Assembly (NCBI GenBank): GCA_964035545.1
Contig: OZ037768.1
Coordinates: 17,529,875 to 17,593,874 of the forward strand
Direction: 5' to 3'
Source: Bugula neritina
Lineage: Eukaryota; Animalia; Bryozoa
DNA: 64,000 nucleotides
The notes under the pieces were generated by a model that did not search any database, was not told the DNA's origin, and saw nothing but the letters and a program-made list of their open reading frames with translations. The position numbers and the translations under genes are program-made. Numbering within the stretch: the stretch's first letter is position 1; each line of letters starts with the position of its first letter. Shown here one piece after another: positions 1 to 64,000 of this stretch.

Positions 1-104
1 TGACGTAGATCTAACTTTTGTTAATTTCTCATTTAAATAACAGAGTACACATACGCACATTTCGCACACCCAGATTTTATTCTTATATTCTATGCATTTT
101 GTAG

Positions 105-3100
105 GTGTTTGCAAACGGTATTAAAAGATTGTTTGCCTAAGAAACCTAATAAAGTGAATTCAATCCCTGTGTAAGTACACTACCAATTACATTTTTGTGT
201 TAAATTTATTTGCTTAAGTAGCTTTATGATTGAAGCATACATCTTTGTCTGTTGTACTTACCGTTCAACATTTTCATTACAGTCCTGGTTTAACCGAACC
301 AATAGTGTCTATGGTTGGAATTAGTGAAGAAAAGCTTGCACAGGTGAGAATTATCTTCAAAACAGCAAAAGTGATAAGTAGTGTTATTTAAGATCTTGCA
401 ACAAACAATTTGACTACAGCTTTGTCAACAAAAAAAGTTTAAAATACTGATTGAATTATAAGTTTTGTAAACAAAAGTTTTACGTAATTTACCTTGTCAA
501 ACATGTTATGCTATTTACTACGGGATATTCTTCAAAAACCCAAACTTTTCACAATTTTTGGCTCTATATAAGTTGGCAAATGCTTCAATATAGTTAATAC
601 GGTCACAGCCATGTGTTTTAGATAAAGAAGTTGTTTGGGAAATGCAAATCTGCATTGACTGAATGCTTAAATGTGAACCGAACAGCTTGCATACCAACAT
701 ATGATTGCTTTGATTTTGGGAGCTCTGCCCTGGGTGACCTTGAACTCAACTGGAAGAAAGGTGATACCTGCGGCATAGAGGTTTGGGGCCAGCAGGTAAA
801 TCTTTTCTGTTTGTGTATTTAGAATTTTATGCTTCAGTTTATAGTTTCTCTTGTTTTTACTCTGCTTTGTGAGTCTTTCTTTTCAAACATTATATGCAGA
901 GTTGTGAGCCTTTTCCATTTTCTATTTTGGAACTGATTAGCATACATTGCAAAAGTCAAGTTGATGTGTTTTTTAAAATGTGGTAATGCTTCAGTGTGCA
1001 AGTTGCATATTTATTAGTTATATTGGGTTCTGTATGAACTGAAGTTGGCTCACAGACAGTTCATGGCTGAGTTCACTTTTTTCCGTTAGTGTTTAAGTAA
1101 TCTGCTTCTTGTTGCAGGCAGGTTTAAAAAATATTGTAAGTCATATTAGATGGTTGGTCTTTATTAGAAATTTGTAAATCAGAAAAAAATGTTCAATACT
1201 AAAATATATACAAACTAGATTAACTTAGTTTTACCTGCATCTTGTATGAAGGTTTATTTTTCATTATGTTTAAAAAAAATATATTCTTTCAAAATATTAT
1301 GATATATATTGATTGTAAAAAATTATGCAGCCATTCATTTTATTATTATATAAGTTGTTTATTTGTTTTAGATAGCATTTGACCTTGGAGCAGTTTATTT
1401 TTATGAAACTGATTACTACAAAGCGCTAGATATGTTCAACATAGCCCACACACACAGCACTAAGGTAATAATTATATTTATTACCTGTGAAACTCCTGCC
1501 ATGTTCAGCTCATTTAATTAACTTTAGTTGAGTCTCCTTGGAGTAATAATATGCAGGAATGTAAGAAGGGAGTCGTGAACCCTTCGCAATATTTGCATCA
1601 TATTATCTTATATGAATACTTATTGTTGCTATATCCAGGCTCCAAGTACAGGCGTTGAAGTTGGGACGCTGTCAGGTTATATCAAAGCATGCAACTCTTT
1701 GGTCCATCAAGAGAAACACGTTGGCAACATTATCAATGTGTTTAATGATGCCTTGAAGAAGTCTGATAGTCAGGTACTCTTGGTTATATATGCTATGCTT
1801 TACAAACTTAAACTTAACTTCAAGTGTGTTTTCTTATGGTATAGGACGGAGTTGTCCAACTTTTTCGGAGTGAGAGCCACTGAAATGGAATATTCCGGTG
1901 TGAGGGCCACATTGTAAACTTTAATTTGAGTCAGAGCCCACGGCATCAGTATTTTTCAAATGACTTTATTCCATATTCTTACGAGTCATTACACAATAAA
2001 GTGCCTATAGTTGTTGCAAGCTGCATGTTATGGAGTATTATATAAATAAGATATTGAAAAAGTAATAATTTTTCATTCTAATTCATTTATACATGTGAAA
2101 AATAATTTTAGTTTTATGCCTTTGAGGGTCACATCAATTGACAGCCCTGATATAGGATGTATGAAGATAGTTGTTTGCTTCTAACTGTATATTGTAGGCA
2201 CTAGTGGAAGTCCTGGAGAAGAACTTGGTGACGTGCTCGCTGCCTCGCACAGCAGCTGACCACGTCAGCTTACTTCTTCATAAGATAAAGGAAGAAAGTG
2301 TGAAGTAAGATATATCATAAAGTTGCTTCTATTAAAACTGTGGGCAAATGTTTATTTCAACTTTCATTACTGATACAGTGCTCCCTGAGTATCTCACGTA
2401 AGCTGTGAGTCCCAAAACCTCAATTCATGAGATAGTAGAATACCATATTTAACTTACGGATCCATTAAATTTGGCCATTTCGTCCCTATACACATACATA
2501 AGCCACAAAACGAGGCCCAAGCCTTTCTCGTGGACCAAGGAATTTAGTGAGAAAGAGATCTGTGAGCTTGGGAGGGAGCACTGTATATAAATTTTATTTT
2601 GAATTTGTTTTCAATTTCTGTTTGTAGCTTAAAAGGTGCCAACGTTACCAAGTTGGACTGTCTCTGTTGTATTCTACATGTCAAAAGAGGGGATGCATAT
2701 TGTCTCCTACAGTTATCGGAGTCTTCAGAGAAGAATCAGCAGTACAGCTATTTGGTCGAAGTATGTTGGGAACACGCGCTTCAAGTGTTGCATATAATTA
2801 TTAATGGAGTTTCTGTTTATAATTTCCCTTGAGGAGTTGTATTATTGATTTGTATTGTAGATGCTATCTGTTGCAATAGGGAACTGCTCCCAAACTGAAA
2901 AGTCCAACCTCATCTCTTTCCTAGACTATCTGTTGAACACAGAGCCTCTGATGATAAAAATAATGCTGACGGCTAGTGAAAAGGTTAAATCTCTTCTCAG
3001 CTCCATATCCAGCGACAACTCAGTAAAGAGCCCTGGTCTCTTTACATCTCCTACCACACAGTCACTACTTGGTATGATCATTATCTTAATCTGTAGCCCC

Positions 3101-6100
3101 TCATTCACACTTACCGTACCGTAGGCAGTAACAGCAAATATCAGCCATTTTTACAAATGTCTGAGCATCCTGTACGGCGTTGCAATACGTTAGGATCAAG
3201 CACTGCTTGATTCAAAATTGTTGGGGTGGACTTCTATTGGACAGAAAACCTTTGCGTCAACTCATTGGATATAATTGTCCAATGAAGTGTCATAGATCGT
3301 ACCTAATAGCAGACTTTGAAAACTTCAGCCCGGACACATTAAAATGGCTAATATTTTATGTTACGACCTGCGGTACGGCAAGTGTGGATGAGGGGTAAAA
3401 ACAATTGCCATTATTTATTTTTTCAAATATTTAACAGCCTATATGTTGAAACAAGACAAGCAACTTTAGTTTTTACATATGTAGAATTTATCTTCTAGTA
3501 TAGAATAAAATATACTGTAAGATTACTCACGTTCATATGAGTTTTGATTGGCAGATTTGTCTTCTATGGTGTAAAAGAAAATTTCCTTTCAATGAGATTT
3601 TACAGAAATTATTTTTAGCCTTCAAATCTTCGTAATTATGAGGAATAAAAGAAAGTCTCCCTACAGTAGCACATTACATTTAACTGACTATTCCAAGAAA
3701 CCAGGTTATGTTATTTGTTTACTTTTGGTGTATTAACAGTTTAAGTTTTAGTTATAGGTCAGTGGTTATAGTATATTTGCTTGTTGTAGAACCACAGGCA
3801 TACGATGTGAGTGATACAATCATAGCTCTTACTTATAATCCGGATAAGATCTGGCACTTCCTCTGTACATTACATTCTCCCGCTGAGCTCAAGACAGTTG
3901 CAGACTTTGTAAGTTGTAACAATTTCATTGTATTGAATTTTGGAATTTGTTACCAAATGCTGTTATTAGAAAGTATTGGATTCATTTATTTCAAAAGACC
4001 TAATGTTGTGCAAAGTTATTTTCTATGTTATAGGATCTGGAAAATCTTTGAAAGAGTATCATTTAAGTTTTAATTTAATCTTATCACATAATGCAGTCAT
4101 ACAAATTTTTGCATAGAATTCTTTTGAATTAACGTCTTTTGACTGACTTGGTTAGGTAAATTTTCTAATAAAAAGTGCCAAATGGTAGGAAGGGTTTTAT
4201 ATTTTAAATATTTTTTGTGCTAATTTGTTTAAGTGAGGCTGCATACTTACATTTTTTATCAAATTGATTTTGCCGAAAGTTAAAACAAGTTTTATCAGCT
4301 TTCTATGACTTATGTCACTTGAGTCAAGATAGTTTATAGACTGTTTAGAGTTGCATACTCTTTTCAGAACAAGATAGAAATAAGTTAGGCTAGTTTTATA
4401 GAAAATAAATTATCTAAATTTATTAGGAATGTGATGCTCTATAGTAGCAAAAGACTTCTTTGCTGCTTGCCATTTGACATATTTCCTCGTGGTTATAGTG
4501 GAAACTGCCCAAAGAGCTGGACAAGCTGTTTACTAATGAGTTGAAAATGGACTTGAATTCCGTGTGTGCTTACATACTAATTGCTAAAGCTAAAGAGCTC
4601 ATTCTTACTAAGGTATGAATTATTAGTATTTGTGGTGCTGTATATACTCTAGCAGTGTAAACTTTGAACATGTTTGGTAAACTATGCTATTATACAGTAA
4701 GCTGTATTTCCAGACAACTTTTATAAGTTATCAATATTTTAAATCCTAAATTTGATTTAATTATCTTTCAACCTTTTTTTCCTGGCAATAATTTTTTAGA
4801 CTGTTCCCTTCCATACTACATACATTATATATCACCATTCTTCTGTGACATTATTCACATTGCTTAATAATCATAAGGAAATTCTCACCTATCTTCGCTT
4901 TGTCCTCTTCGGGTAGCTGTCTCAGACCTAGCTCAATTAGGCTTCTCTACCTAACCCTGTTCTGAGCTTCCTCTTCATTGAAAGAACAGGATTGGAGATC
5001 TTTCCTGATGGTATCCTGTCATCTATGCTTTGGGCGTCTCCGATTTCTCTTTCCTCTTTCCTCATCTCATGCACTCTTCTGATATCATCTTTTTCTCTTC
5101 TGCATATATGTCCAAGCCACTGCCACCTTCTTCTCATCAGTTCTAACACTTTCGTGGCTTTCGCTTCTTGCCTTATGCTCTCATTGGTTTTGTGCTCTTC
5201 AAGAGTATTCCTAGGCTACATTGCAACATTCTCATTTCGAATACACTAAATCTTTCCACAAGGTAATCAGTCACTGGTCATGTTTCCGCTCCATACAGTA
5301 GCACCAGTCATATTACTGTCGTGTAAATGAGCACCTTTAGTTTTTTTGGGACTTACTGGTCACAAAAATCCCGGTCAGCTCCCCCCATTTATCCCAGGCT
5401 GTGCCAATGCGCACTTGCACCTCTGTCCTGCATCATCCCTCCTAGTGGATTGGTAAAATAAAATACATAATTATTAGGTAACACTTTAAAAAAATTCAAT
5501 ACGAGACAGATTAGCCTTTGGTTTTACAATACAGGAGTATTCCCAGGCTGTGATTTTACTAGAAGCAGCTGAAAAAACTGTGAGAAATGCTATAAAGATA
5601 CAAAAGATAATAAGATGGGAACTTTTGTATTGCAATTTGTTGTCCTCCAAGTCTGGTGATGGTAAATCTACGTCAGCTGATACGACTCAGAAAGTCAAGT
5701 CGTGCCTCTACTCTCTTAAAGTTGACTCGGGTAATTTACATGTCTCAAGGGTAGTGTAATGCAAAGCTGTTAAAGAAAAGACTTTAGTCTGTCTTTTTTT
5801 TGTGGTGTGTATAAAAATTACTTTCAAACAGAGTTTTGACTTTTGACTTTTTTCTTTCATTTTTCATGCCTACTTATTTTATAGCCCGTATTTACACTGA
5901 ATTTCGCAAAGTGTTGTCATGTCTGTGATATGCAATAAATCAGCCAATCAATAGGCTTTGCTGTCCACCATGTTTATGATTAGTTAGTTTAGTGTTTAAG
6001 CAGATGCAAGTTGTCTGATAAAGTGCAACGTGTAATGTTATTATTTCTTGTTCCAAAAATTTTAATTAAAAAAGAAAATTTAAGGCTAAAAATGGAAATT

Positions 6101-9100
6101 CGACTACATATAAAGTGGTCAATTAATGTCGATCTGTCCATGTTTTACTACATCAGTTGCGCATTTCAACCAACACCATGCATTTCAACCAACACCACGA
6201 TTTTACTATATTAATATTATGATTTTCAGAAATATACCCTCATGATAACCTGGTTATGGAATGTGTGTCTTATCTCTTACTATCAAAAGACTGGGAATAT
6301 CTTTCTTCTCTCCACGATACAAGAGTTGCATACACAGAGGTAAAACCAAATCATCAACAATGCTTTTACTTATGTTATTCAAATATTGGCATCTTAATGT
6401 TTTCTGTTTCACCAACAGTTTACAACAAAGTGTTGGTAATTAAAAACTTAAAGAATCCCTGACACACTTCACTTATGCAGTACTAAAATATTTTTATATA
6501 TACGTTAGTTTTCATTTGCATGCTGTTCTAAGGTTGGATGCCTAAACAATTTTGTTCTATAATGAATCTTGTGCGAGTATGTACTGAAATGATTTGGGAT
6601 TTCTGATCGGCTGGAAATGAAATTTTTGGTTGGCTTTGAGTTTACAGCTACTATAAAACTTATACTAACAATAGCATGCAATGAAAGTGAGCTATAATTA
6701 GTATAAGTTTTTTAGTAGCTGTAAAGTCAAATCGAACCGAAAATTTCATTTCTAGGCGATCAGAAATCCCAAATCATTTCAGTACATACTCGCACAAAAT
6801 TCATTATAAAACAAAGTTGTTTAGGCATCCAACCTTAGAACAGTATGCAAATGAAAACTAGCATATATAAGAATATTTTAGTACTGCATAAGTGAAGTGT
6901 GTCAAGGATTCTTTAAGACCTAATTTATTATAACAATTATTTAAATGCTATTATGTTAATTCATGTCTACAGATGTTATTCATGCAAATACTTTTTCAGA
7001 TTTTAATATACATGTTATGTTGTCTTAGAAATGCTGCAAAAAGTACCAAATACAAATCTATCAACTTGTAAGATATTTTTAGAATGCCACTCCTTGATGA
7101 TTTGCACTTCTCGTTTATTATCTGACTATCTTTTATACCTGAAGAATGTTCTGATATCTGCAGCAACAGCATAGCTTAAGTATAAGAGTAGATGGGGGAC
7201 AGAGTAGGAAAGTGGTAATAGCCTAGCCGAGACTACTCTTAAGTGCTTGTTGATGTCTCTGAATTGAGGCAGGCTAGTGGTTGTCGAATCTAGAATGCAG
7301 CTAAAGAATTACATGTCCCGATGTTTTTGTCAGTATTGTGGTTGTTTTTAATTGCAAGTTTTTACTTTGGGCAGCTTTTTGCTTTGAGTTTGTTTTTTCA
7401 AAGATTGAAGCTCTTGAGTATCATAGATATGTTTCTAGCGAGTTCTTTTACCTTCAAACACAATTGTCGGAGCAATACTAGTATGGCGTATTTTGCAAAT
7501 CATTTAAATTTTAAACTCATGTGTACCCTTTGTTTTATCTGTTGATTCTTTTATTTACCAAATCAGCAACAAATGTTTGAGTTTTTCTGGGGTCATAACA
7601 CTATTTGAATCTCGGTGGAATAGAGTTGCATCAATTTCCAAATGAAGTTGCACAGTTATATACCACAAATACGGTTTATTGTTGAGCATGTGCATGTAAT
7701 GTGTATTCAAGTGCTATATTGCTTGCCTTTTGTTAATTTACACTACTTTAATTTTGGATCACTATGATATTACGATTCTTTACTTACTGCACACACATCT
7801 ACATTTAGAGACTTTTATAGACTATGAGGCAATAGTGGTATGAGTGACTTCTAGTCTATTAAGAAGTGCAACTGGTTTAGGAGAATTATATGTTTCCCTG
7901 ATGGTTATTGTAATAAAAATGCTTAACAACATTATTCAGTTAATATTTGGCTGTTGTCATTTCATGGATGAATCAATAATTAAGAAACTGGAAGTTGCCA
8001 GTGCAATGATGTAATTATAAAGTAGGTTAAGGTGTCTATATTATATAACAGTTCAATCAATCAGTAACTTGCAGACTTGTTATACCAACAATCTGGTGAT
8101 GTCAGATAACACCATCTTGCCTGACTATCTTTAACCAAATGCCTCTGTTTTTCGTATTGACTGGTCTTACTACATTGTTGCAACATTCAGTATAATATAG
8201 TTTCATCTCTATTTCAGTACTCCAGGCAGCTAATAAACGTGTGCAAAGAGTTGCCAGCTGTTCAGTATGCAAAGGCCCCTGGCAAAGTTCTATGGGAGTC
8301 CTCCATTGTCATCTTCTCTCTTCAGAATGTTGGTAAACGAGTGAGACTTGGAAACCAGGCAATGCTTCCCAAGGATGCATACAAGAAGTTCATACTGACA
8401 ATAAATGTATGTTTAGTATATAACAACTATTATTGTTCAACATTAGGTCTACTGGTATTACACATCTTTTTCTTTTAGCGATGTTACATTTTAATTATAT
8501 TTTTGGAACTTTTCTTGTGTGACTCTCTTTTGGAAGAGAACTGCAAAGTGTCCTACTACATAGAGCACACCTGTTTTCTGCTGCCATAACCATGTGTCAT
8601 CTAATGTTTACAGGAACCGCTGGTTCTCTCCGTGCTCATATCTCTACTCACTAAAATCTACAGTCTCAAGACTACAGATACTGATATTGATAAAACTAAC
8701 CAGTTCAGCTCTGTGTGGCCAGAGTCTATGTCGTAAGTCATATGCCTTTCACTGTGTGCTAAACATGTGAGTGATATACTTTTCACTGTGTACTAAACAC
8801 GTGAGTGATATACCTTTCACTGTGTGCTAAACATGTGAGTCATATACTTTTCACTGTGTGCTAAACATGTGAGTGATATATGCCTTTCACTGTGTGCTAA
8901 ACATGTAAGCAGGTGTGACTGAAACTGGTGTTCTCTATTAGCAGCAGCTTGTTTCACTAAACCAGAATATATTTTAGAATGTAATCCCTCCTTCATCAGA
9001 AATTACTGGCTCTAACATGGGTTGAAATTATCACTTTACTAAGAGAACTTTAACTATAGCTGTGACTGTTTATTACACGTCACTGTCAATTCTATACTTT

Positions 9101-10794
9101 GCAGAATGCCACTTCTCAACTCCATAGATGAGGACTACATATGTGAGCTGATGATACAGCTGGTACAACACGCACTCAGCATCAATTCTATGCAGTCTTC
9201 TTGGCTGAAAACCTATGCAGAAATACAGTTTGGTAATTTACTAATTTCTTACGGTTCACATTATTATAGTATCTTGATGAGTTATATACTGCCAAAGCAT
9301 TGTTTTTAAAAGTAGTATTATTTTGCACGTTCACCAAATCATGCGATGTTTCCTACTTGGTTCCACTAAATCTGCTTTACAGCTGTTGGTAATTTGAGAG
9401 ACGCCATGAAGTACTACCTGCAATCTGCTAATGTGGCAAGCAATAATTTCATGCAGCCAGTACCCTCATACGTGTTTGACAAGGAGGTAAGCCGTGTTCG
9501 TTATACTTCCTGTTTCCTTGGTTCATGAAGATGATGTTCTTGCTTGGATAGTGTGTACTAACCAGGTTGCTTACAGTAATAGTATTATGCTGATCTATTT
9601 ATCACACACTGTAGGTACATTTTACTAACTCAGAGATAGCCATGTTATTGTATGCTAGATTTTCTTAGCTGTGGGGTATTCTTTGTACAGAACTATTGCA
9701 GGTATATACTCGTATGGTGAAGTGTTGCGTGCAGCTGAAACAGTACACTCAGGCTGCAGTACTCTCTCAGCTGTTTGACGAACCTGATTATATGGCTACA
9801 TTCAAATACCTCCAAGAGAAAGAGTGCCATGATGGCATGGATATATACTATGACTACCTTTGGGACATTAACGTCATGGAATATCTCATACGTATCCTTT
9901 CTATTAATTGTTCTTCTAACTCATTTTTCTATTTAGTTTGGTTTAAGAAAGCAAAACGATTTAGTAATGTTTATGGAAGTAGTTGGTTTGGGTATGAACC
10001 AGGCACACTTCGTTCAGATCTGTGTATTGCTGTGCTTTCTATTGTCTAAATCGTCTTTAGAATTTGAGTACTATTTACTTCCCACTACTGTTGTCAACAT
10101 ATATAATCAATGTTAGAATATCAAGACTGCTAATTTTATTGACTTGTTTTCAGCTGTTCTTATCTCATAAGATCTAAGAATCCTAAAGAAAATGCTAGAT
10201 AATTGTTTTTGTTCAGTTACCTTGGGATTTCAAAGTTACCTTTTTAGTTAATGTATTACCTTTATTCATTAATTATTCAATCTTCACTCAAACAGATATA
10301 TGTTTTTTGGTCTTGGCATTATTATGCTTTCTCTTTTTTCCTCAACGCTAGTGATTTCAGATCTTCATGACAAAAGAGGAGAATTAGACAAGAAGCAACA
10401 ACTGGTGGGACAACTACTCAGCCTTATTATTTCTCTTCTGTATTAAAGAATGTTAACCTGGTTTTCGAATTTATACAGCCTTTGGAATACTTTATTGTAT
10501 CAAATGTTGGGAGATATTGTATGCATCCTCTAAAAGTTTATGGCAAGCGTAACATTTGCTGTTCTGCTTATGTTGGTGTATTTTTATCTCTATATGCTTT
10601 TACATTGTTTATCCTTTATAATACTCGCATCCACTGATCTGTTGTAGATTACAATTATAAGTAACCCGGAGATCAACACCAACAACCCCGAGCCTATTTT
10701 GCAGACTTGTAGGTCACAGAAAACAGCTAAATTTTTCCGATTGATGTGCAAACAATATGGCTACCAGGCTAAATCATTCAGCTTTTCTATTTGA
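105..10794 (+). CDS. INTS8: Integrator complex subunit 8, multi-exon, 5' end outside the window
   Basis: Spliced C-terminal exons read VYTRMVKCCVQLKQYTQAAVLSQLFDEPDYMATFKYLQEKECHDGMDIYYDYLWDINVMEYLI-HLHDKRGELDKKQQL-ITIISNPEINTNNPEPILQ...KFFRLMCKQY, matching the recalled INTS8 C-terminus (..DAMDSYYDYIWDVTILEYL.YLHHKRGE.DKRQ..ELNASNPEEVLQ). GT-AG exons chain in frame to a TGA at 10792-10794. Confidence 0.9.
1847..2149. mobile_element. hAT-like MITE in an INTS8 intron
   Basis: Degenerate termini CGGAGTTGTC.. / ..GACAGCCCTG, internal GAGGGCCACA-like subterminal motifs, and a near-perfect 8-bp flank duplication (GTATAGGA / ATATAGGA). Confidence 0.55.
2376..2583. mobile_element. Tc1/mariner (pogo/Tigger-like) MITE
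   Basis: TA-CAGTGCTCCCT ... AGGGAGCACTG-TA: perfect 11-bp TIR with TA target duplication. Confidence 0.75.
3097..3395. mobile_element. MITE with ~29-bp TIRs (PIF/Harbinger-like termini)
   Basis: CCCCTCATTCACACTTACCGTACCGTAGG pairs with the reverse complement of CCTGCGGTACGGCAAGTGTGGATGAGGGG. TSD is unclear. Confidence 0.6.
4870..5450 (-). mobile_element. Degenerate non-LTR retrotransposon 3' fragment (RTE-like)
   Basis: Minus-strand translation includes RRRWQWLGHICR, the typical post-RT motif of RTE-type LINEs. Frames are broken. Confidence 0.65.
6452..6912. mobile_element. Fold-back non-autonomous DNA transposon with TTAA TSD (Kolobok-like)
   Basis: ~220-bp inverted arms around a ~15-bp spacer; TTAA at 6448-6451 and 6913-6916; AG...CT termini. 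Confidence 0.75.
8733..8910 (+). repeat. 34-bp minisatellite (~5 copies) starting at an INTS8 5' splice site
   Basis: Unit GTGAGT(G/C)ATATAC(C/T)TTTCACTGTGTGCTAAACAT; unit starts at 8733, 8767, 8801, 8835, 8869 and 8905. Confidence 0.9.
9892..10360 (+). other. U12-type (minor spliceosome) GT-AG intron in INTS8
   Basis: 5' site GTATCCTTT; branch motif TTTCCTCAAC at 10337-10346, ~15 nt from the 3' AG. Removing it restores EYLI-H-LHDKRGE. Confidence 0.85.
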
Positions 10795-11693
10795 TTCGTA
10801 GCCTTTGCTACTTTGATTTGAACCAAATATGTGTATAGCATGCATATCACAGTGTACAGTTTAAAGTTAGTTGATAATATTATACGGCAGACACTGCTAG
10901 CCTCATACATTTTCTTAAAGTCTTGCAAAACTTGTTATGCTGAATTTTTGTGTTGAAATTTTAAGAACTTCGTAAATAAATGTACATAGCATTGCCATAA
11001 TAGAACAAGCTGAGTTATGCATATACATACATTATATTGGGCTTTAATGTGTACAATAATGGTATTAATAGAGCATAAATTAGAAAGAGCACGATTCTCT
11101 GTGGTTCTGGCCCTCCTAGGGAATGTACTACTCTCTGTATTCTCCACAAACTCTGGCTGTCACTCTATCTGCTCTGGCTGTCACTGTATCTGCTTTTGCT
11201 GCTGTATCACCCTATATACAGGCACAAGCATCGTTTCTACCGCACTAGTCTGAGGAACATTGTAACTCTCCAAATAATAAATGCAAAGAAGTATATAAGT
11301 TGACAAGTATGATCACCCTAACTTGATATCTACACAGGAATAGTTATGATTGTTGAAAATTAGCATACAATACTCATTACATAGTAGCAAAGCTCTATCA
11401 TTTTGGCATAGTATTCATATTCTAAATGTTATACTCCTATACATATATGCAGCAAAAACAACTAAAGTTTACTTGTTTCAGTTGAAATTTGCTGAACTAG
11501 AGAATAGAGACATTTCAGATCATGAAAATGCAATCTCATATTTATTGTAGGTATTTTACCTTTTGCAGGTATCCAGACCTCTGAGCTGTAGCAATTAATC
11601 ACAAGTTTGTCATAATTAATAACATATGTCAAAAGTTGATTAAATTACAGGATTTTCTTACGGATTTACTCAAAGTTATCTATCATCAGAAGT

Positions 11694-11765
11694 GGCTTGT
11701 TGGTCTAGGGGTATGATTCTCGCTTTGGGTGCGAGAGGTCCCGGGTTCAAATCCCGGACAAGCCC
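11694..11765 (+). tRNA. tRNA-Pro (TGG)
   Basis: 72-nt cloverleaf GGCTTGTTGGTCTAGGGGTATGATTCTCGCTTTGGGTGCGAGAGGTCCCGGGTTCAAATCCCGGACAAGCCC; anticodon stem CTCGC/GCGAG; followed by a T-run Pol III terminator. Confidence 0.97.
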
Positions 11766-12943
11766 TACTTTTTGGTTTTGTTGAAAAAAGCTCTGCATAA
11801 ACCAACTGAAACACAGCCTAAGACACTACAAGGCTTGTTTTTACTAGAGTTATTTTATATTTGCACATGGGTATTAACGGCATATGTTATATGCTGCATA
11901 TTGTACATGTATAATACTATATTTCATTGGATTGTGTTATAACAGTATTTGAAGTTTCGTTGTTATCGTTACAGACATCAGCAACTAACCATGCATTAAA
12001 AATTTGAAAAAATTGAGAGTTGCCTTTTTTTGGTTTGATCATCTTTTATCTTCTCATTAAATTAGATTGTGTTGAAAAATACATTATAAAACAATACAAT
12101 GTACACTATATATAATATATTATATGTATTTAATTCTGAAGAATATGTCATTACATTAAGAAAGACAATAATTGATGACACAACGCTGACACAACGTATT
12201 CAGATTTTACTCATGATTGCCTCTCACCAGAGTTTCTTGCTGAACAAATTTACTACACAATTGATAACAGATGTTGTGAGACTATGGAAGTTTTTCTCTA
12301 CAAAGAAGATGATTTTTCTTACAGAGAATCATTTCACTCACAATTATTCTGGCTTATACTTGTGATGGCTGTGTATTATCGTATTACTATTCATAGGTAG
12401 GTACACTATGTGCTATCATTTTATTAGGTAAGTACACTGTGTCCTGTGTATTATCATATTAATTATTACTACTCTTAGGTAAGTACTCTGGGTACTATAA
12501 AACAACATTTATATATAATTTTGACAGTTTTATGCTGCACATTGATATTCAAAGATTGATATAGTTATTGTACAATTCATAGTAATTTACAAGTTGCAAT
12601 TCAATGATTGAAATCCACTGCAGTTTATGTTTTTATCAAGTTTAATGTCTATAATGAATGGCAATGTGAGAAATGCTCTGAAGTTAGTCATTCCTTCTGA
12701 AGTTAACCAGTTCAGCTACTTGTATATATAAAAGAACTCACTCACTACAACTTTGTGCAACAGCCAATAAAACATGAGCTAGAAAACAAACGCATTTGGT
12801 AACATATATTGATATGAAATACTGCATAAGAACACTTATAGCAAAGAATTATACTATCATGAACTTATAGGTACATGAAGCTTCCTTTTCCACTTTTTAG
12901 AGTTGCCTACTCGATATCCTCATTTTAGCGGTTTTTCTCACCT

Positions 12944-16480
<3,537 letters not shown>

Positions 16481-18236
16481 ATGCTTTGTTTCAATGAAAA
16501 ATCCTTCTTCCTTACAATATTTTAAAAGAAAACACCTGCAAGAAAATATACATTCATAACCTTATATTAACAGTTATTGAATATAAACTAAAAACTAGCA
16601 CATATAAATGAATTTACATTGTTTATAGTGCATAAGTTTGAAGTTGAGTATAAACTAATATAGCAAGCTTAAATTTTTTCACCAATACCATCAATAATGT
16701 TATTTGCTTCACAATACATTATTATTTTGAATTTACGAGTCAAAAAACAGCTAAATTGTTTAAAAAACTAAGATCTAAACTGTTTAACCAATAAAAAATT
16801 TAATGTTTTTCTTGGTTATTAAGTTAAAAACAAGGCCTAATATAATAAAAAATGATTTGCAGCAGTAGAATAATGATGAGTGGTAACATATCAATATATA
16901 CTACTATCATAAAATTTGAACTATACATGGTATAAATCATAACATTGATATGGCTGTTGTTAAGGATTTACTTTCAGCTATGAGTTGAGATCTTATAAGC
17001 ATGTGTTGTATCATGTGTTGTCCAAACAAACCTTTAATTTTAAAGTTACTTCTTTGTAGACTTGACAAGATAAACAATAAGACCATATGTACCTAAGGGC
17101 TGGACTAAACCCAAGACTGGAACCAAACCTATCTATCTACAGTCACAAGTTCCACCTTTTCTCAGCACAATTTATTTGTTTATTAAATTTAATTTATATC
17201 ATCTTAAATCTACCTATAACTAATATGTAATGCTGATATGCTATGCAACATGATCGAAAAAACTACCCAATGATTTTAGTGGTATATGAATTGGAGACTA
17301 TATATTGCAATAGAAGAAATCAAAAGGATCACCTAAGAAGCCTAAAACTTCCTGGTGGCCATTTGAATCATGAATACATGCCATCAAACAAAAATATCAC
17401 AAATGTTAACTGAAGTATAGCCATGTGTCAGAATTCAGATGCATGCCCACGATAAGCACAAGACTTCTGTAAACCTATAGTTTATATAAAATAATATGTA
17501 GGCTATAGTTTACACTTACTGCAGAATAACTTCTATTTGTATAAATTAAAGTGAACTAGTAACATATCAATCCCAATAGCTTGACTCAACTGTACACAAT
17601 CCACTGCACAAGGCAGTAAAAGCTTACACAAATGAGATAATGCGTATATATACTTGTGGACTATTGTATATAATTTGTTGAACAGAAGGGTTGTTTGTTC
17701 AAAAAAGCTTGTGGATAATAAAATCGATATAATGCAATGAATAGAATCAATACAAGTACACATTGGGCTGTTGTGCAGGCCAGTTTATACCTTCACAGCT
17801 AACTTGACACCTCCAATGTAGTTATATTGACTCTCTTATATTATACTAGCATGGATTTGTATTAATTGTCACTATCACAAGCTTTTTAAACAAATTAATT
17901 TACATTGTCAAGCTTTCCAAAACACATCGCTTTGTAAATTGTAAGTGCACAGGCTATTATGAGTATTATATCTTCAACGCAACATTAAGCTACGTTTTGT
18001 GAAACAAAATTCTTAAATATCATAATATTTAGTTCAATGCCAGCTAACAAATCTAATAATTTAAAGGTTTATAGAAGAATTACTCCACAGTGCAATACGA
18101 CACTTTTACGGGCATCAGTAACTCCGAAATGTACCAATTAATCACAAGTTGGTCATAATTAATAGCAAATGTCAAAAGTGGATTAAATTACAGAATTTTT
18201 TCACTGATTTATTCAAAGCTGTCGGTCATCAGAAGC

Positions 18237-18308
18237 GGCTTGTTGGTCTAGGGGTATGATTCTCGCTTTGGGTGCGAGAGGTCCCGGGTTCAAATCCCGG
18301 ACAAGCCC
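18237..18308 (+). tRNA. tRNA-Pro (TGG), second copy
   Basis: Identical to 11694-11765; T-run terminator follows. Confidence 0.97.
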
Positions 18309-19299
18309 AAATTTTTGGTTTTTTTAAAAAAATCTGCATGGACTAACTGAAGAGCACGGTCTAAGATACAAAAATCAATTCTACGAGAATTTAGTGTCGG
18401 TTTCATATAAGTCTTTTAAATATAAAGTGTTTAGCTACAAACAGGAAGTCCTTAGTGTACTTCATTATTGTTAAAGATCCTGCCTAACATAGAGCCAAAT
18501 TATTATGTCCAGCAAAAACTTGCTGCCGAAGTTACCATATGCACACAATACATTGCCAACGGAAACTCAACTCCAGTGAGCAATTGTGTTTGCCATTTCA
18601 TTATAAAATCTTGCTCTTGAAAATGAAATTTGAAAATGAGCATCGCTAAATAGTTATATTTAGCCAATTAAATCATTACCAATTTACAAAAACTTGTGCA
18701 GTATTTGTTTATATGGTCATAACATGCTCACAGCGTTTCGTAGTGTAGTTAAAATGAAGCTGTGGTATAGCAGCTATATATGAGGGATTTTAGCTTGAAT
18801 TTGTCATTATCATAAATCTAGTTCAAGTGACAATTAAAACTCTTATCAAAAATGGCCAAGGCTCTTTTAAAGATAAATAGTAAATAGAATGGTGCATGTG
18901 TAGAATATAATGTACAGTTATATGATAAAGATATTGTGATGCGTATGATATAGATTTAGTTTACCCAAATGGTTAAAATAACCTAAACTGTAGTGTCAAG
19001 ATGTCTTTAATCCAATTTCACTATTTCAAAATGTTATTCTGAGATATAATAATTTTGTATTATGTGTGTGTGTTTTATTTTCATCATAGAATAGTGTTTT
19101 ACAACTAGCATAAGTTACAAGAGCAGACAAACAATTAGAAAAGAAACATAGTAACAAATAACAGTATATAAAAAATAAAGCTGTCGGAAGTGATGATGGG
19201 GCCCAGTGCGAAATAGCATGGCTAGTGGTACGCTGGGCCCAAAGTTGGCATAACCATACAAGGCACCACAGATCACTCAACAGAGTGGAAGTGATGCCT

Positions 19300-20640
19300 C
19301 AATTCCGCTTTAGATTTATCAAGTGGCTGTATAATCTTTAAGAATTTAGGCAACTTATTCCACAATGCAGATATTACAAAATTGGAGGTGCGTTGACCAG
19401 CAAATGAGGAATAAAATGGAACAGGAAGAGATTGCAACTGATGACGAGTAGTATAGTGAGAGTGTGTTGAAAAGCTTCCTGAATATAGTAGATTTTAAGA
19501 GTTTTAATTAGCAGTTTGTACTTGTACAACTTGTCAACTGGTAAAATGTCTGATTTTCTGAACAGGTCTTTAGAATGGTATCCAAAAGGTGAATTATACC
19601 GACAATTTTCTTTTGAAATTTTATCACTCTATCAAGATGGACCCTGGATGCATTCCCCCATGATTCTATAGAGTACGTAGCACAGCCTGGAACATATAAG
19701 TGAATAGTATAACATAATCAAAAGTTTTTTAGGAGCATTTAAACGATAAAAAAGTCCTGAAATTGGTCGAAGATTTAATAATATTTTCTGAATGTGCAAT
19801 GACCGGTTTAAATTTCTATCAATTATCACACCTAAAAATTTTACTTCGTCAACTGCTGTTATTGGTTTGTCGTTTATTGTTAATTTTAAATCAAATTGGA
19901 ATTTATTTTGATATAGTTCTTAAAAGTAATGTAAGATGTTTTTTCATAATTAATTGTTAGCTTATTTATATCTGGCACTATTCCCATAGCCTTTTAAGAT
20001 CAAAAGAGATTTTCTCATATTCATTGTTTAAATTTTTTGATTTTAGAAGTAAGTTAATATCGTCAGCATATAACATTGGTGTTACATATTTTAAGGTTTT
20101 GCAAGGATTGTTGATATATATTAGAAACAAGGTGGGACCTAGCACAGATCCTTGGGGTACATCGCAAGTTATAGTTTGTGTATTGGATAGTGTATTGTTT
20201 ATTTTTGTGATTTGGGTTCTTTCCGTTAAATAATTATGCATCCATTTGATAGCAGATGAGCTAAAATTATATTTTTAAAGTTTATAAATTAAAATTTTAT
20301 GGTCTATAGTATCAAATGCTTTACTGAAATCAATAAATATGCCTATTACGGATTCACTTTTATCAAAAGATTCTAGAATTTTGTTTGTAAAGTTGGAAAT
20401 TGCGTCTGATGTACCCCTGTTATGTCTAAATCTAAACTGATTTTGAGCAAAGAGGTTATTGTTTCCTAAATGGGCCAGTATTTGTTGGTTTAATAATTTT
20501 TCCCATTACTTTGCTGAAGATGGGTATAATTGAAATAGGGTGATAATTTCCACATTCATTGATGGAACCTTTTTTATATAATGGTGAAACTTTAGCTATA
20601 CTTTTAATTGAGTTGGTATTTTTCCACAACCAATAAAATG
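19300..20640 (-). mobile_element. Degenerate CR1/Jockey-group LINE reverse transcriptase fragment
   Basis: Motifs IFIDFSKAFDTIDH, NYLTERTQ, VPQGSVLGPTLFLIYIN and YADD, with stops and frameshifts. Confidence 0.9.
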
Positions 20641-22297
20641 GTTAATAATTTTACATATTTATCTGCTCATTAGTTTTGGTACAAAGTCTAATGTCTAATT
20701 TGTAACTTTATGCTAAGTTTATACCAATTAGACTCAACATCAGTGACGGTACTGTTGCCATCCTCAAATCTAAGCATACTGGCAGTCACAAAAAAAACAA
20801 CAGCAGCTCCCTGGGATTGCATCACCATTTAGTAATTTTGTTAGTGCTGTGCGTTTTCAACAGAGTTTTTGGCTAAATATAATATATTACTGTCAAAATC
20901 AAAAACGAGTCTTCATATTGTAAATGTAGTGTAGCTTTGGTTACAAACATGTATATGCGTTTGAGAGTGAGAGTAAAACTTTCAACCAATCATGAACCAT
21001 AATGTGCCAAAGCTACAGCATTTTGTTTGAATTATATGAGAGAATCAGTTGCAAAGTTGGAATTAGTAACTTTAAAAACTGTGATGGGTTTTTGTTTCTA
21101 ATGAATAATTTATTAGTTTCAAATAATCATAAGTGTCAGATATTACAGCTCCCAAAAAGATATACAGTCATTTACTGCTGAAACTCAGACAAGCAAGAAT
21201 ACTACAGATTTTCAGCTGTTTTTAAAAGATTCTGATAATTTACTGAACAAAAAATATTTCAAAATAATTAATCAACCCTCAAGTAGAACAAATGGCTGTA
21301 ATATTTATTTCATGAGCAAGAGAAATATAATAATAAAAGAGGATAGCGGATTCAGAGGGTTATAGCATTTGTTTACTGTCCATACTCTTCTTTTTTACAT
21401 TACGCAGATCTATAAAAAATTTTCTAAAGAGAGAACTGCTAGGTTGTCATTTACTGTTTAAAAACACAACTGGTAAATAAAATTTTATTTTTTTTTTAGA
21501 TTTTTTTTAATTCCTTTACAAACCAATAAGATAATATTATTTCTACAATATCACAATAGCAGGATATATAATAACTTATAGTATAGTTTCAACAAAAAAG
21601 ATATGTAATAACGCTACATTTGAATAACTTTTTAAGAAGATTTGATTTTTTTTTATAAATCAAAACAATTAATTGTAAATTGAATATTTAGTCAATCATT
21701 ACATATAGCAAAAATATTTTCTATCATCAACAAGGTGAATGCAGCTTACTCAAGAAAGACGCACACTGTTTGAAAACTTTAATAATTTATGATAATATAA
21801 TTTTTCTTATATTTGAGTTCTGGGCATCGAGAGATCTTTCTAAAGAAACAAAAGCCAAAATTTTGTCTTTTACTGTTTAAAAAACATAATTGAATAAATA
21901 AAACTAAATTTTTTTCAAGATTTTTAGATTTTTTTTAAACTAAGAAAATTACCCCTACAAGTTTATTTTTTTCAAATTTAGCATTATGTTCCAATATTGA
22001 TCTCATTTAATTAGACACTGAGAATGGAAACTGCTTATATGTGAAACAATTGATGATTTGAAATTCTAAGAGTTAATTGACATTTTTCATATAGGTAATA
22101 GTTTCTACACTTGACATTGGTAAACTGTTTTTATGTTAATAACTATGCCTTGCTGCCTTGTCATTATTTGCTGAGTTAATAGAGACAGAGCTGCGAACAG
22201 AGATAAGTGATCTTTGTCTACTATATAGGATAGATTTTTTTCTTTAGAGGTGTGAGAGAACCAGGTGATGTCACTGGTCTCGGTATTTTAGAGTTCT

Positions 22298-24086
22298 TCA
22301 TTGAGTGAGCACTACCTACAGCAGCACAGAAATAAGTAAAGTTATTAAATATATTGTAGCTTAGCAGGCCAATAAACTTTTATAAATTTACTGTAAAATA
22401 CAATTATAATATATTTTTTAATTGTGCTTAATGTAAAGTGGTAAGAACAAAGTTTTTGGTTAAATTGCAATCAAAAATCACAGGGATGATATTTCTATAT
22501 ATTTGATTTTATACATGTATGGTAACAAGCAAAAATATTACAACTTGTTCTAACCTCTACTTTCTTGTCTACTGGTGTAGTATTTGTGGTTAAGGAGACA
22601 CTAGAGTTCATGGAGTCATCATCTCTGTCTCTTGACTCAGTTCCTGTGACTGACACACTCGTGTAGCTCGAATCTATACAAACATCTTTATCCTGGGCCG
22701 ATCTCTGCTTAAAAAACTGGTCAAGACCGGCAAGCATTGTCCTATTTCGGTCTCTTTTTTTGCTTTTCGCTTTACCAGTTGTGCTGCTGATTGTTGACGC
22801 TGGAATCGGTAGCCCTTGAGATGTTGGGTTGCCGATTGCTTTTGATGAACACTTGCCCTTCTGAAAATGGGCATCATCTAAAAGTTAAACATATTACTTT
22901 TATTCTCAAAATTTCCATTCAATGTTTTTATTTAAAGCAAAACAACTATCATGAAAATGCTTGCTTTGAATCCAAATACTAAAATTATTAAAAGGTATTT
23001 TTCAATAAAAATTCTTACTTTGAATGCCACTGGTTTGGAGATCCAAAGCAACATCTGTCTCTATGCTTCTGTTCAGAGTATATTGGACACTGGTTTCGGC
23101 TTCTTCATTTTGACCAGATAGTACGCTGGTTTGAGTTGTCCCATCCTGAGAGTATGGCACACTGGTCTGGGCTTCCCCATTCTGAACAGTTGGTATATTG
23201 GCTTGTGTGTTCCCATTTGCAGTAGATGTGGCAACTCCTTGACTGCCAATTTCACAGGTCTCATTTCTATTTTTTTGACTTGAAGCATCACAAACCACTT
23301 TGCTGTTTGTTTGAACGGCTATTTCACAAGTTTCCTTCACCACTGTTTGTGTGAAAGCTGTTGTAGTCTTTATGGATGGCTTTTCATTTTTGAGATTGAC
23401 ATCAGCTAAAAAATTAGAAAAGCTTTCAATGAGTAAAAAAGCATTGTTGTGCATGAACAGGTTCTACAAAGTGAAAAAAATTAAATACATCTTTGCATAG
23501 ACCTTTTGCTAAGTCCCATTTCTGATTATCAATTTTTCAAACGTTTTTTTTTTTATAATTTATAAATTTTCAACAATAATAGACTTCATTAATGAGAAAG
23601 TTAGATGAATTTTTTACAGTCTCATGCAATTATTATGCTATATTATGTTATAACATGCAACTAATAATGTCAGAATATGGTATATACAAATTAATTTAAT
23701 CACACATATTATAATATAAGAATATAACATCATATTACTACAACACATAAATACCACATGTGACATAATATTATATTGCACCAAATTATCTTCTATTATA
23801 CTGTATGATACTGCATTACATTATATTATATTATATATTATGTATTTTATTATATTCAAATAAATTATATTATATCACATTATGTTATACTAATTTACAA
23901 CACACATAATAACTCACTCTGACACCCAGTGTGAGTTCTTAGTGGACAGGAAGTCTCGGTGCTACGAGATGACATCCCAGACACCTTTGGATGGAAGTTG
24001 TCTGACACATTCTGTTTACGTCTTTTGACAGTCACCATTATTAGAGTAACAATAGTAAGAAACAGGATCTCTCTGATATAAGCCAT
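22298..24086 (-). CDS. Uncharacterised protein: N-terminal hydrophobic segment, then a Ser/Thr-rich tail with repeated QT/ET motifs
   Basis: Exons ~23918-24086, ~23019-23406, ~22555-22877 and 22298-22315 join in frame with canonical GT-AG sites. Probable UTR exons lie at ~24370-24450 and ~25037-25095. Confidence 0.6.
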
Positions 24087-25201
24087 TCTGAAATATAAAA
24101 CCCGGACAATTTCTATTTGTGTGGCAAAAAGGGAAGTGTTTTTGTTGGATTAAACTTTGCGTCTGGAAAAAGCACTTTTCTATAAAGATTGTTAAAATAA
24201 TTATTCCAACTTTTGCTAGTGAAATCCGCTTCTATAATAAAAAAAATGTTGCAAGCTAAAAGATAAATAATTTATCACCTTCTTGACTACTTTAGCTTCT
24301 TTAAAAAGAGGTAATTGTATAGAGCATAACCAGACGAAGTTTATAGTAGGAATTTATTCTCTACTTACCCATCAAACTGGAGATAGTCTAAGATAGTATT
24401 AGCCTGTGAGACTGTCGTTAGGATTAGCCTGAGACAATAACTCCAACATACTGTAAGGTTATACGTATCAGATTATATATTATTAAAACCTGCTTCTTAA
24501 CATACACATGCTAGCTGACTATAGCCCTTCATTCAACTCTAACTAATATTATTCAATAATGTATTGGTATTACTAACAACATCAGGAAATAACATTCAAA
24601 CAACTATAAGATAGTTTAAAACAGGATAATTCAAATAAAGATAGACAGACAGTTTGATAATGCATGTAAGTTTAGAAAGAACTTTATATTTAAACAAAAC
24701 AAAAACTAGAAAATTTACCTTCCAATGTATTTGGAATATGTGGAGGATCAACATCATAACTAAAATATTAACAAATAAATAATGTAGACAATTCCTAATT
24801 GGAAAAATTAGCAGTCTACAGAAATATGCTTTCATAAAGATTGAATTAAAAAAAACTACATGGCCATATTTTGGAGTATCCTATTTTACACCTATTTAAT
24901 ATATAAAACCATGCAACCTGTGAAATAACTGAGTCCTATAATATTGCATCAGAATAGTAGCTACTTCTGTTAAAAAGTTGTAAAAATTTATATAGCTTAT
25001 GCCGATGTACTTATATTTACAGTTAAAAGTACTTACAAATATCCTATAAACCTTTGCAGAACTGACTTGGGTTTTTCAACACGGAAACATTTATCTGTAA
25101 TTATAACAGAAAGGCATTAGTTTAAGTTATGGTAAAAGCTTTCAGTTTCTCATATGCATAGCATGTTCTATAAATAGAATTCTAGAAATGTCAACCAGAT
25201 T

Positions 25202-25285
25202 CATGCAGTTTGTCCTTTTTATATTTAATATAAATATTTTCTGCAGAAAATATTTATATTAAATATAAAAAGGACAAGCTGCATG
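25202..25285. repeat. 84-bp spacer-less palindrome centred on CTGCAG
   Basis: Two 42-bp arms with one mismatch (25209/25278). Confidence 0.92.
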
Positions 25286-25323
25286 TTACACTCTCTCAAT
25301 CTGTGCGTAAATAATATATACTA

Positions 25324-25781
25324 TATTATATTTATTATTGATAATATATTGGATATAATAAACTTATTTATTCATTTAAATGACTAAAAATCTGTTTCGT
25401 GTAGTATAAACTACGGTCATCAGGCCGTGGCGGTCGAGTGGTTTTGTTTTGGAATTTATATTGTTTGTGTATTGCTACGCGAGTTTCCTAATTGGCTTCT
25501 CTTTCCGTTTGTGTTTGCGCGTGCTAAAAGTTTATTACGGAATCTTAAAACAACCAGAGTCATCTTCCCTCAACAAACGAAAATATTTGCTTGCGCATTT
25601 AAGAGACGCCAATTAAGAAACTCGCGTAGCAATACACAAACAATATAAATTCCAAAACAAAACCACTCGACCGCAACGGCCCGATGACCGTAGTTTATAC
25701 TACACGAAACAGATTTGTAGTCATTTAAATGAGTAAATAAGTTTATTAATCCAATATAATATCAATACTAAATATAAATAC
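25324..25781. mobile_element. Long-TIR fold-back non-autonomous element, unclassified
   Basis: ~175-bp inverted arms (e.g. TCTGTTTCGTGTAGTATAAACTACGGTCATC / GATGACCGTAGTTTATACTACACGAAACAGA) around a ~100-bp core. Confidence 0.75.
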
Positions 25782-26555
25782 TCCATTTTTCGAAATATCG
25801 AGTTCTCTTAATTCAGTTTTTAATCATAGAAACTATATTTACTTTATATGTAGTTGTGACTCAATAGCTCTAGCTTAGCTATGGTATAGATTAGTACTAG
25901 AATGAATATTTACAAGTACTGTAGATACACGCATGACTACTGAAATTAGTATTATATTAACACACATCTGTAGAATCATACTTTGTAACAGTAACAATTT
26001 TAAACTATGGTAAGTATAACAAACGAGAGAAAATTTAAACTCCGAGTATATGGTTTTTATATTGAAAACTAGACTGGAAATATCATGCTTGCTGAGATAA
26101 GTAATTGCCTAAGTCACTCACATTAGTAAATATAAGTTATTATAACAATATTATAATGACTATGAAAAATCTACCATGGGTAGCATTAGCATATTTTGTA
26201 GTTGTTTAATGTTGTAGTATAATGAATATGTTGCTTACCCAGTTCTTCAAGGTTTAGTATACTGTTCAAAATACAGAACAGGTGAGTTAATAATACAGAG
26301 AAATCCATATTAATATTACATTTACATCAATATAGTCATATAGTAATACAGTACATGTTAAGATAAAATCTACTAGCTGTGTACACAAAACTGCTGCAAG
26401 TGAAGTGGGCAACAATGGCTTTTAAAATCAACATTGAGTTCAAGTTATTTACGTTAATCTTTAACAATAATATTATATTCATATATTTAAATTGTTGTAA
26501 AAATATCAAAACAATATATAAATATATACATATATACATATATACACACATATAT

Positions 26556-26558
26556 GTG

Positions 26559-26655
<97 letters not shown>

Positions 26656-26682
26656 GCACACACACACATATATATATATATG
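26556..26682. repeat. Compound (TG)n-(CGTG)n-(CA)n-(TA)n microsatellite
   Basis: Directly visible; explains the ARTH/RACV ORFs. Confidence 0.97.
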
Positions 26683-27031
26683 TTGTCAATAGAAAAATAC
26701 AAGGCATAATTTTAATAAATTTATATTTTTTCTATATGGTTAAACATTTTTAAATTAATAAGTTGATTTTGCATGTTTTATTTCTAGAAAAAATGCCAAT
26801 TGTTTTTTTAACTAGTCATTGGTAAAATATAAATATAAATTCCTTTAACTGATAAATTATTCAAGTTAAATGAAAGCACTGAGAAACTTGTTTACTCTTG
26901 CTTTCTTTCATTCAAATTATTATAAAAAATCATCATGCACATACAACACTTATTTTCCTGTTGGTTTGTTTTTTGATAATTGTTATTCATTCATTCATTC
27001 ATTCTACGTTATTTATACTTTGTTGTGTAGA

Positions 27032-29057
27032 GGTAACAGCGTTGAGAGCTCAGATTTCAAAGATGAAACAGTACTCTCTGGTGCAGGAGAAAATCATCCG
27101 TGAGAGACAGAGAGACGAGTATAATGAACTGGTTCAGAACTTGTTCCACGCCTCAGGCCTCTGTTTAGAATGTTTATGTAAAAATCTTTTATGTATCCCT
27201 CAGTTTTTGTAATTTCAAATCAAAGTGAATCTTATCCCTAATTGCTCTGTATGTTTTTTTCGATCAATCAAGTGTGCTACACGAAAAATAAATAAAGCAT
27301 ACAAAGTCGAAAGTTTTAAACATTTGGCCATTTTATTACAAGTTTATAAATAACTTTATCATTCTTTCACAAAATAAAAGAATTGGAAGAGAAAGAGAGA
27401 CAGATGCAGGAACTAGAAGTTGAGCAGGAGAAGAATTTAAAGTTACATCTGATCACTCAGGAGGAGACAAAGCAGGATGCTAATGTGATAAAGAAACAGC
27501 TGCTGCATGAGAGGTACACAGGCTATTTATAGTTCAACAGATGGTATAGTATAGTAGAACTAATTTATGAGTAGTTATATACAAGTCTAACTGTTTGTAT
27601 CTGATAGAACCACTCCGTGAGTAGTCGAGTACAAATGTTAATATATATGGTAGAAACTAAATTAATTATTATTCCTATTGAAAAAAATTATTCTTTATAT
27701 TCAATATATTGATACAAAATATAATAATCTTAGTTTTGCTGTGAACAAATTTTAATTAAGCTTTGCTGTTATTTGTTATAGTTTTGTTATGTAAATTTTT
27801 ATGCTATTTGTAATTGGCAATTTTTGATAACATACATATACGGGTAGATTTATTTTTTGTCGACATTTAAGGAATTTTTTATTTTCAAAGAACCTGAAAT
27901 TGGGAGCATTTCACCGAGTTGACGAGCTACAAGCACTGGTTTATGATTATGGTGCACTTATTACCCACAATGCACAGTCTGTACAAGCTCACACTGCCCT
28001 GGGTACCATAAAAAATGGAATTAATTTGTCTTGTAAGTTTCAACTAATCAATGCTAACGTAAGAATGAGTGACATATATATTGTTTACTACCATAATTGA
28101 TAATCTCATATATTTCAAACTTCTGGCACTGTTTCTATTGAATCCATATCATTTTAAGCGTAAAATAAACATTTACTTTGCAGTTGATATTTTGCCAGAA
28201 AACTAATGCTAATTTCAGCCTCAGTTGTTCAAATAATTACGCTTTAGTTTGCTTCTAACAAGATCATAACAGATAAAACTCTCTTTTGTTATGAATGCCA
28301 TAGCCAACTCAGAAGTGGTTATGTTAGTTGAAGCTATCTCCTGTTATATATTTAGCAATGCTGCCTAGCAGACCCGTGTCAGCCGTGAGGTCATCTTCTG
28401 CTGCTCCAATCAAAATTCGAGCTGCCATTTCACCAGCAATACATGGCATATTATCTGACACCGGTGTGGCCAACACATCTGTTGCTCTACAGAGATCACC
28501 TAAAATGGTGAGTGGACTTGTGCATTACTTGAAACTTTTCTGTGGTTGGGTAAAAGTTGCTAGTCAACGGGACTATAGTTCTGAATCGCATTCGAAAAGT
28601 AGTTCTAAGTAATAAACCTTATGGCTTTCCATTTTTCTAGAAATGAAATTTGTCATAAAAAGTATTAGTTGGTGAGCAGTCTGAGATGTTTAGAGTTGTA
28701 TGCCCCTGTTTTAAAATTGCAAGTTAAATTTACAATCATGAGATTATAATGTTGGAAAGTAACCTCCATCTTATTCCAGCGTATTTGCTTATAATAGTAA
28801 TGTTTGACTAATTATGCAATCTGGAGTGTTTGGAGTTGCATGCCCTTGTTATAAACTTCCATCTTTAGCTTAATTTCTACATATTATCTTATCCCAGTTT
28901 ATTGGTTTATAATGATATTTTAATTATACAAACAACTGGTCCACTGACAAGGAGGCGAATTGCTGAACAATTTCTCAATGACCTTGAGAAAAGCCCTCAG
29001 GAAACATATGAAACTGTTCAAAAGTTGCACACGAAAAACATGACCTTCATGACATAA
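27032..29057 (+). pseudogene. Degraded 3' exons of a coiled-coil gene (CCDC162-like C-terminus, tentative)
   Basis: Exon-like blocks VTALRAQISKMKQYSLVQEKIIRERQRDEYNELVQNLF, ELEEKERQMQELEVEQEKNLKL..KKQLLHER, NLKLGAFHRVDELQALVYDY, MLPSRPVSA.., RRRIAEQFLNDLE. Several splice sites are missing or mutated and I found no 5' coding exons. Confidence 0.45.
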
Positions 29058-29638
29058 AGCAGTTTCCCCTTTATGACATCAAAACAACTACAGCAGAATT
29101 CTTCATGACATCACAAAGATCAGAGCTATTTGATTTGCATGACTTTTAGAGTAGAAGTTTTTACTACACCATTTGGCTGCAACCTTACAGATACAATGGC
29201 TCAGAAATAGTATATGTTTATCATATTTATTAATTTATTTATTAATGAACTATTTATTAAAAATATACGCATATAACAATCATCATAGCTGGATATATGA
29301 TAATATTTAGGCCTACTAGTAGTGTAGTTTTACGAATGCAAAACAAAAAATAACACATATATGTGAGCAGATATGGTAATACAAGTGTAATACAAGCTTC
29401 ATTTTCTGTTATGTAACTGAGGGTTCATTCACAGACTGTAGACTTTGTAAAAGTTTGGCACGTTAGATTGACTTCTAGCTTGGTAAAGCTCAACTTTTCA
29501 GTTTGGCTTCAGTTACAATTTATAGACGGGTTACAGAAATAACTAAAGTTTTGTCAGGAGAGATTTCTAGTTAATATAGTACAGTAAAACAGTTCAAGGT
29601 TGTGATATCCCATCCATTCCATAGTACCGATACATTCA

Positions 29639-32600
29639 TTACTGTAGGGAATCTTCTAGCTGCTTTTCAAGTATTTGGCAACGTTGGAGTAAATTACTGG
29701 CAAGTTCTTTTAATTCTCTGACTTGGTCTAATAAATATTTGGGCGAACAGTTTCCTTGAAGGTAAAGAGTTTTGCTTGGTAGAGGAATTGGCTGTGAGGC
29801 TGGTGCTTTTGTCATCTTTTTATACGTTGATAGTGTTTGCTTTGGGATTGTAGGAGTGAGTTGCTTTTTGTTTGGTGTTTCCTTTTGTTTCTGACATGTT
29901 CTCGTTTCATTTATCTGGTTTATCAGAGTCTTTGCGTTACTTAAATTTCTACAAGCACGCATCTTGCTTGTCTTGGTTTGAACAATTTTGATTTTCTTTG
30001 GACCAGGTCTTGAGTTTTTCTCTGTAAGCTTTGCTGCATTAGGTTGCCTTCGGATAAAAGACGTCTTTTCTGTTTTTGGTGGCTCGGTATTTTTTATTTG
30101 CATTTGAGTAGGTTGCTTGGTTGGTTTCAATGGACTTTTGACAGAATTTGTTGCATTTGCTTGGGATTTGAATTTACTCGCCATCGCACTTGTACCATTT
30201 CGTTTTGGCATTAGTGCTTTTCCTTTGGGGCTAAGTTTAGACAAGTTGGTAGCTGGAGGTACAGCTTTAAGTGGTTGAGTAGTGACTGGTCGTTTGTTGA
30301 TGTTAGACGGTGCAGTAGGGAACACTTTATTCTTTTTGGATCCTTTAAAGAAAGACCCGAAAGATGTCAACTTCTTTTTAAAGGATGACTTTGGAGAGAC
30401 CTTGGCTCTATGAGATACTGGCTGGGTTGGTGGAGCATATGATGTACTTGGTCCATCATTATTGTAGTATATTTTAGGAGAGATGGGAGTGTATTTGGTT
30501 AGATATCTATCCATCTCTTTTTTCAGCCAAACATATCCAGCAGCATCCTCTCTGTAAGTAGTTAAAAAATCACATAATTTTAGGGTCTCAGACTTCTAGC
30601 AACTTCAGCAGAAAAGCACCAAATGGAAACAAGTATAATGAGGAAACCAACATTATTCAGGCCACTAATCTGTTTTCATTTCAGTACAGTAGCTCAGTCT
30701 CTGTTGCAAAAACTGCCAATGCCATATTGACCTCCACAATTACAGGAGGAGACACCCTTATCTCTCAGAACAAAATTAGGCTAACAGTTACTTAGTAATA
30801 AAGGTATAGATTAATATAATATAGTAAAGCCATCAACAGACCTTTTATTTTCAGAGTTAGTATCAGAAACAAGAGTTTCATTTGACAGAGGGTAGCCATA
30901 AGCATCTCTCCCGTCACCATGGTTACCATTACTTGTCTCATTCCAGTGTTTTGGAGTTGTTCTACAGATAAAGCTTCAAAATTATTCTTGTTGTTTGCTG
31001 CGGAAAATATTATTTTTGTTTTGTAAATAGTTCACTTTGCAAAGAAATAGAGTTAGATCATTTTAATTGCTTTCTAGCTGTGCATTTTATATAATCAGAA
31101 CTTTCAGCCATTGTAAGCAATTTTTTGAGTAAAAAAATTTTTGTAGTGTACAGCATTAATTAAGATAGTTTTATATAAAGTTAACACAGTATATATATTC
31201 AACTCAAGGCTATATATTCAAATGGGATAATTTAAATAAGAAACTGTTGAACAGAATAACATAGGTTGTCACCTATCACTGGCTGAGTGGACGTTAGAGG
31301 AACTGTTTTCATAAGAAGCAGAATAGTTATATGAGTCATTCACTTTGCTGGTGAAAGCTACTTCAGTCAAGCATTTTCTGGGCACAGCTCTGTAAATAAG
31401 TTTAGCATAATAATTAGTCTACATAATGAATTCAAATATATTCTATATTGTATCATCTTGTGTCATTATATGGTTTTTAAATGTTGGTGTGAGCATGATT
31501 AGTTCATGAAACTACTGGTCTTAAAATTATCACTTCATGGTATATTCAAAAACATAAAAAAGCACCGAAGCTGAATTATCAAATCACCTTTCACCAGCAC
31601 AGATGTTGTGAGAGACAGAACTCTCTTGAGAAAGCAGATAGTCGTGTGGATTATTTCTTCTGCTGTTAGATCTATCACTCGTTTCAGTCCAGTAGTTACT
31701 TAGAACTATTCTGTTAATTATATTAATTGTATGTTTTGAATATCAAATTTACAATGTGGCAAGCTAATTTCCTATTCAGCCTTGGCTGATTTTCAAACTT
31801 TTTGCAAAGATATTATAATGTTTTTATGTTGTGCTTTTTTAACGCTTGTGGCAATAGCAAAGCTTTCTTTATAAATACAGCTACAAACATTTCGTTTTCT
31901 GTTGTCGCTAATCCTTGCAAATCATAACCAAATTCTAATAAGTTTTCCAATGAATTTTATTCAAAGTAAACGTTACAGCTAATTTGCAGCTATCTGCTTG
32001 ATCAACAACATAATTATGTGAAACTAGAAAATGTTCAAATATTCATTCACTTACCTTTTCTCTTGGGAGTTGTCCTCACTACTTGATCTCTTATAAGTTA
32101 TTTCACTGACCAACTGGTCACCATATTCAGGGTTGTAGCGATCATGTTGTTGATAAGATTCACCTGAGTTTATAACTTCAAGGAAAGTGGCAGGAGCCAA
32201 ACTACCAAATATATTACCCAGTGTTGAGTTATATACAAGCAGAATTTTGTAATATTAAATCTCATCCCATGCACAAGTTGTGTTTTCACATAAATCTTTT
32301 TGTATTAATTGCTCTCAACATAGGCCTTATACATGTAAAAATAATTTAGCATATCAAAATTTATATAATATAAACAAAATAAAATGAAGTTGATGAGTCA
32401 CCTTTCACCAGCAAAATACTCATCGGTTACGGAAATCTCATCAGAGAGCAGAGAGGTGAGAAGATAATTCCCTCTGTTAACCTTAGTCCAGTGTTTAAGA
32501 GGGGCTCTAAAGGTAACACACTCATGCAAATAGTCAATTCATGTTTATTTGTTTGAGAAATCAAGCAATAAGAACGTTTAGAGGTAAACACTTAGTTACA

Positions 32601-34510
32601 ATGAATTTAAGTATCTTTAGTTTTTTTTTATTCAACTGGTAAAATATGTTTAGCAGATTTTCCTACTTAATATCACAAAGTTTATAGTAATAATAACTTT
32701 ATTAGCTACAAAAATTTAAGCTTTTGAATTACCAATTAAATTATAGCTGCAGCTAGCTAATTAAAGCTCACCTTTTCCTTTGAGAGGTTTCATCACCAAA
32801 GCTTGGCATCTCATCTTGTGTGTCTCCATCTGTCACCTGTTCATTGCCATGTTGGTCATAGACACCTCTGGGTTCCACACACTCTCTATCATAAAACTCT
32901 CCAATATGTGGATCTCTTAAACCAGCCACTCGAGTTGACCTACTAGTCACATATATTTTACTCTTAATGGCAGTTTTGAAAAAATGTAATAAACAACAGT
33001 ATTTTGTGAAATACATTTGATAAAGTTTAGAAACTTTTGGTAACTTATGCATAGAAGACAACTATCAAAAGTTTTAACAAACATATAAAGAATTATAGAA
33101 GATTTTTCTCTTGATTTTATGTCACACCTTATATAATCTGATGATTAACTTATTATTTGATTTATGGAAAGCTCACCTTCCTGCATTAGCATTCAGTTTT
33201 TTGAGATCCTCTTCGGCAGCAAGTCTCCGGAGTAACTTGGTGTACCTCTCTATGAAATTCTGGCCCGGTACTTCTTCATTCACATCTTCTAGAAATGATC
33301 TGTAAGGACAGTTTAATTTCATGTAGCTAACTGCCTTAGTGTCTAGCTTCTGTCTAGAAAGTAACAGCTTTAGCTGCTCAAATGGCTATCAGAAAAAATT
33401 ATCTTCTTGTTGTAACAATAATGGAGTAGGTATACAACATGTGACCATGTTTCTATACATTATGCAGTTTCTTTGCTCATTGCCATACAAACGTTCTCTT
33501 CCGATTATAAATACTCATATATATGTAAGGAATACCAACTGTCGCTCATCTACAAACTAGTCTCACTCACTTAGAGTTACTAGTATCACTGGCACAGCTT
33601 CTATCATTAGTTAGCATTTCATCATTTTCAAGAGACAATCTTTCTTCACGGTCTCCATCAAATGACTTCATCCAACAGTATCTGGGGAAGCTCCTGTAAA
33701 CAAGCAAAAACATGTCATTATTTTCAAAATGTGGTCACAAAAGGATAAAACCAAATGCTAGCTAACTAAAAGGCTCAAACCAGACACTACCTTGGCTATA
33801 AAGACAAACGCTAACTCGTGTGCTGATCAGACGAAAGTTAGAGGCTTATGAAGTTCAGAGTTGTCATACCTCTGTTTAGTGTTGAGTCTCTTTCCATTGG
33901 ATAATTCTTCCTGTGCCACTTTGTACAGAGTCTGGTCATATGTGTCAGCAAATGCCTGAAAGAGCTCTTCAGACCTCTGGGAACTGCATTCAGCCAGGCT
34001 ATTAGGTTGAATAAGGTATATTTATAGAGACTCAGTATGTAAAATCATTGTAAGGTCAGATAAGCAGAAGTGGCTCATCTTGTCATCCAATGAATTTAAT
34101 AGTGTTCGGAAGTCACTGATAATTCATTAATTCATTAGAAATATGAAAATTTTCTTTTAATTTATAACTGACTTATAATGTTACATGGTAAATGAGATAT
34201 GTGTGATGGTGACCTTCGATATATTATGTAGTTTATAGGCAAAGATGAATAACTCATCACTTATAAAGATTGCTTGTCTCTGCAATATTGAAGGCCTATT
34301 TTATAACCTTTAGCACCCTAATTAAAGACAACTACTCAGGCTATACAGGCGTGTGTATGTACTAAATAACAAAACTGTAAAATACATTAACTAAGTATAG
34401 GGTGATCTCCTTATGTGGATACATATAAGAACTCTCTCGCACCTTTCTGTACTCAGATTTCTTAGTGGTACATTCCCAGCAGATGCTCTACTAAATATTC
34501 TTCCAAACAT
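29639..34510 (-). CDS. Unrecognised 11-exon protein, ~711 aa, built from symmetric phase 2-2 exons plus a basic low-complexity tail
   Basis: Exons 34443-34510, 33870-33998, 33571-33693, 33177-33299, 32772-32939, 32402-32506, 32055-32201, 31588-31710, 31273-31389, 30842-30961 and 29639-30551, all GT-AG and joining without stops (2136 nt). The 291-aa ORF in the track is the last exon. Confidence 0.8.
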
Positions 34511-35425
34511 GTTTCTCAGTGAGTCACCTGTAGATTGTAAATTGAGATGTCTTAAAACAGGTTTTCTACTTCAACAGTTCTCTAATATATGAATAGTTGT
34601 CTGAAACTTAGTCTTTTATGTTTATAGTGTTCTTATAAATAATTGACTACTAAATTGCTTCCAAAGTGTAAGCTGCTTGAGAAAAGTATTTAACAGTGAT
34701 TAGAAGTTTAGAGTTATTGCTGGAATCAGAACATGGCTTGAAATCTACAGAGTCTTCCATTGATTTCTTTGCAAAAATATTTTTTATAATAATAGAATTG
34801 CAAAAGATAAGTAAATTAAAACCAAATAATTGATATATGTTTGAAAAACTACTTGGTACTCACCTAACTGCAGGCAGTATGAGGAGATAACTCTAACTTT
34901 AATTTGTAGAAGTAATACAGTAAATATATAATAACAAGATACAGTAATAAGAGAACAATATTCAGCGCATAGGATTAGCATAAAATATGATAACTAGTTT
35001 TGACAGTAGAACAGGATAAAGTGAGAAATCGTGAGACTTCACAACAATCAATGATTATTAAGTTGTGTATTGTTGGCTTAATGGTACATTCCTGGTATTT
35101 TTTTAGTAATTATGGCTGCTAGTAAAAAGGAATTCACTTAAACTAATTGGTTACCTATTAGAATATTTCAATTTATAGTTGAATAAATTGTTGTACAATA
35201 ATTTAATGATCGATTATAAAAACCATAACATGTGAATAATTATTATATAAATGTTGGTTATGTTATACAATAATATTAAGTTTATAGTATTTTTTATTAG
35301 CAAAGCATTTTTTGGTTATAAAAGTGCAGAGTTGCTGTTGCTTTGATTAGCCTTAGTTTTAACACAATTATTGCTATTTCAGGTTATCTGGCTGGGTGGT
35401 GTGTTATAGTGTTGAGTTTACCTAC

Positions 35426-35497
35426 TGGTGCAATTTCGGCTATAGTGCGCCTGCTTGCAAGCCAGAGGTCTGTAGTTCGAATCCCAGTGGGGGCCAC
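35426..35497 (+). pseudogene. tRNA-Ala-like pseudogene or tRNA-derived SINE head
   Basis: GTGCGCCTGCTTGCAAGCCAGAGGTC..GTTCGAATCCC: B box present, anticodon arm imperfect, acceptor stem broken. Confidence 0.45.
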
Positions 35498-36214
35498 AAC
35501 TTTACAGATGCAGCTTTCCAAAATTATAATTTTTAAAATAGTTTTGTTTATATAACAACTTTTTTCTTAAGTCAAGTATACATGGCATACCAGTGTTTTC
35601 CACAGACTCTTTCTTAAATGTATCAGAATGATTGGCTTCTTAGCTACTTTACTACATTGCATAAATGTCCCTATGTATTGTGTATTATAAGTATTATGAT
35701 GGTAAACAGTTTATATGAAGAGAGCAGAGGCATTTTTTAAAAAACAACAACCACACTCATTTTCAAGAGATAATTTTATGTTTATATTTATTCTTTATAT
35801 TTATAATACAGTTTATTTAGTTATGGAAAGATTTACGTAAAACAAATACAAATATTGTTATGACTTATTATAGGTAGTAAATTATATATAATCAGTTTGT
35901 ACACTGATACAGTTTTACAAAATATGCCAACAATAAATAAAGTCTCTGTGAACTCTACAAAAAATAACTATGAAAGAAATTAAGTGGCTGTAGCTATACA
36001 TGATTAAGCAGTGAGTTATAACTAATCAAAATCATTATTTTAGGAAATACCAGTCAAAATTTAAAAAAACTGTCTTCATATAAAGTGATGGTTATGTATG
36101 ATCAACACAGGTAATCTAGCTGAATTCAAAGTTTAGAATCTTAAATTAATACTGTCTTGATAAATCACCATAGTATCTTGTAACTCCGTTAACGTGTAAT
36201 CAAAAAGTCATGCA

Positions 36215-36590
36215 GAAACAGCTCAGTAAACAACTCAGTTTAAAGAGAAAAGCCTGCAGTCCAAAGAGAGTTTAAATTGTTCAAACTAAGACAAGCAAGA
36301 TGCGTGCATGTAGAAATTTAAGTAACACAAAGACTCCGATAAACCAGATAAATCATGGAAACACCAAACAGAAACCAACACATCATTATGATCCTGAAAA
36401 AAGCACCAATGTACAGAAAGATGACAGACACCAGCCTAACAGCAGATTCCTCTACCAAACAAAACTCTGTTTCCTCAAAGAAACTGTTCATCCAAATATT
36501 TGTTGGACTAAGTCAGAGAATTAAAAGAACTTGCCAGTAATTTACTCCAATGTTGCCAAATACTTGAAGAGCAGCTAAAAAACTGCCCAA
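36215..36590 (+). pseudogene. Inverted, frameshifted copy of the last exon of the 29639-34510 gene
   Basis: IVQTKTSKMRACRNLSNTKTPINQIN and QVRELKELASNLLQ match the 291-aa ORF but lie on the opposite strand. Confidence 0.85.
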
Positions 36591-37925
36591 ATCTTGAAGA
36601 GATGAAAAGAAATTTCCAACAGTAATGGCTATGTTAGTATTGGCACCATGTTGTAGTGGATGAACTATATGATTAAGATGAACCAACATGCTATACAGAC
36701 TATAATATAACTCTGTTGACAAAACAGAATCACTAGATTTGATTTGGCAGGTGCAAATGCATTCTGACTTTAATTCTAGTTGACTTGGGACACCCTGCAT
36801 AAACAAAATAACACAAACACAAAGAATTATAAAAATCAGAAGAATTCTTTGCTAGAATTAAATTTATATCTTTATTCTTTAGTTACAATACTTGCATTTT
36901 TTAGTAAAGTTATAAGAGGTACGTATTCCTATAATGCATTTGTGTGATTTAACATGTCAAACATGCAATGTTCCATATGTTCTGTGAAAACATGACTGGG
37001 TATGTTTGACTAAAAAAAAAGATTGATGGATATCTGACCACATGTTCTCCAAACTCACCAAATGTCTATTTTGGCAACAAAGAGTCAAGCACATCATGGA
37101 CCTCAAAGAATAAAACAACATCACAGGCATTTGATGGAAACAATATTTCTCAAAAATTGTTTTTAAAAGAAAAATTAGCATCTTTTGAGTCTTTTCTTAC
37201 TGACCAACCTAGAAGAACTCAACTATTTTGCTGAGCATTATATAACTACAAAGCAACACTTAGGCCATATATCACTCAAAGGTACACCTATAGATTCACC
37301 AACTTTCTACACCTATGTCCCAAAAGTGTGCCTTAAAAGGGAAATGGTGTGACTGAGATGACACAAAAGTTTAAATCTCAAGCAAAAACACTGTTAGAAG
37401 TCAAAGAAGAAGTTCTAGTGTGCCAAATCATCTGAAAGTGTGTGGAAATAAACTTTTTAGAATCTGGAAGGATATAGCTAATCAATTGCAGCAAATAGAA
37501 AAAGTTTTGCATTGAATCATAAAGTCACATGCAAAAGACAAACCAGTTAAGGAAAAAAACCTTAATATCTAAAAACACTTTTTAATTGAAAACAAACAAA
37601 ATGCATGCTTTAAAAATGAAAGAAGCAATAATAAACTACAAATCAATAATATTATTAAACGGGGACCCAAACACACCCTACCACTCTTAAGATGAGGAAA
37701 CAACCAACAATGTCACAGCTAATTTTATTACTAAACAAAGCACTACTGGGTAAAGACTCTTGTCTGTATCTGCACATTTTTAAACCAAATAAATAGAGAA
37801 ACTAAGCTTTAGATAATTTACTGCAGCATTTTTGATAAGTTGAGTACATTCCAGGAGTTGCGTCTTTGTATCATAACCTACTATCAACTGTTTTGATATT
37901 AAAGAATGTTTGTAGTTGTCCTCAC

Positions 37926-39365
37926 TCCTTCATCTTTCCTCAGGGTTTACTTTATTCACTGCTTGATTGTCATAATCAAGGTCATACAGATACTAACCAA
38001 TCACGTTTGTAAAAGGTCCATCTTTTCTTCTAAGGAAATAATATAAATCATCATTAAAGAATAAATATATCCAAGTATTTACTGTATATATATTGCAATA
38101 AACAACACTGCGACATATACAGACATATCACTATAGAGTACTTTTATGTCAAGGTCTTAGTACTTAGTTATTCGTTTAATACTTTTTTATGCTCGATTTG
38201 TTAACAATTATATATAAAATATGGCATCAGTTGTTATATAATATAACATATATAAACATCAGTTATGAAAGTATAATGTGTGTATGTACTAGTTATTAAT
38301 ATAACTGTAAGGTAACTCAATGGGTTATTCTCATTATGTATATATAGGAACTCTCTCTCACCTTTCTGTACTCAGATTTCTTAGTGGTACATCCCCAGCA
38401 GATGCTCTACTAAATATTCTCCCAAACATGTCTGTCAGTCAGTCAACTACAGATTGTAAAAGACAATATAGAGCCAACAAAATAGTTGTTATTTCTTCTG
38501 TATAAATTAATAGTTTTTTTTAATTTACAAATAAAATGTTGCCCCATTTTTAAACTTTATGTTTGCTTAAGATATTATCTAGCGACAAATTTTAGCAGCA
38601 ATAGCTAGCTTTTTGCTGTTGAAAAGGCTATTAAAGCTCATTGCTATTTAATTGCTGGGTAAAAAGTCCGGGAAGCATATAAAAAATTTTTATATGGAGC
38701 AGCCATGATCTAAGGGTTACAGCACTGGCTTAGTAAACACTAAGTCATGGGTTCGAACATGCAGTAATGATGCTAGGAAGAGCATTCAGTCATAGTTGCT
38801 CCTGTGCCACATTCGAATAAGTCATTAGCCTGCTTTAAAAACCCTTTCCGTCAGGGGTTTTCTCACAGAGATATAGTGACTATATAATAAACTTGAGTGA
38901 GCTTTTATATATATAAAAGATTTTTTGTCCTTCTGTCTAAACAAAGCCATAACTTACCAAATCTGTGCTGGAACACATCTGATCTAAGTTGACGTATGCA
39001 TTTGCTGCTGCTTATAACTCATGGCTTTTTCTATGATGATGCTTTCGGTGCCTTTTCATAGCAGCAAATTAAATTTATTATTGTAGTGTCATATCGGAAT
39101 TTCTGCAGGATTTCTAGCTAAATCAGGCAGAGAGTGCTATACTATATTTCCTGCAGCTGCAATTCAACAACTTGTAATATATTAGTCCATGTGTAGAAGC
39201 GCAATACAGCCAATATTCAATAAGACACAGTAGTTACAAAATTAGCCTAAAATATTATATCTATAGCTTTGACAGTAAAACAAAATGAAACGAGAAATTG
39301 TGAGACTTGTAAACAATCAAAGATTATCAAATTATAGTGTATTGTTGACTTAATGATACATTCTT
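37926..39365 (-). pseudogene. 5' part of a paralogue of the 29639-34510 gene
   Basis: Exon 38362-38429 encodes MFGRIFSRASAGDVPLRNLSTE (one aa different). Region 39262-39365 matches 34995-35095. The next exon (37926-38029) contains in-frame stops. Confidence 0.75.
38697..38860 (+). mobile_element. Degenerate tRNA-derived SINE
   Basis: A-box-like ATGATCTAAGGG, B box GGTTCGAAC, then AGGAAGAGCATTCAGTC, which resembles the AGGAAGGGCATCCGGCC core of many invertebrate SINEs. Confidence 0.4.
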
Positions 39366-42300
39366 GTAATTATTATTTTATTCTTGACCAGCCAACAGAA
39401 TAATGTTTGATCAATAAAATAGCTTAAACTTTACAGAAAGGCAAAAATATTTTGTCATTTTTCTTTGTGAACAAATTATCAATTCGCATGAGAAAAGTGC
39501 ACAAACTAGTGAAAAAAGTCTAATGATCTGTCGTAAAATTATTTAATTTATCATCAAACATTTGTTTTGCAAAATCACGTACATTTAGGTGCATGTTAAC
39601 TTGTCTCAATTACTGCCGATTAAAAAAGATTTGAGTTTTTCTCACTTTTCATTAATGCAGTCTAACATAAAATTAATTGCCGAAAAGAATTACTGCACTA
39701 CACATAAGGAACTCTTGGCAGTAATCAAGGCAATGAAACACTTCAGGCCCTATCTGTGCGGCAGAAAGTTCCGGCTGCGTACGTACTATGCCTCATTGAT
39801 TTAACTGTGTAAGAGAGCGAAGCCCACCAGTCAGGTTGCCCGGTGGCTCAAAATGCTGGCTGAATTTTTTAAACCGGATCGAACACCGACCCGGTAAGAA
39901 ACATGGCAATGCAAACGGGTTGAGCCAGCGACCAGATGGAGGGTGTAAGCAGTGTCTTGGCATCAAGAAGAGAGATGAAAGTTCCTCACGATCCGAGTTA
40001 GAGACACTGCCTGGCTACAAAGCAGAGTACAGCTGAGAGCACGGCCGACTGGCGCCGGCGGCTGATAAAGGTGCGGGGGCTGTGCAGACCCCCGTGCTAA
40101 CCCCGTTGTGGCCGATAACGTCTCTGAAAAAAAAGCTGCAGGAGAACCTTCCTGGGGTGGTATCTAACGTGTATCAGGCCAAGAGAGACGAGAGACAACT
40201 CAGTGAGGAACAGCTGAAGCAGAGTTGCACCGAGTTCCGACTATTCTGCCATTGCTGGGACTCCTTGTGGATCAACAGGAATGAACTTCTGATAATCACA
40301 TTGGCCACCAGCGGCAGACCTCCTGAGCGGGAATGGGTGGTCTGCCAGGCTGCTATCCGCCAAGAGTTAATTTGGAACACTCATAAGCAGGCCCATGCAA
40401 GGGTTCAGAGGGTGATCGCTAAATTGCAACTCCGGTGGTATTGGCCTAAGAGGGGGCGTGAAATGCGGCTCTAAGTGAGACAGTGCGAGATCTGCCAGGC
40501 CAGTAAGCATGGTCGTCTCCCTGGTGAAGCGGGACAGCAAAGGTAATATGCTGGCTGGCTCTGGCAAGTGGTAGCTGTCGATCTGGTCGACCCCATGCCC
40601 TCAACACCCCGTGGCAACAGTTGGATCCTAGTACTCACAAACCACTTTACTAGGTAGGCCGACGCCCTGGCTATCCCAGACTCGTCGGCTCCGACTGTGG
40701 CCCGAGTTTTGGATCAGAATGTATTCTGCTACTTTGGCCTCCCTGAGCAGATACATTCGGACCAAGGCGCTCAGTTCCAGTCTCAACTAATGAGTGACCT
40801 CTGTCGCCTCTGGGGAGTGAACCAGAGCAGGACTACCTTGTACCATCTACAAGGTAACAGGGTGGTAGAGTGCAACAATCGTATGTTGGGTGATGTGCTC
40901 CGGAGCCTGCTCCTCGGCCGCGATCAAGAAGAATAGGATACGGTGCTTGCGCAGGTCATGCGGGCTTACTGCAGCACTTCACACACCAGTACTGGTGAAA
41001 CTCCCAACTTCTTGATGCTCGGTCAAAAGACCCAGGTTCCCGACCACCTCACCTACCATGTTCCTGACCAGGATAACTCTGTCCATGAGTATGTGGGGGG
41101 AGCTGGTAGAACGTATAAAGGCCGCACACAAAATGCTTCGAGAGAAGCAATGGCAGGTGCAGACTGAGGACTCTGATGAGCTTCCCCTCTATCAGGTGGG
41201 GGACTGGGTCTGGATGGCCAACTACCGTAGGCGACGCGGACAAGCGGCTAAACTACAGCTCAAGTTTGTGGGGCCCTACCTGGTGGTTGAGGCTGTGCCC
41301 AACCACACATACAAGATCAAGCGCTCGGGACAGGCATCCATTCAAAACGAGGCTCGCTTGAAGCTGTATTGGGCTAGCCTCGATGCGGTATTTAAAGCGC
41401 CCCCATTGCTTGAGCCCAGGCGGCAGACCGCAACGCGCGAGCAGAAATGGTACCGACCCGAGTATCAAGTGGTAGTGCCACAGGAAGAAGATCTGGTAAG
41501 AGATGAGCAACCACCTCCACCAACGAAAGTGCGTCTACTGCCTCCGATGCCAGATCCAATGCCGTCATTTCCGGGACCCGAGCCGGGCCCTCAAATGGAG
41601 ACCCCCACAACGGGGGGTGGGAACCTCACTGTAGGAAACCGAGGTGAAGTCAAAACGGGGCCGCTCATGTCAGAGCCGGTAGCTCCACCCATGGAACTCT
41701 CGAGTCCACTCGCCTTTTTTGGAGAGAGGTCAGCGTACTGGACAACCCCCTCTTATTTCCAAGACTTTGTGTGTGACTGCGTAAAAAGAGGCAGATCAAA
41801 AAGTCAAACGGAAGGCTCCGCAAAAAATTGCCGCGTCCCACCTAGGAGTTGTGAGCTCAATGAATATATTGACTTTTGTGAAGGCGGAGCAACAAAAAGA
41901 ATTAATCGGCCAGTTGTGAAGTGCCTCAGTCACGCACAACGAACATGTTGTTCAGTCTTTTTTTACGCTGATGCAGTTAAGAGCAGACGAGCTAGTAGAT
42001 ATCCAGTATAATCATTCCCAGTTATTCGAGTATTTCACGTAATACCGAGTCACGGGCTAAGTTTATATAATATTCTTCTAGTACGGAAATAAATTGACAT
42101 CAGCTTAGCTCTGAGCTCAGTTTGATAAACACATTCTGACTAGAGATAAGACTAGTAGAGAAAAGTGACGAGAACTTGAAAAGATAGAAGGGTAGTTGTG
42201 ATCCTAAGTTATAATTCATTGTTCTCGGTCAGCCTCTATACTAGTACTAATCTCGCGAGTGCTTCACCGAAAGGGAGTCGTACTTCCAGGCTGTTAAAAG

Positions 42301-42453
42301 CCGGCTGTACTAGAGTGTGTATCTAGGTCTAGCATGATCTAACGCTAGTCTGCTCTTTCAGGTGTCACTCAACTTGCTACCACAGGTGCGTCTCAGACAT
42401 TCCTTTCTGTTTGGTCTAGCGATCACGCACCCAGTCAACCTCCTTCCTCTCTA

Positions 42454-43157
42454 ATGGACTTCGAGGATGAGGAATTGCCAGCGCCCTTCCACCGTCGATG
42501 GCGGTGGGTATCACCAGCCACAGATCAAAAGATTGAGGCCGCTTGGGGCCCTAGTGGGAGCACCGTGTGTCAGTTATGTCATGAATCCTCAGCGTTCATC
42601 CGCTCATTAAAAGCACACGTGGACACTCATTATTTACTAGTTTTCTGTCTTTGCGGATACCTCGATGTCCACTCCTATGCTGTCTCGGAACACCAGGCGT
42701 GGACTGATTGTTATTTAGGAGTCACCTTTACAGTTGACGCGGATAACTATCCTGATTTCTTCGATGTTATTTGTCCACTAGTCTACAAGGGTATGCTCAT
42801 GGCCGTCCTCTCTCAAGGGTTCCCACTACTGCAGGAGAACGCAGTCTATTGATCTTGCATTTCCGATAGCACTAGACAAGCTGAGCCAACTCCTCCACCA
42901 ACCAAACGAACAGCTCGAAGAGTTACAGAAGATGAAGTGGATTTATCCCCCGCAAACCTCCTGCCACAGCTGAGTGTCCTAGCCGCCTGTCTAATGTGGA
43001 ACATAGGCTTCAGCGGTTACAGGTTGGCTTTGGCCAGCTGGCACTCCGGCTCTTGGCCGCCACTACTGGAATATATCAATTAAAAGATTCGGTGGGCCGC
43101 ATTAAACAGAAACTTTGTATCCACAAATCCAGGTCCGGTTCGTACCAAGCTAAATGA
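42454..43157 (+). pseudogene. Accessory ORF inside the Gypsy element: zinc-finger-like motifs plus C-terminal coiled coil (one stop, one frameshift)
   Basis: CQLC-x12-HVDTH and CLC..H motifs. Beyond the TGA at 42850 and a frameshift, it reads LSNVEHRLQRLQVGFGQLALRLLAATTGIYQLKDSVGRIKQKL to a TGA at 43155-43157. Confidence 0.7.
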
Positions 43158-43394
43158 ATAAGCCCTATTTCGAGCATATATCTGTGGGGCATGTTTTTCC
43201 TGCTTCACTCAATAGACGGCGTTATGTTCATGTACTTAACAATCCTTTTCTTATCTGTTCTAATATCGTACTAATACTGATATATCTGTGTGTTGCTTCT
43301 CTTTATGCATATGTTTGTCATTTTATTGTATTATTGTATCATGTTTTTGCCATTCTTCTTTTTTATCAGAAAGTGGGCTTTCTACTGGTGGGGG

Positions 43395-45224
43395 CAGGGA
43401 TGTAGTGGTACCCATACGGTCCCATACGCCGTATGGCCTAGAAGAAAATAGACTGTTCTAGGCCATACGCCCGTATGGGCATAATATTTTTGAAAGATGA
43501 TTAGTGCACAGGATAGTTAGGGCATCCTCACTGAGAATATCATAAATTTCGCTCACAATCTAATTTAAGTTCTTGTTATGTTAATGCTATGTGGGTGGTA
43601 TGCGTGTTGCCTACTTGTGATTGTTTAGCCTGAGATTACACTATGAATAATGAGCAGCTATCAACATTTCATCTTCTTATCTCTACGTGTTCACTGAAGC
43701 GCGAAGTGCTGTGCATTGGTGATTAATAAGGAAAAAATCTTTCATTTTCGGTGTATAAATCACTAACTTGTAGAAAATCTATGAAGGCTATTGAAAAGAT
43801 CAAAAAATTTGCCATGCATAAATTTCTCAGGTTTCCGACAGTGTTTGTTCTATTCAAATACCGTGCTTTCCTGCTGAGATATTTGGCAGGGATTGAAAAA
43901 TAAATTTTTCAGGTAAAATTGGTCAAAAATGGGTAGATTTTTGTCTATAACTTTGCAAAAAAATATTGAAAATTCAAAAAAGCAAGTGCTCTGAAGAACA
44001 GAAAGATCTAAAACATGGTTTTTAAATTTTAATTCTAGCACAATTAAGTGAGGTTTTATTTGGCAGGACTGAATTCTTATAATAATTATACCAATAATGT
44101 CGCCTCAGCAAGGCAGTGACAGCTAAATGGTTACCCTTATCTATCTTGTGTGGACTTGCATTTTGTCAACAAGCAATGGAATTTGGAAAAAAACAACATG
44201 AAATCCAGAAACAAAATCAAAATGTCTTCAAGAAATAGTACCAGGTGTGTAGGAGAGGCTAATGAAAATTTATCACTGAGGTCTATACAGGTACTATATC
44301 CACATTTTGGTCAAAAACCAAGTGTTATTGCATGTTAATTATCAATGCAATCAATGCAATAAGGTTTTGCAAACTGTACACCACCATAAGTAACCGTTTA
44401 TGTTTGATTGTACTAACTAACATCTGGCCTTATATTTAATCATCTTCTAGGTTAACACATATTAAACCTGTCAATTTTTTTCATTTGGGGTATGTTTCCT
44501 TGATTTGTCTAGTGAAAGTTCAGGGGTTTTATTTTAAAACCAAGTTAACATACTCTTCTTGGGTGTGCTTTTTTGTGTGTTAGAAGGTGTGGTGGTATCT
44601 CCTTATGGATTAGACTAGTACTCCAATAAACTCCAATTAGGTTTTTAACCAATTTCTGCTTGCCAATGAGTTATCAATTCAAATTGCTCTTTATAAATAA
44701 CAAACACACATTTTCTGATTTGCAATCTGCCTCTCTTCTGATCTATAATTCTTTTTCTGGGCACGTCGGTCTATTAGTTATTAATAAAATAATCAGGTTG
44801 CTTTTGGAGAGCACTTGTTACCTGCCTCTATCCTTCCATCTTTTTGAGATCTTCAGCAATTTTTCTGTACAGTTTGGACTTGGTGCATGTCAGAACAAAC
44901 CTAACTGCAGTTGAGTAAGACTTTACATTTAAAATTACAGTCAACAAGTATGGGACAATACTGAATATTTATATAGTTTGCAGCAATGCCCAGTCGTCAT
45001 GTAGCTGGTATGGTATGAAAATAATAGTGAGGTGCACATTTCAACGCATATTTTTTCAGAAGAATTAGAAATCACAATGGCTTTAAATTGCATAAATTTG
45101 CATCAGAAGAGCTCTGAGGGCTTCGGCGGCCGGGGCGCTGCCCCGGACCCCGCCGGGGGCCTTGGCGGCCCCCTGGACCCCCCCTGAGAGTATGGCCTAG
45201 AATATTTTTGCCACTACATCCCTG
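43395..45224. mobile_element. hAT-type non-autonomous DNA transposon inserted in the Gypsy polypurine tract
   Basis: Perfect 14-bp TIR CAGGGATGTAGTGG / CCACTACATCCCTG; perfect 8-bp TSD GGTGGGGG at 43387-43394 and 45225-45232; GC-rich subterminal tract at 45115-45190. Confidence 0.92.
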
Positions 45225-45235
45225 GGTGGGGGTGA

Positions 45236-45785
45236 TGTAATGGCTCATAGATAGCCAAGGGGGACTCGTCTTTTCCCCTTTTATGGACACTAACACTTGT
45301 GCTATACATTCTAGTTAGTCATAGCGTTTATCTTCTAGTCTGCTCGCTTGACATGCGAGAGGCCAACGTGATTAGGTCATACTAAACTGTTTCCTCCAAT
45401 CAAATTGGATATCAACACGTGATCCAGATATACATAAAAACAGTGTTTCCCGCAACGACAGTTGACACCGGCTAGGCTAGCAGTAAACAACTAATTGATA
45501 TTCTATTCTGTCCTGTTTTTATCGACTAATGTAAGAATTTTCTTTTTATTATATATTATTCTTCAATACATATTATTCTCAGCTTCTGATATATCTTGGA
45601 GTTGATTGCATTACATCCTAGGGATGCACTACTTAGAAACATACACAAGTACCCACAATAACATAGTTGGAAAACTATAACAGTATTGTCCGCAGTTGCT
45701 GGCGGTGCCGCCGCATGCTTTAGTAAGCACTGCATGTAGAGACGGCACAACTTAGAGTTGCCGTTCCTGACCATAATATATTACA
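45236..45785 (+). repeat. 3' LTR of the Gypsy element
   Basis: Starts TGTAAT three nt after the G-rich PPT; ends ATTACA at 45785 (alternative end GCCATTACA at 45836). Confidence 0.65.
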
Positions 45786-47831
45786 TTATGTTTACCAGGG
45801 AATACTGGAAAGGGTATACTTCTACTGGCCATTACAATATTCACATTGTAATCACAACAAAACTTAAACTTTATAGCTTTGTATTTACGTGCATGAGTGA
45901 GTTATAAAATTGTTTTTAATTTTATATGCATAAAAATTGTGTTTAAAAACTATACCAATAAACACAACTAAAGAAATGTACACATAAAATAAAAATTAAT
46001 AATAAAATAACAAAAGTGGCAAACTTTTCCTTTTATAACTTTTATAAACTCGCGGCAAAGCGCGGCATAATGATGTCCATATAGTTCCTTAAGATTTCAT
46101 GAAGTCGTCACTCTAGATATCTACCATCTCTGGCATTTACTTGTGTTGCATTGGTCGTACAAGTTCTATTTTAAAATAACTGGCTTATGCCGTTTAACTT
46201 ATACTTTATAGGTTATATTTATTCTTATACTTATAGTAATACTACTTATAGTAATAATAATAGTTGCGCTACAACTATATTTTGTTCAATTAGCCTAATC
46301 AACAAGTTTACTTACCTCACTTTTACATATACTGATACTGATAGTGATATAGTAATAGTTGGCATTACTATTACTATTACTATTAGTATAAGTATTACTA
46401 CTAGGCATTATCATTATCATTATGATGATGAATATCAATCTGGATAGCAGAATACGGTAATGCCTGTAACTGTAAGTGTAATTTGTACCAACTCTACGGT
46501 AAGTGTATTTGTACTCATACTGATAGTGATACTGTACTCATACTGATACTGTAACACTAACTGTAAGTATATTATTATTATAATTTAAATTATTAACATA
46601 TCATTATCATAATGATAATCATAATTAAGGATCTGAATAGTCATTTAATGATAATAAGTTAATATTTATAATTATAATTATTGTAGTCTTAACTTTTATT
46701 TTTGCAGCTACTCGGCTACTGTCAGTGTCACTCTTAGTCTTAGTCCTTAGGGCTTAGAGTTAGTACCAAAAGTCAATCTATACTCTTAGTCTTAGTATTG
46801 TCCTTACTATCAACTCTAATCCTGCTTCATTAAAAACCATTATCTGGTGATTTTTGGTAATGCAGTATTAGAGTTGTATATTCATACTCATACTGAGTCA
46901 AACGATAAAGTTAAACTTGGTCTTGACTCATTCTCAAAAACATAATTTGCTTTAGGTGTATTTACATTGATCTAAAAAAACCTTTCAAATTAAAATTGAA
47001 TATATTATTTAGCTTTTGTTAAGAATGAAAGAGGTTATCAGTTGATCACCGCAATCATAATAATAGTGCTTAGCCTATAGTAGCCTAGTCCTTATGCTAA
47101 TATTTATATTTTATCTTTTAAGCATTTCTTATTCAAATGTACACTGATAATCATTTTAATAAAATTTGTAAGTAACTTCATGCATTCAGCAACCTTTAGT
47201 AACTTAAACAAAAGTTAAGAGAATAAAGAGATACCTTTAATTATAACTATTTAAAGTTAGTAGCTATTATCTGTCAACAATATAATTAGTAGCTTTCATA
47301 AAAATATTGTTGAATTATTATGTTTTATAGACTGAAATGGACATACAATAGTTATAACATTTGGTTCTGTGGTTTGGTAAACTTGTATGCTAAATAACTT
47401 ATAGACAACCAGTAAACCGCTTAGCCAGCCCACTTGTATTTTTCATGCTAATGCTCAATGCACATATATTTATGTCAAATTTTTTCATCATGCTTCATTC
47501 TATTTAAAACACATTGGTAGATTATGTCAGTGAAATATTTTTATATTCAGATAAATGATAGTTTAATACTTTGCATTTTGAAATTGGTTGTTGGGCTTTA
47601 AGAAAGCAAGCTATACAAATATTCTAGTAGAACACTATTACCCAAGTTTCAGTTTTTTATTTTGCTCATTGAAATCATTATTTAAAAATTTACATTAATA
47701 TAAGTATTATCTAATGGTTTACCCAATACTGTAGTGTTTGTGTTATATAATGTAGGATAATTCTCATGTTATGGTATATTATTATTCTTTCAGATATTAC
47801 ATGTGTGGAATTGTAAAGATCTGGCTTCAAT

Positions 47832-50800
47832 ATGTATGAACAGAAAGAAGAAAATACTGAAAGGTCTGAGCTGAGTGCATATTCACAACTCATTTACCAT
47901 GTCATTCTACTACTATCTATAATTTATAATAATTTTACTATTTTATTGCATATGTATTTGAAACACTCTTTTGTTTCCCTGTGGTGAAAGGCATGCTACA
48001 TATTAACAGGAGAGAGCTCAACACACCAGAGAACTCTATGCAGAAAGATGATCTGCCGTGGGGAGAGTCTGAAGAAGACATCAATGAACTAGACAGCTCT
48101 TCTATCTGCAGCAAGCTCTCTAAAAAGACAGTGAAGTCTATTATATATGTATGTTTGCTAATGTGCTGTGAATTTATTCATAAACTATATTACCATCTTT
48201 TTACAGATATTAGCAATTATGTAACTTGCAAGAGATATGTTATAGTGTTTGGGTAAACTTTCATCCATTATAGCTTTACTTGTATTATCACAGCTATGTT
48301 AGCTACATTATGATTTTCCTACATTGATTTTGGGTATTGCACAACAGCTAACTTTTTAGACTGTTATATAAACCCGACATTTTCTATTATTCATTTACTT
48401 CACTTAAAACTTCACTTAATTGTTTTGCTCTTTTCGTTCAGTCAGTGACAAGAAATACTTCTATATATTAAAGCACAACAGCATGTATGGATGAATTTGT
48501 GGTTGCGGTTTGCATTAACTTATTATTGTGGTTTAACTTATTATTGTTCCTAAGCATAGTGTGAAAATTTATTAATACGAAGCAGTGAAAGTGCAGTGAT
48601 TGCTTTGTGTGGTATCTGTAAAATGATAGTAATACTCTACTTCTGCAGAACGTGGTGAAAGACGCTGATGTGCAGAAAATGTTAGCTAACTCCTTATCTC
48701 AAGATGGGACTAAACTCCTTCCTGCAACTTATGAGCCAAAAATGACAAGAGCTAAGATGAGACAAATCCTTTCTGAAGAAAAAAATGTAACAATTTTAAA
48801 TTACTAAATGTTTTATAGCATATTAAGTTGTAATATATGGAGTTATTTTCAGATTTAAAACATGCTTCGGGTTTTTTTAATGTAAGTGAAGATTTATGCA
48901 ACATTGAATTTTGTCTGAAGTTATGGTGTGGCAAACAAGAGAGATTTTATTTTTTGATAGATAATTACTATTCTTGCTACTGTTGTTTCAGCTTGTTACT
49001 TGCTACTTTTTAAACCAGTTTTATTTTTTCAGCTGATATTAAAGTCCTCGGCACATAAGCAGGTCAAAAACTTCACGGAACTAGAGTTTCCCGAAGATGA
49101 GAATGACGATGATTATGATTATGAAAGTGATGTCGAAGAAGAAGATCTTGCCGATGTATGTAGCTTTGTATTTTCACAAAAGAATTTGAAAGTGTTTAAA
49201 TGTATTCTGATATTTCTGATGCTATGCTCTTTCACACAAATTATCACTTACTGCTAGATAATACAGCACCATGGTAGTGTAGGTTAACTGACAACCTTTT
49301 TGTCTCTCGGAGTATACAAAAGAGTAAGTTTTGCCTTTTAATTATTCCGAGAAGTAAATCAGCTTTTAAAGATTAAAATGATAACAAATTCATAAAATTG
49401 ATTCATTTTCAATGATTTATTAGTTGTCTTAGTTCTTACAAATAATGTATGGACTTTTTTGTTTTATAAGTTTACTGTTCTTTTAGGTTTTAGAGTTATA
49501 TAGTGATGATGATGATATTGAAAGCAACATGTCGATGTGCGCAAGTGATCTAGGCTCGCCATCCTGCAATGTCTCACCTCAGGTTAATCGCAGATCTCCG
49601 TTGGTTTTACCAGTTATTCCAGCAAAGCACCAGAACATGGTAAATGTAATTTATAGCTTATATCTGTTTATTCAGGCAAAATGTTTGTGTACCATTAGAC
49701 TTTCTAGATAACTATTTTAACTGGATATATTGTCAGGTATAGCAAAAATACTTATCCTAAGAATGGTGGAACATCTTATAAAAATCTGTAATTAAGTTCT
49801 CATTTTATCTGCCCAAGAGAAGAAAACTTGACAGTAAACTTATCTTGTTTTTCAAAGAACTTTGTTTACTTGCAGCCACAGACTATAGATAGCTCGAGTA
49901 CCATCACACCGATGAGGACTACTCAGGAATCACAAAGGCGGTTTTTAGATGCTCTAGATAAACTTGATTTGGTAATTATTTAATTAATTCAAATGTTTCT
50001 GTCATTTTTGTTGCATAACAAGGTTTTTTTTTCATTTTTCATTAAATTCAATTTTCTTATTTCTCATCTTAACCAATTACTTGGCAAATTCACTACTCTT
50101 TAAGATTGATGACTCACTTAAAAATATTATGATAATTCCTCTAACTTTGGTAGATAAAGCTGTCACCTGTTAAAATATACTGTTGTGTTTTAAGTGTGTA
50201 GAAATATTTATTGTCGCAGACTGAAAGAAAATAGCAATGTGAAAAAGGTTATATCATAAGTTATAAGTCTCAAGTTACAAGTGTGAGACGCAAGTGTGTG
50301 GATAAGTGAAAAATGCTGGGTTTTTATACTAGTCAGGAAGGTTAGCTTTTGTGTTGTAGCTATAATGGATGTGGACAAAGCATAATATAGCTGGCCTAGC
50401 TGAGATGATATGTGAAAAGCTATTATGCATTGTGGAAAAGCTTTCCTCGTTTTATGTAAAGTCCCAACAATACTACTCTTTCTTTCAGTCCAATACAATA
50501 GCTAAGAGGACGAGATCACAACTTCCAATGAATGACACTTCGTTAGGAAATCTAGAGGCTGGGCTTGTCCCACCAGACATCACTGTAGACATGTATGAGG
50601 ACCCTGAGTTGGAGGACGTAAATGAGGATTGGCAGGAATTTCTAAATAGTCTCACTGCAGGGGGTAAGGTTGCTTGTAACGCAATTATATTTTATGAAAT
50701 AAGTTAAATTAATAATTTACAAATAGAAATATAACAGGGTAGTAGATATTAAATACTTTCAGATTTTATTATATGCATGTATAATTAGAGAACATATTTA

Positions 50801-53800
50801 AATAATTTACTTTATAGTGTAGTTTTGTAAATAGTTCTTATAGAAAATAGAAACAATCTTTGGTGAGTAGAATATTTTAGCTTTGTTGAGAGATGCTAAT
50901 GATACTGATATTCTTAGCCTGTGGATGTAGATTTACCCTGTGATGACGAGGATGACTTTGAGGCCGACCCTGAATACAATGTGCTGGCGGAACCTGAACA
51001 AGAAGCTGAAGATGATCATGTTCTCCCTTCCAAAGTAACCAGTCAGTATACTGCGAACTTTTCTAATCTCCTAATGGACCTCACCATAGTTTCTAGAATC
51101 TAGTGGCATAGTGATGCACTCAAATATGTATATATTATCAATGTATTCACATGTCTTATTTTATTTTGTTTAATAATTTTTGAGTTGCTAAAATTGCTTG
51201 AAAAATACAGATGGCAAATTTTTCTTTTTCGATTTATTTGAAGTTTGATTTCTAGTAATCTTTCTTTTTCCATTTAAATTAATAATTCGGTTTAATACGA
51301 AATTAATTAAAGTGTTTTAGCTCCTGAAATTGATGACGGTTTTAAGTTTCATAAGAATAGCAATGCTTGAATTAACCAACTTTCTGTTTTTCAATACTTG
51401 TAGAAAAAGAAATTCACGAGTTAATGGAAGAGCTTTATGAAAATGATTCTCAAGATAATGATGACAATAGTCAAGATGAATCACAATCTATATTCAATAA
51501 ACCCAGACCCATGCCTGTCAAGTAATCATTTCTCTATTGCAATATATTCTATATATTATCCAATTATCTATTATAGAATTACGTACTCTATATTATCTAA
51601 TTAAATGTAATACATTTGAGACCAGAAGAAAATAGTCCAGGTCCAACCATGTGAACCCCCACTTCAACCTTCCTCTTTTAATGTTTTTGTTTAATATGCA
51701 GTTGGAATGAATCATGAGTGTTTCTGTACATCTAATTTTTCTTTAAGCAAAGTTCATTGTTTGTAGTCAACCATTGACTGTGAGAAAGTTGATAGAGCTA
51801 AGTGCAGCACCCAGTGAGAGTAGCAAACCTTCTCTGTCTACACCCAGAGCTGTTGTTGAGGAGCCACCAAATCTTTGTCCCTTGACTCTCACGGCAAATG
51901 AGCAGAGGCAGCTAACCAGACAGATGCAGTGTGTGCGTACTCACTAGTAAAGAATATATAGTACTAACTGACAAAGAGTATATAGTACTCACTAGTAAAG
52001 AGTATATAGTACTAACTGACAAAGAGTATATAGTATTCACTAGTAAAGAATATATAGTACTAACTGACAAAGAGTATATAGTACTCACTAGTAAAGAATA
52101 TATAGTACTAACTGACGAAGAGTATATAGTACTCACTAGTAGAGAATATATTATAGTACTAACTGACAAAGAGTATATAGTACTCACTAGTAGAGAATAT
52201 ATTATAGTACTAACTGACAAAGAGTATATAGTACTCACTAGTAGAGAATATATTATAGTACTAACTGACAAAGAGTATATAGTACTCACTAGTAGAGAAT
52301 ATATTATAGTACTAACTGACAAAGAGTATATAGTACTCACTATTAAAGAGTATATAGTACTAACTGACAAAGAGTATATAGCGCTCACTGACAAAGAGTA
52401 TATAGTACTCACTGACTTAAAGCGTGTATAGTAATAACTGACAAAAAATGTATTGTGTGTATATAGTGTTGCTGTTAAGCATTTGCTAAGACAATATTTT
52501 TGCTTGAAAAGTAGCTTTTTTAATTCAAATGTTATATTACTTGAATACAAATGATTGACTGCGTAATTATAAATATGATAAAACCTAGTTTTTTATTTTT
52601 ATTAACTTTTGTGTTTTAGTTTGTTCAGATCCTAGCTCAGCAAGCTTTTCTCTCCCATCGACCTGCTCATCATCTCCATGTTCAATCTGTCCATTTTCTG
52701 GTGCGTATCTAACTATATGCTATGACTATAATTCTACATATCTATTGTTTTGTTTAACAGAGCTGTAAAGTAAAGTTTGCTAAATTTTGTATTCACAGCA
52801 AGTTCAAGTAGGTTTATATAATATTCGATTTTGCAGAAGGAAATCAGTGCATTTGCGACTGCCAGCGTTGCCGGAAAGGAGAGCATGTTTAATGTGTGTA
52901 ATCTTGGACATGCGTTGAACTTGGCATCCACTGAACAGGTGTGTTATGATGTAAAGGTGCAAAGTGCACTTTTTCGTAATGTCAAATTATCAACTACTTT
53001 TATAAAATGAACAAATAATTGATTTAATTTTTTTCCATTCTGTAATGTTTTGTTTTTGTATGTTTGCATGGGTAATAATTAAGATGAGGCCATTGGAATA
53101 ATGTATCATAAGGTTTATTATTGTAAGGTATAAAGTGTACAGCTTGACAGCATAGAAAGAACTTACTCTAATCTTAAGTATGAGATATATATGCATAACA
53201 TAGGGATGACTCACAAATCTGCTACATCATATGTATTTATAGCATATTACTGTTTGCTATATAACTAATGCAGCTAGTAAACAATATTGTACTATAAATT
53301 TCACATAAAATATACGTATGATGGCTAGTATTGCTTATATATCATATGTTTGCATGTTCAGACCACTGATGAGTCATATGTTTGCATGTTCAGACCACTG
53401 ATAAGTCATATGTTTGCATGTTCAGACCACTGATGAGTCATATGTTTGCATGTTCAGACTACTGATGAGTCATATGTATGCATGTTTAGACCACTGATGA
53501 GTCATATGTTTGCATGTTCAGACTACTGATGAGTCATATGTTTGCATGTTCAGACCACTGATGAGTCATATGTTTGCATGTTCAGACCACTGATGAGTCA
53601 GGGCCTGACTCATTATCTCTGAAGCAGAAGACCACTCTTGCTTCCTCTCCTGCCTGCATGTATCCAGAGCTGCTTCCTTCCTGTTCCTTTAAGAAGCAGT
53701 ATGGTCGGCCAAGAGCAAAGTTCAACCCTTCTGAAGATGTGTGAGTAATACTTGGTTTTGTAGTAGCCCGTTAGCTATTTGATATACGTGTCACAGGTGT

Positions 53801-56800
53801 AGTTATTGCAATTAAATTTTGAGTGTAGCTTTAGCAGTTTGTTATAGAAATGGCGACGCTAAAATAAAGTATGATTATTTCTAAACTACTTACTATGTAG
53901 GTTTAGGATAAAGATTTTTTGCTCTGTATTCGACCATTTCTTTGTAAATGTTTATCATGTGTGATGTACTCTTGTAACTTATAAATAGAAATAAAAACAT
54001 TTATTTTTTATTTCACTGTAAATATATATTATGATTTGCTGGTTTTAGGTTGATCTGCTTGGGTCTACACGAGTTTAGCTCTAAGAAAAATAAATGTGAG
54101 CTGATTAGCAATTATTTGCTGCCAGGAATCTCTAAACATAGTATTGATATGCACATCAAGAACGAGTCCAAGAAATCTAAACAGAATAAATCCATTATTG
54201 GGGTAATTTACTCAAACATTTTATAGAAAATATTTGGCCACCAAGCTTTTTAGTTAGAATTCTTTGTTTAATTTTCTGTTAAGAAAGTGTTAAAAATTGG
54301 TATGTTGTCTCTTGCTGTGATAAGCTTTGTTGAGTGGTTAAAGTCGTGCTCTCAGCACGGCTGAAGACAACTCCACTATTTCTGCTAGAGTGGTTTATGT
54401 TTACTATGTGATTACTAGTTATGTAAAGGCATCGGTTGATCACATTACAGTATATACAGGTCTTGAGTTAATCCAGGATATTTGATTTGATACTACATTT
54501 ACTGGCAATAGTTCTACTCAGATTTGAGTTTTGTAACGTCTTTCAGGACAACCTTTACTTGTAGAGTACTGAATTTTTATTGCATGTTTTTATAATATTG
54601 AATTAACTATACTAATTTGTTTCAACTTTTTTAGCTTTATAAAGCAAAGGGAGTTATTCCTAAGCTTATAGAAATGGGAAGAAATACTAAACTTGCCCAG
54701 CAGATGTTACCACCAGCTGATCGCTTGCATGAGCCATTCTACCCTGATTGGTTGAAGGTATGCCATACATTGTTTATTACGCCACAATGACATCTTGGAG
54801 TTGTCTTCTCTTATAGGGCCTAACAACGTTTCAGTAAGCATAGTTTGTAAAGTGTGTTTACATAGTTCATATCATGCCCTTAAACATCCAAATTTAACCT
54901 TAAATTGTACGTGCTTCTATATATCAATAATCCTGATCAACTATAATATATATTATAATATAGCTAATAATAGAGAGAGAAATGGCACTATAATCCCATT
55001 TGTAATACAATTTTTTGGAAAGCTGTTGGAACATAAAATAGACTATTGGTTATAAGCACAACAACGTTGAGCAGTAGCTGTAAATATCGAGAAAAAGAAA
55101 ATAATTTTTTCAAATTGTGCTGAATGTGTTTTTGCAACAAATATGTATATATTTGTTTTTATAGTTTTATGATAGTTATAATAGTTTTTTTTATAATTTG
55201 TTAATGTTTGTTATAAATACAATTGCAGAATGTTGTACAAAGTGAGTTGATAATAGTAGCCAGTAATGCACCATCTCAGTCTATTTCTGCTGCCGAAGTT
55301 ATTGATGCTGCTAATGCTGCCAACGCTCTTGAAGTTTCCAATGCTTCTGAAACTGCCAAACCTTCTCAAGCATTTAATGATAGGTTAGACACTACTTCTA
55401 ATGTTGTTAAAGAAGTAGAGAGCAACTGTACACCTGCCTGCACTACTCCTGTAGATGCTTTAGCTAGTCATTCCGCTGGGTCATGTTTAGTCAACCTGAC
55501 AGGTAAAAATAGTGAGTACAGCAGCACGGCGCCAGGTAATAGTAGGGAGGATCACAGCAGCACACCAACTGATGGTCTGGTGACACTCGCCTCAGGTGGA
55601 GCTATCTTTTCTGTCGAGGAGACATCTTCTCAAGCAATTGACATATTATCTGAAATAAGTGGAATCTTTACCAGGGAAAATAAAGCTTTAGAATCATCTG
55701 ATTCTCCTCATGACAACAATTTAACCACACCCACTAAAAGAGTTTCAACTGATCCGATGAGCCCAGTTGCTTCCGGAAAGTTTAGAAAAATACAGGCATC
55801 GCCATTCAAGACTCCAGGTGACTCCCTATGATAAAGTGAATTTAATATTGCTATTGCAAATTATCACTTGATGCCTGTTGTTAACTTACATTGGTTTGCG
55901 TATCTTGTAGTTATGTAAAATAGATGTATAAATACTCGATATGGTATTCAAGTTGACCGAAACTTGTTGTTGATATTTGACAACATATAAGAATGACATT
56001 GTTAAGCATGTTCTTCTGGTGATATAGAAAAGGCATATCACTCTATCGACAGTGACTGGAAGATGAGGAGACACAATAAAAAAGGAAGTGGGTGGCGCAC
56101 TAAAGTCCATTCTCTCTTTCCAAAGCCATTTAATTCTGCTGGTAAGTACAGTTGAACTCATTGGCAAGTCAATTTCTGCAAATTCCTATAACCAACTCAA
56201 GCTTCTGCACATTATTACAACCGACTCAAATTTCTGCAGATTTTTATAACCAACTAAAGTTGCTGTCCATATGTTGTAGCTTACAATCAATCACCGACAA
56301 AGATGGCAGCCAAAGCTATCAGTGAGAAAGCGTTGAATAGAGCTTCTAAAAAGACTTCATATCAATCTCCTTTAAAGAGAAAACCATTAGAAGCTGGAAA
56401 CCCTTTGGAGGTCTCATCTTCTGAAACTAAGACTTCAGGTTTGTTGACTAACATTGAATATGATAGTTCTTACCAGTAATGTTCTGGTAAAGTTTCTAAG
56501 ATGTTTCTACAAAAGTTGAATGTGATTTTTTTATTTGTTTCAGTATTTTCATGTTTTTAACATCAAAGTTTATAGAACCATGTCTACTGAAAAAATGTTT
56601 CATTGCATACAATACTCACTCTACCATACAATGCTAACTCTACTGCATACAGTACTAACTCTACTGCATACAATACTAACTAGACTGCATGCAATGCTGA
56701 CTCTAGCACACCATACTAAGTCTACCATATCAGCATATGTAAATGTAAACTGCAAAGAAATAATAGATAACATATTCCAAAATAACAAAGTTTATATCAG

Positions 56801-59800
56801 CTCAAAAGCTATATTTTTTAAGTTCATCAAATGATTTGCAGCCATTTTAGTCATAGTCATATTGACTCAATTCTTATCTTGCTGTAATCTATTTACTTGG
56901 TGACCTGCACTAAAAATTGTCTAAAATCAATTAACTTTAGTAAAGTTTTAAAAGCCTTTCCTTTAAAATATAACTGTCATAATTTTCCATCATGTCAAAC
57001 GCACCGATGTTTGTAATTATCAAAAACTTTTGATTATATTTCAATAATCAACAAGCCTAAGTAAACTTACTAATTATTGTTTATTTGTTTTTTATTGACA
57101 AGAAATTGTTTATTATTTAACTTTTTTAAATCACCTTTTATATCATCTAGTAGCTCCACTGAGCAAACGTCCAAAGAAACTACGGGATGAAGATGATGAG
57201 TTCTTTTCTACTCTGAATGAAGAAAGTGGTGCAACTAAGTGAGTTGATCTTCTTCAGTTTAGAAGTCACATTTACTGCATCATTGCACTAAAATGAGATT
57301 GATTATTGATTATTGATGATTGATATAAGCTTTGCTTGTACTGATTGCTTACAACCTAAGCTTTGTTATCTCAGAAGGTTTTACTTGATGCTGCTGCCGG
57401 TTGGTGTAAGTGTAAATATTGATGTTGTTACAGGACCAAGTCGTCTAGAAGAGAAAGATATATCGCTTGTCTAGCTCCAGATATTGTAGAGTGTGATCCT
57501 CAGGTAAATCGAGCTTTTAAAGTTCTCCTTGACCTATATATGCGAAGCCTTTACAATTTGTTTTCATTTTTGAGTCTGTTAATATAATTTAATGGTAAAT
57601 TATTATATCATGCTGTGTGGATATTGCTGCAACTTTCTCAGTATACTCTACCTTGTGTTGAGGTCGGACTGCTATTTTTAACTTTACTTAGATTTTCCCC
57701 CATATGTTTATAATATTAAGCTACTGTATGCTAAAAGAATCTACTTGTGGTTGAGCTCTCAAGCTACATGTTTACTCAGGTTTCAGGTTATGTAGCCTTT
57801 TATGATCTAAGATCACCTCTTGGCCTTATCTTAAGGTTATTTTTCTACATTGTTGAATTTTTATATCAAAAAATATCTAATTTACTTGTTGTATCACATA
57901 GCAAGATGTTTATGTTGCTGTCATACGTGTTTAGTTAGGTTCATCTTCATTTCTGGCTGTAGTTTTGTAAATTCAGTTAGTGTGAGAGTAGATGTAGTTA
58001 GTGTGAGAGTAGATGTAGCTAGTGTGAGAGTAGATGTAGTTAGTGTGAGAGTAGATGTAGTTAGTGTGAGAGTAGATGTAGTGTGAGAGTAGATGTAGTT
58101 AGTGTGAGAGTAGATGTAGTTAGTGTGAGAGTAGATGTAGTTAGTGTGAGAGTAGATGTAGTTAGTGTGAGAGTAGATGTAGTTAGTGTGAGAGTAGATG
58201 TAGCTAGTGTGAGAGTAGATGTAGTTAGTGTGAGAGTAGATGTAGTTAGTGTGAGAGTAGATGTAGTTAGTGTGAGAGTAGATGTAGTTAGTGTGAGAGT
58301 AGATGTAGTTAGTGTGAGAGTAGATGTAGTTAGTGTGAGAGTAGATGTAGTTAGTGTGAGAGTAGATGTAGTTAGTGTGAGAGTAGATGTAGTTATTGTG
58401 AGAGTAGATGTAGTTAGTATGAGAGTAGATGTAGTTAGAGTGAGAGTAGATGTAGTGAGTGTGAGAGTAGATGTAGTTAGTATGAGAGTAGATGTAGTTA
58501 GTGTGAGAGTAGATGTAGTTAGTATGAGAGTAGATGTAGTTAGTGTGAGAGTAGATGTAGTTAGTGTGAGAGTAGATGTAGTTAGTGTGAGAGTAGATGT
58601 AGTTAGTGTGAGAGTAGATGTAGTGAGTGTGAGAGTAGATGTAGTGTGAGAGTAGATGTAGTTAGTGTGAGAGTAGATGTAGCTAGTGTGAGAGTAGATG
58701 TAGTTAGTGTGAGAGTAGATGTAGTTAGTGTGAGAGTAGATGTAGTTAGTGTGAGAGTAGATGTAGTTAGTGTGAGAGTAGATGTAGTGAGTGTGAGAGT
58801 AGATGTAGTGAGTGTGAGAGTAGATGTAGTATGAGAGTAGATGTAGTGAGTGTGAGAGTAGATGTAGTGAGTGTGAGAGTAGATGTAGTGAGTGTGAGAG
58901 TAGATGTAGTGAGTGTGAGAGTAGATGTAGTTAGTATGAGAGTAGATGTAGGTAGTGTGAGAGTAGATGTAGTTAGTATGAGAGTAGATGTAGTTAGTGT
59001 GAGAGTAGATGTAGTGAGTGTGAGAGTAGATGTAGTGAGTGTGAGAGTAGATGTAGTTAGTGTGAGAGTAGATGTAGTTAGTGTGAGAGTAGATGTAGTT
59101 AGTGTGAGAGTAGATGTAGTTAGTGTGAGAGTAGATGTAGTTAGTGTGAGAGTAGATGTAGCTAGTGTGAGAGTAGATGTAGCTAGTGTGAGAGTAGATG
59201 TAGTTAGTGTGAGAGTAGATGTAGTTAGTGTGAGAGTAGATGTAGTTAGTGTGAGGGTAGATGTAGTGAGTGTGAGAGTAGATGTAGTTAGTGTGAGAGT
59301 AGATGTAGTTAGTGTGAGAGTAGATGTAGCTAGTGTGAGAGTAGATGTAGCTAGTGTGAGAGTAGATGTAGTTAGTGTGAGAGTAGATGTAGCTAGTGTG
59401 AGAGTAGATGTAGTTAGTGTGAGAGTAGATGTAGTTAGTGTGAGAGTAGATGTAGTGAGTGTGAGAGTAGATGTAGTGAGTGTGAGAGTAGATGTAGTAT
59501 GAGAGTAGATGTAGTGAGTGTGAGAGTAGATGTAGTTAGTGTGAGAGTAGATGTAGTTAGTGTGAGGGTAGATGTAGTTAGTGTGAGGGTAGATGTAGTT
59601 AGTGTGAGAGTAGATGTAGTTAGTGTGAGAGTAGATGTAGTTAGTGTGAGAGTAGATGTAGTTAGTGTGAGAGTAGATGTAGTTAGTGTGAGAGTAGATG
59701 TAGTTAGTGTGAGAGTAGATGTAGTTAGTGTGAGAGTAGATGTAGTGAGTGTGAGAGTAGATGTAGTGAGTGTGAGAGTAGATGTAGTGTGAGAGTAGAT

Positions 59801-62800
59801 GTAGTTAGTGTGAGAGTAGATGTAGCTAGTGTGAGAGTAGATGTAGTTAGTGTGAGAGTAGATGTAGTTAGTGTGAGAGTAGATGTAGTTAGTGTGAGAG
59901 TAGATGTAGTTAGTGTGAGGGTAGATGTAGTGAGTATGAGAGTAGATGTAGTTAGTGTGAGAGTAGATGTAGTTAGTGTGAGAGTAGATGTAGTTAGTGT
60001 GAGAGTAGAGTCTTATGGACTGTATATTCTTACAGAGAGCAGGTAGAGAAGATTTGTTCTCCAAATGGTACATCAACAAAGTGAAGGAAAAGCTTGGCGA
60101 CTCTTCAGCTGAATACGAAGCGTTTCTGCAGGCTCTTATGACTTTTGGCAAGGAGAAAAAGAATCCTGCTGTAGTAAGTCATGTTACATATTCATATTCT
60201 ACTCAATTACAAATTTTAGACATGAATAGACAATAAAAGCTTGTAGTTTGTTATTAAATTCACTACAAACACATGTATATAACAGAATCTAGTGACGGAT
60301 ATAAAATATGGGCTTGAAATGAGTGACACCCCATGTGTTGAAGGTATATGCATACATCAGTGTTTATTCAAATAGCCTCAATTTTTAAGAATGAAATGAT
60401 CTTTTAAAATCTAATTCATTACTTTCACGACTACTTTCTAATCATACATGTATGTAGAAATATGTTTAGTTTTAAATAATTGAACATTTATTCGTTTATA
60501 ATTGTTAATGTATTTAACTAATTCACAGTAATAAGGAAATAATTTTGTCATCTATTCACTTTATCTAAAACATTAAATGTAATTAAAATTATTTTTGTAA
60601 ATCAACGACTTTGCTTATAGAGTTATTGGCTAAGCAGCCTCTATATGAAACTTTAATTTTTCTATAGCACTGTTTCTGATTGTGGGATAGTTTTAGAATT
60701 CTGCGTATTAATAGCATCAGCTGCAGTTGCCGTCGTGTGGGACTGTGAATATGTCAGTTGTATTTGCTTTCTAATCCTTGTTTTTCTCGACTGACAACTG
60801 AACATGAGTTTCAATTCATTTCTAAACTTTGGTCCAGCTACGCAGTACAAGAAGAAGTTGATGCTGTGGTTGAGATACAGCAACACACGTGAAACCTGTC
60901 TTGTCAGCGTGTATTTTGCCAAGTCTCTCGGATCTGCTAAATTAAAGTACGGCTCACCCTTTTCTCGTACGATATGAAGGACCACAGCCGGGGCTGTCAA
61001 TATAAGAAATGCACACGTAATACTCAACAACATTACCGTTAGGGTGTGATTTGATGACCTCTGACTCTTGGTCATGTTTTGCCGTCTTTTGTTGGCTTTG
61101 CCGACAAAGAATAGAATGATGACGTTGAGCACGAGCAGAGATATAAATGGTATAAAACTATAAACCGCGGCATCTATCCAAGGCCATACATTTGCATAAA
61201 ACAAGGCAAACTCATCTTTTGCTTTACATAGTTTGTTTGTATATTCAGTTGTGAAGAAAATGTGAAGGTTTATTCCAGCCGAGATGACTACAACTACGCT
61301 CAGTGCTATGGCTGCAGCTCTTCTAGTTCGCATGTGTGCTCTCATGGGTGAAGCTACTATTACCAACTTATCCAAGGTCATTATAACTAATATCCATGCG
61401 GCCACATCAAAACTCCAGTAAGACAAAAAGTTGATGATTGCACAGGCACTTGGGCTTGCATTTAATAACTCTACTTGAAATACTTCGATTATCCATCGTC
61501 TGAGACAGCCAAAAACTAACACCAATGTGTCTGCTACTGCCAACGCCGTCATGTAAAATGTAGTAGAAGATGATCTCATCTTTTCTTGCACCATCACCGC
61601 AAAGCTGAGTACATTTCCAGTTACTCCAAGAAGAAATAGCGCCCCCAGAATATATCTTCCAATGATTTCTGATGCTTTATATTGAGCATCCGAAGTCACA
61701 GCATTCCAGTATGCCTGTCAATAAATTAAAAAACTCGATATGTTTGCATTTCAAGTTCTATAGATCAGCTGAACCCAGTCAGGAAAGAAGGGGCTCTCAG
61801 AAATTTACAGTACATGTTCAAAATAATTACACATCCTTGTTTTAGATTTCTGGTATTAGTTAAAAACTCGGTAGCTTATATTGCTAGAATTTTTCTAGAA
61901 ATGACATCAAGTTTAGAAATTTAACTTCTGACACACAAATTTATTCGTAATGCATCTTCCCTAATGCACTGTACATTCAGTAGATAGGCATGTTGGTCCA
62001 TTGCTAACTTTATCTTCAAATATAATCTTCAAGTATACCAACGAATATCATACAATTTATTATGTTACCTCTTCATTCACCAGTTCACTGCTGTTTATGC
62101 TGGACATGTTGAAAGACTGAGCAAATATCTTCTCAAAAGTCCCTTCTATTTCTGTTTCTCCAAAAAAGACGCTACTATAATAAGTGATCCAACGTTTCCC
62201 AAGTCATAATTTGTACTGAATTTCGCATTATATGAAAACAGAGTCTAACAGCTGTTAAAATTGCAATTCATGATTACATGCACTATATACTAGTTTGGTG
62301 CCACTGAAAAATCACATTGAAATATGTTTACATCTCTAAAGTAGTATCCTCATACACACTGTTCCGTGTGATGGGTGTATTTGCACAAGTCATGCTGTGG
62401 TGAGAACGTCTGATAAGAAATTAATCTGATGTGTAAAAATTGACGTTGACTGTAGTAAAAGATAACACTGTCGCCTTCCCCATTGCTTTTGCTTTTCTTC
62501 TTTCATGACTAATTTCACTTTTGTGCTAATTATTTTTAAACAAATAGATTTCATGATTAATATTTGCTTGAAAAAGTTATCTAGCTAATTCCAGCAATAA
62601 TTAGCTTAGTATAGGGAACTTCACAGCATTCAGTACTATTTGATAGTGTGACTAGATGGAGTGTCATCATGCGATTAGTTTAGCAAACTCAGACTGCCAG
62701 TATGTTATACATGGCAGGTTAACTGGGTTTTCAAGTATATGTCTGAATTTCTCAATAAGAAATGTTATCCTCTATACTAGTAGATAATTTGGAGTCACTT

Positions 62801-63669
62801 GGTGGCTCAATATAACAAATATTTTGAGTTTGAAATATCCCTTGAAGTCTAAACTAGAACTTTATTGATGTGCAGTTCATAAAACATAACTTAAGCTATA
62901 CATGCAACCTGTGTTACATGCTGATTGTGGAGTTTACCTGCCTATAAGTTTTTGCAATTGTATGGAGAAAGTAATTCCCGATATATGTTACTTTCATTTT
63001 CATATTTTGTTGAAGTTTTATGAGGAGCTGAGAAGTACAATACTGAAAGGCCATGATGAGCTGCTGGATGGGTTTTCAGCTTTCTTGCTACCCGCCCAGG
63101 CTCTTGCCTGTGGAGTCAAGTGCTATAAATCTTGCTTGCAGTTTCATCAGGCAAGAAAGTTTCTCAGGAAATTGGAGGTATAGTATAACACACATAGTAT
63201 AGTATAATACTATGTGTATTTTGTTACATCAAATTAATTGAAATACTGTTTTATCAAAATATTAAACAATTTACTGAGAGTTAATTTTGTAAAATTAATT
63301 TCATTCTTAATTTTTATTCGGAGTTCTAAGTTGCTTTTATTTTTTTTTAGTACGAAGTATAATCTACGTATTTCAATATACATGACTTGGCGTTTAAATG
63401 ACTATATAAGATTTATTTATTGAAATTTCGCTCTTAACTGAAAAAGTGGCTAAATAGATATTCTACTGTTTTGGTTGGCAGGTGTACTTCGGTGGAGCGA
63501 CTAAAACTTTTCAGAAATTAATCAAATTGCTTAGTTCCGGCAGCTCACAAAATGCTGCCTCTGTGACTATATCTGACATTCGAGATTCTATAACTGCTAT
63601 TCTCAAAGGACACCCTGCACTACTCAAAGATTTCACTAGTTTCTTCCCTGATGCCACTCCAGCTAAAAG
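47832..63669 (+). CDS. GON4L: GON-4-like protein, multi-exon, continues beyond the window
   Basis: Conserved blocks in order: [113 protein letters not shown], and PAH-type ILKGHDELLDGFSAFLLPAQALACG and ILKGHPALLKDFTSFFP. The start ATG is tentative. Confidence 0.9.
51937..52416 (+). repeat. 24-bp minisatellite with a 48/51-bp dimer higher-order unit, in a GON4L intron
   Basis: Alternating GTACTAACTGACAAAGAGTATATA and GTACTCACTAGTAAAGAATATATA, ~20 units. Confidence 0.95.
53342..53600 (+). repeat. 32-bp minisatellite (8 copies) spanning a GON4L intron/exon boundary
   Basis: Unit TCATATGTTTGCATGTTCAG|ACCACTGATGAG; the last copy supplies the in-frame acceptor (exon starts 53586). Confidence 0.95.
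56624..56710 (+). repeat. Short 21-bp tandem repeat (~4 copies)
   Basis: CATACA(A/G)T(G/A)CTAACTCTACTG units. Confidence 0.75.
57976..60008 (+). repeat. ~2-kb 21-bp satellite in a GON4L intron
   Basis: Unit GTTAGTGTGAGAGTAGATGTA, roughly 95-100 copies, with recurring GCTAG/GTGAG variants and occasional 4-nt-deleted units; explains the SVRVDVV ORFs. Confidence 0.98.
60662..62107 (-). CDS. Class A (rhodopsin-like) GPCR, FMRFamide/sex-peptide-receptor-like group, nested antisense in a GON4L intron; ~363 aa (exons 62069-62107, 60662-61714)
   Basis: Seven hydrophobic segments; GN (TM1), LAVAD (TM2), TM3 Cys, IPF (TM5), NHSINFFLYC (TM7), KFR helix 8. The upstream exon MSSINSSELVNEE (NSS glycosylation sequon) splices in phase 0 to AYWNAVTSD. 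Confidence 0.92.
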
Positions 63670-64000
63670 GTAATGCTTTTCAATGTCAGTCAATTGTATG
63701 TAATGGTTTCTACCTATTGGTGAAGTTTTATATTTGTTATGCCATGTAATTTCTTTAGTTCGTTTTACTGGAATTACAGATGAATAAAAATAATTAATGT
63801 CAAACTTTGTTTCAAGTGGTACATTTACTGGCCAGTTATATGGTTCAATCATATTAATTTTGCAGATAGCCATCAAATTGCTGTGGTTTGATAACTCCCA
63901 CTTAGTAAATATAAAGGTCTATGTAACAAATGGAGTGAAAATATAGTAGTTTGTACATGGACATTAATAGGCTAGGTTTTATAAACAAAGCATCAACACT

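Follow-up and report, generated by a model that had tools for sequence, protein, structure and literature searches.

An orphan Bugula neritina gene bearing the footprint of exon duplication, with a predicted, mostly disordered product

Gene model and splice structure

The window analysed is a 64,000-nucleotide stretch of the Bugula neritina genome (assembly GCA_964035545.1, contig OZ037768.1, positions 17,529,875 to 17,593,874). An 11-exon gene lies on its minus strand, from 34510 to 29639, with a product of 710 residues (Table 1). The start codon has an A at position -3, and exon 1 is conserved in a paralogue (see below) and in a further copy, L013. An AG located 17 nt upstream of the ATG is also conserved, which suggests a further non-coding 5' exon; we infer both expression and the exact 5' end of the gene from the sequence.

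All ten introns (176-444 nt) are of the GT..AG type and in phase 2, and the upstream exon ends in AG|GT in nine cases, with exon 3 (AA|GT) as the exception. The nine internal exons each have a length divisible by 3 and phase 2-2, and so form a contiguous frame-symmetric set, any member of which could be skipped in frame. The codons at the junctions are, in order, S, R, K, R, R, S, R, R, R and R; they are all Arg, Lys or Ser, as follows from phase-2 reading of AG|R at each splice site. KR pairs occur at junctions e5/e6, e7/e8 and e10/e11, and the junction after exon 5 reads RKR. The coordinates thus bear out a first-pass annotation of this DNA as to exon sizes, uniform phase 2, AG|GT ends with one exception, three dibasic KR junctions and the possibility of in-frame skipping. 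Phase 2 accounts for about one in five introns in animals, a rate at which ten independent phase-2 introns would arise by chance with a probability of about 1e-7, although the exons here are not independent.

Table 1. Features of the gene and of the surrounding duplicated block (window coordinates)
Feature	Position	Strand	Description
Coding exon 1 (e1)	34510-34443	-	68 nt from ATG at 34510; ends AG|GT
Exon 2 (e2)	33998-33870	-	129 nt, phase 2-2
Exon 3 (e3)	33693-33571	-	123 nt, phase 2-2; diverged A module, start P-R-x-C-W
Exon 4 (e4)	33299-33177	-	123 nt, phase 2-2
Exon 5 (e5)	32939-32772	-	168 nt, phase 2-2; acidic B exon
Exon 6 (e6)	32506-32402	-	105 nt, phase 2-2; A module
Exon 7 (e7)	32201-32055	-	147 nt, phase 2-2; acidic B exon
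Exon 8 (e8)	31710-31588	-	123 nt, phase 2-2; A module
Exon 9 (e9)	31389-31273	-	117 nt, phase 2-2; A module
Exon 10 (e10)	30961-30842	-	120 nt, phase 2-2; A module
Exon 11 (e11)	30551-29642, TAA stop 29641-29639	-	302 full codons after junction Arg
Three AATAAA motifs	29226-29258	-	383-410 nt past stop codon; candidate polyadenylation signals, by motif match alone
Duplicated block, ~13 kb	26681-39655		also at C4:21.61-21.63 Mb, same chromosome; 76-85% nucleotide identity
Second copy of coding exon 1	38362-38429	-	ATG and GT donor; 66/68 nt identical
Exon 11 relics, inverted, scrambled, stop-ridden	36231-37405	+	residues 174-300 at 36231-36583, residues 1-138 at 36986-37405

The duplicated block contains both the gene and its relics. 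Its second copy of exon 1 may be either an older tandem duplication relic or, possibly, an alternative first exon.

The same gene is represented in GenBank by hypothetical protein EB796_001461 (assembly GCA_010799875.2, contig VXIV02000164.1), which has no annotated function and belongs to a lineage that has diverged within the Bugula neritina species complex. The VXIV02000164.1 DNA, from this independent assembly, carries every one of the 11 exons in intact form, and the splice sites of the annotated CDS match those of the window gene. The deposited model, an AUGUSTUS prediction in an annotation that drew on transcriptome hints, is partial: it begins inside exon 3, lacks exons 1, 2, 6, 8 and 10, and joins e5-e7, e7-e9 and e9-e11. 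Its 3' end is wrong, with the middle of exon 11 joined to an unrelated downstream exon, and its exon skips may be predictor errors because both of its ends are wrong. It matches exon 11 with 76% identity over 68% of that exon, and its exon 11 carries a 13-residue unit in tandem triplication. The gene had initially been considered undescribed, which this partial deposited model contradicts.

Repeated modules and exon duplication

Five internal exons share one module (A). Exons 6, 8 and 10 are mutually related (p <= 0.0025, composition-preserving shuffles), exon 9 joins them by profile comparison (E 2e-4 to 9e-4), and the first half of exon 3 joins the module profile in register (E 0.0014), beating all 150 column shuffles. 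Exons 6, 8, 9 and 10 can be aligned along their full length, and exon 3 along its first half. The module, ~38 acidic and Ser-rich residues long, has a conserved Trp close to its beginning and an L-S-x-E core; the Trp is replaced by Leu in exon 9 and kept in the other four. The similarity between exons 2 and 4 (observed score reached in 1/150 shuffles) is suggestive of their being copies of each other, and that between exons 5 and 7 (9/150 shuffles) is a weak indication of the same. The proposal that the gene contains diverged exon copies is therefore correct, and its extension to a two-exon duplication of pairs 5-6 and 7-8 stands for exons 6 and 8 but is weak for exons 5 and 7.

A DNA-level self-comparison revealed no intron similarity between module exons, which argues that the exon duplications are old. 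Serial duplication leads to a uniform intron phase, and the uniform 2-2 exon phase is the footprint of gene assembly by exon duplication; given the weak homologies of e2/e4 and e5/e7, the duplication demonstrated covers part of the phase-2 introns. Unequal recombination within introns multiplied a frame-symmetric exon of ~120 nt, corresponding to module A, into exons 3, 6, 8, 9 and 10; e2/e4 probably, and e5/e7 perhaps, arose likewise.

Paralogue, copy number and selection

A paralogue 4 Mb away retains all 20 splice sites, and its exon lengths are equal to those of the window gene apart from one in-frame 3-nt insertion. Indel events between the two number 44 in 2738 nt of intron and at most two in 2131 nt of exon (P = 2e-9). 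The dN/dS against the paralogue is 0.36 overall and 0.04-0.10 in exons 3 and 4 (0.04 in exon 3); exon 4 is the best-conserved exon, with 95-100% identity among copies. Substitution identity between the window gene and the paralogue is not higher in exons than in introns, and the argument for constraint is therefore built on indels, splice sites and dN/dS.

Three independent full-length copies preserve the 11 frames and 20 splice sites; neither the window gene nor the paralogue nor L013 shows a premature stop, a frameshift or the loss of a splice site. The frame of exon 11 is open in five copies, with pairwise dN/dS of 0.26-0.49 and one pair at 0.78. No dN/dS above 1 and no hypervariable module was found among the compared exons and copies, and selection on the gene, as judged from these comparisons, is relaxed purifying rather than diversifying. 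These ratios, including those of exons 3 and 4, do not fit the earlier description of the gene as fast-evolving. A genome search with exons 2, 4 and 11 and the module profile found no family members beyond the two loci, and the module profile does not occur elsewhere in the genome, so that the gene family previously envisaged amounts to two copies per genome. In a tree of the five copies, the window gene and L014 are separated from the paralogue, L013 and L011, with distances that differ too little to place the gene duplication before or after the split of the lineages. On this comparative evidence, the locus is a genuine, functional protein-coding gene, one of two paralogues.

Homologue searches

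A phmmer search with exon 11 against 1.84 billion representatives returned five matches, all Bugula-like fragments, and word-index searches with exon 11, EB796_001461 and the exon 4 frame returned solely Bugula records. Neither the individual exons nor EB796_001461 matched a Pfam family at E <= 1, and a PDB sequence search gave no match. The ESM Atlas gave no match by features; its structural neighbours (TM <= 0.22, for a model with pLDDT 0.39) are meaningless. A DUF4556 hit on a Bugula exon 11 fragment (13 bits against a cut-off of 27) was dismissed as noise. The searches were run exon by exon or with the partial model EB796_001461, and queries of ~40 residues have little power. The gene is thus recognisable in the Bugula neritina species complex alone, which may be a matter of sampling, with unannotated bryozoan genomes lying outside the collections. 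These results agree with its original designation as unrecognised; the homologue searches, together with selection on the frame, class it as a lineage-restricted (orphan) protein-coding gene.

Predicted protein properties

Exons 2-10 each encode a net acidic segment (-1 to -7), and exon 11 has a net charge of +43. The AlphaFold2 model of EB796_001461 has a mean pLDDT of 41.5; within the parts belonging to this gene it contains one helix, in exon 4, which is the sole helix predicted in the N-terminal half, and three others fall in the mis-joined 3' end. Hydrophobic periodicity, read by eye, suggests that exon 2 may form a helix. Exon 11 is predicted to be disordered except for helix 4-20 and a confident helix 270-301 (pLDDT 83-93), a layout of a short helix, ~250 disordered K/P/T/S-rich residues and, at the C terminus, a leucine-zipper helix of four heptads, in which Leu is read at every seventh residue four times. 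The basic K/P/T/S-rich tail and terminal coiled coil noted in the first-pass annotation are both recovered, and the protein as a whole is predicted to be mostly intrinsically disordered.

No signal peptide was indicated by a hydropathy scan, used in place of a dedicated predictor (maximum 19-residue hydropathy in exon 1, 0.15), and no hydrophobic or membrane segment was found in any exon (maximum 0.47). The protein is thus predicted to be cytoplasmic or nuclear and non-secreted. With neither a signal peptide nor a hydrophobic segment, the protein is unlikely to have an extracellular role, such as the one in gamete or recognition biology suggested earlier, or to be processed at its KR sites in the manner of a prohormone. 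A prohormone reading of the KR junctions was dropped; the Arg at the junctions follows from the AG|R splice consensus being read in phase 2. Other candidate assignments were also rejected. A bZIP reading of the zipper finds no Pfam match, and the residues before the helix that starts at 270, where a bZIP would have its basic DNA-binding helix, are modelled as non-helical (258-266, pLDDT <50); the 50-residue block containing these residues has a net charge of 0. A Tau-like reading of the tail finds no Pfam family at E <= 1 for exon 11 or EB796_001461, including the PF00418 tubulin-binding repeats. SxIP, RVxF and LIR motifs, judged by eye, gave no convincing match.

Interpretation and alternatives

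We assign a probability of about 0.8 to the reading of the locus as a functional, Bugula-limited gene with two paralogues, built by exon duplication and encoding a 710-residue, mostly disordered cytoplasmic or nuclear protein. We infer a scaffold function from composition, predicted disorder and one helix. The protein would be a dimeric, multivalent scaffold, in which the C-terminal leucine zipper would pair two chains and the +43 K/P/T/S-rich tail would bind a polyanion, e.g. microtubules or nucleic acid. The acidic array would present five repeated Trp-centred docking or phospho-regulated motifs and may also fold back onto the basic tail. Skipping of exons in frame is possible and would set the number of modules. 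It is doubtful that the A-module exons act as a valency dial, in which regulated skipping of exons 6, 8 and 10, as in EB796_001461, or of other subsets would yield scaffolds graded from one to five Trp-centred docking motifs; if they did, bryozoans would have a way of their own to tune an intracellular assembly from one life stage or zooid type to another.

A duplicate that is decaying or has no function, or mis-modelled open frames that resemble exons, would account for the similar substitution identities of exons and introns and for the degenerate relics of the gene just upstream. Such a reading is very improbable given the frames and splice sites kept in three full-length copies, the frame of exon 11 open in five, the rarity of indels in exons and the dN/dS of 0.36; the true upstream relics are, by contrast, full of stops. 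A CD44-like interpretation, in which the nine symmetric exons serve as combinatorial cassettes that yield many isoforms for recognition or gamete biology, draws on the fact that any subset of them could be skipped in frame, and on the transcriptome-hinted EB796_001461, which omits exons 6, 8 and 10 although they are intact in its DNA. The same model, however, also misses exons 1 and 2 and has a wrong 3' end, and its skips may be errors of prediction. Surface recognition is at odds with the lack of a signal peptide or membrane segment, diversification with dN/dS <1 throughout and no hypervariable module, and a gene family with the presence of only two genes in the genome. Duplicated symmetric exons are, moreover, usually constitutive, and combinatorial use is considered quite unlikely here.

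The gene could also be a highly diverged member of a known animal family, e.g. a microtubule-associated or chromatin protein that has an acidic projection domain and a basic tail, whose disordered sequence has drifted past detection. A charge-bipolar layout that combines a basic, K/P/T/S-rich stretch with a coiled coil at the end is common in microtubule-associated and nuclear proteins. Disordered proteins quickly lose detectable similarity, and the exon-by-exon and partial-model queries leave room for a missed relationship. Against this, exon 11 matched nothing beyond Bugula in 1.84 billion representatives, Pfam (E <= 1), PDB and ESM Atlas yielded nothing for the queries used, and even the best-conserved exon, exon 4, matched solely Bugula contigs; distant membership is thus unlikely. 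As in MAP2/Tau/MAP4, small symmetric exons encode an acidic N-terminal part, which is followed by a basic Pro/Ser/Thr/Lys-rich region, but there is no tubulin-binding repeat by Pfam and a C-terminal leucine zipper is found instead. By sequence, the gene is not a member of that family.

Comparison with other exon arrays

Few animal phyla have been studied as little at the gene level as Bryozoa. The favoured reading, an exon-duplicated orphan gene, provides a clean record of a lineage-restricted gene assembled from one small symmetric exon, with two copies kept under selection, and corrects a partial, mis-joined public gene model. As it stands, this is an ordinary though tidy case of exon duplication in an orphan gene; if the exons were combined variably, it would offer a compact model for motif-number tuning in a disordered scaffold.

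The array resembles the CD44 variable region in being an uninterrupted run of about ten symmetric exons, each 100-170 nt long and skippable in frame. The variable exons of CD44 code for a membrane protein's extracellular stalk and are documented to be used variably, whereas the Bugula protein is predicted to be non-secreted and its exon array is known here from genomic sequence.

Titin PEVK exons, treacle/TCOF1 repeat exons and SCPP genes encode disordered proteins that arose by serial symmetric-exon duplication. The Bugula gene is like them in having one repeat unit per exon, exon lengths in multiples of 3, equal flanking phases, and low-complexity disordered sequence with quickly diverging repeats. 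It differs in taxon, has five module copies only and shows no sequence relationship to them. Its exons are 2-2, the rarest class of symmetric exons, in contrast to 0-0 or 1-1 in titin PEVK, TCOF1 and SCPP.

Gene structure and the origin of its uniform intron phase

The window spans C4:17.53–17.59 Mb and carries the gene on its minus strand, in a genome totalling 216,009,554 bases; the published B. neritina assembly is described as 216.00 Mb in nine chromosomes (PMC11480708). Translation and splice-site mapping define 11 coding exons, e1–e11, that begin with an ATG at 34510, end with a TAA at 29641–29639 and encode a protein of 710 residues (700 full codons and 10 junction codons). The internal exons are 129, 123, 123, 168, 105, 147, 123, 117 and 120 nt in length, and all ten introns (176–444 nt) are of the GT..AG type and of phase 2. 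The lengths and phases match exactly those in the first-pass annotation, which was made from the sequence alone. Its further claims on the splice junctions also hold: the upstream exon ends are AG/GT in nine of ten cases and AA/GT in one, three junctions form KR, and the junction codons (S, R, K, R, R, S, R, R, R and R, in order) are Arg or Ser apart from one Lys.

Recombination within introns would copy a symmetric 2-2 exon, and such copying would propagate phase 2 through the gene. In this phase, the AG/R splice consensus makes the junction codon AGR (Arg), or else AAA (Lys) or AGY (Ser), so that the Arg and Ser residues at the junctions, like the KR pairs, are by-products of the splicing signal. 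The KR pairs were therefore rejected as evidence of processing sites.

Internal repeats

The gene was made by serial duplication of one symmetric exon. Exons 6, 8 and 10 are mutually related in single-sequence shuffles (p ≤ 0.0025), and exons 6, 8, 9 and 10 align end to end when profiles built from the gene copies are compared (E 6e-4 to 0.03). An alignment of twelve sequences (A1) delineates a module of ~38 residues, in which Trp is nearly invariant at position 7 and the core reads L-S-x-E. Exon 3 fits the module profile in register over its first half, with an E-value of 0.0014 and a score above 150 of 150 column shuffles. The shuffles and profile comparisons thus bear out the five-module series (exons 3, 6, 8, 9 and 10) that had been proposed from the sequence alone. 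The similarity between exons 2 and 4 is suggestive (score reached by 1 of 150 shuffles) and that between exons 5 and 7 only weak (9 of 150); a proposed two-exon duplication of 5-6 into 7-8 consequently stands for exons 6 and 8, but not for their partners. No similarity is left between the introns of the module exons, and the 11-exon plan is common to both paralogues; therefore, the exon duplications are older than the gene duplication. Searching the whole genome with the module profile retrieved only eight exons, four per gene, and searches with exons 2, 4 and 11 found the two gene loci only, so the suggested gene family comprises two genes rather than a large set.

Evidence for a selected coding gene

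The same chromosome carries the second copy at a distance of 4 Mb, within a segmental duplication of ~13 kb (26681–39655 in the window). Base-by-base alignment showed that 20 of 20 splice sites are kept between the paralogues and that exon lengths are the same, except that exon 3 differs by a single 3-nt insertion, which keeps the frame; what looks like a 5-nt insertion where exon 9 ends is a duplicated donor inside the paralogue's intron. Exons and introns have similar substitution identities. The introns (2738 nt) contain 44 indel events and the exons (2131 nt) at most two (P = 2e-9). The dN/dS ratio is 0.36 overall and 0.04–0.10 in exons 3 and 4. Each of the five available copies of exon 11 has an open frame, and their dN/dS is 0.26–0.49, apart from one pair at 0.78. 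All 11 exons are intact with canonical sites in an independent GenBank assembly, and the annotated GenBank CDS has the same junctions. Together, the sequence comparisons are good evidence for a selected protein-coding gene. The dN/dS values between gene copies give no sign of diversifying selection, contrary to the earlier suggestion of fast evolution.

Homology searches

Searches were run exon by exon, the public record P0008 being the sole full-length-type query. The closest database sequences are the hypothetical protein EB796_001461 of B. neritina and JGI metagenome contigs that bear the label AY690838, under which the B. neritina mitochondrial genome is deposited. These differ from the window by 9–17% of nucleotides, a divergence that fits an origin in other lineages of the B. 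neritina species complex. A phmmer search of 1.84 billion representatives with exon 11 gave five matches, all fragments from Bugula-type genomic contigs, and word-index searches (exon 11, P0008 and the exon-4 frame) returned Bugula records only. Pfam, PDB and Atlas gave no match, and the gene is indeed unrecognised, as had been noted. No homologue was found outside Bugula in these collections, which hold no other bryozoan genomes, with 40-residue queries of low power; within that scope the two-copy gene is lineage-restricted.

Predicted protein properties and function

The 19-residue hydropathy maximum over all exons is 0.47; since no exon contains a hydrophobic stretch, neither a signal peptide nor a membrane segment is predicted. 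Exons 2–10 are each acidic (net charge −1 to −7), with combined Ser and Thr contents of 13–29% in acidic exons 3 and 5–10, and exon 11 has a net charge of +43 and a pI of 10.3. AlphaFold2 modelled the public partial protein with a mean pLDDT of 41.5 and with only one helix in its genuine part, in exon 4; for this protein, the ESM Atlas gives a model with a pLDDT of 0.39. Exon 11, folded from a five-sequence alignment, is predicted to be disordered except for a weak helix at 4–20 and a confident helix at 270–301 (pLDDT 83–93). The latter, with Leu at every seventh residue four times, is a short leucine zipper, in agreement with the C-terminal coiled coil noted at first. The predicted protein is thus non-secreted, mostly disordered and charge-bipolar, with a terminal zipper.

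Tentatively, such a protein might act as a dimeric multivalent scaffold, whose basic tail would bind a polyanion and whose acidic array would display repeated Trp-centred motifs. The first-pass annotation, correct on the duplicated symmetric exons, had placed the gene in recognition or gamete biology; a recognition or gamete-surface role appears unlikely because the protein lacks a secretion signal. Combinatorial splicing, also proposed there, is possible, as any internal exon could be skipped in frame. Its sole hint is the GenBank model, produced by AUGUSTUS with transcriptome hints, in which e5-e7-e9-e11 are joined; however, e1 and e2 are absent from that model and its 3' end is false, so these joins prove nothing.

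Upstream relics and surroundings

Upstream of the gene, ~0.75 kb of DNA was duplicated along with exon 1. The additional exon 1 could serve as an alternative first exon; at the paralogous locus its ATG is lost (ATA). Gene conversion is suggested by residues that are specific to one locus and common to both of its exon-1 copies. Both the GenBank contig and the paralogous locus show the exon 11 relics in the same arrangement, so the relics are old; together with the second exon 1, they appear to record an older tandem duplication. An exon 11 copy on a GenBank B. neritina contig with the full-length gene (L013, 12924–13913) has a 13-residue unit (YYNNDGPSTSYA-type) repeated three times in tandem, which makes the exon ~28 codons longer; thus, exon 11 length differs between lineages. 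The window is animal DNA and not of human origin, with a G+C content of ~33% and introns of 0.2–0.4 kb.

Features of the window outside the coding exons of the gene
Feature	Position	Strand	Description
Segmental duplication	26681–39655		
Upstream duplicated DNA	34351–35102, 38278–39374		
Second coding exon 1	38429–38362	-	ATG and GT donor intact; 66/68 nt same as exon 1
Exon 11 relics	36231–36583, 36986–37405	+	Inverted, permuted (C-terminal half before N-terminal half), several stops
Gypsy-type retroelement	~39600–43200	+	Exactly at segmental duplication end; 54% G+C (33% around); integrase zinc-binding and Tf2-type SH3 domains
Non-LTR element	19981–20274	-	Reverse-transcriptase fragment
tRNA-Pro(TGG), two	11694–11765, 18237–18308	+	Equal scores; 6.5 kb between
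Integrator subunit 8 exon	9669–10046	+	TPR_INTS8, E 2e-26
Minisatellite, ~2 kb	57900–60050		Plus strand nearly C-free (GC skew 0.98); translates as repeated VRVDVVS units
Rhodopsin-family 7TM receptor match	60665–61717	-	351-residue single-exon open frame; Pfam 7tm_1, E 1e-19
Sin3-like gene	62890–63670	+	Two paired-amphipathic-helix (PAH) repeats
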